From positions 384-64,383 of the forward strand of contig CAWJHT010000043.1 in assembly GCA_963842685.1 (NCBI GenBank): DNA of 64,000 bases, read 5' to 3'. This document shows positions 1 to 64,000 of the stretch, one piece after another. The translations under genes and the position numbers were made by a program. Source of the DNA: an uncultured delta proteobacterium (GTDB taxonomy: Bacteria > Desulfobacterota > Syntrophia > Syntrophales > UBA5619). The notes under the pieces are model-generated. The model was not told the DNA's origin and did no database searches. It saw nothing but the letters and a program-made list of their open reading frames with translations. Each line of letters begins with the position of its first letter. Positions within the stretch are counted from its first letter, which is position 1.

Positions 1-314
1 TTGCTGATAAGTATCGGCGGTCATCCTAATGAATAGTTATTGTAATCGTTGGGGAATTTTCATCGCATATGATTGCATAGAAGTTGAAGATAACCCAATA
101 AAATCAACTGGCACATGCTTCACTTCCTCAGTTTATACACAGGTTTTCCACAATTTTGTTCAAAACAACGGGAGAAATCATCATTTTGTTTAGGGACAGG
201 AGGTTGCTAGGAGATGGAGGCAAAGTATTTAAGGTTGCTCAGGGAAATCTTGAAATTATTAGAATAATATATGATGGAGGGTACAATGACAACCGACCAA
301 TTCATAAGACATCA

Positions 315-590
315 TCATATTTGAATGAGGTCAAATAACCAAATGGCCCTTTCTTGGTCGATATTTTTCAGAACAGTATATTCTCGCAAAGCAGCATCTT
401 TATCCTTCAGTATGAGGTACGTAATTGCAAGATTATAATGGGCCTCTGCGTGGTCAGGTTTTAACAGTATCGCCTCTTTGAATGCCTTGATGGCCTCTCG
501 GTGCTTGCCCGATTTACCATAAGTAAGGCCGAGATCATTGTGAGCCTGTGCGTTGTCAGGTTGTATCTGTAAGGCCTGTTCTTGGTGCAT
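315..590 (-). CDS. TPR-repeat protein (short; may be incomplete at its 5' end)
   Basis: 91-aa ORF built of consecutive 34-residue TPR-like units (AQAHNDLGLTYGKSGKHREAIKAFKEAILLKPDHAEAHYNLAITY). The frame stays open and TPR-like for ~20 codons upstream of the ATG. AT-rich codon usage differs from the DNA to its right. Confidence 0.6.
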   Translation of the reverse strand: MHQEQALQIQPDNAQAHNDLGLTYGKSGKHREAIKAFKEAILLKPDHAEAHYNLAITYLILKDKDAALREYTVLKNIDQERAIWLFDLIQI

Positions 591-828
591 TCCTAATTCT
601 CCGTTGGGAAGGTTCAGATTATAATGAGCCTGTTCAATATTGTCAATATGAAATGTAGTGCGTAATCTCGAAAATGCGAGGAGTCTTATTTTTCAAGTAT
701 CCACGGATTGCCAATCACTGGTTTGTGGAGTATATTAACTATCGATTCCGGGTAATGCATTGATGCAAAACACTGGAACACAAGTGAAAAAATAGTGATG
801 GTCCATATCGATCAGGAGGTATTCGGTC

Positions 829-1092
829 ATGGGGCGATCCAAGGGCCAGTCCTTCGAGCTTAAGGGCATGGTGGCGCCGCTCACGGTCTTGCGCCTGCTT
901 TCTAATGATGTGGCGCTGATCAACAAGCAACTGCGCACCAAGGTGGCGCAGATGCCCCAGTTCTTCCAGGGCGCCCCCGTGCTGCTGATCTCGGGCCCTG
1001 GGCGATGACGCCAGTCGACTGCCGTTCGGGGAATTGGCAGCGAGTATTCGCACCTGCAAGATGGTTCCCGTGGCGATCACCAATGCCGACGA
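829..1092 (+). pseudogene. minC: MinC septum-site determining protein, N-terminal ~88 codons only (one frame break near 990; C-terminal domain absent)
   Basis: AGGAGG lies 8 nt upstream of ATG 829. MGRSKGQSFELKGMVAPLTVLRLL..KVAQMPQFFQGAPVLL, then in another frame LGDDASRLPFGELAASIRTCKMVPVAITNADD, fits the MinC N-terminal domain pattern. The sequence then continues directly into PstC-like sequence. Confidence 0.55.
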
Positions 1093-1094
1093 CG

Positions 1095-1961
1095 ACACGC
1101 GCGCGCGCGGCGCTGTTCGTGAGCCAGTTCGCGCCGCTGCGCCTGCGCCAGGTCGCCAAGCCGGTGGTCGAGCTGATGGCGGCGCTGCCGTCGGTGGTGG
1201 TCGGGTTCCTGGCGGCGCTGCTCCTCGCGCCGGTGCTCCAGCGCCACATCGTTGGCATGCTGGCGCTCCTCGTCCTGATCCCCGCGGTGGTCGTCGCGGC
1301 GGCGGCCGCCTGGGAGGCGCTGCCGGCGGGCTGGCGCCGCCGCACCACGGGCTGGCGAGACTGGGCCTCGTGGGCGTGCTGCTGACGGGAGTGACCGTCG
1401 TGTGCTTCGCCCCGAGGGCGCGCTCGAGCGGGCCCTGTTCGCCGGCGACTTCAAGGCGTGGCTGCTCGCCGCCGCCGGCGTCACCTACGACCAGCGCAAC
1501 GCGGTGGTGGTCGGCTTCGCCCTCGGGTTCGCGGTGATCCCGATCATCTTCACCCTCGCCGAGGACGCCTTCTCCAACGTGCCGCCGCGCCTGATCTCCG
1601 CCTCGCTGGCGCTCGGCGCGACCCGCTGGCAGGCGGCGCGCACGGTGGCGATCCCGGCCGCCAGCCCGGGCCTGTTCGCGGCGGTGATGACCGGTTTCGG
1701 CCGGGCCGTCGGCGAGACGATGATCGTGCTGATGGCGACGGGCAACACGCCGATCCTCTCGTTGTCGCCGTTCGACGGGATGCGGACGATGTCCGCGTGC
1801 ATCGCGGTCGAGCTGCCCGAGGCGCCGTACGGCGGCAGCCTGTACCGCGTGCTCATCCTCACCGCGCTGCTGCTCTTCGCGATGACGTTCGTGCTCAACA
1901 CCGCGGCGGTCGTGGTGGCTCGACCCGGCTGCGCAAGCGCTTCGGGAGGCTGGCGGCATGA
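1095..1961 (+). CDS. pstC: phosphate ABC transporter permease PstC, 5'-truncated and frame-disrupted
   Basis: ALFVSQFAPLRLRQVAKPVVELMAALPSVVVGF and FALGFAVIPIIFTLAEDAFSNVPPRLISASLALGATRWQ..GRAVGETMIVLMATGNTP (PstC-type EAA region) are spread over several forward frames. No N-terminus or start codon is present. Confidence 0.7.
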
Positions 1962-3586
1962 GCGCGGTGCGCCGCTGGCTCGCCGAGGGCACCGCCCAGC
2001 GCTGGCTCGACCGGCGCGCGCGCTCCTGATCGCGCTCGCGATGATCGTCGGCCTGGTCGCGGTGGTCGTGGACGTCGCGGGCGGCGTTCTTCTGGCCGCG
2101 CCCGCTCGTGGAGCTCGACGCTCACCGACGGCAGCAAGGTGCTCGGCGAGGAGTGGGACCGCGAGCCCGACCCGACCAGTGCCCGGCAGCACGCGCGTGC
2201 GCATCAAGGTCGGCAACCGCGACCTCTCGGGCGCCGACTTCCGCTGGGTCCGCGAGAGCGAGATCGTGCGCGAGCCGCGTGCCGGCCGACGCCTGGCTGC
2301 TCGAGCGGCGCGAGTACGGCAACTTCTACGGCTTTCCCGCGCCGCCTCGAGGCCGAGAGCGCCTCGCTCGCCGCGGCGACCCGGACTTCGCGGCCGACGC
2401 TGCAGCGCGTGGTCGACCGAGGCCCGCCGGCTGCTCGAGGAGGAGCGCAGCCTGCTGCGCCGGGTCGACCGCCAGCACGCCCCGGTCGCCAGGTTGATGG
2501 CGCGGGTGGCCGGCGCCCAGCGGCGCGGGGCGGACACCGCGAGAGCTGGAGCGGCAGGCTCGCCGCGGCGCAGGCCCGCGGAGGACGAGGCGACTCGCCC
2601 CGCAACTGGAGCGGCTCGTCGCGGTGCGCGAGGCGCCTCGCTCACGGGAACGCTGGTGATGGCCACGGCCGACGGCCGCGAGAAGGCGATCCCGGTTTCC
2701 GCCATCGTCCGTGCGGTGCCGGCAAACGCCCTGAGCGGCCGGCAGAAGCTCGGGCTCTACCTCGCGCGCTGGTGGGAGTTCCTCGCCGGGGCAGCCGCGC
2801 GAGTCGAACACCGAGGGCGGCATCTTCCCGGCGATCTTCGGCACCGCCCTGATGGTGCTGCTGATGACGGTGGCGGTGGTGCCGCTCGGCGTCGTCACCG
2901 CGGTCTACCTCAACGAGTACGCCCGCGACAGGGCCGTTCACCAACGCCGTGCGGCTCGCCCTCGCCAACCTCGCCGGGGTGCCGTCGATCGTGTTCGGCG
3001 CCTTCGGCCTCGCGTTCTTCGTCTACACGCTCGGCGGCAGCATCGACCGGCTGTTCTTCTCCGACGTGCTGCCGACGCCGACGTTCGGCACCGGCGGCAT
3101 CCTGTGGGCCTCGCTGACGCTGGCGCTGCTCACGGTCCCGGTGGTCGTGGTGGCGACCGAGGAGGGGCTGCAGTCGGTGCCCCAGGCGGTGCGCGACGGC
3201 GCCCGCGCCCTCGGCGCGACGCGCTGGCAGACGCTGCGCCGCGTGGTGCTGCCGTACGCCGCGCCCGGGCATCCTGACCGGCGCGATCCTGGCGGTCGCG
3301 CGCGGCGCCGGCGAGGTGGCGCCGCTCATGCTCACCGGCGTGGTCAAGCTGGCGCCCGACCATGCCGTTCGACCGGATTCCGCCGTTCCTCCACCTCGAT
3401 CGCAAGTTCATGCACCTCGGGTTCCACATCTACGACGTCGGCTTCCAGTCGCCCAACGTCGAGGCGGCCAAGCCGATGGTGTACGCGACCGTGCTGGTGC
3501 TGCTCGTGCTCGTGGTCGTGCTCAACCTGGCGGCGATCGCGCTGCGCAACCGGCTGCGCCGCAAGCTGCGGGGGTCGGCGGTATGA
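1958..3586 (+). CDS. pstA: phosphate ABC transporter permease PstA (long N-terminal extension), multiple frame disruptions
   Basis: ATGA start/stop overlap with pstC. The N-terminal part contains RIKVGNRDLSGADFRWV and AWLLERREYGNFYGF. The core contains LANLAGVPSIVFGAFGLAFFVY..ATEEGLQSVPQAVRDGARALGATRWQTLRRVVLP, and the C-terminus KPMVYATVLVLLVLVVVLNLAAIALRNRLRRKL. Fragments lie in all three forward frames. Confidence 0.7.
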
Positions 3587-4354
3587 GCGCGCCAGCGCCG
3601 CGCTGGCGACGCGACGACCTGGTGGCAGGCTTCGACGACCACGGAGGTGCTGAAGGGGATCACGGTGCGAGATCCCGCCCCGCGGCGTCACCGCGCTGAT
3701 CGGCCCGTCGGGGTGCGGGAAGTCGACGCTGCTGCGCTGCTTCAACCGCATGAACGACCACCTCGCCGGGTTCTTCCGCCGGGGCGAGGTGCTGGTCGAG
3801 GGCCGCGACGTCTACGATCCCTCGTGGCCGCTGGAGGCGCTGCGCTTCCAGGTCGGCATGGTGTTCCAGAAGCCGAACCCGTTCCCGCTGTCGATGCGCG
3901 AGAACGTGCTGTTCGGGCCGCGCGCTCGCCGGCGTGTCGCGACAGCGACGACGCTCGAGGAGATCCTGGTGCGCTCGCTGCAGCGCGCCCAACCTGTGGG
4001 ACGAGGTCAAGGACCGCCTCGACGCCTCGGCGCTCGAGCTCTCCGGCGGCCAGCAGCAGCGGCTGTGCATCGCCCGGGCGCTCGCCTCGTCACCGGACAT
4101 CCTGCTGCTCGACGAGCCGGCCTCGGCGCTCGACCCGATCGCCACCGCCAAGCTCGAGGAGACGATCCGCGAGCTGGCCGAGGAGGTCACCGTGCTGCTC
4201 GTCACGCACAACCTGCAGCAGGCGGCGCGGGTCGCCCACCGGACGGCCTTCCTCTACCTCGGCGAGCTGGTCGAGGAGGGAGAGACAACGCAGCTCTTCT
4301 GCGGCACCGCGCGAGAAGCTGACCGAGGAGTACGTGACCGGACGTTTCGGCTAG
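3583..4354 (+). CDS. pstB: phosphate import ATP-binding protein PstB (copy 1), frame-disrupted
   Basis: Walker [33 protein letters not shown], signature [15 protein letters not shown], Walker [23 protein letters not shown], and C-terminal YVTGRFG. The motifs are split over the 3647, 3750 and 3934 ORF fragments. ATGA overlap with pstA. Confidence 0.8.
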
Positions 4355-4362
4355 GAGTGGCC

Positions 4363-5042
4363 ATGCTGAAAAACCACTTGGAGCACGACCTCGAGGAGCT
4401 GAAGAAGCTGCTGCTGACCATGGCCGGCGAGGTGGAGCGCCAGCTCGACCTCGCCGTCCGCGCGCTGGTCGAGCGCGACAGCGACCTCGCCGCAGCAGGT
4501 CATCGCCGGGGATGAGCGTCATCGACCGGCGCGAGATCGAGGTCGACCACCGGGTGATCGAGCTGATCGTGCGCGACCGGCCGATGGCACGCGACCTGCG
4601 GCTGGTGATGACGGCGATCAAGATCGCGCCGGACCTCGAGCGGGTGGCCGACCACGCGGTGAACATCGCCGACCAGGCGATCGTCGCTCAACCGGGTGCC
4701 GCCGCTCAAGCCGTTCATCACGATGCCGCGCATGGCCGACGCGGCGACCGGCATGGTCCGCGACGCCATCGGGGCGTTCGTCCACGGCGACTCCGCTCGC
4801 GGCGCGCGCAGGTCATCGCCAGCGACGATGCCGTCGACGCCATGCACGAGCAGATCTTCCGCGAGCTGCTCACCTACATGATGGAGGATCCCACGACCAT
4901 CCCGCGCGCGCTGGCGCTGCTGCTGGTCGCCCGCTCCCTCGAGCGGATCGCCGACCAGGGGACGAACATCGCCGAGCAGGTCGTGTACCTGGTGGAGGCG
5001 CGAGGACATCCGGCACCGGCACGGCGAGGGGCCCGGCGAGGC

Positions 5043-5046
<4 letters not shown>
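4363..5046 (+). CDS. phoU: phosphate signalling accessory protein PhoU, frame-disrupted (about four frame changes)
   Basis: [93 protein letters not shown], and [52 protein letters not shown] show the two PhoU repeats. Confidence 0.8.
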
Positions 5047-8194
<3,148 letters not shown>

Positions 8195-8223
8195 GCCGCG
8201 GCACGTCCCCGTTGAGACAGCAA

Positions 8224-8244
8224 GGCTCCCCGCACAGGGGAGCC
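8224..8244. terminator. GC hairpin between convergent kinase and rpsA ends
   Basis: Perfect 8-bp stem GGCTCCCC / GGGGAGCC with a 5-nt loop. No U-tract on either side. Confidence 0.4.
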
Positions 8245-8268
8245 TCCGGTCACACGACACCGGTTGAC

Positions 8269-9701
8269 CTAATCGTGCTTGTCCTTGAGAGCCTTCATGA
8301 GGGCGGCGCCGAACGCGGTCACCTCCGGCTTGCGCTCCGCCTTCTTCTCTTCCGTCCAGCGACGGTACTCCTTGACGCCTTGCCCTCCTTGGCCTTCTTG
8401 ACGGAGAGCGAGATGCGCTTTCGCTCGGGGTCCACGGAGAGCACGGTGGCCGAGACGCGGCTACCGGGGACGAACGCAGCGGCCAGGTCGCCTCCCTTGG
8501 GGACGTCGGTCTCCGAGGCGGGGATGAGCGCGGTGAGGCCGGGCTCGAGCTGAACGAAGACGCCGAAGTTGGCGGTGCGCTCCACGAGCCCTTCGACCGC
8601 CGTGTCGAGCGCGTACCGTTCGGAGGCATCGAGCCCAGGGGTCGTTCACGGCGACCTCGCGCAGAGTCAGCGACAGGCGACGGCGCTCGAGGTCGCAGCT
8701 CCCGCACCCACCCGCGGACCGGGGTGCCGGGGACCAGCGTCTCGTCATCCAGCTTCATGCCCGGGCGGCAACTGGGAGACGTGGATGAGCCCGTCCACGC
8801 CGGGGAGCAGCTCGACGAACACGCCGAAATCGGTCTTTCGTGCGACGGTCCCCTCGAACGGGGCACCGGCGGCAAAATGCGTCCGGAACCTCGGCCCACG
8901 GGTCCGGCTCGAGCGCCTTCACCGACAGGGCGATGCGTCCCTTCTCGCGGTCGGCCTCGAGGACCTTGCACGCGGACGGTGTCGCCGACCTTGGCGATCT
9001 GCGACGGGCGAACGCCTGAAGCGGTGCGACAGCTCGCTGACGTGCACCATGCCGTCCACGCCGCCGAGGTCCACAAAGACCCCGAAATCACGCACGCTCT
9101 TGATCTTGCCCTCGATCTCCATCCCCGGGGAGATGCGGCCCCACGCCTCGTTGGTGGCGGCGTCGCGCTCGTCCTTGAGGACCAGCGTGCGGGAGACCAC
9201 CAGGGACGAGAGATCGTCGGCAAGCTCGGTGATGCGGAACAGGAAGCTCTTCCCCAGGTAGGCGTCGCACGTTGCGGGGGAAGCCGAGGTCGATCTGCGA
9301 CATCGGGCAGAACGCTCGCAGGCCGGCGATCGAGACGTCGTAGCCGCCCTTGTTGCGCCCCGTCACCTTGCCGTCGACCGGGACGCCGTTGTCGTAGGCG
9401 CCGCGCAGCGCCTCACGCTCACGCCGCTCGATGGCGAGCTTGTGCGAGACGCGCAACTCGGGGGAGAGCGCGATGATGACGGCGTCCAGGCCGTCCCCCG
9501 GGCCGGAGCTCCCCGAGCTCGGTGCGGTCCATCACCGCCTCGGACTTGCCGCCCGACGGAGACGAGAGCGATGTCGCCGTGCACCGCCATGATGGTGCCG
9601 GTGACGAGCTGGCCGATCTCGAACTCTTCTTGTTGGAAGGACTGTGCCAGGGCCTCGGCGAAGCTCTGGTTGTCCGCGGTTCGGTTCTTCTCCTTGATCA
9701 T
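8269..9701 (-). CDS. rpsA: 30S ribosomal protein S1, heavily frame-disrupted
   Basis: S1-domain motifs in order on the minus strand: [24 protein letters not shown]; [31 protein letters not shown]; [32 protein letters not shown]; [37 protein letters not shown]. They are split over many minus-strand ORF fragments. Confidence 0.75.
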
Positions 9702-9846
9702 ACGCACATCCTTGCCGCCTGGTCCTGCTCCAGGCGCAGCCTCTCGGGCTGAGCCACGCATTCTACACCCATTCCGGCGATAGCGCCCGCAGGGTGTCAC
9801 GGATCCACCACGGTATGCTTCCGCGATGGGGTGCGGAGGTGCTCAG

Positions 9847-10415
9847 ATGAAGGATAGGAACGATCGGGTCCGCATCGGGGTTTCGTCCTGCCTGCTCGGC
9901 GCGAAGGTGCGCTTCGACGGCGGGCACAAGAAGGACGACTTCCTCGTCAACACCTTCGGGGAGTGGGTGCAGTGGGTCCCGGTCTGCCCGGAGGTCGAGG
10001 TCGGGATGGGCACCCCGCGCGAGTCGGTCCGCCTGGTGCGGAAGGACGCTGACGTCCGCATGGTCGCCCCCAAGAGTGGGAAAGACTGGAGCGAGGCGAT
10101 GCGGACTTACTCCGCGCAGCGTGTGGAGAAGCTCGCGACTTCCGAGCTCTCGGGCTACGTGCTCAAGAAGGACTCACCGAGCTGTGGCATGGAGAGGGTC
10201 AAGGTCTACGGCGACGGGATGCCGACCAAGTCGGGTCGTGGGGTGTTCGCCGAGGCGCTGCTGGCACGCTTGCCCAACCTGCCGGTGGAGGAGGAAGGTC
10301 GGCTGTGCGACCCGAGGCTGCGCGACAACTTCGTCGAGCGGGTGTTCGCCTACCATCGCCTGCGGCAGTTCTTCTCCGGCCGCTGGACGGTGGGTGGCCT
10401 GGTGGCGTTTGCGGA
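9847..10415 (+). pseudogene. DUF523 (TudS-like) + DUF1722 protein, 3'-truncated
   Basis: RIGVSSCLLGAKVRFDGGHKKD..WVPVCPEVEVGMGTPRE..DSPSCGMERVKVY (DUF523 Cys pattern), then RDNFVERVFAYHRLRQFF..RWTVGGLVAF (start of DUF1722). Protein-like sequence stops at ~10411-10426, where the composition changes. Confidence 0.65.
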
Positions 10416-10424
10416 TGCCATGCG

Positions 10425-11948
10425 CCGCCGAAGAGCTTTACCAGGCGCAGTCGGTACGATTCCAGCTCGGCAATCCGCTTGGCGAGAGCGGGTTCATCCA
10501 CAGCTGCCCCCCGGCCGATGTCTCGGGCAACGAAGCAAATCCCGGCCACAAGCAGAAATCCTTCGGCATACAGTTCGTAGTATTCGAGGGTGCGCTTCAA
10601 CTCGGCGAACAGACCGTTTCGCTCCGTTTTGAAGCCGCTCAGCCGCTTTTTGAAGGTACGAATCTCTTCCAGCGCCTCTCTCTTTTCCGCTTCGACTTCG
10701 GCGGCGGAGATCCGGTCGAGTTCATTTTTCCTCGACGGCTGCCAGTCGTAGAGCGAATGGCCTCTCTTCCATCGTCCACCAGGCGCGGGCGATGCTCATG
10801 GGAAACATGCTCGAATCGTGAAACACATGGTCGCCGACGTAGATGGTTTTCCTGATCAGGTCCCAGGACCGATCCAGGAATAACCGGAAAAAAGCCTTTT
10901 CTTCCGGCGAAAGAACCTGCCCGCGCTCGGCCAGCCAAGTTTCCATGATCGCGTCCGGATCGGCCGCGCCGTCGCGGCTGTAAGCTGCGGCATACATGAG
11001 ATTCAGTCTGTTCAGGGTGTCCAGGCAGTATAGATCGTTTATCCTTTCCCATTCGACCCTGAACACGCCGCCGCTCACCCCGCGGGCCATAGCGAAATCC
11101 AGACGACGGCGCAAATCGGCGTGGACGAAGGCCGGGAAAATCCCCCAGCCGAAATATTGGCCGTTGACGTCGTATTCGATCCACTGCCGCCGTTTCAGCC
11201 GGCCTAAAACTTCATTGTCCGGAAAGGTCAGGTAGAAATCGTGCGGGGTGACTTTGGCGCAGAAAATGATGTCCGGCGGGGAAGTTTCGAGCGCCTGCAC
11301 GATGGCGCGTTGATGGTCGGGCTTGTAGGAAAACTCGCGCACGGCCAGCTCGATGCCCCCGGCCGCGAGCGGCTTATGGACGGCGGCGATGATGGCGCGA
11401 TACCAGTCGGTCATGTCGGTCGCAACGCAGGTCGGGCAGCCGCATTTGCGCTGGGACAGGCTCGAACGGCCTTCGGGCGAACCGGGGCTCAGGATGATCC
11501 CCTTCAAACCCGGAAAATCACGGACCAGTTCGGCGTATTTCGTTTCGATGTAGTCAAACCAGACCGGCTCGGTCGGACAGACAATCCCGTTCTTGATCAG
11601 TTGTGGAAAGCGCTCCAGGATCTCGTCGGAGAACGTCAGCTCCTTCAGCTCCAGCCACAACCCCACGCCGTAGTCTTCGGCCAGACGCAAAAGCGAACGG
11701 ATATAGATCCGATCGTTATGGATGGCATTTTCGCCCCGGCGCAGAGGCGTGTCCTTCCAGGGGCCGAAGGCGTCGAAATAGGCGGTCGGAAACACAATCC
11801 GGTTGGTCATGTCGGATTCGTGCAGCACGAGCCCATTCATGCCGTAGCTTCTGATCGCCTCGAGAGCCCGGCGCACCTTGACGACGTCCCAGATCGAGAC
11901 GCCGTGCAACTCGAGAGCCCGGAAATCGAAACTCCTGCCGGGATTCAT
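10425..11948 (-). pseudogene. uncharacterised protein X2 (paralogue of X1), 3'-truncated, one frame break near 10750
   Basis: The 415-aa ORF plus a downstream frame (..YDWQPSRKNELDRISAAEVEAEKREALEEIRTFKK..YYELYAEGFLLVAGICF..ELESYRLRLVKLFGG) aligns along its length with X1. ATGA overlap with the X1 stop. It ends without a stop at the composition switch. Confidence 0.6.
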
Positions 11949-13627
11949 ACCGCCGGCTCCTTTCCGCACGCGGCGCGCAGGCTTTCGGCCGCGTCCATGG
12001 CCAGGCTCTCAAGCCGGTGGTGGTCGAGCAGCCAGTAGACATAGTGCGGATAATCCGTACCGGTCAGGCGCGCGGCGAGCTTTTTCGAAAAATCTTCGAG
12101 CCCGGAGATCGCGGCTTTGGCCCGCCTCGTGTCCTCTTCGTCCGAGGTTTGCGTCGCAAGCCGGGTCAGATAACACACACGCGCACAGTGCGAAAAACCT
12201 TCCACGTAATAGCCATACAGGTCCAGCATTTCCCGCAGTTCGGCCGCGAGCTCCGCGTCCAGGCCGAGCCGATCCGGATCGAGGATGCCGGGCAAGGCGG
12301 CCGCTTCGCGCACGGCCGCCTCCTTCTCCGCCAGAATGATCGCGATGTTGTCCGCGTTGACCGCCACCAGGGCCGAGGCGCCCGGCTTCCAGTCGTCCAT
12401 TCCGTGTATCTTCACCATTTCATCGAAGCCCTTCCCGATGGTATCCGGGAACATGCAGTCCTCGTTGAAGACATGGCCGCGGATGAAAACCGTTTTTTCG
12501 ATCACCGACCAGGAGGCGCGCATGAAGTCGCGCAGCTTTTCGAAAGCGCGCGGGTTCGCCGGGACTGAAGGCCGGCAAAGGCTGGAGCCGGATTTGAGGG
12601 CCGATCGCAGACCCCGGGCCGCCCAGCTCCGGTAAATGTCGTCGAGCCCGGCATCCAGGTCGGAGGAGAGCGCCGCTCCGGCGAATACATTGAGCATGTT
12701 CAAACTGTTGAACGAACTGCCTTCGGTGATCACCTCCCAATCGGTGCGCAGGCTGATCCCGATCGCGCCTTCGGCACGGCAATGCAGCATGCGCCGCTGC
12801 ATGTCCTCGACCACGCCGGCAGGAAAGAAGCCCAGACCGTAGAACTGGCCCCAGGTGTCGAACTCGATCCATTGGCGCAGTCCGCCGACCCGGCCGATGG
12901 CCGGATTGTCCGGGAAGGTGGGGTAATAGTCGTGCGGGGTGTTCTTGAGCGAGATGACGATGCGGTCGGAGCATTTTGCGGCGGCCCGGATCATGTGTCC
13001 CTGCTGATCGGCGGAATAGGAAAAATCCCGCACGGCCAGCAGCTTGCCGCACGCATCGAGCGGCTTAAATATCGTTTCGAGCAGCCGGGCGTACCAGTCG
13101 ACGGGGGCGGTCGCGCGGCAGGCTGGGCAAGCGCAAGTGTTGGTTGAAATGGAGACTTTGCTCTCGCGTGTTCCGGGGCTGACCACCACACCGGCCAGAC
13201 CGGGGACGACCGCCAGCAATTCGTTCATCTTTTCGCCCAGGAACTCCCACCAGAAGGGATTGTTCGGGCAAAAGGACCCGTCCGGATTCCGCAGGCGCGG
13301 AAAAAATTCGATCAACCCGTCCGGAAACCACAGCTCCTTTACCTGGAGAAAGAACTTGATTCCGCGCGCCGAGGCGGCCCGCACCACCTTGTTGATATAT
13401 TGCCGATTGTTTTCGATGGTATGAAGCCTGACCGGCCAGCGCTTCAGCATGAGCTCGTCGGGAAAATACCGCGTGGGAACCACCAGTTGGTCGATCAAGT
13501 CGTTCTGGTGGAAGATGAGTCCATTCAGGCCGTGCGCGGCCATGAAATCCAAGGCTTCCTCCACCTGGGCCCACTGCCACATGCGGGAACTGTGAAATTC
13601 GAGATTTCGAAAAGTAAATTGGTTCAC
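11945..13627 (-). CDS. uncharacterised protein X1, possibly (beta/alpha)8 glycosidase-like; family not recognised
   Basis: Intact 560-aa ORF. Shares with X2 the blocks GLNGLIFH, CxCPxC (TNTCACPACRA), NTPHDYYPTFPDN, QWIEFD..GQFYG..FFPA and a helical C-terminal third. Confidence 0.6.
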   Translation of the reverse strand: MNQFTFRNLEFHSSRMWQWAQVEEALDFMAAHGLNGLIFHQNDLIDQLVVPTRYFPDELMLKRWPVRLHTIENNRQYINKVVRAASARGIKFFLQVKELWFPDGLIEFFPRLRNPDGSFCPNNPFWWEFLGEKMNELLAVVPGLAGVVVSPGTRESKVSISTNTCACPACRATAPVDWYARLLETIFKPLDACGKLLAVRDFSYSADQQGHMIRAAAKCSDRIVISLKNTPHDYYPTFPDNPAIGRVGGLRQWIEFDTWGQFYGLGFFPAGVVEDMQRRMLHCRAEGAIGISLRTDWEVITEGSSFNSLNMLNVFAGAALSSDLDAGLDDIYRSWAARGLRSALKSGSSLCRPSVPANPRAFEKLRDFMRASWSVIEKTVFIRGHVFNEDCMFPDTIGKGFDEMVKIHGMDDWKPGASALVAVNADNIAIILAEKEAAVREAAALPGILDPDRLGLDAELAAELREMLDLYGYYVEGFSHCARVCYLTRLATQTSDEEDTRRAKAAISGLEDFSKKLAARLTGTDYPHYVYWLLDHHRLESLAMDAAESLRAACGKEPAV

Positions 13628-13687
13628 CCTACGCTCCCATGTGCGGAACCGTCCACGCGGACCAAGCCGCGCGGACGGCCTCCTGTC

Positions 13688-14683
13688 TTATTTTTTCTGG
13701 CTCTTGATCATTTCGAAGATTCCGGTATCGGTCATGAACTTCTTCATGAAAGCCTGCTCGTCGTGCCAGACCTTCTTGAATTCGGCCGGACCCAGGTAGT
13801 CGACCATCAGGCCGAGATCGGAAATGGCCTTACTGGCTTCCTTGTCATTCATGATATTCTTGAAACCATCCGCCAGGATTTTCTTTGCGTCGGCCGGCGC
13901 TTTCGCCGGCAGACCCAATCCCTGCCAGAGGATGATCTTCACGTCGAAGCCCTTTTCCCTGAAAGTCGGCACGTCTTTGAAGAGCGGGTCTTCGATGCGC
14001 TTGTCGCCGGCGCCTGCCAGGACGCGCAGCTTACCGGCCTTGAACAGCTCCTTGACGTCCAGCGGCGTCTGCACCGTGCAGTCGACATGCCCGCCGAGCA
14101 CGGCCGCGACGGCCTTCGAGCCGCCGTCGAAGGTGACCGGCACCATCTTGAAACCGGCCTGCATGGCGAAGCGCTCGCCGGTGATGTGGGTGGCATTGCC
14201 GATGCCGGTATGGGCGAATTTCACCGAGCCGCTCTTCTTGGCAAAGGCGACGAATTCTTCCAGCGTCTTGTAGGGCGCCTCCGCGTTCACCGCCAAGATA
14301 TAGGGAATGGTTCCCGCCTGGCCGACCGCGTCAAGCACGTCGGGATAATTGACCTGTGTATTGCCGAACAGGGGCTGAGTGACCATGGCATTGTTGGTGA
14401 TTCCGATCGTGTAACCGTCGGCGGGAGAGTTGACCAGCTCCATCAGGCCGATGTTGGACGACCCGCCCGGCTTATTGACGATGACCATGGCCTGCCCGTT
14501 GAAGTACTTCGGCGAGACCTTGGCCACGACGCGGGCGATGAGATCGGAACTCCCGCCCGGCGCATAGGGCACAATCACGGTAATTGGTTTTGAAGGAAAT
14601 TTACCTTTCTGGACATCGCCGGCGAAAACAGATCCCGTACCAGCGACAGCCAAAATCAGACAGCAGACAAACAATCTTTTCAT
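13688..14683 (-). CDS. tctC: tripartite tricarboxylate transporter substrate-binding protein (TctC/Bug family)
   Basis: 331 aa with a signal peptide MKRLFVCCLILAVAGTGSVFA, PITVIVPYAPGGSSD and other Bug-family blocks. GGAGG RBS. Confidence 0.9.
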   Translation of the reverse strand: MKRLFVCCLILAVAGTGSVFAGDVQKGKFPSKPITVIVPYAPGGSSDLIARVVAKVSPKYFNGQAMVIVNKPGGSSNIGLMELVNSPADGYTIGITNNAMVTQPLFGNTQVNYPDVLDAVGQAGTIPYILAVNAEAPYKTLEEFVAFAKKSGSVKFAHTGIGNATHITGERFAMQAGFKMVPVTFDGGSKAVAAVLGGHVDCTVQTPLDVKELFKAGKLRVLAGAGDKRIEDPLFKDVPTFREKGFDVKIILWQGLGLPAKAPADAKKILADGFKNIMNDKEASKAISDLGLMVDYLGPAEFKKVWHDEQAFMKKFMTDTGIFEMIKSQKK

Positions 14684-14732
14684 GTTTCTAACCTCCTATA
14701 GAGTGGTTTCGTTCGCGAACCGGGCTTTGCCT

Positions 14733-16250
14733 TTAGCCCGTGATCCGCCGTTCCCTGAGCGCCTCTCTTAATTTTCCGATCGGGCGCTTCAATGCCATAT
14801 AGGCGATCATCAGCATCGTCAGAACCAGCAGCGTGCCGGCGATGGGCCTGTGAAGCATGGTCAAGAAACTGCCGTCGCATATGGTCAATCCCTGTACAAG
14901 CCCGCTTTCGATGGCCGGCCCGAGAAAAACCCCGATCGCCAAAGGCGCCAGCTCGAATCCGGCGATTTTCAGGAAATAGCCGAGTAACCCGAATCCGAGC
15001 AGCAGACCGAGATCGAAAACGCTGTAGTTGATGGCGTAGGCGCCGGTGAAGGTGATGATGGCGACGATGGGCATAAGGATGTGGAGCGGCACCTTGAGCA
15101 GCGAAGCGAAGACGCCGACCATGGGCAGATTCAGGACCAGCAGCATCAGGTTGGCCACATACATGCTTGCGATCAGGCCCCAGAACAGGTTCGGATTGGA
15201 AGTCATGAGCAGCGGCCCCGGCGAAATGCCGTGTATCATGAATCCGCCCAGTAATATGGCGGCCGAAGAGGAGAAAGGCAGTCCCAGCGACAGGAGCGGA
15301 ATCATCTGCGCTGAACAGGCGCTGTTGTTGGCCGATTCCGGCCCCGCCACGCCTTCTATCGCCCCGTTGCCCCATTCCTCCGGGTACTTGCTGATCCTTT
15401 TCTCGACCGAGTAGGAGACGAAGGTAGAAATCGTCGCGGTCGGACCGGGAACCAGCCCGATAAAAAAACCGAGAAAGCTGCCGCGCAGCATGGGTCCGAT
15501 GGATCGCAGCAGTTCGAGTTTGTTGGGGTACAAATCGCGGAAACGCACCTTGAAGACTACGGAATCCGCCGCCGGCCGGCTCATGGTCTGCAGAACCTCA
15601 CCCAGGCCGAAAATGCCCATGACCACGATAATAAAATCGATGCCGCGTTGAAGTTCGCTGACGTTGAAAGTCAGACGGTTGATTCCCATGATCGGGTCCA
15701 TCCCGATCGTGCCGATCATGACGCCGATGAACACCATCATACCCGAGCGCAGGCTGGATTTCCCGGACAGGTTGGAGAGCACGACCAGGCCAAGCACCAT
15801 CAAGGCAAAAAATTCCGGCGGCCCGAACTTGATCGCCGCGTCGGCCAGTATCGGAGCGAAAAAGGTGAGTCCAATCGTGCCGACGGTGCCTGCCACGAAC
15901 GATCCGATGGCAGCCACCGCGAGCGCGGCTCCGGCCCGCCCTTTCCTGGCCATGGCATAGCCTTCGATGCAGGTGACCACCGAGGCGCCTTCCCCCGGCA
16001 CGTTGACCAGAATGGATGTGGTTGAGCCTCCGTACATCGCGCCGAAATAAATCCCGCAGAACATGATCAGGGCCGACAAGGCGTCCATTCCGAAGCTGAT
16101 CGGCAGGAGCAAGGCAATGCAGCCGGAGATGCCCAGGCCGGGCAGCACTCCCGTCAGCGTCCCGATCACGGCTCCGAGCAGCGCCGCCAGCAGGTTCCAC
16201 GGGGTGATGCTGACCGCGAAACCCTGCATCAGTAGATCAAATGTCGGCAC
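14733..16250 (-). CDS. tctA: tripartite tricarboxylate transporter large permease TctA
   Basis: 505-aa polytopic membrane ORF (GVLPGLGISG.., GGSTTSILVNVPGEGASV..) lying between tctB and tctC. Confidence 0.9.
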   Translation of the reverse strand: MPTFDLLMQGFAVSITPWNLLAALLGAVIGTLTGVLPGLGISGCIALLLPISFGMDALSALIMFCGIYFGAMYGGSTTSILVNVPGEGASVVTCIEGYAMARKGRAGAALAVAAIGSFVAGTVGTIGLTFFAPILADAAIKFGPPEFFALMVLGLVVLSNLSGKSSLRSGMMVFIGVMIGTIGMDPIMGINRLTFNVSELQRGIDFIIVVMGIFGLGEVLQTMSRPAADSVVFKVRFRDLYPNKLELLRSIGPMLRGSFLGFFIGLVPGPTATISTFVSYSVEKRISKYPEEWGNGAIEGVAGPESANNSACSAQMIPLLSLGLPFSSSAAILLGGFMIHGISPGPLLMTSNPNLFWGLIASMYVANLMLLVLNLPMVGVFASLLKVPLHILMPIVAIITFTGAYAINYSVFDLGLLLGFGLLGYFLKIAGFELAPLAIGVFLGPAIESGLVQGLTICDGSFLTMLHRPIAGTLLVLTMLMIAYMALKRPIGKLREALRERRITG

Positions 16251-16267
16251 GGATCACCTCCCGACGG

Positions 16268-16693
16268 TCAAGGGAATTGAATTCCCAATAACAAGGAAAA
16301 AACCAGATAGAACGCGGTGGTGACCGACAGGGAAACAATCAAGGGCATCCGCCATTTGCTGGTCGAGAGTTTGATGAGAATAAAAAGGACGATGAAGGTG
16401 GCCGGAAAAAAACCGATATATTTCAGCGAACCCAGATAGCCGATCAGCGCGGCGACAAAGATCGCCAGTTTGAGGAACCCGGCGCGATCGAGCGCAGGAT
16501 GGTCCACGGTCCGTTTCGTCCGCGCGACCTTGTAGAGATTGATGGCCGACAGAACGAGCGCTCCGACGCCCGCAATGATCGGCATGAATCCGGACTTCGG
16601 ACCGGTCAGGCTGCCGAAGGACATATCCTTGACAAGGAACAAGTAGACCAGGCTGATGGCCAGAAAAAATCCTGATACCGCAAGTTCTATCAT
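16268..16693 (-). CDS. tctB: tripartite tricarboxylate transporter small permease TctB
   Basis: 141-aa protein with four TM segments, immediately upstream of tctA. Confidence 0.8.
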   Translation of the reverse strand: MIELAVSGFFLAISLVYLFLVKDMSFGSLTGPKSGFMPIIAGVGALVLSAINLYKVARTKRTVDHPALDRAGFLKLAIFVAALIGYLGSLKYIGFFPATFIVLFILIKLSTSKWRMPLIVSLSVTTAFYLVFSLLLGIQFP

Positions 16694-16792
16694 ATCAATG
16701 TCTCGCCGAATCGATGGTCCATCATGCAGGTATCCCGGTTAACCAATTGATAAGAAATTGCTTTTGCGTCAGCGGAGGATATGGAAAGGAGT

Positions 16793-16850
16793 CTTGTTTG
16801 TCAAGGAGAATTTACCGGATCCTGGGTGTCCACATCTGCTTGACAAACAG
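16793..16850. promoter_or_regulatory. inverted repeat CTTGTTTGTCAAG-N33-CTTGACAAACAG; the right arm contains a TTGACA -35-like hexamer
   Basis: 12 of 13 positions are complementary between 16793-16805 and 16839-16850, in the tctB/EamA divergent intergenic region. TTGACA-17 nt-TATTGT follows on the plus strand. Confidence 0.35.
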
Positions 16851-16991
16851 GGTCTGCCTTCGTATTGTCCCTCCGTGAAAAATAAAATCTTATCAATATC
16901 CGCTTTCAAGAGATCATACCGCAAAAGGTCAGGGATGCATTTGGCACATGGACTCGTCGAATCTGAAAATCATATATTAACGGTACCCTGA

Positions 16992-17900
16992 TTGAATCAG
17001 AATCTCAAATCACACCTTGCAATCATCGGGGCCAATACGATTTGGGGCCTCAATTATGTCATTGCAAAAGGGATCATGCCTGATTTCCTTTTACCCCGAG
17101 CCGTCGTCTTCCTCCGAGTAAGTGGTACGGTCATTCTTTTCTGGATACTGCATTTTTTTCTTCCATCGGAAAAAGTCGAAAAAAAAGATCTATTAAAGAT
17201 GGCCCTTTGTTCCGTCTTTGGTGTGGTGGTCAATCAGATTTTATTTTTTGAAGGACTGAACCGGACCACACCGATCAGCGCATCTATCATCGCAACGGGT
17301 ATCCCTATTTTCATCCTGATCTTTTCTCATTTTATCTTAAAGGAAAAGATCACCGGTGTAAAAGTTTTCGGAATTATGCTTGGCGCTGCCGGTGCGCTGA
17401 TGATCATCCTTTCAGCAGGAACTGGTGATTTCCGGCTGAATACGCTCCTTGGCAATTTCATGATCTTCACAAGTAACGCTTCCTGGGCTCTCTATCTGGT
17501 GTTGGTAAAGCCGTTGATGGAAAAATATGACTCCCTGACCATCATGAAATGGACCTTCCTGTTTGGTTTTATCATCATTTTCCCCTTTTCTTTCAGGATT
17601 GTTGCTTCATCATCCTTCGCTCAAATACCGTTTGACATTTGGATGTCGGTTTTATTCGTCGTATTTATTACCACCGGCTTTGCCTATTGTCTGGTCAACT
17701 ATTCACTGAAAACGGTCAGTCCCAATGTAAATGGCATCTATATCTATCTCCAGCCACTCGTTGCTTCGCTTGTTGCCATTATTTTGGGGAAAGACAAACT
17801 GACGGTCATTGACCTCATTGCCGCGGTTCTGATCATGGCAGGTGTCTATTTAATCACTCGGCAGCCAAAATTAAAGAACCCGCAATCACCTGTAACCTGA
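16992..17900 (+). CDS. EamA/DMT-family transporter
   Basis: 302-aa protein with ten TM segments and two EamA-like halves. TTG start as called by the ORF track; no upstream ATG. Confidence 0.85.
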   Translation: MNQNLKSHLAIIGANTIWGLNYVIAKGIMPDFLLPRAVVFLRVSGTVILFWILHFFLPSEKVEKKDLLKMALCSVFGVVVNQILFFEGLNRTTPISASIIATGIPIFILIFSHFILKEKITGVKVFGIMLGAAGALMIILSAGTGDFRLNTLLGNFMIFTSNASWALYLVLVKPLMEKYDSLTIMKWTFLFGFIIIFPFSFRIVASSSFAQIPFDIWMSVLFVVFITTGFAYCLVNYSLKTVSPNVNGIYIYLQPLVASLVAIILGKDKLTVIDLIAAVLIMAGVYLITRQPKLKNPQSPVT

Positions 17901-18182
17901 TATTTCCGCAGCAACATCCGTTGTCGGGAAGCGAAGGGTCTGTCGCCCGCCTGGTCCATAAGCTTATGCGGGAGAATATCACCGGGAAGAACCTATGGTA
18001 AGAATAATCATCCGTAAAATCATTGACAAACCGTATGTAAAGTGATTCAGTGAGCCCACTTTTGGCTGGCTTGTTTCATCGCATAAACAGCAATCGGGTT
18101 CCTTCCAAACGCTTCAACAGGATCATGGGCAGGGGAAAGGCCGTTATGACGCTTGAACACCGTGGTGATACTGAGGAACCGA

Positions 18183-18400
18183 ATGGCAAATAAAGAAGCC
18201 ACAGCCCGCATCAAGATCAACAAGCTGCTCGAAGCGGCAGGCTGGCGCTTCTTTCCGGAAGGAAGCACGCCCGCCAACATCCGTCTTGAGCCCAGCGTGA
18301 CGATCAAGTCATCCGATCTGGAAGCGCTTGGCGAGAAGCTTCGAGAAGACGAGCAAGGGCTTCATCGACTTTCTGCTGCTGGACACGAAAGGCTCGGGCT
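18183..18400 (+). pseudogene. N-terminal fragment of a type I restriction enzyme R-subunit-like protein
   Basis: MANKEATARIKINKLLEAAGWRFFPEG..ANIRLEPSVTI..LGE then (frame change) KGFIDFLLLDTKG matches the HsdR N-terminal nuclease-domain pattern. No helicase part follows. Confidence 0.5.
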
Positions 18401-18619
18401 ACGTCCCTGGCATCGGAGAAGAACGTAGCCGAGCGGCGCAATAGCAAGCTAGAACGGCCGGACGTCATCCTCAACGGCACTGACCGGGACTGGACGTGCG
18501 ATCCTACGACAGCATCCGCGATCGACGATGGACGAGGCACTCGCAGGCGCGTCTGGAACTGATCATCGCTCGCGACGAGGCGGCCAGCCCACGTGTTGAG
18601 TATCGTCGATTACCATTAG
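18401..18619 (+). pseudogene. HigB/RelE-type toxin remnant (frame-disrupted, probably 5'-truncated)
   Basis: PGLDVRS..YDSIRDRRW and the C-terminal ..HVLSIVDYH-stop resemble the HigB pattern PG.RLE.L.G....SIRIN.QWR..F.W......V.IVDYH. It lies directly upstream of the higA-like remnant. Confidence 0.4.
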
Positions 18620-18629
18620 AGCGAGGTGA

Positions 18630-18966
18630 ATGCCGTTTCGCGATAGTACCTGAGCCTACCCCGGCGAAATCTTGCTGGAAGGAACTTTTGAAGGCCGATG
18701 CGGGATTACCCAGTACCGGACTTGCCAAGGAAGATCGGAGTGCCGCAACGGCGCATCGGAGAGATCATCGCAGGCAAGCGGGCCGTGACCGCCGATACGC
18801 GGTAACGTCTGCCTGCCATTTTGGCAGCAGCGATGCTTCTGAGTCGACTTGCAGCCGATCAGCGATATCGGCGCAAGCCGAAAGCGCCCGTTGCGGAGTG
18901 CTGTCGCGCATGTCATCGACACGAGCCGCGCCAGTTCGAGAGCGGAGCGGACTGACCGAAGTATAA
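18630..18966 (+). pseudogene. HigA-type HTH antitoxin remnant (several frame breaks)
   Basis: PGEILLE..GITQYR..IGVPQRRIGEIIAGKRAVTADT..FGSSDA..LQAD can be assembled from three frames (HigA/XRE HTH pattern HPGEIL.EEFL.P.G.TQ..LA..IGV....I.EI..GKR..TAD.ALRL..FFG.S..FW.NLQ..YD). Confidence 0.5.
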
Positions 18967-19306
18967 CCCGTCATTCCACTGGAGGTCTGCGGGCATTTGT
19001 CAAACCTTTATTCTCAGGGATGAATAGTTAAAGGTTCAACTATTCGGAAGATTACGAACAGTTAACAACGGAGGCGGTCGCGAGGTGGCGCGGAATGCTG
19101 ATTTTACAACATCGACGCCATCACTGCCGTGGATGCGAGGCCACGCAAACCCCACTCCAGGCCCGTCAGGACGCCTGCACCAAGTCCGCCCGTCAAATTT
19201 TCTATCCGTTTTTCTATCCGTTGCAGCCCCAGCGAAATGTCGCGCAGACGATCCGCCTGCCTGTCCATCTGTCGGCAGGTCTGATCGCGGCGTCGCCGGC
19301 CTGTCG

Positions 19307-19463
19307 CTTGCGGCGGGGGACTGGCCAGCGGTTTCATGGCCAGGCGGATGGCGCAGATGAAACCGGCTGACATCCTGAGGCTTGCGGCGGGGGGACTGGC
19401 CAGCTATTTCATGGCCAGACGGATGGCGAAGATGAAGCCGGCCGATATCCTGCGACAGTTGTG
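19307..19463 (+). repeat. tandem duplication (74 + ~78 nt) encoding the C-terminal tail of an FtsX/MacB-type permease
   Basis: cttgcggcgggggactggccagcggtttcatggccaggcggatggcgcagatgaaaccggctgacatcctgagg is followed immediately by a close copy ending ..gatatcctgcgacagttgTGA. Translation: LAAGGLAS.FMARRMA.MKPADILR, twice. Confidence 0.8.
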
Positions 19464-19615
19464 ATGATCCGCTTATAGAAGTGGATACTTATGATCCGGC
19501 ATAACCTTCGAACTGGATACAATATATCCATCCGGCAATTCTCATCCATGACTTTATTGTTGTAGAATTCATATAAGCATCATGATACAATGAGGATACA
19601 TCAGCTACACTTCAT

Positions 19616-19630
19616 TGGCATGTCTCTTGC
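19616..19630 (+). promoter_or_regulatory. sigma54 (-24/-12) promoter
   Basis: TGGCAT-GTCTC-TTGCT matches TGGCAC-N5-TTGCW. It lies ~43 nt upstream of ATG 19673. Confidence 0.6.
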
Positions 19631-19672
19631 TCTATAGCCCGTGCACAATTCATGTAAAGGGTGACGCGAACC

Positions 19673-20191
19673 ATGAAAAAAAGGATGACGGTTGTTGTAG
19701 TGATCGCTCTGGCGGTGATCGCCGCTGCCCCTGCGATGGCCTACCGAGACATGAGGGTGGGATACGGAAGCGGACCCGGCAACGTCGAGGATATCGCTGC
19801 GGAGAGGGGCCTCGACCTGACGGCCGAGCAGAAGGAAAAGATCAATACCCTGCGTGAGGCGCACCTGAAGGACGTCAGACCCCTTCAGGATCAGCTCTAT
19901 GTCAAGGGCAGGGAATTGAAGGACCTGTGGCTGGCCAAGACGCCGGATCGGGAGAGTATCCTGACGCTCCAGAGAGAGGTTCAGGCCCTTCGCAATCAGT
20001 TGATGGATAAGCTCACGACCTACCGTCTGGATGCGTTGCAGCTTCTGACGCCCGAGCAGCAGGCAAAGGTACGGCCTTACGGGCCCGAGCGCAGACCGCC
20101 GCGGATGGGTGGTCCCGGCATGAGGGGCGACCACGAAAACGGCCGGGGAATGAGGGGACCCATGCCCCCTCCGGCAGGTGTTGCACCGTAA
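19673..20191 (+). CDS. periplasmic Spy/CpxP/ZraP-family protein (LTXXQ motifs)
   Basis: Signal peptide MKKRMTVVVVIALAVIAAAPAMA. Two LTxxQ motifs (LTAEQKEKI, LTPEQQAKV). Gly/Pro/Arg-rich tail. Confidence 0.8.
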   Translation: MKKRMTVVVVIALAVIAAAPAMAYRDMRVGYGSGPGNVEDIAAERGLDLTAEQKEKINTLREAHLKDVRPLQDQLYVKGRELKDLWLAKTPDRESILTLQREVQALRNQLMDKLTTYRLDALQLLTPEQQAKVRPYGPERRPPRMGGPGMRGDHENGRGMRGPMPPPAGVAP

Positions 20192-20251
20192 GAGGGTCGG
20201 CAAGGTCCTTTGTAAAAAGGTGCGGGAGCGGCAAGAAAGGAGAAGAAAAAA

Positions 20252-20956
20252 GTGAAGTTGATTTCAGCGGATCATATCAGCAAGGATTACCAGGTGGGGG
20301 AGGTGGCGGTCCACGCCCTGAAGGATGTCAGTTTCGAGATTGAACCGGCCTCGTTCGTCTCCTTCGTCGGGCCTTCCGGGAGCGGTAAGACGACGCTCCT
20401 CAACCTGCTCGGCTGTCTCGACAAGCCGACCAAAGGGGCCTTGACGGTCGCCGATACCGACGTCTCCGCTATGAACCGCAAGGCGAGCGCCGCGTTCCGG
20501 GGGAAAAACATCGGTTTCATCTTTCAGGACTTCAACCTTATTCCGGTCCTCACCGTCTGCGAGAACATCGAATACCCCCTGCTCATGGTGCAGTCCCTGC
20601 CGACGGCGGAGCGAAAGACCCGGGTGGAGCGGTTTCTCGAAGAGGTCGAAATGACCGAGCAGAGAGACAAGTATCCCGACCAGATTTCCGGCGGGCAGAA
20701 GCAGCGGGTGGCCATCGCCCGGGCGCTGGCGACGAATCCCCGGCTTGTCCTGGCCGATGAGCCGACGGCAAACCTCGATTCCGCAACCGCCTACACGGTC
20801 ATCAACCTGATGAAAAAGCTGCGGGACGAGCTGGGAACGACGTTCATCTTCTCCACCCACGACCCCAAGATCGTCGGCGAGGCGGAGATTATCTATACCC
20901 TGACCGACGGCGCGTTGCAGGGAACGGACGTGAAAAAGGAGGGACGCCGTGGCTGA
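20252..20956 (+). CDS. ABC transporter ATP-binding protein, LolD/MacB type
   Basis: [59 protein letters not shown] start behind AAGGAG. Confidence 0.9.
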
Positions 20957-22188
20957 TCTATTCAAAATCGCAATCCGGAATCTTCTCCGCTACCGGAGAA
21001 GAACGCTGCTGACCGCCTCGCTCATCACGATCGGCGTCGTGTTCGTCCTGATCTTCATCTCCGTTTCCGGCTCCTTCAAGGCCATGATGATCGGTCAGAT
21101 CACCGATTCCATGATCGGCCATCTCCAGGTGCATCGCAAGGGATACGTGGCCTCCATCGAAAACCTTCCCCTCAACATGAACCTGCGCCCCAATGCGATG
21201 AAGAAGGTGGAGGCGGCCCTCGGATCGCTGAGCGAAGTGGAAAGCGCTTCGCCGAGGATCAAGTTCGGCGGCATGTTCAGCAACTTCGCCGAAACGACCA
21301 ACATCCGCCTCAACGGCGTCTACCCGGAGCGGGAATTCAAGACGGTTCCGCTCCTGCCGTCCAGGATCTCGGAGGGGAAAGCGGCGATCGAAAAGGGGGA
21401 GATCCTCATCCCCGTCCTCCTGGCCCGGGGCATGGGGGTCAAGGTCGGCGACGCGATCGTCATCGTGGCCACCAACAAGGACGGCTCGGTCAACGGCAAG
21501 CAGTTCAAGGTGGCCGGCCTGATGGAAAGCGCCACGGGTCCCGGGGGCCGCGACGGCTACGTGCATATCGAGGACGCCGCGGAGCTCCTGCGCATGACGG
21601 AGATGGAGATCAGCGAGATCGCCGTTCGACTGAAGAATTTCGGCAAACTGAATTCCGGTGACCGATCGGCTGGATGCGCTTCTGGCCGGCGAGGTCAACA
21701 AACAGGGGAAGCCGGTGTTCGAGGTCCACAACTGGGAAAAGCTCTCGCCGTTCTACAACATCGCCCGGATGATCGATCTGATGACCTTCTTCATCAAGCT
21801 GATGCTCATCGCCATCGTCCTGATCAGCATCATGAACGTCATGATCATGGCCGTCTACGAGCGGATCCGCGAGATCGGGACCATCGCGGCCATCGGGACG
21901 CCGCCCCGCAAGATCCTCTCGATGTTTCTCATCGAAGGGCTTTGCCTGGGCGTCCTGGGGGCGATCAGCGGCGGCGTCCTGGGCGTCCTGATCCTCTGGG
22001 GGATCAACATGGCGAAATTCGCCTTCGACTTCGGCCAGCAAAAAGGGATCATCCTTTCGGCCTCGCTCCAACCGGCGGACCTGTGGACCGTCTCGGCGAT
22101 CGTGATCCTGGTCTCCGTCATCGCCAGCCTCCAGCCGGCCCTCAGGGCATCGCGCATGGAGCCGATCGACGCCTTGAGGCACGTGTAG
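20949..22188 (+). CDS. FtsX-family (LolC/E-, MacB-like) ABC permease; one frame break near 21655
   Basis: N-terminal TM1 plus a ~230-aa periplasmic domain (20949 ORF), and a C-terminal FtsX domain with three TMs ending ASLQPALRASRMEPIDALRHV (21658 ORF). Overlaps the ATPase stop by 8 nt. Confidence 0.8.
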
Positions 22189-22268
22189 TCGGGATCAGGC
22201 TTGAACCCGGCCTGTCTCCATGAAAGCCGGCGGCAGGCCGGATTTAAAAATATGATGAGAATGAGGAT

Positions 22269-23006
22269 ATGATCATGATCAAAACCATCGTTGCTTCGCT
22301 GCTGGCCTTGCTGTTGGCCGTTCCCGCCTTTGCGCTCGACGGCACCCGGATCCTCGAACAGGTGGACCGGGGGCTGAACCCGGAATCCTACGAGATGTAC
22401 CGCAAACTGATCAACGTGGAGCCCAGCGGCGCGAAAAAGGAATTCACCCTGTTTTCCGTCAAGAAGGACAAGGACAAGATTGCCGCCCTCTTCCTGGCCC
22501 CCGCCAGTGAAAAGGGGAGAAGCACCCTGCGGCTGGGGGACAATATGTGGCTCTACATCCCCAACGTCGGGAAACCCATCCGGATCACGAGCCTCCAGTC
22601 CGTTGTGGGCGGCGTCTTCAACAACGCCGATATCCTGAGCCTCGACTATTCCACCGAATACAACGTGGAAAAGCTGGAGGAAGCCGGGGGAGAGATTGTC
22701 CTTTACCTCAAGGCGAAGACGCGGGAGGTGGCCTATGACCGCCTCAAGATGTGGGTGGACAAAAAACAGACCCAGCCCGTGAAGATCGAGTGCCTTACCG
22801 AGGCCGGCATGCTCATCAAGACCCTGTACTTCAAGGATCGCAAGGATTTCGGCGGCGGGATCGCGCGGCCCTCGGTGATCGAGACGGACAGCCCTCTCTT
22901 CAAGGGCTACAAGTCCGTCATGATCTATGCCAAGATCAAGAAGCGGGATTTCAAGGATGAGGTCTTCACCCTGACCTTCATGCCCAACATCGACTCATTG
23001 CGTTAG
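22269..23006 (+). CDS. LolA-like outer-membrane lipoprotein-sorting family protein (soluble periplasmic)
   Basis: 245 aa. Signal peptide ..LLLAVPAFA with no lipobox Cys. Blocks typical of the LolA_like family: GRSTLRLGDNMWLYIPNVGKPIRITS.. and GGVFNNADI. Confidence 0.7.
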   Translation: MIMIKTIVASLLALLLAVPAFALDGTRILEQVDRGLNPESYEMYRKLINVEPSGAKKEFTLFSVKKDKDKIAALFLAPASEKGRSTLRLGDNMWLYIPNVGKPIRITSLQSVVGGVFNNADILSLDYSTEYNVEKLEEAGGEIVLYLKAKTREVAYDRLKMWVDKKQTQPVKIECLTEAGMLIKTLYFKDRKDFGGGIARPSVIETDSPLFKGYKSVMIYAKIKKRDFKDEVFTLTFMPNIDSLR

Positions 23007-23010
23007 GCCG

Positions 23011-24349
23011 ATGGACGTGACATCAATCCCGAGCAACGAGAAAGCCGCATGGCTCCAGGTTTTTACCTGGGGCCTGTTTCTCCTGATCTTCTGGCCTTTC
23101 TCTCTTTACGCCGAAGAAACCTATACGTTCGATCTTTCCGAAATTGAAAAGAAGCCCTATCACATCGGCGGCTATGCGGAGATCAAGCCGACCCTCTCCT
23201 GGCCCGGAGAGGATTCCGCCCTCTACCGGCTCAAGTATTATAACCGGGATGTCGGGAAGGTGCTGGATGAATACAATTTCAAACTCCAACTTGAAGGAAG
23301 CTTCGAAAAAGAGATCGCCCGCCTCTACTTTAAAACCAACACGGACTACAAAACCTCACGCCTGGGCGACAAGGAGAAAACGGACCTCTATGAGGGGTAT
23401 CTGTCCCTGAATCCTCTCCTCCTCCTGGAAGGTCGATGCGGGAAAGAAAACCTTGAAGTGGGGGAAGGGATACGCCTGGAACCCCGTGGCGTTTATCGAC
23501 AGACCCAAGGACCCGGACGATCCCGAAGTCGCCATGGAAGGGGTCTTCGCCTTATCCGCCGACTATACGAAAAGCTTCGACGGGCCGCTGAAAACCCTTT
23601 CCGTCACGCCGGTCCTGCTTCCCGTCTACGATCACATCAACGCGGAACTCGGGAAAAGAGACTACCTCAATGTGGCCGGGAAACTCTACCTGCTTTTCTA
23701 TGACACCGACATCGACCTGATCTTCCTGACGGGCGGCAGCCGGACAACCCGTTACGGCGCGGATTTTTCCCGGAATATCGGCACCAACTGGGAGATTCAT
23801 GGCGAGATTGCCACCATCAAGGATGTCCAGGCGAACCGGATCGACAGATCCGGAAAGGTTTCCGTGGAGGAATACGATGCGACGAGTTTCTTGCTGGGAA
23901 CGAGAGTCCTGACCACCAGCGACACGACCTTCATCTTCGAATATTACCGAAACGGCACGGGGTTCACCGAAGAGGAGATGAAGAATTTCTTCGGTTTTGT
24001 GAACGACGCGTATCAGACCTATGTGACGACGGGCGCGGACGCCGCTCTGCAGAGGGCCTCCACGCTTTTCGACGGCAATTACGGCCGGGTCAACCCCATG
24101 CGCGATTACCTCTATCTGCGGATCGCCCAGAAAGAGCCCTTCGATATTCTCTATTTCAATCCGGCGATCACGACCATCCTGAATCTGAACGACCGGAGCT
24201 TCACGATATCCCCCGAAATCGTCTACACGCGCATCAAGAACCTGGATCTGCGGCTCAAGGCGAGCGTCATCACCGGGTCCAAAGACAGCGAATACAGAGA
24301 AAAACCATTCGACTACCGGCTGGAATTCAGGGCCGGGTATTATTTTTAA
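23011..24349 (+). CDS. predicted outer-membrane beta-barrel protein; one frame break in a (CTC)n run near 23415
   Basis: N-terminal signal-like segment ..LFLLIFWPFSLYA, alternating hydrophobic beta-strand patterning, and a C-terminal ..YRLEFRAGYYF ending in Phe. Confidence 0.6.
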
Positions 24350-24363
24350 TCCCGGGCGATCTT

Positions 24364-25595
24364 TCAGGACGACTGCTCCCGGTTGTCGTGCCTTCTGACG
24401 AGGAATGCAGAAGAAGAAGATCAGGGCGATCGATCCGTATCCGCAGAACTGCATCAAAAATGCGCTTCCCCACTGCTTGATCAGCCAGCTTCCGATAATG
24501 CCTCCCAGGGCGGATGCCAGCGACATCCGCGCCACGTTCATGATGCTCATGTAGGTGGCGCGCATGGCTGCATGGGCCTGCCGGTCGACGAAATCGATGA
24601 TCCCGATGTGCGTGAGACCAAACCCCGGTCCCTGCAGGAGCGACGCAGCCAATTTCCAGAGATACGGCGTCTCCAGGGTAAAGAAAGAATAAAGAATCAG
24701 ACGGATGCCGTTTATTAACAGGCCCAGCATGATCAACCATCGGTTTCCGAACAGGTCGATCAACTTCCGGGAAAACTTCATGACCGGTATTTCGAAAAGG
24801 GTCCAGGCGCCGAAGATCAATCCGATCTCCAGCGGCGTCTTCATGACATCATCGAAAAAGTAGCTGGTATAATTTGCGGCGGCATTGGTCACCACCCCGT
24901 TGAGAAAAATAAAGACCAGGAACCCCTGGAACAAGGTGTCTTTCTTGAGATGATTCCAGGGGATTTGAATGGGAGCCGCCGCCGGTCTGGTCTCGATGCC
25001 GGACCAGGATACCACTCCCAGCAGGGTAAATGTCAGTGCCGTCCCATAAAAGATCAGAGAATCGTTGTGGAAATAGAAAAGGAGAGCCCCCATCAGGACC
25101 GTTGCAATGCTCCATCCGTACGTACCCCATAACCGGTAGGCCCCGTACGATTCCCGCCGGAAGTGCTTGATTGAGAAAGAGAAGCGTCTCCGCATCGACC
25201 ATGGGCATGAGCGGCAGGAGGCAGCAGTTCAAAAAGAAGAGCATGCTGAAAATGAAGATGAATTTGCCGCCCAACCCCCAGTCGCGGGCGAAATCGCCGC
25301 CGGTCAATCCGATCAGGAACGCAAAGAGGGCAACGCCGAAACAGAGGAAGGTGATCAGGTGTTTCCCGGAGTGGAACTTGTCGGCAAGAATTCCCGCCGG
25401 GATATTGGCGATCAGGCTCACGAGCGGCATGACAAAAAAGATCAGGCCGATCAGGCCGATGGCGGGGGTTCCATCGGCATTGACAATCACGTGTTTGTAG
25501 AAGATGCCAAAATACGGTGAACCGGCTCCCAAAGCGACAAAAAACAGGAAGAAAAGCGTCTTCAGATAGACAGATTGTTTCTTGATGGGATCCAT
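24364..25595 (-). CDS. MFS transporter; two frame breaks (near 25185 and in a (TTC)3 run near 24400)
   Basis: The 24849..25595 ORF gives the N-terminal six TMs and the 25195 frame gives the remaining TMs. The proposed stop (..AFLVRRHDNREQSS-TGA at 24364) requires a shift. Otherwise the ORF runs antisense through the barrel gene. Confidence 0.65.
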
Positions 25596-25627
25596 TTATA
25601 GTGGAAGATGCATTTGCGTATCCGGGC

Positions 25628-26470
25628 TCAGCGGGTGAGAAGGACCGGAATCGTGCTCTTCCGGATGACCGAGGAGGTTGTGCATCCGACCAGCAGCTCC
25701 CGGAGGCGGTTGTGGCCGTAGGCCCCCATGACGAGGAGATCCACCGCCCCCTCCCGGATGAATTTGAGGAGCTCTTTGTCTTCCTTGCCTTTCAGGATGA
25801 GGATGGTGCTGTCGACCGGGGTGGTTTTGAGGAACTCCTTTGCCTTCTCCGAAAGTTTAGCGCCAAGGGTCTGATCGTCCGTGATGATGACGACCGACAG
25901 CGGCCAGGCGGCCTGTGCCGACAGTTCGGCGGCAAGTTTCAGGGCGTTCTGGGCCGGGGCGCTCCCGTCGTAGGCGAGGGCCATGCTTTTGATCTCCCGG
26001 AAGTGTTCCGGAGTGACCAGAACCGGTTTCCCGGAGCGCCGGACGACGGACTGGGCAGTGGAGCCGAGGATCGCCCCGCCGTCGATGTGGAAGTGTTCGC
26101 CGCGCTGGGCCAGGAGGATCCAGTCGCAGCACTTCCGACCCTCCTCGATGATCGTCTCGTCGATCACCCCGGTGACCTTCTTCGTTTCGGGATGGATCTC
26201 CGCCGCCTCGCACTGCTCGCGGAACTCCTTGAGAATCGATTCGGCCTTGGCATCGAGGCTGCTTTCGATGGCCGGGAGAAACTCCTGGTAAGGGGGGAGG
26301 CCGATGGAGCCGGAGATGTCCGTGAAGACGGGTCCCCGGATGAGCCGGATGTCCACGACGTGCAATCCCGTCAGTTGGATGTCCAGTTTCCGGGCGAAAT
26401 AGATGCCGTAGGCGATGGCCGTTTTTCCGTAATCGGAGCCATCGGTAGGGATAAGGATATTCCTGACCAT
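25628..26470 (-). CDS. universal stress protein, tandem Usp domains
   Basis: Intact 280 aa. Two halves each end in the G..GH(N)R..E..VGSTxxxV(I/V)R pattern (AILGSTAQSVVRRSGKPVLV; LLVGCTTSSVIRKSTIPVLL). Confidence 0.9.
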   Translation of the reverse strand: MVRNILIPTDGSDYGKTAIAYGIYFARKLDIQLTGLHVVDIRLIRGPVFTDISGSIGLPPYQEFLPAIESSLDAKAESILKEFREQCEAAEIHPETKKVTGVIDETIIEEGRKCCDWILLAQRGEHFHIDGGAILGSTAQSVVRRSGKPVLVTPEHFREIKSMALAYDGSAPAQNALKLAAELSAQAAWPLSVVIITDDQTLGAKLSEKAKEFLKTTPVDSTILILKGKEDKELLKFIREGAVDLLVMGAYGHNRLRELLVGCTTSSVIRKSTIPVLLTR

Positions 26471-26559
26471 ATTGCCTCCTTTTGCATTTCAATAACGGTT
26501 CGCAGGGGCTACCTCTCCTCGGGTATCAGAGGTAAAAATCGCCATCGGTCCGGTCTCCG

Positions 26560-26895
26560 ATTATTCCACGCCTGTCGGGATAATGCAGATAAAACGGAGG
26601 ACTCCCTTGCCTTTGTTGATCAGGCAGTGTTTTTCCCCGGCGGGGAGAAAAGGGTGCTCCCCTCTCCGACGGTCGTTTCCTTTCCGTCCTTGTCGCGCGC
26701 CGCGCCCTCGCCGGCGAGGATGAAGATTTCGTGCTCCCAGGGGTGGGCATGGTCCGGGCTTGTGAGACCGGGTGCGACTTCAAATACCCGCATGATGAAG
26801 TTTTCCGCCCCTTCGTCCGGGCCGATCACGACCCTCTTTTTAACGCCCGGCATCGGTTCCGTGGCCGGTATATCGCGGTAATGGCGTATTTTCAT
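26560..26895 (-). CDS. cupin-domain protein; 1-nt frame break near 26640
   Basis: Cupin motif SPDHAHPWEHEIFILAGEG. The downstream frame gives GEKHCLINKGKGVLRFICIIPTGVE-stop. The break sits in ccgccggggaaaaacac (G/A homopolymers). Confidence 0.7.
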
Positions 26896-27124
26896 GGAAA
26901 ACCTCCCAGGTTGAATCTAACATGAAGACGGAAGCGCTCTCATATGAAAAAGCATATGATTTTTCATAAGCCATCCGCCGGGAGATTGCAACAGAAAATC
27001 ATTGCGGATGCGTTCCTGTGTTCATATCCCTGCCGGTTGCGACTCCGTTTCCTCGCCGATCTGTCGGCGCCAAACGTCCAGAGCCATTTTGCTAGAAATC
27101 ACGGACCGGAACGGCCCGCCAAAT

Positions 27125-28120
27125 TTACAGTCCCAATACAGCGGCCAGGTTCTTTCCAAAAATAAGGCTCTGCATCTTTTCATCCTGCACGGCGGCCTTC
27201 ACGGAACCGATGGGGTCGGTATCGGCCATGTCATAGGGATAATCCGTTCCCAGGAACACATGGCCGGGAGGCATCAATTCCAGGACAAAACGGAGGGTCT
27301 CCGGCCGGAAAGTGATCGTATCCACGTAGAAGTTCTTAAGGTAATAGGAAAAGGGGTGCCGGCAATGGTCCTGGGCCTCGGGACGCACGGATTGACCGTG
27401 TTCGAGTCGACCGACGAGAAAGGGCAGAACGCCGCCCGCGTGGGAAAGGCATATTTTCAAATTCGGGAAGCGATCCAGCACGCCCCCGAATACCAGATGT
27501 GCCGCCGTGATGGCGGATTCCAGAGGGAGACCCAGGAAATTGGCGAGGTAATAGTTACGGACCCTCTCGATGCCGGCAGGATTGCTGGGATGAATGAATA
27601 GGGGGACGTCCAACTCCTCCACTTTCGCAAAAAAAGGCTGGAAGACCTCTTCGTCAAAGCCGTGACCGTTGACGTTTGAACCCATGACGACTCCCCGCAG
27701 CCCGAGGTTCTGAACCGCGTGAGAAAGCTCCCGGACGGCAAGATCCACATCCTGGAGCGGGACGGTGGCCAATCCGACCCATTGATCGGGGCGCCGCCGC
27801 ACTTCCTTCGCCGTAAATTCGTTGACCATTCGCGATAACTCCGAGGCGGCGGAACTCTCCGTCCAGTAAAAAAACATCGTCTGGGTCGGCTGCAGGACAC
27901 CCATCGTCATTCCCGCCGCGTTCAGATCGGCGATATTCTCATCCAGATCGCTCATCTTGCGATCCCAGTCTCCTCCCTTTTCACGGTTGATTTGCTCGGA
28001 CCGTTCGTTCAGTCCCGAAGGATAGATGTGACTGGATTTCACCGGGTTCAGCTTGCTGCCGGCCGCAATTGCCTCCTGCAACAGGATATGTCGATGACCA
28101 TCGATTGCTTTGACGTCCAT
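27125..28120 (-). CDS. amidohydrolase-2 family protein (ACMSD/LigW-type metal-dependent decarboxylase or hydratase family)
   Basis: Intact 331 aa. N-terminal IDGHRHI (HxH), ..PLFIHPSNP.., ..ICLSHAGG.., ..FLGTDYPY (Asp ligand). Confidence 0.85.
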   Translation of the reverse strand: MDVKAIDGHRHILLQEAIAAGSKLNPVKSSHIYPSGLNERSEQINREKGGDWDRKMSDLDENIADLNAAGMTMGVLQPTQTMFFYWTESSAASELSRMVNEFTAKEVRRRPDQWVGLATVPLQDVDLAVRELSHAVQNLGLRGVVMGSNVNGHGFDEEVFQPFFAKVEELDVPLFIHPSNPAGIERVRNYYLANFLGLPLESAITAAHLVFGGVLDRFPNLKICLSHAGGVLPFLVGRLEHGQSVRPEAQDHCRHPFSYYLKNFYVDTITFRPETLRFVLELMPPGHVFLGTDYPYDMADTDPIGSVKAAVQDEKMQSLIFGKNLAAVLGL

Positions 28121-28263
28121 GGTTTCCCCTTTCGTTTCTTCGTTATCGGATTGCTACATCTATCTATATAATATTAAATGATTATTCATGACAGCGTTAG
28201 GATAAGAAAACCGGTCTCATATGTCAAGCAGATTTTGTCCCCTTGATTTTGTTCCAGGTCGAC

Positions 28264-29226
28264 TCACTCTTCACCCTGGAAAAATCTGTTCCAGGCTTCG
28301 GTCTGTTGCCGACCAATGACCTCGTTAAAGCCATCGAACCATCTCTCAGGGTGCATGTCAGCACCGGCCATCACCGATGCACCTCGGCCGACAATGTTAA
28401 AGTAACGCTTCTGAGCCGCCCGTCCTGCAAGGAGGGGTCCGATGCAGTAAAGCGCAATGGCGAAGCCCATTCTGTGAAGTTCGGCAGGGCTCTTGTAAGG
28501 GGTCTTTGGACTTCCCTCGATCATATTGGCGACAGAAAGAACCGACGAGCCCTTAAACTCATCTGCCGAACGGGTGAGCTGCTCCTCATCTTCAGGTGCC
28601 TCAATGAAGATGATTTTTGCACCTGCCTCAGCGTAAAGAAGACTGCGCCTGACCGCTTCATTGAAACCATGAGCTGCAATGGCATCAGTTCTGGCCATGA
28701 CCATCATGTCTTCCTGGCTCTCAGCAAAGCTGATGGCTGGCCGGAGCCGGAGCTCGATCATCTCCTCCGCAGAAATGAGAACCTTTCCCTTTCCTCTGGG
28801 ACCTTGCATGTGGCCGCAGCTCTTATTGATCGCATACTGATCCTCTATTTGGATGTACTGAGCACCCTGTTTATGGACCTGGCGGCAGGTCAGGACGATT
28901 GAGGATGGTTCATTTCCATATCCGGTATCGATATCCACACCGATTGGAAAAGCAGGTTTCCCCGTATCGAGGGCAGCCATCCAAGTGGCCTGTTCAATAA
29001 TGTCGGTCTGGTGCACGATCTCTGACCGAAGGATGTAACCAAGGTCTGGAAGGCCAAAACTTGCTGCACAAAGATACCCTGAAACGAAGGTAAGGAAGCC
29101 TCCTATATAATCCGGGACCGCATTTTGATCATAAAGTTCATAAACACTATGATGAAGCTGCCGCGCCTCAGCGCCGTTTGCCACACCAATGGCAACAAGA
29201 ATTCGCCCGTCACGTTTCGCTACCAT
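28264..29226 (-). CDS. isocitrate lyase / PEP mutase superfamily enzyme
   Basis: Contains KSCGHMQG (superfamily signature K-[KR]-C-G-H), DIDTGYGN, IQIEDQ and MVMARTDA. Start set at the first in-frame ATG after the ACT-gene stop. Confidence 0.75.
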   Translation of the reverse strand: MVAKRDGRILVAIGVANGAEARQLHHSVYELYDQNAVPDYIGGFLTFVSGYLCAASFGLPDLGYILRSEIVHQTDIIEQATWMAALDTGKPAFPIGVDIDTGYGNEPSSIVLTCRQVHKQGAQYIQIEDQYAINKSCGHMQGPRGKGKVLISAEEMIELRLRPAISFAESQEDMMVMARTDAIAAHGFNEAVRRSLLYAEAGAKIIFIEAPEDEEQLTRSADEFKGSSVLSVANMIEGSPKTPYKSPAELHRMGFAIALYCIGPLLAGRAAQKRYFNIVGRGASVMAGADMHPERWFDGFNEVIGRQQTEAWNRFFQGEE

Positions 29227-29275
29227 CTCGTTTAGGCTCTGCCTCTCAACCTTCCAATTGATAAGCCTTCCATTG

Positions 29276-29680
29276 TTATGCCCCTCCTTTAAGGACCTTT
29301 TCCGCCTCTGCCATCTGATGCGTCCTGAGAACCAGGAAGGCCTTAGATCCATCGGGGTGTGCTGAGGCGTATATGTAGTCGATGTTGATCCCTGCCTTCG
29401 CCAGAGCTGTCGCCATTCTCCCCGTTGCTCCCGGAACATTGTCAAGTTCGACGAGAAAGATTTCTGTCTCAACGACACGAAACCCGTCTTTCTTCAAGGC
29501 CTCCAAGGTCCTCACTTCATCTTCGGCGACGATCCTTAGCACCGCTTCCTCTACCGTATCGATGGCACATATGGCCAGGAGATTGACGGACCGCTCAGAG
29601 ATCAGATTACAGAGCTCGGCAAGTGCTCCAGCCCTGTTTTCGAGAAAGACCGAGTATTGTTTGCACTTCCTAAATTTCAT
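29276..29680 (-). CDS. ACT-domain protein
   Basis: 134 aa with two ACT-like halves (VFLENRAGALAELCNLISERSVNLLAI; LDNVPGATGRMATALAKAGINIDYIYA). AAGGAGG RBS. Confidence 0.75.
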   Translation of the reverse strand: MKFRKCKQYSVFLENRAGALAELCNLISERSVNLLAICAIDTVEEAVLRIVAEDEVRTLEALKKDGFRVVETEIFLVELDNVPGATGRMATALAKAGINIDYIYASAHPDGSKAFLVLRTHQMAEAEKVLKGGA

Positions 29681-29714
29681 TTCCTTCCTCCTTTTGTCCT
29701 GCCCCAGTAGTGAG

Positions 29715-29742
29715 ATTATTTATTCAATGTTGAATCAGTCAA
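29715..29742 (-). promoter_or_regulatory. sigma70-like promoter for the ACT / ICL-family / amidohydrolase arm
   Basis: Minus strand reads TTGACT-16 nt-AATAAT, ~35 nt upstream of ATG 29680. Confidence 0.45.
29722..29735. promoter_or_regulatory. palindrome ATTCAA-TG-TTGAAT (operator candidate) inside the promoter spacer
   Basis: Perfect 6+6 inverted repeat. Confidence 0.45.
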
Positions 29743-29815
29743 TAAAGATGCTTCAATCTCATCCCAATAACCCAGCCCGGGTTAAAGCAACCTGTCTCAG
29801 TGATTCCTATTATAG

Positions 29816-29827
29816 ATTCAGTTGAAT
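29816..29827. promoter_or_regulatory. second copy of the palindrome, ATTCA-GT-TGAAT
   Basis: Perfect 5+5 inverted repeat with the same half-site as 29722-29735. Confidence 0.4.
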
Positions 29828-30056
29828 TTATTAATATAAGAATTGTCAAGCCCATTTGTACACCAGGATAGTGTGCCTTGACTCAAGAGGTTATATAATC
29901 ATTACTTGATAGTCTATCACTAAGTAGGGACGACGTCGATAAAAGAGTTATTTGTCGTTGAGGAGTTCACTGGGGGATATTAATCACAGTTTATTTCATA
30001 AAAAATCAATGCATATCGCTTGTTATGTTTTTTGGTTGTATTTTTCTTAATTTATG

Positions 30057-30085
30057 TTGACAGCATAAGTTATATGGATATAAGT
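30057..30085 (+). promoter_or_regulatory. sigma70-like promoter of the gntR operon with an embedded TTATAT-GG-ATATAA palindrome
   Basis: TTGACA-17 nt-ATAAGT, ~37 nt upstream of ATG 30122. The palindrome at 30070-30083 overlaps the -10. A related TTATATAA occurs at 29891-29898. Confidence 0.5.
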
Positions 30086-30121
30086 TCAACCCGTCTTCAT
30101 TATTCTTAAAGGGTTATCTCC

Positions 30122-30889
30122 ATGAAAACTCTGTTGCCTTTGTATTACCAGATCAAGCATACGATAAGAAATTGGATGCTTAATAAAGAATTTAATCCGG
30201 GTCAAAAGATTCCCTCTACCTACCAACTTGCCAAGACATTTAAGGTTAACCATCTGACGGTTCGACAGGCGATTGACGAATTGGTGCAGGAAGGGTTCTT
30301 AATTAGTAAAAGAGGCTCAGGAACTTTTGTTTCTGATGATGAAAATTTGATCCATAGCCTGAGCATCGAAATTACAGGCTTTATGGATGAGATATTCTAC
30401 GAGATTCAGAAGGCTAAGACAGAATCCGTGGTCATGAATGAAATCCCGGCAACAACAGTTGTAAGAGAAATGTTAGCTCTGTCCCCGGCAGCAGAGACGG
30501 TAATACAGATTAAGCGAGTCCGCTTATTAAGAGGAAAATCATTCAATTATGCAGTTAATTACCTTCCTGTGGAAATCGGATCAAGGGTTATTGAAGAAGA
30601 GCTATATAAAAAACCGTTATTACAAATTCTAGAACAGGATCTTAACATTGAATTTACAAACGCCTATCAAACTATTCAAGCTTCGTTTGCAGATCAGGAA
30701 ATCTCGGAGCATTTGAAGGTGCCCTCTGGATCGCCAACGCTATTTATCGAAAGAATCATGTATACAAAAAAAAACAAACCGATTGAAGTCCTTCATGCCT
30801 GGTATCGAGGCGATTCGTTCAAATATGTTGTTCGATTGGAAAATGTAAGAAAAAAGAATAGAAATACCTGGATCCATCAAGGTGGATGA
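30122..30889 (+). CDS. GntR-family transcriptional regulator (HutC-type, UTRA effector domain)
   Basis: wHTH IPSTYQLAKTFKVNHLTVRQAIDELVQEGFLISKRGSGTFV plus a ~170-aa UTRA-like C-terminal domain. Confidence 0.9.
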   Translation: MKTLLPLYYQIKHTIRNWMLNKEFNPGQKIPSTYQLAKTFKVNHLTVRQAIDELVQEGFLISKRGSGTFVSDDENLIHSLSIEITGFMDEIFYEIQKAKTESVVMNEIPATTVVREMLALSPAAETVIQIKRVRLLRGKSFNYAVNYLPVEIGSRVIEEELYKKPLLQILEQDLNIEFTNAYQTIQASFADQEISEHLKVPSGSPTLFIERIMYTKKNKPIEVLHAWYRGDSFKYVVRLENVRKKNRNTWIHQGG

Positions 30890-30988
30890 TTCTATGAAAT
30901 ACAGAATGTTACAGTGGAATTCAAAAAATCTTCCCGATACTTCCCGGTCGGCCATCCCTTCTGTTCATCGATAAAGGAGGCTTTTAGA

Positions 30989-32245
30989 ATGACTCTATCC
31001 GAGAGAATCCTGGCAGCCCATAGCGGCAAGACAGAAGTGAGTCCCGGTGATTTCGTAAACGTATCCGTAGATCTGGTTTTCGCACAGGAACAAATGACAC
31101 CGCTTGTCGTCGACGCTTTCCGAAAGTTGAAGGTTGGAAGGGTGTTTGATCCCAAGAAGGTCCTTTTCATCAATGACCATTCCTGTCCCAGCATGGACAT
31201 AGATGCCGCTGAGCAGGCAAAAATACAGCGCAGTTTTGCCAGGGAACAGGGTACGTTGTATTTCGGTGTCGGAAGAGGCGGAATAGAACATGTTCTTATT
31301 CCGGAAGAGGGGCTGGCATTGCCAGGCCAGGTGATCGTGGGGGCGGATTCGCATACTGTCACCTCCGGAGCTCTGGGGGCATTTGCAACGGGTTTGGGCT
31401 CAACCGATATTGCCGTGGCGATGGCAACAGGGGAAGTATGGATGAAGGTGCCCCCAACCATAAAATTTATGTACCATGGTAAGTTACCGAAATGGGTGGG
31501 CGGGAAAGACCTGATCTTGTACACAATCGGTGATATCGGCGTGGACGGGGCACTGTATTCAGCGATGGAGTTTGCCGGTGAGGCGATTGGCGAGCTAGGC
31601 ATAGAAGGACGCCTTACCATGGCCAATATGGCGGTTGAGGCTGGCGCAAAGAACGGCATCTTCCCGGTGGATGCAAAGACGATGGAGTATCTCAGACAAC
31701 ACGGAGATAAGTCATTTACAGCATACGATTCCGATGAGAATGCCCAATATGCCAAAGTGATTGAGTATGATGTCAGTAAGATGGAACCCCAGGTAGCCTT
31801 TCCCAGCATTCCCTCCAACGTCAAGCCGATAAGCCAGTCAGGAAATATCAAGCTTGACCAGGTCATGATAGGGGCATGCACCAATGGTCGTTTAAGCGAT
31901 CTCCGTGTTGCTGCAGAAATTTTGAAAGGGAAGCAAGTTCATCATGATCTGCGGTGTATCATCATCCCTGGCTCACAGCGCGTCTACCTGAATGCTCTTG
32001 AAGAGGGGTTGATCGAAACGTTTGTTAAGGCCGGAGCCGCCGTAAGTACGCCTACCTGTGGTCCGTGCGCCGGAATCCATATGGGAGTTCTGGCATCCGG
32101 TGAACGGGGCTTGTCGACAACAAACCGAAATTTTGTTGGTCGGATGGGGAGCCCGAAGTCAGAAGTATATCTGGCCAGTCCTGCCGTGGCCGCGGCAAGC
32201 GCGGTGCTTGGTCGAATTGCATCACCGGAGGAGGTTTTATCATGA
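30989..32245 (+). CDS. aconitase-family dehydratase large subunit (LeuC/HacA/DmdA type)
   Basis: AAGGAGG 8 nt upstream of ATG 30989. GADSHT, CTNGR and CGPCAG Fe-S ligand blocks. ~418 aa. Confidence 0.9.
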   Translation: MTLSERILAAHSGKTEVSPGDFVNVSVDLVFAQEQMTPLVVDAFRKLKVGRVFDPKKVLFINDHSCPSMDIDAAEQAKIQRSFAREQGTLYFGVGRGGIEHVLIPEEGLALPGQVIVGADSHTVTSGALGAFATGLGSTDIAVAMATGEVWMKVPPTIKFMYHGKLPKWVGGKDLILYTIGDIGVDGALYSAMEFAGEAIGELGIEGRLTMANMAVEAGAKNGIFPVDAKTMEYLRQHGDKSFTAYDSDENAQYAKVIEYDVSKMEPQVAFPSIPSNVKPISQSGNIKLDQVMIGACTNGRLSDLRVAAEILKGKQVHHDLRCIIIPGSQRVYLNALEEGLIETFVKAGAAVSTPTCGPCAGIHMGVLASGERGLSTTNRNFVGRMGSPKSEVYLASPAVAAASAVLGRIASPEEVLS

Positions 32246-32772
32246 AACTTAAAGGCAGGGCACACAGGTATGGGGCAGATGTAAACACGGACTTGATCAT
32301 ACCGGCGAGGTATCTGCAAAGCGACGATCATGCGTTGTGGATGGCGCACTGTATGGAGGACATAGACACTGAGTTTGTAAAGAGGATGAAGCCGGGGGAT
32401 TTCATCGTAGCAACTACGAACTTTGGTTGCGGTTCATCACGGGAACAGGCGCCGATAGTCATCAAGGACATTGGCGTTTCCTGTGTCATCGCATCCAGTT
32501 TTGCACGAATTTTCTTCCGCAATGCGATCAACATAGGACTGCCTATTTTGGAATGCCCCGAGGCTGCTGAAGCGACAACGATGGGAGACGAGTTGGCGGT
32601 TGACCTGGTCACTGGTGATATAAGAAACCTGACCAAACAAAAGACTTTTCATGCCAAACCCTACCCGGACTTTATGAGGGGAATCATTGAGAAAGGTGGG
32701 CTGATCGCCTACACCAGTATGCGATTTGAAGAGAAAATAGAATCCCGTAAACAAGATCGGTCATGTGACTAA
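32242..32772 (+). CDS. aconitase-family dehydratase small subunit (LeuD/HacB/DmdB type)
   Basis: ATGA overlap with the large subunit. GADVNTDLIIPARYL and NFGCGSSREQAP. Confidence 0.9.
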   Translation: MKLKGRAHRYGADVNTDLIIPARYLQSDDHALWMAHCMEDIDTEFVKRMKPGDFIVATTNFGCGSSREQAPIVIKDIGVSCVIASSFARIFFRNAINIGLPILECPEAAEATTMGDELAVDLVTGDIRNLTKQKTFHAKPYPDFMRGIIEKGGLIAYTSMRFEEKIESRKQDRSCD

Positions 32773-32825
32773 AGGTTTGACGAAAATATCATCTGTCGAA
32801 GACATTACGTTGATTGGAGGAAGAA

Positions 32826-34004
32826 ATGGAGTTGCTTAAGGGCGTAAAAATAGTGGACCTTACCGCAGCGATAGCAGGCACGCTAGGCACGCTGGTGTTG
32901 GCAGACTTAGGAGCGGATGTCATCAAGATAGAGCCTTTGAAGGGTGAACATTATAGAACCGCCCTGAATGGCGCAATCGTACTTGCCATGAATCGGAACA
33001 AGCGTGGGGTTGCCCTGGACCTTAAAACTAAAGAGGGACAAGATATTGTACTGAACTTGATTAAGAAAGCGGATGTGTTCGTCGAAAACTTTGTCCCCGG
33101 CACGATAGAAAAACTGGGCCTTGGCTACGAGAGGGTTAAGGAAGTCAAGCCCGATATTATCTACTGTTCCGTTTCCGGTTTCGGTCAACACGGTCCTATG
33201 AGTCGAAGACCTTCCTATGATCCTGTGGCCCAGGCGATGGCAGGCATCATGATCGCGACGGGAGAAAAAGACGGTAAGCCATGCAGACAGGTTACATCGC
33301 TCATCGATATGACTGCAGGCCTCTATGGGGCCATAGCGATACTGGCCAGTTTGAACAATCGGCAAATTACGGGACAGGGCCAGAGGCTAGATATATCCAT
33401 GCTGGATACTGCCGTCTCCGCCATGAATTACTTTCTCACTTGGCACTCGCTAACCGGCAACCTGCCAACCCGCCAGGGGTCCGGCACACCGGGATGGACG
33501 CCGTATGAGGCGTTTGATACGAAAGATAAACCGGTATGGATCGGCGTGTCATCCGACAAGTTCTGGCATGCGTTCTGCGAGGCACTTAATTTAGAAGATT
33601 TGGGAAAAGATGGACGTTTTTTGAATGACACGGGTAGACGGGAACACCGCGAGGAACTCGTTGCCAAGGTAGCTGATATCTGCATGCAGTATACAAGCGA
33701 AGAGCTGGATAGAAAGCTCCAAGAGGCCGGTGTACCGGTAGGAATACTATCAACAGTTGCGGAGGTACCCGATAATCCTCAAGTGCAGTTTCGAAACCTT
33801 ATCGATGAGTTTCAGTACCCAGGCAGAGGAAGGGTCAAGACTGTCAAAACGCCTATTATGGTTGAAGGAATGCTTCCGGATGCAAGGATGCAGGCTCCGC
33901 ATATCGGTGAGCACACGGTAGAGATTCTCAAGGAGCACGGATATAGCGACTCAGACATCCGGGGGTTTATCAGTCACGGGATTGTCATGCAACACACGGC
34001 ATGA
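32826..34004 (+). CDS. class III (CaiB/BaiF-family) CoA-transferase
   Basis: GVKIVDLTAAIAGTLGTLVLADLGADVIKIEP, ..NRNKRGVALDLK.., ..FVENFVPG... ATG behind GGAGGAAG (the ORF track starts 12 nt earlier at TTG). Confidence 0.9.
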   Translation: MELLKGVKIVDLTAAIAGTLGTLVLADLGADVIKIEPLKGEHYRTALNGAIVLAMNRNKRGVALDLKTKEGQDIVLNLIKKADVFVENFVPGTIEKLGLGYERVKEVKPDIIYCSVSGFGQHGPMSRRPSYDPVAQAMAGIMIATGEKDGKPCRQVTSLIDMTAGLYGAIAILASLNNRQITGQGQRLDISMLDTAVSAMNYFLTWHSLTGNLPTRQGSGTPGWTPYEAFDTKDKPVWIGVSSDKFWHAFCEALNLEDLGKDGRFLNDTGRREHREELVAKVADICMQYTSEELDRKLQEAGVPVGILSTVAEVPDNPQVQFRNLIDEFQYPGRGRVKTVKTPIMVEGMLPDARMQAPHIGEHTVEILKEHGYSDSDIRGFISHGIVMQHTA

Positions 34005-34019
34005 AAATGGGGGATTCAG

Positions 34020-34958
34020 ATGGCTATGCCGGATAAGATTACAGTCGTCGAAGTGGGACCTCGGGACGGTTTCCAAATGGAACCGAATTTTATTCCGACC
34101 GAGAAGAAGATACAGATCATAGATCAGCTTTCCGAAACCGGCATCAAGAGGATGGAAGTGACCTCTTTTGTCCATCCGAAGGCAGTTCCTCAGCTTGCGG
34201 ATGCTTCTGAAATCATGGCAAGAATTAAGAAAAAACCCGGCGTACGCTATGAGGTGCTCATACCGAATCTTAAAGGCATGGAAAGGGCTCTGAAGTCAGG
34301 CGTTCGTGATATTACACTAGTCGTTTCGGCGAGTGAAACCCACAATCAGAGCAACATGAGAATGTCGGTGGCTGAGTCGCTCAATGACTTTAAGCAGGTT
34401 GTACGGATGGCACATGAAAATGGTGTAAGAGTGACCGGTAGTGTGGCTACGGCTTTCGGGTGCGCCTTCGAAGGGTTGGTGAAGCAGCAGAAAGTTGAGA
34501 GTATCGTGGCGGAATATCTTTCCATGGGTATTCACGAAATTACACTGGCCGATACCACGGGTATGGCGGATCCGCTCGCCGTTAAAGATTTGGTGCAAAA
34601 GACAATGATTCAGCTCAATGGGATACCGTTACGTCTTCATCTTCATAATACCCGGGGACAAGGTTTGGCAAATGTATTGGCTGCAATGCAGGAAGGTGTC
34701 ACCCTTTTCGATGCTTCAATCTGCGGTCTGGGAGGATGTCCTTTTTCTCCAGGGGCGACTGGTAATATACCCACGGCAGACTTGGTAAACATGTTGCATA
34801 GCATGGGTCTTCAGACAAATGTTGATCTTGCAAGACTTATAGAGTGCGAAAAAGACACACAGATCCTGATAGGGCACGATGTTCCAGGCCAGGTGATGAG
34901 AGCCGGTGCGACCCCATGGGCTCTTGAAGTTAAGAATCCAACGAAAAGGAGGAAGTAA
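34020..34958 (+). CDS. HMG-CoA-lyase-like (HMGL family) lyase
   Basis: VEVGPRDGFQ, TSFVHPKAVPQ, LHLHNTRGQG, GLGGCPFSPGATGNIPT. Confidence 0.9.
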   Translation: MAMPDKITVVEVGPRDGFQMEPNFIPTEKKIQIIDQLSETGIKRMEVTSFVHPKAVPQLADASEIMARIKKKPGVRYEVLIPNLKGMERALKSGVRDITLVVSASETHNQSNMRMSVAESLNDFKQVVRMAHENGVRVTGSVATAFGCAFEGLVKQQKVESIVAEYLSMGIHEITLADTTGMADPLAVKDLVQKTMIQLNGIPLRLHLHNTRGQGLANVLAAMQEGVTLFDASICGLGGCPFSPGATGNIPTADLVNMLHSMGLQTNVDLARLIECEKDTQILIGHDVPGQVMRAGATPWALEVKNPTKRRK

Positions 34959-34962
34959 AAAA

Positions 34963-36137
34963 ATGAAAATGCTTCGCTGCGTCATCATGAGAGGTGGAAC
35001 CAGTAAAGGGGTTTATTTTCATGAGAATGAACTTCCCAAGGATCCTGAGCTTCGGGACAAGATTATTCTCGATGTCTTTGGCAGCCCGGATGTCAGAGAG
35101 ATTGACGGGCTTGGCGGCGCGGACGTTCTGACCAGCAAGGTCTGTATCATCGGCCCGTCGAATCGGGAGGATGCGGATGTCGATTATACCTTTGGCCAGG
35201 TAATTGTCGATAAACCCATCGTCGATCATTCTATCAATTGCGGCAATCTATCATCCGGCGTGGGACCCTTTGCCATTGATGAAGGCTTGGTAAAGGCGGT
35301 TGAACCCATGACGAAAGTCAGGATTTATAATACGAACACCAAGAAGGTGTTCATCGCCAATGTTCCGGTAAAAGACGGCAAGGCGGTTGTCGCCGGTGAT
35401 TACCATATCGACGGGGTCCCGGGAACGGGCGCAAAGATCGAGCTTGATTTCGCCGCCACCGCGGGCACGGTCAGGGGCACCCTCCTGCCGACCGGCAAGG
35501 TCAAGGAAACATTGAAGATCGATGAGCTCGGAGAGATCGAGGTCTCCATCGTCGACGCCGCCAACCCGACGATTTTTGCGCATGCCGAGGATATCGGCAT
35601 CAAGGGAACGGAAAGATTCCCGGAACTGATCGCAAATGCCGAGATCTGGCGGAAGGCGGAACTGGTTCGGGGCGCCGCGGCAGAGATGCTGGGATTCGTG
35701 AAAGACGGAGGAATTCATCCGTTGAAAACCCCGCCGCACCCTTCAGTGTCTTCATCTCCCGGGCTTCCGACTATGTAAGTTATTCCGGTAAGGTCGTCAA
35801 GGCAGACACCATTGATTTCAGGGGTATTCTCTGGGCGGCCCGCGAGGTCAGCAAGGCCTATGCCGTGACCGGCACCATCTGCACAGGAGCAGCGGCGATG
35901 ACCGAAGGAACCATCGTAAATGAATTTTTATCGGAAAGATCGCTTAAAGCGGGAGTGGTCAGAATCGGCCATCCCTCCGGAATCATCGAGGTGCAGGTAG
36001 ACGTCAAAAAGGAAGCAGATGAATTCAAACTGAAGAAAGCAATCGTGTACAGAACTGCTCGCAGGATCATGGAGGGGTATGTTTATCTCAAGCCATGGAC
36101 GTTGGGAGAAGACAATGGGCAGATGAGATCGCATTAA
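34963..36137 (+). CDS. PrpF / 3-methylitaconate isomerase (Mii) family isomerase; 1-nt frame break near 35735
   Basis: MRGGTSKGVYF, INCGNLSSGVGPFAIDEG, then after the break FSVFISRASDY..AVTGTICTGAAAMTEGTIV..VRIGHPSGIIEV. The break lies in an A4C4 run. Confidence 0.8.
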
Positions 36138-36309
36138 TGGTGAAATATACGATAAGATTAGCCAGGTTAAGGTAGCGCAAAAAGTCCCGGATGCTTTTCG
36201 ACGATGAGAAAAAAGCGATGATCGAATCAGGGGATGAGACTATGAGGTTTATGTTGATGAGCGGTTAATGATAAACGGGTGAAATTCACAGTTTGGAGGA
36301 AGCACACAG

Positions 36310-38284
36310 ATGTCCGAAAAATCTGAAATTGAAAGAATAGTATCGCTCGGCGAAATTAAGGAAGGCACCGACCTGTCCGCTCAAGAACCGACCCCAAAGA
36401 CCCTACTCAATACGTGCATTCGATGGCTTTCCGTTGTGTTTACGATATACATGTTTTATGCAACGATTGAAGGCCCCTATAAAACGACCATCGTCCACCG
36501 GGCGTTATTTCTGGTCGTCATGCTTTTCATCTTTTTCTCCTCTGAAAATCCGCTGAAAATCGGAAAACAGGGCAAGTACAAAACCCTTGGTAAGGCAATC
36601 GACTGGATCCTGGTCATTGCCAGTGTCGTTTCCCTGGGATACGTGGTTCTGTATTACGATAAAATATTGGGCGCCATGGGTGCAAGCTCATTGAACAACT
36701 GGGAAATTTTTCTAGGGGTGCTCATCGTTATTTGTGTGCTGGAGATGGCCCGGAGAACAAATACCGCCTTCTTCATCCTGGGGGTTCTCGGCGTCGCCTA
36801 TACGATGTTTGGCAATTATCTCCCCGGCATGTTCAATCATCCGGGGATGAGTTTTAAACGCATGATATTCCTCACCTCCTTTACCGAAGAGGGGATCTTC
36901 GGCCTGGGACTTGCGGTTGCTTCGACTTATTTGTTTATGTTTATTCTGTTCGGAGCCGCTTTGGCGGGAACCAGGGCCAGCGTCTATCTCATGGACCTGT
37001 GCAATGGGCTGGTGGGACAAACAGATGGCGGCCCCGCAAAAACCGCGGTCATCGGCAGCGGACTGATGGGGATGGTTTCCGGCAGCTCGATCGCCAACGT
37101 CGTCTCCACCGGTTCGATAACGATCCCGCTCATGAAAAAACTGGGTTTCAAACCGCATATTGCGGCGGCCATCGAGGTTACCGCATCTGAAGGCGGGCAG
37201 CTTATGCCCCCGGTCATGGGAGCGGCAGCCTTTATCATGGCGGAAATCACGGGAATTTCTTACACCACTATCGCGATTGCGGCGATCATTCCGGCATTAC
37301 TCTATTACTTCAATGCCTTTTTCATCGTTCATTTTGAAGCGAAGAAATCCGGCATTAAGGGTATGTCCAAAGCAGATATCCCCGAATGGAAAAAGGTGCT
37401 CGTTGAGAGCTGGCATGTCCTTATCCCGATTCTCGTTCTGTTCTACCTTTTAATGGTCGAGGCGTATACCGCCATGTTTGCCGGATTTATGTGCATTATT
37501 TTGACCATTGGCGCTGCTCAGTTGAGACCGGTCACGAGGATCCCCTTCAGCAAGATAATGGACATCATGGAAAATGGTGTCCGCGACGTTGCCGGCATCA
37601 TGGCAATTCTGGCCGGGCTCGGCTTGATTTCCCAAGCCATTGTCATCACCGGGCTGGGGGCCCGTCTGAGTGAGATTCTCGTTGCGCTCGTCGGCGGCTC
37701 GACCATAGGGATCGTTTTAATAAGCGTCGTCATTACCCTTATCCTGGGGTGCGGTATGCCTACCCCCATCGCTTACGTTCTCGTTGCCATGTTTGTCGGA
37801 CCTGCGATGGTCAATGCAGGTTTCCTCCTTCTGGCAACCCACATGTTCCTGTTCTACTTTGCGATCAAGTCCGGTTCCACGCCCCCGGTGGCGGTGGTTG
37901 CCGCCGTAGGGGCAGGGATCGCCGGCGCCGATTTCTGGAAGACGGCGGTAAAGTCGACGGTATTCAGCCTGGCCTCGTCTCTGATCGCCTTTGGTTTTCT
38001 GTATAATCCCTCACTGCTTCTGATAGGGAATCCCTGGCTTCATCATTGTAGATTCCCTCGCTGCCTTTTTCGGCGCCTATGCGATGGCCGCAACGGTCCA
38101 GGGCTGGTTATTTACCCGTTGCAGCGCGATGGAACGAGTTGCGTTGTTCGTAGGGGCTGTTGTCTTATTGTTCCGGAGATCATTACCGACATTGTCGGGT
38201 GCGGTGATCGTCGGGGTGATCATGTATCTCTCCCACCGCAAGGCCAAAACGGAAAAATTTGCCCAGGCAGCGTTAGCTTTGTAA
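36310..38284 (+). CDS. TRAP transporter fused permease (TAXI-associated 4TM/12TM fusion); frame break near 38035
   Basis: Polytopic ~655 aa. The C-terminus ..GFIIVDSLAAFFGAYAMAATVQGWLF..YLSHRKAKTEKFAQAALAL is recovered in the 38084 ORF frame. Confidence 0.85.
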
Positions 38285-38373
38285 CAAAACCGTGCTTCAT
38301 GTGGCAGGTATGGTGCCGCCGGCGCCAAAAAGTGTAACCTATTAAAAAGAGGATATCGAAAGGAGGGTTTTTT

Positions 38374-39335
38374 ATGAAAAAGGGGAGAAATCTGCTTTGC
38401 GCTCTGCTGGTAAGCTGTCTTGTTCCATCGGTGGCTCTGGCAGCAGCGGTCAATTGGGCCGTGGGAACATCCAGTTCCGGGTCAGGTCCCTATAAATGGG
38501 GTGTGGGTCTGGCCAGTGTGGTCAACAAACATCAAAACGCAGTGAAGATCTCTGCACAGGCTACTGCGGGTTACAATGAGAATTCCGTTTTGGTAGCGGA
38601 GAAGGATATCGTTCTGGGCCTGCAGACTGCCAACGATATCTATACCGCCTATCACCAGATCGGCAAATATGCCAATCAGAAAAAGTATGAAAATCTGAGA
38701 TTTTGTTTCGCTTTGGCCGTAGAACACGGCCATCAGGTGGTGCGGGCCGACTCGAACATCAAAACGATTCCGGATCTCAAAGGAAGGAAATTCAACATCA
38801 ACTCGCCGGCCACCGCCACATCCGAGCGCAATGAAGCTATTTTAGCGGCCTATGGTTTTTCCAAGAAAGATTTCAAGATTTTTGAATTAAGCACCGGCGA
38901 AACGTTCAATGCCTTGAGGGACAAGGTCATCGAAGGAACGTCCAACGGCTACAGCATCGGCCACGCCCCGCTCGTCGACCTCTCCACGAGCATCCCCGTC
39001 AGGCTTCTGGAAATTGGCGAAAAGGAATTTACCAAGTTCAACGCGCTGCAGAACAACACCATGTCCTACGGTGTCATTCCCGGAAAGACCTATAAGGGCC
39101 AGGATACGGATGTCAAGACCTGGGAGGGCTATAGCATCGTATTTACACATAAGGATGCCGATGAGCAGCTGATCTACGAAGTCACGAAGGCATTCTGGAA
39201 GAATTTGAATGAGGCGAAAACCATCGATGCCGGGTTCAGACAACTTTCACCCAGAAGGCCCTGGGGGGCAGATCCGACGTTCCGCTGCATCCCGGTGCGC
39301 AGAGATACTTCAAGGAAGCCGGTTTGCTGAAATAA
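38374..39335 (+). CDS. TAXI-family TRAP transporter solute-binding protein; frame break in a G6 run near 39260
   Basis: Signal peptide plus ..AVGTSSSGSGPYKWGVGLA... The shifted tail ..SDVPLHPGAQRYFKEAGLLK-stop is the typical TAXI C-terminus. Confidence 0.85.
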
Positions 39336-39351
39336 GTAACACCTCCGGGCG

Positions 39352-39699
39352 ATGCCATCCGGCGGGAACATGACGGCGGCAGGGGCCATGCTGGTGGCGA
39401 GCTCTCTGGCGGGCATTTCGTTCGGGAGTTGCCCGGCTCGGCAATGTTCACGCCATGGCCCAGCCACTGGGCGGGTTCTTCGAGGCGGCAATGTAATGTA
39501 CCAAAGGGATCGACTATGGGCATTACCGAGGACCTGGCAACTTTTTCAACCGGATGAGCAAGGCCGACCTGATCGCCAAGTACCGGGACTGTGCAGCCCA
39601 GGTGATGAACCGGGAGCGCATGGACCGCTCCGTGGAGCTGCTCGAGGACTCGACAGGCTCGGCGACATCGGTGAATTGACGGACGTACTGTGCGCATAG
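39352..39699 (+). pseudogene. 3' remnant of an MmgE/PrpD-family gene (only ~110 C-terminal codons, frame-disrupted)
   Basis: GIDYGHYRGPGNFFNRMSKADLIAKYRDCAAQVMNRERMDRSVELLEDL / DRLGDIGELTDVLCA-stop fits the PrpD-family C-terminal pattern (P.G.P.NP.S...L..KF......L.......L...V..LE.L.D..EL). There is no room for the ~340 N-terminal codons. Confidence 0.5.
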
Positions 39700-39768
39700 T
39701 ACGCTGTTGTTTCCCGGCGTGACTACATTTCCCCATGCCGGGGAAGGGCTATTCAGAAAGGACTGAGG

Positions 39769-40287
39769 ATGCTATCGGAAATCGAGAAAGAGACGATCTT
39801 GGCCCGCGTTGCAACAAAGGCCGGCGACTACGAGGAAGCTGCCGTCAGTTGCTCGCAGGGCACCTTCGCCGCCCTCCAGGAGGAGTTCAACCTGGGCGGG
39901 GGAACGGAGATGATAAAGGCGGCAACGTTCATGCCGGGAATGGCCAGTCGAAAAGAGACATGCGGGGCAGTGGTAGGGTGCCTCATGGCCCTGGGGCTTA
40001 AATTCGGAAAGGACAAAATCCATGATGCCGCACCCGTGACACCGGACGGAAAAGAAGAGATGCTGAGGTCGCGGCAGAAGGCATGGAGGTTCTGTGAGGA
40101 TTTCAAGAAGGAGTTCGGCAGTACCATGTGCGGCGATATCCGCCCGATCATCATGGGCAGGGATTACGATACCATGGACCCAGCAGAGATGCAGCGGTTC
40201 CTCGACGATGGGGGGCCGAAGAAATGTCGTGTCGTAGCCGAAAAAGCAGCGCGAATCACCGCCTCGATCATCATGGAACGATCATAA
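39769..40287 (+). CDS. C_GCAxxG_C_C family protein
   Basis: 172 aa with CSQGTF.., ETCGAVVGCLMALG, ..CGDI.., ..KKCRVV.. (family Cys pattern). Confidence 0.85.
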   Translation: MLSEIEKETILARVATKAGDYEEAAVSCSQGTFAALQEEFNLGGGTEMIKAATFMPGMASRKETCGAVVGCLMALGLKFGKDKIHDAAPVTPDGKEEMLRSRQKAWRFCEDFKKEFGSTMCGDIRPIIMGRDYDTMDPAEMQRFLDDGGPKKCRVVAEKAARITASIIMERS

Positions 40288-40314
40288 GGAACACCCCCCG
40301 CAGGAGAGACGCGC

Positions 40315-41232
40315 TCAGGTCGCGGCCGCCGATGCCAGTCGATCGGCGAGTACCGTCGTCTTCAGGTACGCGGCCAGTGCGAGCCGTTCATCACGAGTGA
40401 GCGACACATAGGGCGGGTAGGGTTCGCCGACCGGCAGGCCGATCAGGTTCATCGCCGTCTTCATCGTCGGCGCGAGCCCTCGATGCATCCATTTCGAGGG
40501 GAATAGGGCGAACTGGAGTTGCAGGGTTGCCGCTCCTTCGTAGTCCCTTGCCACGAATGCGTCGATGATATGGCGTGCGATCTCCGCGGCAGGCGGCGGC
40601 ATGGTCGCGCCCGAACCGCCCAGTTGCAGCGTGGCGAGCAGCATCTGCATGGTGGTGAAATAGCGCGCATGGCCGGCGTGGTCGATCTCGACGATCAGGC
40701 GGGAGACGCGGGCGAGATCGCGCGAGCTTTCCTTGATCATCTGTACGCGGGGCAGCTGCGCGAGCGCGATCGTCGTGGGGATGGAGAGGTCGGCGCCCGG
40801 TCCGGGATTGAGATAAAGCGTGATCGGAAGCGCTGTCTCCCCGGACACGGCCTCGAAATAGGCGATGAGGTCGCTCTCGGTCGGCGGGCCGGCAAAGGGG
40901 CGCAACGGCGCCAATAGTTGCACGGCCGCGGCGCCGAGGCTTTCGGCGTAGTGGGCGAGTTCGATCGCCGTCTTGAACGAAGGGTGCGAAACCCCGACCA
41001 TTACCGGCGCGCGCCTGTCGACGAACTCGATCGTGCGCCGGATGAGGGCCTTGCGGTCTTCCATGCTGAGATACGTGTATTCCTGCATCTCCACGCCGGC
41101 CGCGACCACCATCGTGGCTCGACAATCTTCGACGATGTAGTCTATCTGCCGTCGCAGCGCCGGCTCATCGATCTTCAGGTCCGCGGTGAAGGGCGTCAGC
41201 GGTGCTACGATCAGTCCATGTGATATTTCCAT
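40315..41232 (-). CDS. dihydrodipicolinate synthase/N-acetylneuraminate lyase family (class I aldolase) protein
   Basis: MEISHGLIVAPLTPFTADLKIDEPALRRQIDYIV..VVAAGVEMQEYTYLS..VGVSHPS..YLNPG. Start set at the Met giving a 305-aa product; the ORF track extends 83 codons further upstream through non-coding-looking sequence. Confidence 0.85.
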   Translation of the reverse strand: MEISHGLIVAPLTPFTADLKIDEPALRRQIDYIVEDCRATMVVAAGVEMQEYTYLSMEDRKALIRRTIEFVDRRAPVMVGVSHPSFKTAIELAHYAESLGAAAVQLLAPLRPFAGPPTESDLIAYFEAVSGETALPITLYLNPGPGADLSIPTTIALAQLPRVQMIKESSRDLARVSRLIVEIDHAGHARYFTTMQMLLATLQLGGSGATMPPPAAEIARHIIDAFVARDYEGAATLQLQFALFPSKWMHRGLAPTMKTAMNLIGLPVGEPYPPYVSLTRDERLALAAYLKTTVLADRLASAAAT

Positions 41233-41363
41233 CGTTTTCCTTCCCTTTGTTTTGCAGCTGCGATTTGGTTTGAATAATAAGAACACACTTATCAGCAACT
41301 TATAGGAAGGATGATCTTGTGTGTCAAGGAAATTTTGGCCATAAAAAATGGGGTGCGGAATAT

Positions 41364-41384
41364 ATGATGATGATGATGATGATG
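41364..41384. repeat. (ATG)7 trinucleotide microsatellite
   Basis: atgatgatgatgatgatgatg, ~130 nt upstream of the aldolase-family gene start. Confidence 0.95.
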
Positions 41385-41416
41385 GAAAGTCTGTACTCGA
41401 TGCGTTTTCTTGTCGA

Positions 41417-41463
41417 GCAGAAAAGCAGAAAAGAGGGTGCGACTCCCGTGGGGCCGCACCCTC
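41417..41463 (-). terminator. rho-independent terminator downstream of glnK
   Basis: Minus strand reads GAGGGTGCG-loop-CGCACCCTC (9-bp stem) followed by CTTTTCTGCTTTTCTG. Confidence 0.7.
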
Positions 41464-41565
41464 TCGTCGCTTGGGCGTCAAGAGAGCGCCCTAATTTCTT
41501 TCCACACTATTGCAGAGTAAATCTCTTGATGGTTCGGACTTTTCCCTTGACCGGCGTGACGTATT

Positions 41566-41907
41566 TCAGCCCACGGCCTTGGGACCCGTCTCGCCGGTCC
41601 GCACCTGGATGCACTCCTCCAGCGGGACGACGAAGATCTTGCCGTCGCCGATTTTTCCGGTCCGGGCGCCCTTGATGATCGCCTCGACGGTCGGTTTGAC
41701 GAATTCGTCGTTGACCGCGATCTCGAAGCGGACCTTGTCCAGGAGGTTGACCTCGGTGAAGGCGCCCCGGTAGGACTCGGTATACCCGCCCTGCGCGCCG
41801 CAGCCGATGACGTTGGAGACGGTCATCTTTCCCACGTTCGCCTTGACGAGGGCCTGCTTCACGTCGGTCAGTTTTTCCGGTTTTACGATGGCTATGATCA
41901 GTTTCAT
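41566..41907 (-). CDS. glnK: nitrogen regulatory protein P-II
   Basis: 113 aa: [20 protein letters not shown].., T-loop [11 protein letters not shown], ..[11 protein letters not shown]. Directly downstream of amtB. Confidence 0.95.
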
Positions 41908-41948
41908 GTTGTATTCTCCTTTCATGTAATGGGCCTTGCGAAGCGAGA

Positions 41949-43450
41949 TCACTTCGTCAGGAACCCCTGGAAGTCGGGATAGGCCTTTGTGCCGTGTTCG
42001 CCGAGATCCAGTCCGGCGATCTCCTCTTCGACCGACACCCTGAGCCCCATGACCATCTTTATCACGTACCACACGGCGAAGGCGACGATGAAGGTGAAAA
42101 CCCCGACCGCCACGACGCCCGCCGCCTGTGCGGCGAGAAGCTTGAACCCGCCGCCGAAGAAAAGACCGTTCCCGGTCGCCGTCCCCGTGATTTTGTCCTG
42201 GGCGAAGAGGCCCACGGCCAGGGTGCCGAAAACGCCGTTGACCAGGTGGACCGAGAGCGCGCCCACCGGATCGTCGAGCTTCAGTTTGTCGAACATCAGG
42301 ACGGCGAAGACCACGAGCACGCCGGCGATGAGGCCGATGACGGCCGACGACCCGACGCTCACGAAGGCGCAGGGCGCCGTGACGGCCACCAGCCCCGCGA
42401 GCGCGCCGTTGATGATCATGGAGAGATCGGGTTTCTTCTGGATCAGCCACGACACCAGGGTCGAGCTGAGGATGGCCATCGCGGCCGCGGTGTTGGTGGT
42501 GACGGCGATGTGCGCGATGGCGCTGCCGTCGCCCACGCCCATGGTGGATCCGGGGTTGAATCCGAACCACCCGAACCACAGGACGAGTCCCCCGAGGGTC
42601 ACCATGGACATGCTGTGACCGAAAATCGGGTTGACCGACCCGTCGGCGCGGTACTTGCCGGTGCGGGACCCGAGCAGGATCACGCCGGCGAGCGCCGACC
42701 ATCCGCCGACCGAGTGGACGACCGTGGATCCGGCAAAGTCAAACATGCCCAGCGATTGCAGGAATCCGCCGCCCCAGATCCAGTGGCCCGTGATCGGGTA
42801 CATGATCCCCACCAGGATGAAGGAAAAGAAGATGAAGGAGTGGAACTTGATCCGTTCCGCCACGGCGCCCGAAACGATCGTGGCGGCCGTCCCGGCGAAG
42901 ACCAGCTGGAAGAAGAACTTCGCCCAGAGCGGCACGCCGGTCCAGTTGAGCGCGGCGTAGACGCCCTTGTACGCGTCGCCCATCGCCGGGCTGTTGTCGG
43001 CCCCGCCGGCGAAGAAGAGACCCTCAAGCCCCACGAAGGGGTTGCCGTTTCCGAACATGAGCCCCCAGCCGATGAACCAGAACGATGCCGAGGCGATGGC
43101 AAAGACGATGAAGTTCTTCGCCAGGATGTTGACCGTGTTCTTGGCCCGGCACAATCCCGACTCCACCATGGCGAAGCCCAGGTTCATGAAAAAGACGAGA
43201 AACGCGGTGAACAGCACCCATGCCGTATCCACCCCCACCTGCATGGAGCTTTTCAGGTCGTCCAGCGCTTTTTGCGTGACCGGGGCGGACGGGCGCCGGA
43301 GCGGCGCGGTGCAGGCGCGGCGGCTGCCGGGGCGGCCGGCTGACTCAATGCGGGCGACGCTTGTCCCGGCGCCTCTCCGGCGAGGGCCGGAGCGGCTGCC
43401 GCACACAACAGACAGAGCATCATGATCGAAATGCCGATTAACCTTTTCAT
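41949..43450 (-). CDS. amtB: ammonium transporter (Amt family); frame break near 43300 in the signal-peptide/linker region
   Basis: [48 protein letters not shown]-terminal signal peptide [24 protein letters not shown] lies in the 43253..43510 frame. Confidence 0.9.
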
Positions 43451-43512
43451 TTTTGTTACCTCCTGTTTTTCTGTCGCCCCCGTCCGGGGCGACGTCAAGT
43501 GATGGGCCATTC

Positions 43513-44364
43513 CTAGAAACTGAAGCTCGCCATGATGCCGCCCACGAAAAACGAGCTGTCGCGTTCGGACGGCACGGTTCCCTTGAGGCCATATCCCTTC
43601 ATTTCATCCTTTGCATCGCCGGTCAGCGGGAAGATGTAGGAGAGCGTCGGCGTAATCGTGATCCGGTCGGTCGCCTTGATCGGCAGGCTGGCCGACACGG
43701 ATTCCGTCGTGGAAGTTGCTGAACTTGTCGGTCGTCGCCACGGCATTGCTGTCGAATTTCGGGTAGGTGACCTCGTCGGTGCTCAGCAGGTAGCTGGCCG
43801 ACGCCGCCAGCTTCAGGGACATCATCTTGTTCAATTCGAAGACGTGAGAGATTCCGAGCAGGAAATACCAGTTGCGGTAATGATCGATCTCCTTATAGAC
43901 CGTCAGCGTCGGCGACAGCAGGGTGTTGAGCGAGACGGTGGCGAAGAGCTCCTGGGAATCGTTCCGGTCCGCGGCGTCCTTGTTCAGCGAAGCCAGGCTG
44001 TAATAGATGTAGCCGCCCCCCACATTGAAGAGCCCCAGCGTCTTGCTGTAGGAGAGGGTCAGATCCGTTTCGTTCCAGGTCCCCGTATAGGACGCGTCTG
44101 GTCGGGGAGTAGGGCTTGGTATCCAGATTTCCCCAGAGGTTGGCCGAGAACCCTTTGTAGCCGATGGTCATCGACGGTTGGATGACGACGCTGTTCCGGC
44201 TCAGTTCGTAGCCTCTCCAGATGTACTGATTCAGGACGGCGGTCGTGAAGTCGCCGGTGGGCTTGTCCTCCTCGGCCCAAAGCGGTGCGGCCGGGACGTG
44301 CCAGTACCGTGAACATGAGCAAACCAATTGCAAACCACTTTCTGAAACCTGAATTCTTTTTCAT
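43513..44364 (-). CDS. TorF/Gcw_chp-like putative outer-membrane porin; at least four frame breaks
   Basis: MKKNSGFRKWFAIGLLMFTVL.., DFTTAVLNQYIWRGYELSRNSVVIQPSMTIGYKGFSANLWGNLD, ..YIYYSLA.., C-terminal ..FFVGGIMASFSF. AGGAGG RBS 6 nt before ATG 44364. Confidence 0.6.
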
Positions 44365-44456
44365 AACCATTCCTCCTTCTTCTGCAGTAAAAATTCTGTT
44401 TGTTTGATGAATCAAGACGCGCCCTCAAGCGCCGATCCCGTTTGGCCCTCTATAGG

Positions 44457-44471
44457 GCAACAAGGGTGCCA
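44457..44471 (-). promoter_or_regulatory. sigma54 (-24/-12) promoter of the porin-like/amtB/glnK operon
   Basis: Minus strand reads TGGCAC-CCTTG-TTGC, a perfect match to TGGCAC-N5-TTGC, ~90 nt upstream of the first ATG. Confidence 0.65.
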
Positions 44472-44896
44472 ACCGGGCCAATGAGCTGCATATATCTGGA
44501 TAGATTAATTAATTTTCTAAATGCCCGAATGGCTTGGCGAAGAAAATATTGATACAAATTTGTTCGTTTGCTGGAGAGTATGACGAAAATGTGGTCCGAT
44601 CCGGGTGGATGGGAAGAGGAATGACGAAGATAATGGGACGGTCAACGATCCCACTTGCTAGACATGATCGATGCCTGGAGGGTGACTATGGAAAACAGGT
44701 TGAGGTGGGCAATATAAACATCAGGAGCAGATGAGCAATTCGATGAAGCCTAAGGTCATGCGTTTCGAAGAGCCGGCCTCCTGGTCTTCGTCTTTTTACG
44801 ATTCTTATGGTATACAAGAGCATCAGCGGTGCCAGAATGGCTGTTGATCCCGTCGAACACGGTGTTGTGCCAACTTGTATTAAAGAGGAGAGACTG

Positions 44897-45117
44897 ATGC
44901 TCAAAGCCGAAGAAATGTGGCAGTGCCAGATGACCAACTGCGGCTATATCTATAACCCGAATCGCGGCGACAAGAAAGGCAAGATCCCCCCGGTACCCCG
45001 TTCGAAGACCTGCCGGACGACTGGAAATGCCCCTGCTGCGGCTCCAGCAAGTCCATGTTCAAGCCTCTGACTGGTCCGGGTTCGGTGATGGGGCCGGCCG
45101 TCAAATGCTCCACGTGA
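44897..45117 (+). CDS. rubredoxin-type protein; 1-nt frame break near 44990
   Basis: [20 protein letters not shown] then [23 protein letters not shown] (two CxxCG knuckles). RBS AGAGGAG. The break is in the run gatccccccggtacc. Confidence 0.8.
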
Positions 45118-45464
45118 GCAGGGGCTGAATCGGAGAATGAAGATGCTCCAGCTCATGTGCGAAGTTCTGAAACGAGAGGTCTGGGTGCAGGCTGGTTTCT
45201 CCCGATGATACAGGCTGAGATTTGTTTTCTGCGCACAAATTGACAGAAAGTTTAAAAGTAACCAACCTTCTCCCGAGAAAATTACCATGCAGTCAAACTT
45301 CTGCACGCACATTCTCCCGTGATGGCTGACAAGAGGCTGACAACAGAGATGGTTCCTGAACGGGGTTGAGGCGTTGATTGGTTATAAAAAAAGACGAGAG
45401 CCGCCTATGCCGTCTTGTCTTTTACTGGAGTCCATCATTTAAGATCTGGTCTATAAGGGTGACA

Positions 45465-45556
45465 ATCACCACGAAGACCCTGTGATTCTTCTTTCGTTAA
45501 CATCCAGTAGAATAGACTCAATACGTGCATCGCAGTATCTCGTCGTTTGATTCTCT
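45465..45556 (+). repeat. copy A of a degenerate non-coding direct repeat
   Basis: atcaccacgaagaccctgtgattcttctttcgtt..catccagtagaatagactcaatacgtgcatcgcagtatctcgtcgtttgattc aligns with copy B at roughly three-quarters identity by eye. Confidence 0.6.
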
Positions 45557-45690
45557 TATCGGCATATTCCCAATAAAACTTGAGAGGGAATAAAACGGTT
45601 TGAGGCTATGAGTAATGAAGAGAGCTGCAATGCTTTTTATCCATAAGCTGTAGTCAGCTCATTAAATAACTGCTCTTTAAGCAGTTTATC

Positions 45691-45812
45691 ATTACCACCA
45701 AGACCTCACGATGCTTCTCTGTTTACCTCACAGTGAAATGACGTGACTTTTATTCACATCCCAGTGACATAACTCAATCCAAGCATTGCAGCATCTCGAC
45801 GACTTTAGTTTA
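45691..45812 (+). repeat. copy B of the degenerate direct repeat (carries a ~30-nt insertion)
   Basis: attaccaccaagacctcacgatgcttctctgttt..[insert]..catcccagtgacataactcaatccaagcattgcagcatctcgacgactttagtttac. Confidence 0.6.
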
Positions 45813-45873
45813 CTGATGATCATCCTGATGTCAAGAGGGCATTTTACAGATCAACAGCCCCTCAAATAAGATC

Positions 45874-46074
45874 TTACAGCTTGCGAACATTCTCGGCAGC
45901 CGGACCCTTAGCGCCTTGGACAACGTCAAAACTGACCCGATCACCCTCGGCCAGCGATTTGAAACCTTCTCCCTGGATTGCGGAATGATGCACGAAAAGG
46001 TCCTTGCCGCCCTCCTGTTCGATAAAACCAAATCCTTTTGAATCATTAAACCACTTCACTTTTCCTTCTGCCAT
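45874..46074 (-). CDS. cold-shock protein (CspA family)
   Basis: [18 protein letters not shown] (RNP1) ..DLFVHHSAI (RNP2). 66 aa. Long AT-rich 5' leader region up to ~46300. Confidence 0.95.
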
Positions 46075-46447
46075 CTTTGGTTCTCCTCTCAATGTGTTCG
46101 TTTTTTAAGCCTTCTGTATCTCCCCCTCTTTCGATAATCCAAGAGTCCTGCTTTAATGAATATTACAATTCAATTTGTCCTTTTCCGCCTTTTAAAAAAC
46201 CAACCATATGACAGCAGTCGGGATTGGAAGTCATTTTTCACTTTCTATATAGGGGGAAGGAAAATTATTCAATTTCTTTCTCAATCAGTGTCTTGATTAT
46301 AGAATACGCTCATTCCCAACACAGTCAAGATATATTATCATCACGGCAGCGCCGCATCGAATTTCAATAGGTGGTTTATAGAGACATAGAACGCAGACTG
46401 AGGAAGCATTCGAAAGTGGCCAAGACCTTGCATCCATCAGCTGAAGG

Positions 46448-47437
46448 CTAGTTCACCTTCAGGCCGATCTCTTTGACTACCGTCGACCACTTCTGCTGCT
46501 CGTCGCGCACAAATTTTCCAAATTCGCTCGGCGTGCGATATACGATTTCGGTGCCAAACGTCCGCATGGAGTTCTGAACGTCCGGCTGCTTGAGAAGCCC
46601 TGACATTACGGTGTTGAGCTTCGCGATCACATCCTTGGGCAGCGCAGCCGGGCCAAGGATGCCGAGCCATAAAGTCGCTTCGTAGCCTTTGACTCCGGCT
46701 TCCGCAATCGTCGGTACGTCGGGCAATTCCGGTGAGCGCTTGGCGCCGGTCACCGCAAGCGCCCGCAGGCGGCCGTCCTTGATGTACTGCAGCATACCCG
46801 CGATCCCCGGGAAACCCACTTTGACCTCCCCGCTCAACAGTTCGGTGGTCGCCTGCGCACTGCCTTTGTACGGAATGTGAAACATATCGATTCCCGCCAT
46901 CGACGAAAACAGTGCGGCGAACAGATGCTGCGAACTGCCGTTGCCGGACGACGCATAGTTGATTTGCCCGGGTTTCTCTTTCGCGAGCGCGATCAGCTCA
47001 CGCACCGATTTCACCGGCAGCGACGGATGCACCACCAGTACGTTCGGCGCTTCGCCGAATTGCAGCACCGGCGCAAAATCGGTGACCGAATCGTAAGAAA
47101 GATTTTTATACAGGCTCGCACTGATGACGTGGGTATTGGAAATCAGCAGCAGCATGTAGCCATCGGGCGTCGCCTTCGCGACAGCCGCGGCGCCAATCGT
47201 TCCGCCCGCGCCGGGACGGTTGTCGACGAACACTTGCTGGCCGAGTGCTTCGGACAGCTTATGCATCAGCATGCGGCCGGGCGCATCGGCCGCGCCCCCG
47301 GGCGAAAACGGCAACACCATGCGAATCGGTCGATTCGGGTAATTCTGGGCCTGGGCGATGGATGGTGAGACAATCGCCAGGGACAACGCTACAATACATG
47401 CGGTTTTGATTCCGGTTAATGCAGATGCTACTTTCAT
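46448..47437 (-). CDS. Bug-family (TctC-like) periplasmic substrate-binding protein, orphan
   Basis: Signal peptide ..LSLAIVSPSIAQA, PIRMVLPFSPGGAAD, YASSGNGSSQHL. GGAGGGG RBS before ATG 47437. Confidence 0.9.
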   Translation of the reverse strand: MKVASALTGIKTACIVALSLAIVSPSIAQAQNYPNRPIRMVLPFSPGGAADAPGRMLMHKLSEALGQQVFVDNRPGAGGTIGAAAVAKATPDGYMLLLISNTHVISASLYKNLSYDSVTDFAPVLQFGEAPNVLVVHPSLPVKSVRELIALAKEKPGQINYASSGNGSSQHLFAALFSSMAGIDMFHIPYKGSAQATTELLSGEVKVGFPGIAGMLQYIKDGRLRALAVTGAKRSPELPDVPTIAEAGVKGYEATLWLGILGPAALPKDVIAKLNTVMSGLLKQPDVQNSMRTFGTEIVYRTPSEFGKFVRDEQQKWSTVVKEIGLKVN

Positions 47438-47529
47438 TTCCCCTCCGTTCATATCATTGCGAACTCGCTTTTGCACGGGATTGAGGATAGGGAAAGCGGT
47501 TTTTTATGTCAAGGAGATTTTAGAGGAAG

Positions 47530-48300
47530 CTACTCTCTGCTGAATCCAGCTTCCGCCAACACGGTCACGCCCACGTTCGTCTGCAAGAAATCAATAAAAT
47601 GCTTTGCGTTTACACTCGCTCCATTCAATCTTGCGGCCGCATAGGGCGTCATCAGGGTATAGGGCTCCGGCAATCGGCCCACGAGGGATACGCCGGGATG
47701 CAATGAGATCTCACTGGATTGGCTCACCCCGAGTTCAACGCGTCCATCCGCGACGGCCTGAATCACTTCCACGCCGAACGGCATCATGGTCGCGCGGTCA
47801 GCGATCCGGCCGCGGATGCCAAGCTGATCCAATACCTTGGCGAAATGCCTCCCGGCCGTAGCGCCATGCTCCGGATCGGCATAGGAAATCGATTTCGCGC
47901 CGAGTAGGACTATCTTCAAGGCCTCGGGTGTGGAAATATCCGGAATGGATGCACCTTTTTGCGCTGCAAGTGCGATCGCAACCAAGCCCAGGTTCAGTCG
48001 TGAATCGGCGGCAATCAGGTTCTTTTCCAGCAGCGTGTCAAGCGCGGCGTGACTGAGCATCGCCACATCAGCCTTCTCGCCCTGCAGCAGACGGTCGCGC
48101 AACGCGCCCACGGTATCGTAGACCGGGACGACCTTGATGCCGGTCGCTCTGGTAAACTCGGGTGCGAGGCGAACCACCACTTCCTTGGTGGCGCCGGCGG
48201 CATATACCTTGAGTCCCTGTGCGTCCGCATTCCCGGGACCCTCCCATTGACCGGCCATCGCCAGGAGGACCGAACCGACGGCCTGTTTGTGTTCCAACAT
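47530..48300 (-). CDS. ModA-like (SBP_bac_11 type) periplasmic binding protein
   Basis: From internal Met 148 of the 403-aa ORF: signal-peptide-like MLEHKQAVGSVLLAMAGQWEGPGNADA|QG, then LKVYAAGATKEVV..KVVPVYDTVGAL... The ~256-aa size is typical of the family. Confidence 0.7.
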   Translation of the reverse strand: MLEHKQAVGSVLLAMAGQWEGPGNADAQGLKVYAAGATKEVVVRLAPEFTRATGIKVVPVYDTVGALRDRLLQGEKADVAMLSHAALDTLLEKNLIAADSRLNLGLVAIALAAQKGASIPDISTPEALKIVLLGAKSISYADPEHGATAGRHFAKVLDQLGIRGRIADRATMMPFGVEVIQAVADGRVELGVSQSSEISLHPGVSLVGRLPEPYTLMTPYAAARLNGASVNAKHFIDFLQTNVGVTVLAEAGFSRE

Positions 48301-48741
48301 CAGCAGGCGGGCGACGCGACCTGGGCCGAAAAGCAGCTCACCTAGTCCATTTTCATCTATTTCAAGACGCACCGCCAAAACCCGCGGTCCATGCCGACGC
48401 AGCAGCGCCTCGATCTGCCGATAGAAGCGTTCGGATCCGTCATCTGCAAGGAGCAGAAGCCGGGATACACGCACACCGCGTGGCGCGCCGATCTGCCGGT
48501 CCGCCATCTGCAGGCCCCGCTCCTCTGCGGCGAGTTTGCGCTCCGCCTTCTCCAGGCTGCGTACCACCTGTCCGGCGCTGTATGCGCTTCGCAGGGCCTC
48601 CGCCAGTTCCAGGGTCATCCCGGCTACCGGTATCTCGATCTCGCTCTCCTGCCAGAGCAGACGCGTGTGCGTGGTCAGGTTGCGTAGCAACTGCGGTCCT
48701 CGCGGATCAGACTCGACCGACTTCGGCAATCGTAAGGTCAT
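48298..48741 (-). CDS. hypothetical protein (weak L7Ae/YlxQ-like resemblance in its C-terminal half), reads in frame into the binding-protein gene
   Basis: 147 codons from ATG 48741. VSRLLLLADDGSERFYRQIEALLRRHGPRVLAVRLEIDENGLGELLFGPGRVA. There is no stop before the downstream Met; a TGATG overlap exists in the +1 frame. Confidence 0.4.
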
Positions 48742-48765
48742 ATGTCCTCGTCAAGCATACTCGGA

Positions 48766-49449
48766 TCAGTCAACGCGCCCGGCGATCCAAATCGTGTGGT
48801 ACCCTCCGCCGCGGGGACTTCGCGCCCGAACACGTTCCTCGTCAACCTCGAATCCCGCTTTGCGCAGCAGCCGGGCAAAAGCCTGATTGGGGCTTGCCGA
48901 CCACAGGGCGAAAACGCCTGCGGGCCGCAGTGCCGCAAAGATTGCATCCAGTCCAGTCCGTGTATAGAGCTGGTTGTTTCCCTTGCGGGTCAGGCCCCTG
49001 GGGCCATTATCCACATCCAGCAGGATGGCATCGTAGGCCCGGTGCTCCGTCTGGAGAATCTGCGCGACGTCGCATTCCCGAACCGTGACCCGGTCGTCAT
49101 CCAGGGGATGGCCTGCCAGGGCTGCAAGAGGCCCCCGGTTCCATGCCACCACCGCCGGCACGAGTTCGGCCACCACCACCCGGCTTTCGGCGCCGAGTCG
49201 GTTCAGTGCCGCGGCCAGGGTGTACCCCATGCCCAACCCTCCGATCAGGACCCGGGGACAGGGGAGGGAGGCGATCCTTGCACAGGCGAGCTCCGCCATC
49301 GCATCCTCCGATCCATGGACACGACTATTCATGAGTTCGGAACCATCCACCCGGATCGAGAACTCTCCACCGCGCTGGTATAGGCGAAGATCTCCCTTTT
49401 CGCCGGGAACCTGCGCGCTGTCAAGAAGCTGCCAGGGAATCATGGACAC
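48766..49449 (-). CDS. spermidine-synthase-like SAM-dependent methyltransferase-fold protein
   Basis: 227 aa. RVLIGGLGMGYTLAAAL (SAM-binding Gly loop), VVVAELVPAVV, AILLDVDNGP. Confidence 0.8.
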   Translation of the reverse strand: MSMIPWQLLDSAQVPGEKGDLRLYQRGGEFSIRVDGSELMNSRVHGSEDAMAELACARIASLPCPRVLIGGLGMGYTLAAALNRLGAESRVVVAELVPAVVAWNRGPLAALAGHPLDDDRVTVRECDVAQILQTEHRAYDAILLDVDNGPRGLTRKGNNQLYTRTGLDAIFAALRPAGVFALWSASPNQAFARLLRKAGFEVDEERVRARSPRGGGYHTIWIAGRVD

Positions 49450-49489
49450 CTCAAGGATCGGAGTCTGGAGTTTATACGGCTCAATAAGC

Positions 49490-50542
49490 TTACTGAATAG
49501 CGCCCGTGGTCATGTTGATGGCAAAGACGGAGACAGAATGTTCACCCTCATTTGCCGCATAGAGGAATTTCCCTGACGGGTGAACGGCAACGGAAGTAGG
49601 GTTCGCTCCTGCAGTCACAGCCGGTCCGGGTGCGGTCAATGCCCCGGTCGTCGTATCGATGGTGTAAAACGCGATGTCGTTGGTACCCCAATTTGCCGCA
49701 TAGAGGAATTTTCCCGACGGGTGAACGGCGACCGAAGCAGGATACGCTCCTGCGGTCACAGCCGTTCCAGCGGCCAACGCTCCGGTGGATGTATCGATCG
49801 TATAAACCGAGATGGTGTGGGAACCGTAATTTGCCGCATAGAGGAATTTTCCCGACGGGTCAACAGCAACGGAAGCAGGGTTCGCTCCCGCGGCCACGGC
49901 TGCTCCGGCGGTCAACGCCCCGGTGACCGTGTTGATCGTATAAACCGAGATGGTGCTGGAACCGTAATTTGCCGCATAGGCGAATTTTCCCGACGGATCA
50001 ACGGCGACGGAGGCGGGAGATGTCCCCGCAGGCACCGTCGGTCCGGGGGTCAATGCCCCTGTGGTCGCATTGATGGTATAGACAGAGATACTGTTATCAC
50101 CCTCATTTGCCGCATAGGCGAATTTTCCTGATGGATCGACGGCGACGGATGTGGGATTTGTCCCTGCAGCCACAGCCGTTCCGGCGGTCAATGCCCCGGT
50201 CGTCGCATTGATGGTATAAACCGAAATAGTATTGGAACCCCAGTTTGCCGCATAGGCGAATTTTCCCGACGGGTCGACGGCGACGGAGGTAGGTTTTGTC
50301 CCCGCAGCCACGTCCGTTACAGGAGTCAACGCGCCGGTCGCCGCATTGACGGTGTAGACGGAAATGTTGTTGGAACCCCAGTTGGCCACGTAAGCGAATT
50401 TTCCGGAGGACTCAACCGCAACAGAAGAGGGAGACGTTCCGGCAGTTGCCGCAGTTGTGGTGTTGTCACTGCCGCCTCCGCAGGCAGTACACATCACTAT
50501 AATAAAAAGAGCCAATGCCGACAATCCCAGTTTTCTCTTCAT
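49490..50542 (-). CDS. seven-bladed beta-propeller repeat lipoprotein (YVTN / lactonase-like)
   Basis: Signal peptide with Cys (..FIIVMCTAC). Seven ~46-aa repeats of P.SVAVDPSGKFAYAANWGSNTISVYTINATTGALT. AAGGAG RBS before ATG 50542. Confidence 0.8.
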   Translation of the reverse strand: MKRKLGLSALALFIIVMCTACGGGSDNTTTAATAGTSPSSVAVESSGKFAYVANWGSNNISVYTVNAATGALTPVTDVAAGTKPTSVAVDPSGKFAYAANWGSNTISVYTINATTGALTAGTAVAAGTNPTSVAVDPSGKFAYAANEGDNSISVYTINATTGALTPGPTVPAGTSPASVAVDPSGKFAYAANYGSSTISVYTINTVTGALTAGAAVAAGANPASVAVDPSGKFLYAANYGSHTISVYTIDTSTGALAAGTAVTAGAYPASVAVHPSGKFLYAANWGTNDIAFYTIDTTTGALTAPGPAVTAGANPTSVAVHPSGKFLYAANEGEHSVSVFAINMTTGAIQ

Positions 50543-51169
50543 AAAAAACTCCTTTTTTGTTTTCCGGGTCGGATAGATCAATATCTCCGGATGGCTTATT
50601 CACGTTTTAGAGATGCGGCAAATATTCTCCCCTGTCAAGGGATATTCATCCGCTCGAGACCTCGCTGCACGGTTCGCCCTTGTTCACAACGCTGCAACGT
50701 CTCTGTCTTCGTCGGTGCGCTCGCATCGATGGGAGGTCTCGTCGTTTTTGGAATTGATCGTGTCATTATGATCTCCGTCCCGCTCTTGCCTTCGAGGCGC
50801 CGGTGCTGTCACAGGCCTGAAGCAAAGCGCCGAACCCCAGGCCGGCAATCGCAATCGCCCGCCGGGAAAATCCACCTGAAAATCGCCATCGGACGATCCA
50901 TACCACCTCCCTTTGCTCTACACGCGGTTTATTAGCAGAGTGGCAACGGACCCACAAGGGGAAAAACCGGTCGGAAGGAGCAGCCTTGCTCCAACGGCGG
51001 CATGCGCGGTCGGGACCGAGGCCTGTTCATCATCCCTATCATCCATTTTATAAATATGATACATAGGATACAGGCCTGATCGGCCGGTGGTACGCGGCGG
51101 CGCCGGGAAGGCGGGAAGCGGGAGCGGACCCGCGGATGATAAAAAAACGAACGAGATCGGAGGAATCAC

Positions 51170-51819
51170 ATGACGACGCCCAAAATTCTTCAAGTCTTTT
51201 CGGATTACGTCTGACCCTGGTGCTACTTCAGTACCGGGCGTATTGAAAAGCTGCGTGAGAACTTCGAGGTTGAAATCCAATGGAAGGCCTTTCCCCTCCA
51301 CCCCGACACCCCGGAGGAGGGGCTTTCCCTGGATGAGCTCTATGCGGGCCTGAATCTCGATCCCCGCGAGGTGAAGGCCCGCCAGAAGCGGGCGGCAGCG
51401 GAGCTGGGGCTGCCTCTCGGGGAGCGAACGATGACCTACAACAGCCGGCTCGCCACCGAGTTGGGCAAATGGGCGGAGAGCAAAGGGAAAGGGGAAGAAT
51501 TCCATAAGGCCGTTTTTCGGTCCTACTATGTCGACGGGAGCAACATTGCCAAACCCGACAAACTGATCGCACTGGCCGAAGAGGTGGGGCTTACCCGGGC
51601 GGGAAGCCGAGGAAGTCCTGAGAACGAGGGCATTCGGGAAGGCGGTCGACGCCGATTGGGCTCTTGCCGCCAAGCTGGGAATCTCGGCCATCCCGACCTT
51701 CGTCCTCGACGGGTGGTCCGTGGTGGGCGCTCAGCCTTACGAGACGTTGGAAAAACTCCTGCTGGACCACGGTGTAAAAAAGAGATTAAGTCCGTTGAAC
51801 TCAAGATGAACGGTTTCGG
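51170..51819 (+). CDS. DsbA/FrnE-like thiol:disulfide oxidoreductase with in-frame TGA (51212-51214) at the first Cys position of CxxC; also one frame break near 51598
   Basis: GGAGG RBS. MTTPKILQVFSDYV-TGA-PWCYF.. (family motif F.D..CPWCY), ..GISAIPTFVLDGW (cis-Pro loop), and C-terminus ..PYETLEKLLLDHG. Confidence 0.7.
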
Positions 51820-51834
51820 GGAGGAAAATTTCGC

Positions 51835-53374
51835 ATGAAAAGAGGGGTGCAGGCCGTTTTATGCCTGCTGTTCGTTTTTTTTCTGTCTATCCTAGCCCAT
51901 GCCCAGTCGCTGGATCTGCGCATACTCCATGTCAATGACTTTCACGGCTTTGCCGAAGCCTATAAACCGCTGGGGTCCCGTGAACTCCTGGGAGGGGTGG
52001 CACATCTCGCAGGCAAAGTCGGATCGCTGAGACAGGAAAAGCCGACGCTCCTGCTCGCCGCCGGGGATATGATCCAGGGGAACAACTGGGCCAATATGTC
52101 TCAGGGCGAGTCGGTCATTGAACTGATGAATGCCATGGAATTCGACGCCATGGTCCTGGGAAACCATGAATTTGATTTTGGGCAGGCGGTGTTGAAGAAA
52201 AAGAGTTTCCGAATCCGCTTTTCCTGTCCTCGGCGCCAACGTGGAGGGAGTGGATCGCCTCAAGCCTTTTATCATAAAGGAAATGGGTGGGGTAAGAGTG
52301 GGGATCGTCGGGATCGTGACCGAGGAGACTCCGGTCGCCACCCACCCCCGTAATGTCTCCGGTCTCAGATTCCTCCCTTCCGCCGAAACTGTAGAAAAAT
52401 GTTTGCAGGAATTGAAGAATAAGGCCGATATCATCATCGTCCTGTCCCATATCGGGCATGCGGCCGATCGGGCGCTCGCCGAGAAGGTGAAGGGGATCGA
52501 TGTTATTGTGGGCGGCCATTCGCACACCAAGATCCTGAAGCCGGTTCGGATCGGCGATACCTTGATCGTTCAAGCCTGGGAGCACGGCAAAGCGCTTGGG
52601 GTTTTGGACCTGACCATCCGGGAGGGAAGGATCGTCGGATATGACGGGCATCTGGAGGAAGTGAAACCGCAAGAGGGGAAAGAGGATCGGGGAATTCTGG
52701 CCATCGTTGAAAAATACAACCAGAAGATGGATAAGGTGTTAAATGCCCGCATCGGGGAAGCGGAAATCGATCTGGATGGGGAGAACGTAAGGAAAAGAGA
52801 GACCAACCTGGGAAATTTCATCGCCGATATCATGCGTCAGGCCTCGAAGGCGGACGCGGCCCTTATCAACGGGGGGACCATCCGGACGAATATGAGCCGG
52901 GGAGAGATCCTGGTGAAGGATGTCTATTCGGTCCTTCCTTTTGACAACTACATTGTGGCGATCAAGCTTATGGGAAAACAGATCGCCCAAGCCCTGGAGT
53001 ACGGGGTATCGGGGGTCGAGGGAGGGCAGGGGAGGTTTCCGCAGGTCTCCGGTCTGGCATTCAAATATTCCCCCTCCGCACCAAAGGGCAGCCGGATCAG
53101 AGAGATTCTGATCGCCGGGCAGCCCCTGGATCCCGACAGGGAATACACGGTGGCCACGAATGACTTTCTGGCGGCGGGTGGCGATGGGTATGGGACATTT
53201 GCGGAGGCGGTGAAATCCTCCAAAAACTTTTCAGCGGTCGGAGGCATGCTTCAAGGAGAGACTGTCGTCTACAGCGACAGCAGCCGGTGGCTTCGGGATG
53301 TGGTCGTGGAATACATCAGGGAAAAAGGAACGATTGCTCCCGGGAGAGAGGGAAGAATCAGGGAGGTACCCTGA
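51835..53374 (+). CDS. bifunctional metallophosphatase / 5'-nucleotidase (UshA-like); frame break near 52200
   Basis: Signal peptide. HVNDFHG, AGDMIQGN, LGNHEFDFG, GGHSHT. C-terminal domain ETNLGNFIADIM, INGGTIR, NDFLAAGGDGY. Confidence 0.85.
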
Positions 53375-53376
53375 CC

Positions 53377-53559
53377 ATGGAAGTCTATGTCAATGACAAA
53401 CCGGTGCGCCTTTTGCCCGGGATGATGGTGAAGCACGCCCTGGCCCATGAAGGGCTCGTCGAGGAGTTGGAACGCGGCAAAAAGGTTTACGACGAGTGGG
53501 GGCACGAACTCGGCATGGACGGCGCATTATCGGAAGGGGCGAAAATTTTCGTTCGGTGA
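53377..53559 (+). CDS. small hypothetical protein (60 aa), possibly beta-grasp/ThiS-like without a GG terminus
   Basis: ATG lies 3 nt after the nucleotidase stop, behind GGGAGG. MEVYVNDKPVRLLPGMMVKHAL...GALSEGAKIFVR loosely resembles the ThiS/MoaD layout. Confidence 0.35.
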   Translation: MEVYVNDKPVRLLPGMMVKHALAHEGLVEELERGKKVYDEWGHELGMDGALSEGAKIFVR

Positions 53560-53722
53560 CGCCAGCGAAGGTAACGGTGGCGTTTAGTTTGGGCGCCCGG
53601 ATACATTCCTCCCTCGATTATCGGCGCCATACCCACATTTTGTAGTAAAATCTGTTGCTTTTTCGCCGGACGGCAGGTATGTCGTACGGGAAAAAGTCAT
53701 CTAGAGTATTTTAAAAAGAAAG

Positions 53723-54865
53723 TTGAATATGACAGCAACTTCATCCCCAAAAATCGTCATTAGTGGTTCCGGAGTCTGGACGCCGGCGAATGTTATAACA
53801 AACGAGGAGCTGGTGGAAAGCTATAATGCCTATGCGGAAAGGTTCAATGCCGATCATGCAGCGGATATAGCCACAGGCAAAATCGAGGAAAAATACCTTT
53901 CCAGCGTAAGATTCATTGAGAAAACGTCCGGAATAAAAGCTCGGTATGTATACACGAGGGAAGGTATTTTAGATATCGATCGCATGCGTCCCAAGTTTCC
54001 CGAAAGAAAAGATGAAGAATTGAGCAATCAGGCGGAGATCGGCGTTTTTGCCGCACGGAAGGCGATGGCTGCCGCAGGTAAGACGGCCGCCGATATTGAT
54101 GCCGTTATTGTCGCCGCTGCTTATACTCAGAGGCCCTATCCTGCCATTGCCATTGAAATACAGAAAGAGCTGGGCATTGATGGTTTTGGATTTGATATGC
54201 TGGTTGCTTGTTCGGCGGCGACATTCGGCCTCCACCGGGCATATGACAGCTTGGTGTCCGGTTCGTCAAAATGTGTTTTAGCCATCAATCCGGAACTGGT
54301 TACTCCCCAAGTTAATTTTTGTGATAGGGATAGCCATTTTATTTTTGGCGATGTCAGTACTGCAATCATAATGGAGCGTTCTGAAACCTGCACCAGCCCG
54401 AACAGTTACGAAATTCTGAGCACAAAAGCGCTGACCCGGTTTTCAAATAATATCCGCTCCAATTTCGGACATATGGCATACGCCACCGATGCGGAACCTT
54501 TCGGATGGGACAAGCTATTTCATCAGTCCGGGCGTAATGTTTTTGAAGAAGTAAGTCCGGTTGCCGCCAAACATATCAGTGACCATCTGGCAAGTCTTGA
54601 TTTAAAACCCCGGGATGTCAATCGGTTCTGGCTTCACCAGGCAAATATCAACATGAACAATATGGTGATAAAACAACTCCTTGGTGAAGATGTCGAGGCA
54701 GAAACGATACCTTCAATTCTTGAACGGTATGGGAACACGGCATCCGCAGGGTCAATTATCGCTTTTCATCTTTATAATGACGATCTGAAAAAGGGTGATA
54801 TAGGCGTGATCTGTTCCTTTGGCGCCGGATATTCCGTTGGCAGTTTGGTGTTACGCAAACGGTGA
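53723..54865 (+). CDS. beta-ketoacyl-ACP synthase III family (long, ~380-aa FabH-like) enzyme
   Basis: Active-site Cys in MLVACSAATFGL, His in WLHQANINMN, Asn in YGNTASAGS. AT-rich codon usage. Confidence 0.85.
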   Translation: MNMTATSSPKIVISGSGVWTPANVITNEELVESYNAYAERFNADHAADIATGKIEEKYLSSVRFIEKTSGIKARYVYTREGILDIDRMRPKFPERKDEELSNQAEIGVFAARKAMAAAGKTAADIDAVIVAAAYTQRPYPAIAIEIQKELGIDGFGFDMLVACSAATFGLHRAYDSLVSGSSKCVLAINPELVTPQVNFCDRDSHFIFGDVSTAIIMERSETCTSPNSYEILSTKALTRFSNNIRSNFGHMAYATDAEPFGWDKLFHQSGRNVFEEVSPVAAKHISDHLASLDLKPRDVNRFWLHQANINMNNMVIKQLLGEDVEAETIPSILERYGNTASAGSIIAFHLYNDDLKKGDIGVICSFGAGYSVGSLVLRKR

Positions 54866-54957
54866 GCCGCGACCTGACGGCGTTGCGAGTACCCCGGATG
54901 GGTCGAGGGATCTGCTGCATCGATGATCTGACAGAGATCGCTCCCCGGGGTCAGATC

Positions 54958-55827
54958 CTATAAAGGGTAGGGCGCTTTGCTTTTCGGCCGTTTCAAGAGA
55001 TAGAACTCAACTTTTCCCCGATCGGGGCAGGCGGTGTCGATCGCCCGACGGATCTTTGCCGCAAAGGAGGAGACTGCCGGGATGAGGTCGCCGCTTCCCC
55101 CTTTCTCGCCGATCAGGCGGACCAGGGCGCTCCCGACGACGACGCCGTCGGCCAGAGGGGCGATTGCCGCCGCCTGCTCGGGTGTGGAGATGCCGAAGCC
55201 GACGGCGACGGGAAGGGCCGTCATCGTCTTGATCCGCTCCACGTCCCGCCGGACGTCCTCGGGCCGGGGGACGGCCGTCCCCGTGACGCCGGTGACGGAG
55301 ATGTAGTAGACGAATCCCGCCGCCCCCCGGAGGATCTTCCGGGCCCGCTCGGGATCGGTCGTCGGGGCGATGAGCGTGATGAACGCGAGTCCCGCCGGGT
55401 CCGTGTATCGGCGGAGCTCATCCGCCTCCTCGGGGGGGAGGTCGACGACGAGGAGGCCGTCCACGCCGGAGGCCTTCGCATCCGCCGCGAATTTTTCCGG
55501 CCCGTAGCTCAGGATGGGGTTGTAGTAGCCGAACAGGACGATCGGGATGCCGCTCGTCCGGCGAAGGGCGGCGATCATCGCGAGGATCTTCTCCAGTGTC
55601 GCCCCCCGCTTGAGGGCGCGCTGGGAGGCGGCCTGGATGACGGGGCCGTCCGCCGTCGGGTCGGAGAAGGGGACGCCGATCTCGACGATGTCCACACCGG
55701 CGGCCTCCAAGCGCGGGGATCAGCTCTGCCGTCGTTTCCAGGTCGGGATCGCCCGCCGTCAGGTAGGCGACAAACGCCTTTCGCCCCTCTTTTTTCAACG
55801 CCTTGAATCTCTCTTCGATCCGTCCCA

Positions 55828-55828
<1 letters not shown>
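54958..55828 (-). CDS. trpA: tryptophan synthase alpha chain; one frame break near 55715
   Basis: [33 protein letters not shown].. then ..[42 protein letters not shown] overlap with trpB. Confidence 0.9.
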
Positions 55829-57025
<1,197 letters not shown>

Positions 57026-57077
57026 GAATTCATTTTTCCTTTCCAAAGAGGGCGACTCCGTAAAAAGTCAAAAATTC

Positions 57078-57123
57078 CCTTCCCCCTCCCCTTAATCCCC
57101 TCCCGCCAGGGGAGGGGAAATTT
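57078..57123 (-). other. C/G-rich hairpin element in the trpF-trpB spacer
   Basis: Minus strand reads CCCCTCCC-ctggc-GGGAGGGG, followed by a second GGGGAGGGGG that could pair alternatively, then AATTTTTGACTTTTT. Confidence 0.5.
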
Positions 57124-57140
57124 ACTTTTTTACGAAGTTG

Positions 57141-57854
57141 TCAAAGATGGCTTTCGGACCGGGCGCCCCTCCCGAGATGGATCGTCTCCCTGGAGTCCGA
57201 TCTTCCGTGGATCGTCTCCCGGAGTCGATCATCCCTCGAATCATCCCGATGATCCGCCGCATCCGGTCGTGATCCTTGATCCCCGGCGCCGAGCTCGCAG
57301 CCGCTGTTGATGTCCACGGCCTGCGGGGCGACGGCGGCGAGCGCCGCCTCGATGTTCTCCGCGTCGAGACCGCCGGCGAGGATCAGGGGGTGCGTCTTCC
57401 CGAGTCTTGCGGCCAGTTCCCAGTCGGCCCGCTTCCCCGTTCCCCCGTAGCGGCCGGCATCCCGGGCGTCCACGAGGAAGGCCCGGACCTCGTAGACGTC
57501 GAGCGCCCGGAGCTCTTCGGGCGTCCTGGGGGAGACGGCCTTGATGACCCGTTCGGGCGGGAACAGGCGGCAGTAAGCGGGGGATTCGTCGCCGTGGAGC
57601 TGGATCAGATCGAGGCCGCACGCCTCGACCGTCCGTTCCACCTCTTCCGCCTCGCCGGTTGACGAAGACGCCGACCGTTGCGATCCCCCCGGGAAGCTGC
57701 CGCGATGATTGCCTTTGCCCTCTCCGGGGTGATGTACCGGGGGCTCGCCTGATGGAAGATGAACCCGACGGCGTCCGCCCCGCACGCGGCGGCGCAGAGG
57801 GCGTCTTCGAGGCGCGTGATCCCGCAGATCTTGATCTCCGTTGCGATCCTTCAT
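57141..57854 (-). CDS. trpF: phosphoribosylanthranilate isomerase; at least three frame breaks, 3' end uncertain (57122-57245)
   Basis: ATGA overlap with trp[29 protein letters not shown], ..[12 protein letters not shown].., ..FLVDA..GGTGK..W.., ..ILAGGL..EN.., ..VDINSGCE. Confidence 0.8.
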
Positions 57855-58625
57855 CGTCCCAGAAGCTCCCTCAGTTTCGCCCCGCTGTCCGGGGCCGCGA
57901 CCAGCGTCTCGCCGATCAGAAAGGCCCGGACCCCCGCCTTCATAAGGGTCTCGATCTCCGCCCGCGAACGGATCCCGCTTTCGCTGACGACGATCCGGTC
58001 CGCCGGGACGAGGGGCGCGAGCGCAAGCGATGTCCCGATGTCCGTCGCGAAGGTCTTCAGGTCCCGGTTGTTGATCCCGATGATCTCCGCACCGGCGGCG
58101 AGGGCCTTCTCCAGCTCCTCGCGGTCGTGGACCTCGACCAGGGAGGCGAGGCCCAGCGAGGCGGCGAGTTCACGATATTCCCGGAGCTGATTCTCCCCGA
58201 GGATGGCCGCGATGAGCAGGAGGGCGTCGGCGCCGATCGCCCGCGTCTCGTGGATCTGCCAGGGATCGATGATGAACTCCTTCCGGAGGACCGGCAGCGA
58301 GATCGCGCCTTTTACGGCGGTCAGATCCGCGTCGCTCCCCCCGAAGAAGGTCTCGTCGGTGAGGACGGAGACGGCCGCCGCCCCGTGCCTTTCATATTCC
58401 CGGGCGATCCGGACGGGATCGAAATCCGCCCGGAGGACCCCCCGGGAGGGGGAGCGCCGCTTCACCTCGGCGATGATCGCGCAGTCCCCGCCGCCGAGCG
58501 CCCGCCGGAAATCGCGGGTCGGGGGCATCCCTCCAATGGCCGCTCTCCAGCGCGGAAAGGGGGGTCGTTTCTTTCCTTTCGGCCACCTCGCGGCGCTTGA
58601 CCTCGACAATATCATCCAGAATCAT
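57851..58625 (-). CDS. trpC: indole-3-glycerol phosphate synthase; frame break(s) near 58560
   Basis: MILDDIVEVKRREVAERKE.. then ..IIAEVKRRSPSRGVL..AVSVLTDETFFGG..LRKEFIIDPWQI..GADALLLI..LVEVH..GINNRDL. Confidence 0.85.
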
Positions 58626-58683
58626 GCTGTCATCCTTTGACATGCATAACCATCTCGTCGTCCCTTGCGGAAGGATCGTTAAG

Positions 58684-58809
58684 CAGACGGCTTCGTAAAG
58701 GTCCGCAGGCAAGGCGCGCGAGTCCTGAGCATGAGGCGTACTTTCCGTACGCCGCAATGACGAAGGATGAAGCGCAACGCAGCATCCGGACTCTTTCCGA
58801 AGCCGTCTG
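58684..58809 (-). other. ~126-nt extended hairpin immediately after the trpD stop codon
   Basis: Perfect 12-bp outer stem CAGACGGCTTCG / CGAAGCCGTCTG, extended by an imperfect ~10-bp helix. Central perfect hairpin GGCGTAC-tttcc-GTACGCC. Confidence 0.7.
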
Positions 58810-59825
58810 TCAACTGTTGCTCCGCTCGATCAGCGCCTGGAGCTTCTTCAGGGCGGCGCCGCTGTCGATGCAGGCCCCGGCGGTCGCCATCCCCTCCCGG
58901 ATCGTTCCGGCCTTTCCCCCGGCCACGATGGCGAGGGCTGCGTTGAGGATGACGATCTGCCGGCAGGCCCCCTGCCGGCTCGCCGCTCAGGACCTCCGTC
59001 GTGATCCGGGCGTTCGCCTCGGCGTCCCCGCCCCGGAGGTCGGCAGCAGGGTAGGTCTCTCCGAAGAGCTCCAGGGGATCGATGTTGTAGGTCGTGATCA
59101 GCCCCTCCTTCAGTTCCGAGACCCGGGTCTCCCCCGTGACCGTCGCCTCGTCGAGGCCGTCGGCGCCGTGGACGACGAAGGCCCGCTTCGTCCCCAGGTT
59201 CTTGAGGACCCCGGCGAACATCTCCGTGAGCTTCGGGTCGTACACCCCGATGAGCTGGGAGGTCGCCCCGGCGGGGTTCGTGAGCGGCCCCAGCATGTTG
59301 AAGATCGTCCGGATGCCGATCTCCCGGCGGGGGCCGATCGCGTATTTCATCGCCCCGTGGAGCCGGGGGGCGAAGAGGAAGCCGATGCCGATCTCCTGGA
59401 GGCACTCCTCCACGATCTCCGGACCCGCGTCGATCTTGACGCCGAGGGCCTCGAGGACATCCGCGCTCCCGCAGCCGCTGGAGACCGCCCGGTTGCCGTG
59501 CTTCGCCACGGTGAGTCCGGCCGCCGCGACGACGAAGGCCGTCGTGGTGGAGATGTTGAAGGTGTTGCTCCCGTCCCCGCCCGTCCCGCAGGTGTCCACG
59601 ACGACCGACGAGCGGGCGTCGATCCGGGTCGCCTTCTGCCGCATGATCGCGGGCCGCCCCCGTCACCTCCTCCACCGTTTCCCCCTTGATCCGGAGGGCG
59701 GTCATGAAGGCGGCGATCTGGGCGGGCGTCGCTTCTCCCTCCATCACCTCCGTCATGACGGCCATCATCTCCGCTTCCCGCAGGTTCTCCCCGCGGACCG
59801 CCTTGGCAATCGCTTCCCTGATCAT
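58810..59825 (-). CDS. trpD: anthranilate phosphoribosyltransferase; several frame breaks
   Basis: [98 protein letters not shown]-terminus ..[14 protein letters not shown]. Confidence 0.85.
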
Positions 59826-60416
59826 GCGTCGCACCCCCTTTTCCTGTCGATGCATTTTGAGAAAATTCCGGATGATCCGTTTTCCGCCCGGCGTCAGGAT
59901 CGATTCCGGATGAAACTGGATCCCCTCCACGGGCCATCTCCTGTGCCGGAGCCCCATGATCTCCCCTTCCTCCGTCTCCGCGCTGATCTCCAGGCAGTCC
60001 GGGAGGGTTTCCCGCTCCACGATGAGCGAGTGGTAGCGCCCGGCGGGAAAGGGGCTGGCGAGCCCCTCGAAGATCGTCCGCCCGTCGTTGAGGATCGGGG
60101 AGGTCTTGCCGTGCATGATCCTCCCCGCCCGGACGACCCGGCCGCCGAAGGCGTGGCCGATCGCCTGGTGGCCCAGGCAGACCCCCATGATGGGGATCCG
60201 CGTGTGGAACGTCCGGATCGACGTCGCACGGTGATCCCGGCCTGCTCCGGCGAACAGGGGCCGGGGGAGAGGAAGATCGCCTCCGGTTTCATCGCCTCGA
60301 TCTCCATCCAGGGTGATCTCGTCGTTCCGGCGGACGGCCACCTCCTCCCCAAGCTGGCCCAGGTACTGGACCAGGTTGTAGGTAAAGGAATCGTAGTTGT
60401 CGATCATCAGTATCAT
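59822..60416 (-). CDS. trpG: anthranilate synthase component II (glutamine amidotransferase); two compensating frame breaks; currently in frame with trpD
   Basis: [42 protein letters not shown] (catalytic Cys), GIQFHPES. As written there is no stop before trpD, but an ATGA overlap exists one frame over, next to an A4G5 run. Confidence 0.8.
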
Positions 60417-61922
60417 GGTTTTTCTCCTTTCTTATAAGTTCGAATCCGCTCTCCGCCAGGCGAACCGCCTGGACCATCCCCTCCGCCTTGCTGAGCGTTT
60501 CTCTGTACTCCGCCTCCGGGTCGGAGTCGGCGACGATGCCGGCGCCGGCCTGGAGGAAGATCTTCCCGTCCCGGATCAGCATCGTCCGGATCGTGATGCA
60601 GAAATCCATGTTGCCGTCGTAGCTGAAGTACCCCACGGCGCCGCCGTAAGGCCCCCGGCGGGAGGGCTCCAGCTCCGCGATGATCTCCATCGCCCGGATC
60701 TTCGGCGCCCCGGTCAGGGTCCCCGCCGGGAAGGTCGCCCGGAGGACGTCGAAGCAGTCCTTCTCCGGTGCGAGCTGCGCCTGGATGTCCGAGACGAGGT
60801 GCATGACGTGGGAGTAGCGCTCCACCGCCATCAGTTGGCCGACCTGGACGCTTCCGATCCGGGCGATCCGCCCGAGGTCGTTCCGGCCCAGGTCGACGAG
60901 CATGACGTGCTCCGCCCGCTCCTTGGGGTCCTGCAGGAGCTCGTCGGCGAGCCGCCGGTCCTCCTGTTCGTTCTTCCCCCGCCGCCTCGTCCCGGCGATG
61001 GGCTTGAGCTCCGCGATCCCCTCCTCGAGGCGGACCATGACCTCCGGCGAGGAGCCGATGAGGTGCATCTCCTCGAGGCGGAGAAAGAACAGGTAGGGCG
61101 AGGGGTTGACGTGGCGGAGCGCCCGGTAGAGATCGACCGGGTCCGCTGTCGGAATCCCGCTGAAACCGCTGGGAGAGGACCACCTGGATGATATCCCCCG
61201 CGACGATGTACTCCTTGGCCCTGCCGACCATGGACTGGAATGCCTCCGGGGTCATGTTGGACCGGAAGGGGAGGGCGTCTTTCCGCACGGCGGCGGCCGG
61301 TTTGACGGGCCGGGGGGCCTTGAGGAGGTCGGTCATCGCATCGATCCGGCGGACGGCCCCGTCGTAGACCGGCCGCAGGTCTTCCTCGCCTTCCGTGACG
61401 GCGCAGGCGACGACCTTGATCGTGTGGCGGACGTTGTCGAAGATGACCAGCGTGTCGGTGATCATGAAAGACGGCATCGTCGGTCGGAACGCCTCCCGCT
61501 GCCCCCGCGGGGAGCTTCTCGAAGTAGCGGACCATGTCGTAGCCGAGAAACCCCACGGCGCCCCCGAAGAACCGCGGCAGACCCTCCACCGGGACGGGAC
61601 GGTAACGGCCGAGGAGCTCCTTCAGAAAGCGCGAGGGGATCGCCCCCGTGGGGGCGCCGCTGCACCGCGCCGTTTTCCTCGATGACGACCTCATCGCCCC
61701 GGACGCGGAAGATGGCCAGCAGGTCCGCCCCGAGGAAGCTGTACCGCCCCCATTTCTCCCCTCCCTCCACGCTCTCCAGCAGAAAGAGATGGGGACGGTC
61801 CGCCAGTTTCATGAGGGCCGTGACGGGGGTTTCCGTATCGGCGAGGATCTCCCGATAGACGGGGATCAGGTTTCCCTCTTTTGCCAGTTTGGTGAATGTT
61901 TCAAAGTCCGGATGTATACATG
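60413..61922 (-). CDS. trpE: anthranilate synthase component I; many frame breaks
   Basis: [67 protein letters not shown], ..IAGTRRRG.., ..[11 protein letters not shown].., ..[18 protein letters not shown].., [20 protein letters not shown]. Confidence 0.85.
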
Positions 61923-61952
61923 GTCTATTCCTCTTTCCGTATGTGCATCATA

Positions 61953-61979
61953 AAAAAAGGCCGTGAATCGTCACGGCCT
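61953..61979 (-). terminator. intrinsic terminator / attenuator hairpin 2 (proximal to trpE)
   Basis: Minus strand reads GGCCGTGA-cgat-TCACGGCC followed by TTTTTTT. It ends ~30 nt before the trpE ATG. Confidence 0.7.
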
Positions 61980-61990
61980 TTTTCCTCATA

Positions 61991-62032
61991 CAAACAAAAA
62001 AGCCGTGGGGTCCCGAAGAGGTCCCCACGGCT
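61991..62032 (-). terminator. intrinsic terminator / attenuator hairpin 1
   Basis: Minus strand reads GCCGTGGGGACC-tcttcg-GGACCCCACGGC (12-bp stem, one mismatch) followed by TTTTTTGTTTG. It starts 24 nt after the leader-peptide stop. Confidence 0.7.
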
Positions 62033-62056
62033 TTCATCTTTATTCATTCATCTGAT

Positions 62057-62134
62057 CAGCAGCGGACAAACCCCTCCCTCGTGTTGTTCCACCACCACCA
62101 GTTCTTCCCTGCGATCTGCATCTTCATGTTCATT
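62057..62134 (-). CDS. trpL: trp operon leader peptide (25 aa) with four consecutive Trp codons
   Basis: Minus strand: ATG AAC ATG AAG ATG CAG ATC GCA GGG AAG AAC TGG TGG TGG TGG AAC AAC ACG AGG GAG GGG TTT GTC CGC TGC TGA = MNMKMQIAGKNWWWWNNTREGFVRC. The RBS is weak. Confidence 0.65.
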
Positions 62135-62465
62135 TCACTCGTTTCCAAATAGTTGGCAATCCCCTAACAGCTTTTTTCACACCTGTCAAATACATTTTTT
62201 CGCTTGGCCGGTGTATCGGAGGTTTTAAAACGAGAATTGCCTCAGCGAAGGCCCATGTCCTGTGCGTCTGCAAGTGCTGTGCACAAGCGAGCTTGCTAAG
62301 GCGCATTTGGGCAGACGGTGGCTTTTATGATCGCTTTTTCACCGCCGTTATGGTTATACATAGCCTGCCTTATGGCAGTCGGGATCGTCATGGGCGGATT
62401 AAGGAGATCCTCGATCTCTGATCCTGCCCGATGAGGATCGGGATTATCCATCAAAAAGGAACTCC

Positions 62466-62927
62466 ATGCGGATATTTGTCGACGCGGATGCATTTCCGAA
62501 TGTGATTAAGGATATCCTGATCAGGGCCGGAGAGCGGATGCACGTGCCTCTGGTTTTTGTGGCCTGCAAGCGGCTGAGGCTTGAGCGGTCAGACAGTGTC
62601 TCCAGCATTGAAGTGCCGATCGGCCCCGATCTGGTCGATGATCGCATCGCGGAGCTCGTGCAACCGGGCGACCTCGTTATTACCGCCGATATTCCGCTCG
62701 CGGACCGTGTGGTGACCAAAGGCGCCTATGCCATCAACCCCAGGGGCGAGCTCTATACCGAGGAGAATATCAAGGACCGTCTGGCCATGCGCGACCTCAT
62801 GAATGAGCTCAGAGACGGAGGCCTGATTGCGGGGGGACCTGCGGAATTCAGCAAGAAAGACCGCCAGGCGTTCGCCAACCAATTGGACCGCATTTTGATC
62901 CGACAGGTAAAAAACGAAAAAACGTAG
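62466..62927 (+). CDS. YaiI/YqxD family protein (DUF188)
   Basis: MRIFVDADAFPNVIKDIL.., ..GDLVITADIPLADRVV.KGA.AINPRGELYT..NI. 153 aa. Confidence 0.85.
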   Translation: MRIFVDADAFPNVIKDILIRAGERMHVPLVFVACKRLRLERSDSVSSIEVPIGPDLVDDRIAELVQPGDLVITADIPLADRVVTKGAYAINPRGELYTEENIKDRLAMRDLMNELRDGGLIAGGPAEFSKKDRQAFANQLDRILIRQVKNEKT

Positions 62928-62994
62928 CAGAGGACCGTTGATATTTTTTCTTCCTAACATTTATTTCACTATTCCACCAAGGGGGATCAATTGA

Positions 62995-63825
62995 ATGGCA
63001 AAAAAGCATCTGACGGGAAAAACTGCTTGGGTCACTGGATCGAGCAGGGGAATTGGAAAGGAAATCGCGGCGCATCTCGCTCGCTGCGGAGCCAATGTGA
63101 TTGTCCACGGATCGACCCTGGGCTCTCCACAGGCTTTTAAAGAAGGGGAATCCCTTCCCGCTATCGCGAAAAACATCGCCCGGGAGACGGGAGTGGAGAC
63201 TCTGCATGTCTGCGGTGACCTTACAGACCCGGCAGTCGTGAAAGACCTCGTTTCTCAAATACGAAGCCGCTTCGGACACATCGACATTCTCGTGAACAAC
63301 GCGGGAGGGGATATCGGCGCCAAGGGGGTCCTGGCCCCGAAAGCGGGCAGGCCCGATGAAAACAACGCGATCTTCATTTCTCTGGAGGACTTGAAGATCA
63401 TCCTCGACCGAAATCTCCTTACCTGCATCTACGCGTGCCGGGAAGTCGTTCCCGAGATGATCGAGAGGAAATCCGGATGGGTCGTCAACATCGGAAGCAT
63501 TGCAGGCTTGACGGGTCTTTCGGAAGGGGCGATCTACTCGACTTCGAAGGCTGCCGTCCACGAGTATACCCGCTGTCTCGCTGTCATGCTCAGGCCGCAC
63601 GGAGTGTACGCCAACGCCATCGCTCCGGGTGACACGCTGACGGAGCGGTTCAAGGCGAGCCGTCCTCTTGAGGATAGCCGTTTGAAAAACCTGGGATCGC
63701 TTGAACGGTACGGCCTGCCGATCGAAGTGGCGAAAACGGTCGAGTTTCTCGTATCCGAGGCATCGTCTTATATTACCGGGCAGATTATACGAGTCGACGG
63801 AGGCAAGCAGACCTGGCCCTCCTGA
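62995..63825 (+). CDS. SDR-family oxidoreductase (FabG-like)
   Basis: [12 protein letters not shown] (TGxxxGIG), NNAG, catalytic S..YSTSKAA (YxxxK), and C-terminal [11 protein letters not shown]. Confidence 0.9.
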
Positions 63826-64000
63826 GTTGAGCGGCTCAAGTATCAATCCTCAATGATTGACTGATTTCGAGAACCATGCAGAGTATAAACAGTAATGCTT
63901 GAAACAATGAAGCATTGTCCGGAAATCAGGCGGTAAAAGGAGAAAACAAACATTAACCTGCAGTGCGCCACGAGGCTGCACAAGAGATGAAGGGAGGTCC

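Follow-up and report, generated by a model that had tools for sequence, protein, structure and literature searches.

The window, a 64,000 nt stretch of DNA from a Syntrophales-like anaerobe, contains eight closely-spaced genes on a single strand (30122-39335; Table 1). These encode, in order, a GntR/UTRA regulator, LeuC, LeuD, a class III CoA-transferase, an HMGL-family lyase, a Mii-type PrpF protein, a TRAP permease and a TAXI protein, with a GGAGG-type ribosome site at each of the eight starts, and successive intergenic gaps of 99, -4, 53, 15, 4, 172 and 89 nt. Open reading frame (ORF) and profile checks agreed with the genes, their order and strand, and the outer limits given by the initial annotation, and profile matches upheld every one of its family assignments. 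The LeuC frame remains open as far upstream as a GTG at 30914, but its homologues begin MTLSE. The regulator is 81% identical to its counterpart in the Syntrophales metagenome-assembled genome (MAG) L005, and the candidate promoter upstream of its gene is conserved in both L005 and a second Syntrophales MAG, L006 (TTGACA..AGTTATATAGATATATAGATAAC). This element may also serve as an operator; a generic promoter scan returned a signal no higher than that of the shuffled control.

Table 1. Features of the operon and its flanks, in window coordinates.
Feature	Coordinates	Strand	Evidence
Candidate promoter/operator, upstream of regulator gene	30057..30090	+	TTGACA then AT-rich GTTATAT..box
GntR-family regulator, HutC type, UTRA effector domain	30122..30889	+	PF00392 and PF07702 matches
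LeuC-type Fe-S hydro-lyase, large subunit	30989..32245	+	PF00330; TIGR02083 642 (cut-off 610.65)
LeuD-type small subunit, non-canonical specificity loop YLQSDDHALW	32242..32772	+	TIGR02084 215.9 (under cut-off 245.85)
Class III CoA-transferase	32826..34004	+	PF02515, full-length match
HMG-CoA-lyase-family (DRE-TIM) acyl-CoA lyase	34020..34958	+	PF00682; PRK05692 360 (cut-off 246)
Mii-type PrpF-family isomerase, frame-broken	34963..36137	+	PrpF profile positions 2-247 and 300-370 matched across two ORFs
Fused TRAP (TAXI-type) permease, with three frame breaks close to its 3' end	36310..38284	+	TIGR02123 543 (cut-off 320)
TAXI solute-binding protein, frame-broken	38374..39335	+	TIGR02122 183 (cut-off 84)
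Fe-dependent alcohol dehydrogenase (Fe-ADH) gene remnant	39340..39484	+	tblastn: only residues 227-275 of L005 Fe-ADH
C_GCAxxG_C_C protein, possible accessory gene	39769..40287	+	PF09719 match

Five frame-breaking indels, missed by the initial annotation, interrupt the isomerase, permease and TAXI genes. The isomerase gene has a 1 nt deletion at ~35705 (GGACCGG to GACGG), dividing it into ORFs at 34906-35778 and 35865-36137. Read through, the protein shares 89-93% identity with intact proteins of 391 aa. Three indels affect the permease (+1, -1 and +1 at ~38037, ~38160 and ~38196), in which the TIGR02123 match ends at residue 577, and the TAXI gene has a 1 nt deletion at ~39251. Restoring the TAXI frame yields a C-terminus of ...PLHPGAQRYFKEAGLLK, with its stop codon at 39335, the end coordinate originally assigned to the operon. 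Intact copies of the operon genes are present in L005 and L006. As frame breaks also affect housekeeping genes elsewhere in the window, errors in the sequence or assembly are a rather more probable cause than genuine decay. The route that the initial annotation considered potentially complete is represented by all its gene families, but is not complete in this copy as sequenced, since three of its genes are disrupted.

Relationships of the enzymes

The closest solved relatives of both hydro-lyase subunits are those of the Methanocaldococcus jannaschii isopropylmalate/citramalate isomerase, bearing out the original placement of this pair: LeuC matched the large subunit with 397 bits, and LeuD matched MJ1277 (3VBA) with 168 bits, compared with 138 bits for HacB. 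LeuC retains the Cys ligand motifs, and matches aconitase models weakly. It also shares 72-73% identity with its counterparts in canonical leu operons (L089 and L093), and as these ilv/leu operons additionally encode a LeuA/CimA-type synthase, the ancestral enzyme plausibly handled citraconate and citramalate. A neighbour-joining tree did not cleanly divide the LeuC clades of catabolic settings from those of biosynthetic ones. The LeuD specificity loop reads YLQSDDH, rather than the canonical YLN[VI]SEP, which could reflect a different, more polar substrate. The loop position occupied by Arg in the homoaconitase HacB is Gln in this protein, giving no hint of extra-carboxylate binding.

The isomerase was compared with solved structures, and with the genomic copy of the Eubacterium barkeri enzyme, using an intact protein to which it is 94% identical (P0015). 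This matched E. barkeri Mii (3G7K) with 378 bits, rather than the 244 bits for PrpF and 208 bits for oxalomesaconate isomerase, and retains Lys62 and Cys96 of Mii, in keeping with its proposed Mii-like identity; E. coli YbhH was also among the matches (216 bits). The CoA-transferase was most similar to human succinate-hydroxymethylglutarate CoA-transferase (SUGCT; 237 bits), and reached no NCBIfam equivalog cut-off. The solved relatives of the lyase are annotated as HMG-CoA lyases (257-309 bits, the human enzyme scoring 257), and it retains equivalents of all their catalytic residues (human R41, D42, H233, H235, C266 and N275). The PDB relatives of the TAXI protein are distant (at most 127 bits), and uninformative as to its ligand. 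Genes for the tricarboxylate transporter components TctA and TctC are also present elsewhere in the window.

Recurrence of the gene cluster

The association of these genes was examined in two sets of loci. Among 80 genomic loci gathered through Mii homologues, nine encoded LeuC, LeuD, the CoA-transferase and the HMGL-family lyase within 10 kb, in varied order, with LeuC and LeuD fused in L048. Of 37 metagenomic loci with a CoA-transferase at least 56% identical to that of the window, 25 extend far enough downstream to be scored, and in 17 of these the lyase gene comes next; 28 extend far enough upstream, and in 11 of these leuD immediately precedes the CoA-transferase gene. These frequencies indicate an association beyond chance. 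The same five enzyme families are found together, though differently ordered, in Acidobacteriota, several Bacillota lineages and one Pasteurellaceae isolate. A second set of clusters combines these five families using another LeuCD lineage (LeuD loop SPPxYME), another Mii clade, and a CoA-transferase and lyase merely 32-49% identical to those of the window; it is found in Acidobacteriota, Peptococcaceae, Tissierellales, Oscillospiraceae, Mediterraneibacter and Testudinibacter, and is accompanied by either MatC/CitMHS or TAXI-TRAP systems as dicarboxylate carriers. Such recurrence across phyla supports the view that these genes constitute a real pathway.

The clusters are modular, with the CoA-transferase and lyase forming a conserved core, to which LeuCD and Mii are added. 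Orthologues of this core, 60-65% identical, are adjacent in L087, L091 and L092, and many such pairs occur without LeuCD and Mii, suggesting the core may act on some imported hydroxy-acid. In a close relative (L096), a 2-oxoacid:ferredoxin oxidoreductase gene is immediately upstream of leuCD, as would be expected were the product a 2-oxoacid such as pyruvate.

Proposed route and its alternatives

The reading that best fits the locus is a catabolic, substrate-inducible operon that would convert a branched, unsaturated C5 dicarboxylate (itaconate and/or citraconate being the likeliest) to acetyl-CoA and pyruvate through (R)-citramalyl-CoA, to which we assign a probability of roughly 0.5. All substrates and products are inferred from the sequences and their context, as are the stereochemistry, the identity of the CoA donor and the effector of the regulator. 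The acid would be taken up by the TAXI-TRAP system, after which the Mii-type isomerase would convert itaconate, by a shift of its exocyclic double bond, to citraconate. The LeuCD-type hydro-lyase would then hydrate citraconate to (R)-citramalate, the CoA-transferase would activate this to (R)-citramalyl-CoA, with succinyl-CoA or acetyl-CoA as the likely donor, and the HMGL-family lyase would cleave the ester to acetyl-CoA and pyruvate. If acetyl-CoA were the donor, citramalate would be converted to acetate and pyruvate at no net cost of ATP. The HutC-type regulator is predicted to repress the operon until bound by its effector.

Precedents exist for parts of this scheme. E. barkeri Mii reportedly converts itaconate to citraconate, albeit slowly, and in the nicotinate fermentation module of this species (Mii-DmdAB-Dml), a Mii-type isomerase likewise feeds a LeuCD-type Fe-S hydratase. 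The isomerases are ~51% identical (using P0015 and the E. barkeri genomic copy), and the subunits of the hydratase 52% (LeuC) and 57% (LeuD) identical, but C-C cleavage in E. barkeri is achieved by the free-acid ICL-family lyase Dml, rather than through a CoA ester and HMGL-family lyase. By family and adjacency, the CoA-transferase and lyase instead resemble Sct and Ccl of Chloroflexus aurantiacus, where neighbouring genes reportedly encode a succinyl-CoA:(R)-citramalate CoA-transferase of class III and an (R)-citramalyl-CoA lyase of the HMGL family. No other pair is known to activate and cleave (R)-citramalate; LeuCD, Mii and a transporter have not been reported with this one. The isoleucine citramalate pathway (CimA, LeuCD and LeuB) shares the LeuCD subfamily, and has citraconate and (R)-citramalate as intermediates, whereas the direction proposed here is catabolic, with citraconate hydration pulled by CoA activation and cleavage, and the altered LeuD is not in a biosynthetic context. 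A further lead is Escherichia coli ybhH-ybhI-ybhJ (a PrpF-family isomerase, a transporter and an aconitase-family hydratase), which similarly groups an isomerase, Fe-S hydratase and carboxylate transporter, but lacks a CoA-transferase and lyase, and has as its hydratase a long aconitase-like protein of a single chain.

Canonical itaconate degradation, by Ict, Ich and the (S)-citramalyl-CoA lyase Ccl/RipC, shares the proposed starting compound, the use of a CoA-transferase, and the products. The route proposed here differs in that isomerisation and hydration of the free acid would precede CoA activation, with an Fe-S hydro-lyase replacing the MaoC-type hydratase, and a presumably R-specific HMGL-type lyase replacing the S-specific CitE/HpcH-type enzyme; correspondingly, no MaoC or HpcH_HpaI gene is present in the operon. 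The initial annotation considered the route undescribed, and no account of it was found in the literature searched. According to a 2025 paper, itaconate fermenters are unknown.

The same chemistry could instead be applied to a 2-alkylidene-succinate or 2-alkylmaleate of higher carbon number or other substitution pattern, generating other combinations of acyl-CoA and 2-oxoacid: propionyl-CoA and pyruvate from 3-methylitaconate or dimethylmaleate, or acetyl-CoA and 2-oxobutyrate or 2-oxoisovalerate from ethyl- or isopropyl-maleates. The non-canonical LeuD loop is compatible with such substrates, as are the 52-62% identity of LeuC to nicotinate-type LeuC-like proteins (E. barkeri DmdA and Moorella locus L011), and the L087 locus, where the module is accompanied by an additional LeuCD and by a lyase sharing 44% identity with E. 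barkeri Dml. The only Mii known to have been characterised prefers 3-methylitaconate. However, the window's Mii clade is distinct from the E. barkeri nicotinate clade, and neither methyleneglutarate mutase nor other nicotinate-pathway genes were found near the operon in the neighbourhoods of the window and its relatives. Furthermore, the gene for the nearest isomerase relative beyond the Syntrophales group (P0024, 75% identical) is directly upstream of those for an IPMDH-like dehydrogenase and LeuCD. As such a dehydrogenase requires a secondary alcohol, and should be unable to oxidise the tertiary alcohol of dimethylmalate, the P0024 product is expected to be a maleate with one substituent, such as citraconate, rather than dimethylmaleate. 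Environmental sources of the alternative acids are also rarer than those of itaconate. These substrates are considered unlikely. It is still less probable that the core pair converts HMG to HMG-CoA, and thence to acetoacetate and acetyl-CoA, with LeuCD and Mii serving a different substrate or being loosely coupled. This would mirror mammalian SUGCT and HMGCL, the best solved relatives of these enzymes, and accommodate both the complete HMGL catalytic set and the many orthologous pairs accompanied by a TRAP transporter only. Yet the resemblance is distant, with scores far below the cut-offs for SUGCT-type and other equivalogs (e.g. 270 vs 750), and leuD precedes the CoA-transferase gene by 53 nt within one operon, an adjacency recurring in the metagenomic loci. 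Aconitase-family enzymes act on alpha-hydroxy acids, which HMG is not, and no leucine- or isovalerate-catabolic genes were detected near the operon in the same neighbourhoods. The pair is also coupled to LeuCD and Mii, neither of which has a part in HMG metabolism.

A tricarboxylate route, from trans-aconitate or a related acid via cis-aconitate, citrate and citryl-CoA to acetyl-CoA and oxaloacetate, is very improbable, given that the isomerase is clearly Mii-like rather than PrpF-like, that the LeuD loop shows no sign of binding an additional carboxylate, that LeuC has weak matches to aconitase models, and that citryl-CoA lyases are normally of the CitE type, not the HMGL type. Nevertheless, PrpF-family enzymes isomerise aconitates, the second cluster type is accompanied by CitMHS/MatC carriers and by PrpR_N sigma-54 activators, which belong to a class of 2-methylcitrate sensors, and the window has the TctA/TctC genes described above. 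Least credible is that LeuCD just serves isopropylmalate isomerisation in the cell's leucine biosynthesis, located beside unrelated genes without a dedicated pathway. The initial annotation regarded firm clustering with biosynthetic enzymes, combined with the lack of another leuCD in the genome, as evidence against its proposal. On the clustering, the subunits are divided: LeuC has high identity to leu-operon proteins and exceeds the TIGR02083 equivalog cut-off, whereas LeuD scores below the cut-off of its model, and its loop is altered. Passing TIGR02083 is not diagnostic of a biosynthetic LeuC, since E. barkeri DmdA also does so. Moreover, leuA, leuB and ilv genes are absent from the cluster, the genes share a GntR regulator and dedicated transporter, and the adjacency of LeuCD, CoA-transferase and lyase is widespread, having been assembled from two LeuCD lineages.

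Flanking genes

The Fe-ADH remnant downstream of the TAXI gene corresponds to a gene in the same position in L005, with a similar remnant in L001. The C_GCAxxG_C_C family represented beyond it also adjoins related clusters in L001, L002 and L096.

A candidate route from itaconate to acetyl-CoA and pyruvate

The eight co-directional genes of the operon may encode uptake followed by the conversion of itaconate, via citraconate, (R)-citramalate and (R)-citramalyl-CoA, to acetyl-CoA and pyruvate, a reading that comparisons of sequence and gene context place at about even odds (roughly 0.5). Import would come first; the isomerase, of the type of the 3-methylitaconate isomerase (Mii) of Eubacterium barkeri, would then turn itaconate into citraconate, LeuCD would form (R)-citramalate, the CoA-transferase would produce (R)-citramalyl-CoA, and the lyase would release acetyl-CoA and pyruvate, with the whole operon controlled by a HutC-type repressor. 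The more general logic, in which a 2-alkylidene-succinate passes through a 2-alkylmaleate, a 2-alkylmalate and a CoA ester to yield an acyl-CoA and a 2-oxoacid, is quite probable.

The family calls made for all eight genes in the initial annotation were borne out by Pfam and NCBIfam. Its description of a complete route does not hold for this copy as sequenced, since the isomerase, permease and TAXI genes are not intact, which it did not report.

Coordinates of the operon and of other features in the window and in related loci (L numbers)
Feature	Sequence	Coordinates	Strand	Gap to next gene (nt)	Remark
Operon, eight genes	window	30122-39335	+		
GntR/UTRA regulator	window		+	99	PF00392 (GntR wHTH, N-terminal) residues 7-70; PF07702 (UTRA, C-terminal) residues 97-234
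LeuC	window	start 30989 (ATG)	+	-4	4-nt overlap with leuD
LeuD	window		+	53	
Class III CoA-transferase	window		+	15	
HMGL-family lyase	window		+	4	
PrpF-family isomerase	window	34906-35778; 35865-36137	+	172	two ORFs; 1-nt deletion at about 35705
Fused TRAP permease	window		+	89	frame changes (+1, -1, +1) at about 38037, 38160, 38196
TAXI solute-binding protein	window		+		1-nt deletion at about 39251
ICL/PEP-mutase-family lyase and Amidohydro_2 protein	window	27125-29478	-		divergent from operon
TctC and TctA	window	13688-16250			tripartite tricarboxylate transporter
Second TctC	window	46448-47476			
High-GC stretch	window	1-10 kb			GC 70-76%
High-GC stretch	window	55-62 kb			GC 64-69%
Split Pfam domains	window	1000-10000; 55000-62000			overlapping ORFs in different frames
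Broken histidine kinase gene	window	6.9-8.6 kb			
Broken trp genes	window	55-60 kb			
C_GCAxxG_C_C protein	window	39769-40287			
C_GCAxxG_C_C protein	L001	14829-15347			
C_GCAxxG_C_C protein	L002	15109-15624			
C_GCAxxG_C_C protein	L096	19116-19667			
DDE_5 transposase copies	L001	300-7760			three, around the cluster
E. barkeri DmdA	L026	15245-16501			
LeuC-LeuD fusion	L048	11182-13143			653 aa
Gene pair beside Mii	L019	8278-9989			
Gene pair beside Mii	L036	11124-12859			
Second LeuCD and Dml-like lyase	L087	5131-11921			
Variant cluster	L002	7877-17217			
Variant cluster	L017	10001-14200			

Operon signals and transport

A GGAGG-type ribosome site precedes every start codon in the operon, and leuC begins at the ATG matching its homologues (MTLSE...) rather than at a GTG further upstream, at 30914. 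A conserved candidate box, TTGACA..GTTATATAGATATATAGATAAC (TTGACA..GTTATAT..), lies upstream of the regulator gene; a scan for promoter and terminator consensus sequences gave counts no higher than in shuffled controls. An Rfam scan of the entire window returned zero matches, and hence the long gap before the permease gene holds no riboswitch. The transporter components score well above their cut-offs (543 against 320 for the fused DctQM-type permease, TIGR02123; 183 against 84 for the TAXI binding protein, TIGR02122), and solved structures offer only distant relatives of the binding protein, at 127 bits or less, which are uninformative on its ligand. An exact-sequence look-up of the window's LeuD found no record.

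The isomerase

The two isomerase ORFs together represent the full-length PF04303 fold (profile positions 2-247 and 300-370), and the read-through protein aligns along 100% of its length with intact 391-residue homologues. P0015, an intact relative 94% identical to the window's isomerase, scores 378 bits against E. barkeri Mii (3G7K), compared with 244 for PrpF and 208 for oxalomesaconate isomerase. The catalytic residues of Mii, Lys62 and Cys96 of 3G7K, align with the motifs LTSK and NCGN, both of which precede the frameshift in the window. The proposed Mii-type assignment is thus upheld as regards closeness to Mii over PrpF and oxalomesaconate isomerase, but not as regards orthology with the enzyme of the nicotinate pathway: the window's Mii clade lies apart from that of the E. 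barkeri enzyme in a neighbour-joining tree, and no nicotinate-pathway genes lie near the operon. The top NCBIfam name, 4-oxalomesaconate tautomerase, was rejected, as the match was below cut-off, solved structures placed the protein nearer to Mii (378 against 208 bits) and the operon comes without gallate or protocatechuate genes.

LeuCD and its kinship with the biosynthetic enzyme

LeuC matches PF00330 and has the aconitase fold, with the motifs for its three Fe-S cysteine ligands (GACTNGR and TCGPCAG) aligning with those of 4NQY. The best solved relatives are the subunits of the 'isopropylmalate/citramalate isomerase' of Methanocaldococcus jannaschii (397 bits for LeuC, 168 for LeuD), ahead of homoaconitase. 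On whether the pair is simply the biosynthetic isopropylmalate isomerase, a possibility raised in the initial annotation, the two subunits diverge: LeuC exceeds the TIGR02083 cut-off (642 against 610.65) and is 72-73% identical to LeuC of leu operons, whereas LeuD falls below that of TIGR02084 (215.9 against 245.85) and has a changed loop. Clearing TIGR02083 is no proof of isopropylmalate isomerase function, since DmdA, the LeuC-like subunit of the E. barkeri nicotinate pathway, clears it too, at 726 bits; this 'equivalog' for 3-isopropylmalate dehydratase also names non-biosynthetic paralogues. The LeuD loop reads YLQSDDHALW in the window and YLHNDDRALW in locus L087, neither matching the canonical YLN(V/I/T)S(E/D)P, which the canonical loci L089 and L093 display as YLN[VI]SEP (YLN[VI]SEPEEL); the altered loop points to some specialisation.

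Identity to the window's LeuC grades continuously among its homologues, from 95% to 70%. Homologues at 75-79% adjoin a CoA-transferase and lyase (L087, L091, L092), and those at 72-73% belong to canonical ilv/leu operons that also contain LeuB and LeuA/CimA (L089, L093). In the neighbour-joining tree the window and L087 clades are sister to the group holding canonical LeuC, with no clean split between catabolic and biosynthetic proteins: P0173, from the catabolic context of L092, falls inside the canonical group, and the L092 LeuD loop is canonical despite that context. The catabolic LeuCD would thus appear to be a recent offshoot of the biosynthetic enzyme, or to have been repeatedly recruited from it. 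In the pyruvate pathway to isoleucine, LeuCD of this type serves as the citramalate isomerase, so that biosynthetic kinship raises the plausibility of activity on citraconate and (R)-citramalate instead of undermining the hypothesis.

The CoA-transferase and lyase core

The CoA-transferase covers the entire PF02515 profile (positions 1-366 of 366, 394 bits), and Asp161, a candidate catalytic aspartate within the motif LIDMT, is invariant in all five orthologues. The enzyme reaches no NCBIfam equivalog cut-off, the best score being 270 against the 750 set for succinate-glutarate CoA-transferase, and among solved structures it is closest to human succinate-hydroxymethylglutarate CoA-transferase (237 bits). 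The lyase, a member of the DRE-TIM metallolyases, has a PF00682 domain, scores 360 bits against a cut-off of 246 for the HMG-CoA lyase subfamily PRK05692, and keeps equivalents of the catalytic and metal-binding residues R41, D42, H233, H235, C266 and N275 (human numbering; six of six in the alignment with 2CW6).

The previously noted adjacency of these two genes recurs beyond the window. A metagenome scan with the window-type CoA-transferase as query, its counts limited to loci with enough sequence, found the pair adjacent in 17/25 related loci and LeuCD directly upstream in 11/28, with Mii in few (L096, L097 and L126). The CoA-transferase and lyase are a conserved core, and the system looks like a funnel in which this core takes a hydroxy-acid, LeuCD extends the range to the matching unsaturated acid, and Mii extends it further to the double-bond isomer of that acid. 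In L096 a 2-oxoacid:ferredoxin oxidoreductase is encoded directly upstream of LeuCD, alongside a DctPQM transporter and a PrpD/MmgE protein; its placement fits a 2-oxoacid product. The same adjacent families make up the Sct/Ccl module (Caur_2266 and Caur_2265) of Chloroflexus aurantiacus, a likeness known here from gene arrangement; Sct/Ccl is an (R)-citramalate-specific CoA-transferase and lyase pair. By contrast, neither a MaoC-type itaconyl-CoA hydratase nor a CitE/HpcH-type (S)-citramalyl-CoA lyase occurs among the eight operon genes or their immediate neighbours, and the proposed route does therefore differ from the canonical itaconate pathway (Ict/Ich/Ccl), as originally stated.

Recurrence of the five enzyme families

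The operon is also present in four Syntrophales loci, L001, L005 (from GCA_054640935.1), L006 and L096, where its nucleotide identity to the window's copy is 83-89%. An alignment scan for Mii, taking one genome per species, yielded 80 loci, nine of which have LeuC, LeuD, CoA-transferase and HMGL lyase all within 10 kb, in at least five gene orders. These belong to Acidobacteriota (L012), Peptococcaceae (L019), Tissierellales (L023), other Bacillota (L027, L048), Oscillospiraceae (L036), Mediterraneibacter (L039, L040) and a Testudinibacter isolate (L064). These clusters, termed B-type, use another LeuCD lineage (LeuD loop SPPxYME, LeuC just 42% identical to the window's), a different Mii clade, and a CoA-transferase and lyase just 32-49% identical to those of the window; PrpR_N/sigma-54 activators are encoded alongside, as are carriers of the MatC/CitMHS or TAXI-TRAP type. 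Hence the five-family solution seems to have been put together more than once, and this repeated assembly argues more strongly than any other finding for a single pathway formed by the five enzymes.

Alternative substrates and roles

That the same logic serves methyl-substituted or longer substrates is unlikely. Outside the Syntrophales group, the isomerase closest to the window's is P0024 (75% identity), which is encoded with an IPMDH-like dehydrogenase and LeuCD. As IPMDH-type enzymes require a secondary alcohol, the isomerase and LeuCD of that cluster must give a 3-alkylmalate from a mono-substituted maleate, as in a conversion of citraconate through 3-methylmalate to 2-oxobutyrate. For the window's Mii clade, this context would speak in favour of substrates of the itaconate or citraconate type and against dimethylmaleate.

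Other readings would detach parts of the operon from itaconate altogether. Placing the transferase and lyase pair on an HMG route is improbable, as no leucine-catabolic genes were found near the operon, and an aconitate or citrate route is more improbable still. It is very unlikely that LeuCD is a coincidental housekeeping enzyme; its genes are flanked by those for the GntR regulator and the CoA-transferase, not by a leu/ilv biosynthetic operon.

Interrupted reading frames

The deletion in the isomerase gene (GGACCGG in relatives, GACGG here) is absent from close homologues (89-93% identity), which are intact, and the entire operon is intact on two Syntrophales metagenome-assembled contigs, L005 and L006. 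No public sequencing run is close to the window, the maximum word share being 0.09, and the runs listed include no RNA run. An Fe-ADH gene found 3' of the operon in L005 persists only as a 145-nt remnant in the window, and likewise as a remnant in L001.

The frameshifts are probably an artefact of sequencing or assembly rather than decay, since housekeeping genes in the high-GC stretches of the window are likewise broken across frames, and the permease pattern of three changes within 160 nt resembles consensus error. Against an artefact, the lesions are locally concentrated, as the operon's first five genes are clean, and so are several genes of intermediate GC content elsewhere in the window (TctA, TctC, Amt, DHDPS-family, Amidohydro_2). 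The GC content is 45-60% outside the two high-GC stretches; there, single-gene Pfam domains are split in a histidine kinase, ABC permeases and an ATPase, trpA, trpF and trpD, a pattern suggestive of numerous indel errors or else of a segment that is chimeric or foreign.

Novelty and significance

A full-text literature search returned no description of such a route, and to our knowledge the only established bacterial route of itaconate degradation is Ict/Ich/(S)-Ccl. Itaconate serves macrophages as an antimicrobial and is also a major product of fungi; citraconate and mesaconate are immunomodulators. According to a 2025 study, itaconate-fermenting bacteria are unknown, and the main anaerobic fate of itaconate seems to be reduction to methylsuccinate (PMC12290011). 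The proposed route, if true, would be the first to let strict anaerobes dissimilate this immune and fungal metabolite, not merely reduce it. The novelty would lie in the combination of enzymes and the order of free-acid steps, as all the families and individual reaction types are already known; a route running via the free acids citraconate and (R)-citramalate would be a new pathway assembled from well-known enzymes. Such a route would also suggest a physiological role for Chloroflexus Sct/Ccl-type enzymes, and explain hundreds of probably misnamed 'LeuCD', 'PrpF' and 'HMG-CoA lyase' annotations in the genomes of anaerobes.

More tentatively, Mii, LeuCD, an (R)-citramalate CoA-transferase and an HMGL-type (R)-citramalyl-CoA lyase might constitute an oxygen-independent, ATP-neutral pathway for itaconate and citraconate, assembled at least twice from different lineages and distributed over anaerobic and host-associated bacteria such as Syntrophales, Oscillospiraceae and Mediterraneibacter of the gut, and a Pasteurellaceae isolate. 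The proposed route is open to direct test, since the second cluster form is carried by at least one isolate in culture, Testudinibacter sp. TR-2022 strain BK221 (L064).

Variant clusters and neighbouring genes

In the variant clusters of L002 and L017, a Mii-type isomerase is joined by LeuCD and an IPMDH-like dehydrogenase, which suggests conversion of itaconate-type acids to a 2-oxoacid by oxidative decarboxylation; the cluster of L002 additionally has ApbA-like, C_GCAxxG and PrpD proteins and DctPQM. The 'putative redox-active' C_GCAxxG_C_C protein recurs beside these clusters, often next to a PrpD/MmgE protein. In L087, a second, divergent LeuCD and a lyase that shares 44% identity with the dimethylmalate lyase (Dml) of E. 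barkeri are immediately upstream of the LeuCD/CoA-transferase/HMGL block, so that two modes of alkylmalate cleavage, of the free acid and of the CoA ester, may stand side by side. The B-type locus L048 fuses LeuC and LeuD into a single protein and has a TAXI-TRAP transporter as in the window. Beside Mii in L019 and L036 is a gene pair encoding an uncharacterised protein of 230-240 aa and a GGGtGRT-family protein (PF14057). In L001, the locus closest to the window (89% nucleotide identity), one of the DDE_5 transposase genes sits between the LeuD and CoA-transferase genes, the regulator is truncated and the transporter genes are fragmented.

In the window itself, the divergent ICL/PEP-mutase-family lyase has a KSCGH motif and 34% identity to E. 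barkeri dimethylmalate lyase, and scores just 142 bits against PrpB; its tie to the operon, and that of the adjoining Amidohydro_2 protein, is uncertain, as neither is conserved in L005 or L006. With its further tripartite tricarboxylate transporter genes, the source organism seems rich in organic-acid uptake systems.

Follow-up and report, generated by a model that had tools for sequence, protein, structure and literature searches.

The in-frame UGA at codon 15 of a gene located at 51170-51809 (plus strand) very probably specifies selenocysteine (Sec), which would be inserted with the aid of a downstream SECIS hairpin (H2) into a 212-residue, presumably cytoplasmic FrnE/DsbA-like oxidoreductase (COG2761, Pfam DSBA). 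The gene resides on a stretch of 64,000 nucleotides (the window) from the metagenome-assembled genome (MAG; 107 contigs, 77 % complete) of an uncultured member of the Syntrophales. It is preceded by a Shine-Dalgarno sequence, GGAGG (51159-51163), which can be read directly off the sequence and is separated by a 6-nt spacer from the ATG at 51170, in agreement with the good ribosome binding site noted in a preliminary description of this DNA. Translation from this ATG yields MTTPKILQVFSDYV, the TGA at 51212-51214 and PWCYF, exactly as described there. Residues 1-15 (MTTPKILQVFSDYVU) lead straight into β-strand 1 with the motif UPWC. The predicted Sec (U15) occupies the first position of this U-P-W-C redox motif, and the resolving Cys18 is encoded by TGC at 51221-51223, its column being invariant in the protein alignment (A1).

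The homologous reading does not continue in a single frame over about 200 further codons, as had been stated, since an extra A at 51593 causes a +1 frameshift. Past approximately codon 141, homology passes into frame +1, affecting the last ~70 codons: the C-terminal third in the ATG frame is nonsense (…GLTRAGSRGSPENEG…), whereas frame +1 provides the expected DsbA C-terminus (…GLPGREAEEVLRTRAFGKAVDADWALAAKLGISAIPTFVLDGWSVVGAQPYETLEKLLLDHGV…). The latter ends with ...LLLDHGVKKRLSPLNSR*, can be aligned with the orthologous C-termini and is free of Cys in its tail. The true stop is the TGA at 51807-51809 (frame +1 relative to the assembled ATG), while position 51819, formerly given as the end of the open reading frame, holds no stop codon. 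The gene thus comprises 212 codons plus stop, corresponding to 640 nt as assembled.

With the frames joined and U replaced by C, the translation matches PF01323 (DSBA) with 110.8 bits (cut-off 25.6; E=9.5e-32) across profile positions 2-190 of 191. Among solved structures, FrnE of Deinococcus radiodurans is closest (5cnw, E=2.4e-22, residues 7-199), followed by SCO1869 (3gl5, E=7.8e-16); structures of periplasmic-type DsbA match weakly and over residues 94-197 only (4pwp, E=2.5e-6). Hence, the earlier assignment to the DsbA/FrnE-like oxidoreductases is borne out. Among the NCBIfam models none scored above its cut-off, the best being that of the Rcas_1661 (seleno)lipoprotein (33 vs 190 bits). 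Inspection revealed no signal peptide, the Pfam match beginning at residue 7 and in-frame stops being located directly upstream in orthologues; lacking such a peptide, the product is predicted to be a cytoplasmic protein.

FrnE of D. radiodurans (PDB 5cnw, 5cp1, 5e59) shares the CPWCY active-site context and likewise has no signal peptide, but it contains Cys and consists of 260 amino acids including a C-terminal extension, whereas the protein described here has the predicted Sec, 212 amino acids and a Cys-free tail. The C-terminal extension of D. radiodurans FrnE carries a CxxxxC motif, which is absent from the C-terminus inspected here. Periplasmic DsbA (E. coli type, CPHC) has in common the thioredoxin fold, the inserted helical domain and a CxxC-type motif; it belongs to another subfamily, and differs from the present protein in that the latter has no signal peptide, starts β-strand 1 at residue ~5 and displays the UPWC motif.

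The TGA had been proposed to replace exactly the nucleophilic Cys of the family motif, giving U-P-W-C, and conservation of this codon agrees with that proposal. A six-frame search of 60 related genomes revealed exactly one in-frame TGA, without frameshift, in all orthologues at 55-86 % identity, and all 18 readable translated orthologues of the same genus and family have TGA at the same codon (FSDY[IV]-U-PWCYFSTG); Sec-containing orthologues in related taxa, on which the proposal had been made to depend, are therefore present. In a scan with one genome per GTDB species, 78 of the best 80 loci have TGA and two have TGC. These 80 loci span Desulfobacterota, Nitrospiraceae and Acidobacteriota, their sources being Syntrophaceae, Desulfobacterales, Desulfatiglandales, Desulfobaccales, Nitrospiraceae, Acidobacteriota and Ca. 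Abyssobacteria, and include the cultured Desulfosarcina alkanivorans PL12 (orthologue in L131, with TGA). Both TGC loci (Planctomycetaceae and Betaproteobacteria) lack the hairpin sequence. The alignment with Cys- and Sec-containing homologues, suggested earlier as a check, places the TGA in one column with a Cys codon (TGC or TGT) in the loci L049, L096 and L114; two Cys-containing proteins (P0009 and P0011) are 63-64 % identical. Even in a distant clade (~30 % identity) with the motif U-P-F-C the first position is encoded by TGA, with a Cys form in one genome (G048). Alignment A2, ungapped and made up of 89 distinct sequences of the Sec form, has TGA in every one of them (89/89).

The alternative of a base-call error, raised in the preliminary description, is excluded by the invariance of the TGA across lineages and by four independent metagenome runs, which contain zero variants at 51212-51214 and whose contigs keep the TGA. 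Raw reads of the source sample could not be found (the stretch is represented in public runs by at most 0.25 of the sampled words), so that the TGA as well as the additional base at 51593 were checked only in related strains, i.e., in these four metagenomes. Together, the comparisons support the TGA as a genuine, widely conserved Sec codon at the nucleophilic position of a predicted UxxC motif.

With respect to the Sec-decoding machinery, the genome search proposed earlier recovered selA, selB and selD and left selC, the gene for tRNA-Sec, unaccounted for in the MAG. SelB (344 bits; G000:C46:33159-35061, minus strand), SelA (393 + 203 bits in two frames; G000:C22:13883-15257, plus strand) and SelD (392 bits; G000:C67:15308-16237, minus strand) all score above their cut-offs. 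The selA frame is split at about 14718-14728, and the C-terminal ~43 residues of SelB are matched in another frame; assembly indels are the probable cause of both breaks. SelD is a selenoprotein in its own right, with TGA at GAG-U-ACK (…VQGAG-U-ACKIGPGD…). Neither aragorn nor an Rfam search detected a tRNA-Sec in the 77 % complete MAG; near-threshold matches represent Ser and Leu tRNAs, the best Rfam match (46.6 vs cut-off 47) being a tRNA-Ser. Eleven of 14 other genomes of the genus contain a tRNA-Sec at 74-77 bits, and the flank of that of genome G009 matches contig C72 of the present MAG, which begins ~0.4 kb from the syntenic tRNA position. The simplest explanation for the missing tRNA-Sec is incompleteness of the MAG. 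On contig C41 (G000:C41, ~15275-15312), ~40 nt corresponding to the tRNA-Sec 3' end (T-arm, acceptor and CCA) were observed with no full gene adjoining; this fragment could be what is left of the attachment site of an element that had integrated into selC.

One might argue that the TGA is not a Sec codon at all, but an ordinary stop or a sequencing error followed by a downstream start, or that an alternative code assigns it to Trp or Gly. Public records could be taken to favour this: those of the closest orthologues are mostly N-terminally truncated, starting at an internal Met or Val and comprising 173-183 amino acids with loss of the active site (named "predicted DsbA family dithiol-disulfide isomerase" or "hypothetical protein"), while three public proteins (P0005, P0028, P0055) show Trp in place of Sec (FSDYI-W-PWCYF), the TGA having apparently been translated with a TGA=Trp code. 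A downstream start would, however, remove the whole active-site motif and β-strand 1. Moreover, the 14 codons ahead of the TGA are under amino-acid-level selection in ~100 genomes: their amino acids are conserved, whereas synonymous sites are variable (Ser as TCN and AGY; Asp as GAT in 59 and GAC in 30 sequences), indicating that this N-terminal part and the remainder of the protein are translated in one frame. Nonsense mutations or errors should also turn up sporadically rather than invariantly across lineages. As to the genetic code, TGA is the commonest stop in the genome, ending 1652 of 2698 long open frames, and no in-frame TGA is present in SelA and SelB, which excludes genome-wide reassignment; the alternative-code reading was rejected on both counts. 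Overall, a stop, an error or another code is hardly credible as an explanation for this TGA.

The additional base at 51593 raises the further question of whether the gene is a strain-specific pseudogene derived from a selenoprotein ancestor, in which case the frameshift would be real and the breaks in selA and selB would reflect loss of the Sec trait. In accord with this, the frameshift lies inside the gene itself, SelA is spread over two frames, the SelB C-terminus lies in another frame than the remainder of SelB, and tRNA-Sec was not found in the MAG. Against it stands, on the one hand, the absence of the base elsewhere: nucleotide alignment with three orthologues (L021, L022, L023) places it at 51593 (GGGCTT-A-CCCGGG) and shows it to be missing from all three, every contig spanning the site in four unrelated public metagenomes (runs X1-X4) has one base fewer at 51591-51593, and a public protein of 97 % identity (P0112) is uninterrupted across the site. 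On the other hand, frame breaks occur assembly-wide. When the uninterrupted ORFs contained in 80 kb of two genomes of the genus were compared with the MAG by tblastn, ~17 distinct frame junctions appeared within ~24.5 kb of coding DNA that aligned with >=70 % identity, i.e., ~0.7 per kb. Nine breaks fall into the trp-operon part of the window (~55.7-61.9 kb), and the adjoining 5'-nucleotidase gene is split as well (51835-52353 and 52241-53374, overlapping at 52241-52353), as are selA and the 3' end of selB. The breaks in the trp region are located at approximately 55682, 56908, 58973, 59648, 59854, 61142, 61464, 61629 and 61912. Since the MAG is so rich in indels and the four independent metagenomes lack the base, the frameshift at 51593 almost certainly arose from faulty assembly. 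The pseudogene reading, rejected because the breaks are not confined to Sec genes and the base is missing in four metagenomes, is very improbable. The abundance of indels calls for caution with any ORF-level oddity or other finding in this window.

The remaining question concerns the element that would direct Sec insertion at the UGA. A 9-bp hairpin with the loop ACUUC (H1, 51216-51238) had been proposed to lie roughly where a bacterial SECIS is expected. Overlapping with it, a second hairpin, H2, is found at 51227-51247 (UUCAGUAC-CGGGC-GUAUUGAA), with an 8-bp stem, the first paired base 12 nt past the UGA and the apical loop CGGGC (51235-51239) beginning 20 nt past the UGA. The minimal SECIS element of E. 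coli has an 11-nt gap before the stem, which the 12-nt gap of H2 resembles. Across the 89 Sec-form sequences of A2, covariation in H2 amounts to 0.128 compared to 0.077 in shuffled alignments, and none of 500 shuffles is as high; the same holds true (0/500) for the percentage paired and for the two double-change counts, the number of further pair types being unremarkable (247/500). Pair 30-40 stays intact throughout (U-A in 75 sequences, C-G in 14), pair 28-42 occurs as A-U (82), G-C (4) or G-U (2), and pair 32-38 as C-G (88) or U-A (1); pair 29-41 is unpaired in 49 of the 89. On a rapidly built protein tree, pair 30-40 is found as C-G at no fewer than seven distinct points and pair 28-42 as G-C at three. 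Synonymous sites within H2 are frozen (TTC 89/89, ACC 84/88, GGG 74/77, CGT 74/74, ATT 66/70), whereas the flanking codons vary freely (GAT 59/GAC 30, TAC 47/TAT 42, Leu and Arg with all six codons). The consensus structure determined by RNAalifold is H2. In the U-P-F-C clade, a 7-bp hairpin of different sequence with the loop GGGCA is present at the same 20-nt spacing.

H1 does exist as a fold, in line with its first description, being part of the minimum free energy (MFE) structure with a ΔG of -13.2 kcal/mol. This energy is not beyond chance: the H1 region has a z-score of -1.03, and 28 of 200 shuffles fold as well. Folding energy alone is thus uninformative for the SECIS here. That H1 rather than H2 is the functional SECIS would be favoured by its place in the MFE structure and by the 89.5 % of alignment cells (A2) in which it can pair. 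However, its covariation does not exceed that of shuffled alignments (0.066 each; 247 of 500 shuffles as high), and its pairs 21-29 (central) and 15-35 are broken in 52 and 25 of the 89 sequences, respectively. The 5' arm begins 2 nt and the loop 10 nt past the UGA, outside the range of the bacterial SECIS model, and the loop contains no G; the proximity of the loop to the UGA and its lack of an obvious G-U motif had already been recognized in the preliminary description. In addition, H1 leaves the fixed synonymous sites at 51229 (TTC), 51241 (CGT) and 51244 (ATT) unexplained. With the UGA in the A site, the 5' arm of H1 would be located inside the ribosome, which further argues against this hairpin. 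For want of covariation above shuffles and in view of its loop and spacing, H1 was rejected as the SECIS, a role we regard as unlikely for it.

Compensatory changes, conservation of synonymous sites and the choice of RNAalifold together argue for the overlapping downstream H2, rather than H1, as the likely SECIS. The bacterial SECIS model specifies a loop of 3-9 nt with G in the two leading positions, 4-16 bp for the stem, 16-37 nt for the spacing and an MFE <= -7.5 kcal/mol (PMC13188914). H2 conforms to it in loop (CGGGC), stem (8 bp) and spacing (20 nt) and narrowly misses the energy rule, since on its own it folds at -6.8 kcal/mol (H1, -13.2). Like the SECIS of E. coli fdhF and the bSECISearch consensus, H2 is an intra-ORF hairpin located shortly 3' of the UGA, and its small apical loop has, as in the consensus, G-G in positions 2-3; H2 differs from them by the absence of a bulged U, the MFE above the threshold and the more stable overlapping H1. 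An Rfam scan of 51150-51330 yielded no SECIS match, the hits being at chance level (best, pemK with E=0.94).

A ~50-nt island (51204-51255) was observed in the four metagenomes, to which many short contigs from different organisms align with a summed depth of 80-100 compared to ~6 elsewhere; the alignments break off at ~51197 and ~51248. This depth peak reflects cross-phylum nucleotide conservation of the segment harbouring the UGA and the proposed SECIS.

Taking H2 as the SECIS, the in-ORF hairpin would bind SelB-GTP-Sec-tRNASec and thereby direct recoding of the UGA. A ribosome positioned at the UGA should already have unwound H1, leaving H2 free to fold at the mRNA entrance. One may speculate that H1 and H2, overlapping and mutually exclusive, constitute a ribosome-driven switch, in which H1 sequesters the 5' arm of the SECIS in free mRNA; H2 would then bind SelB only after the ribosome has melted H1, rendering SelB recruitment strictly co-translational. 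Such a switch appears rather doubtful at present. In the U-P-W-C active site, Sec15 is expected from the family to act as the nucleophile that attacks a substrate disulfide; dithiol/disulfide exchange would proceed via a Sec15-Cys18 selenenylsulfide, with Cys18 resolving the intermediate. By analogy to its relatives, the protein most likely functions as a general or stress-related dithiol-disulfide oxidoreductase or isomerase.

The genomic context gives no hint to a pathway partner or operon, since the flanking genes are not conserved among the orthologous loci: none of the four flanking ORFs (a lactonase-type propeller, a 114-amino-acid ORF and the two 5'-nucleotidase halves) recurs beside 98 such loci. 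Downstream, at 51835-53374, a secreted 5'-nucleotidase/metallophosphoesterase (Metallophos and 5_nucleotid_C domains) is encoded; its N-terminus is signal-like (MKRGVQAVLCLLFVFFLSILA), and its start is located 25 nt past the stop of the selenoprotein gene.

DsbA-like proteins with UxxC (COG2761) were recognized as a selenoprotein family in the Sargasso Sea data (Zhang, Fomenko & Gladyshev 2005, PMC1088965) and reported for Anaeromyxobacter, Desulfovibrio desulfuricans and Desulfotomaculum reducens (Zhang et al. 2006, PMC1794560), and a 2026 review lists "DsbA-like protein form 1" with PF01323 and UxxC (PMC13188914). This form, known from anaerobic deltaproteobacteria (Anaeromyxobacter, Desulfovibrio and Olavius symbionts), possesses Cys homologues as well as a SECIS-like hairpin a short distance downstream, and Syntrophus aciditrophicus is listed without a DsbA-like selenoprotein (PMC1088965, PMC1794560, PMC13188914). 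The earlier remark that DsbA-like selenoproteins have been predicted in anaerobic and marine bacteria is thus correct. The gene described here has the same Pfam domain, UxxC with Sec in place of the first Cys, Cys homologues and a nearby hairpin, with no essential difference from form 1. It is another member of "DsbA-like protein form 1, UxxC", known since 2005; the U-P-W-C orthologue group of Syntrophales and Desulfobacterales is not individually named in the literature found on DsbA-like selenoproteins.

At the level of the kind of protein, the finding therefore adds nothing new to the biology of DsbA-like UxxC selenoproteins, catalogued since 2005. It does indicate that nearly all close orthologues in the Desulfobacterota and neighbouring phyla are Sec forms, and their public records need correcting. 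It also provides the DsbA-like family with a proposed SECIS supported by covariation and distinct from the thermodynamically obvious hairpin. If the switch described above were true, H1/H2 and the ~50-nt cross-phylum island would represent a distinct, family-specific class of bacterial SECIS.
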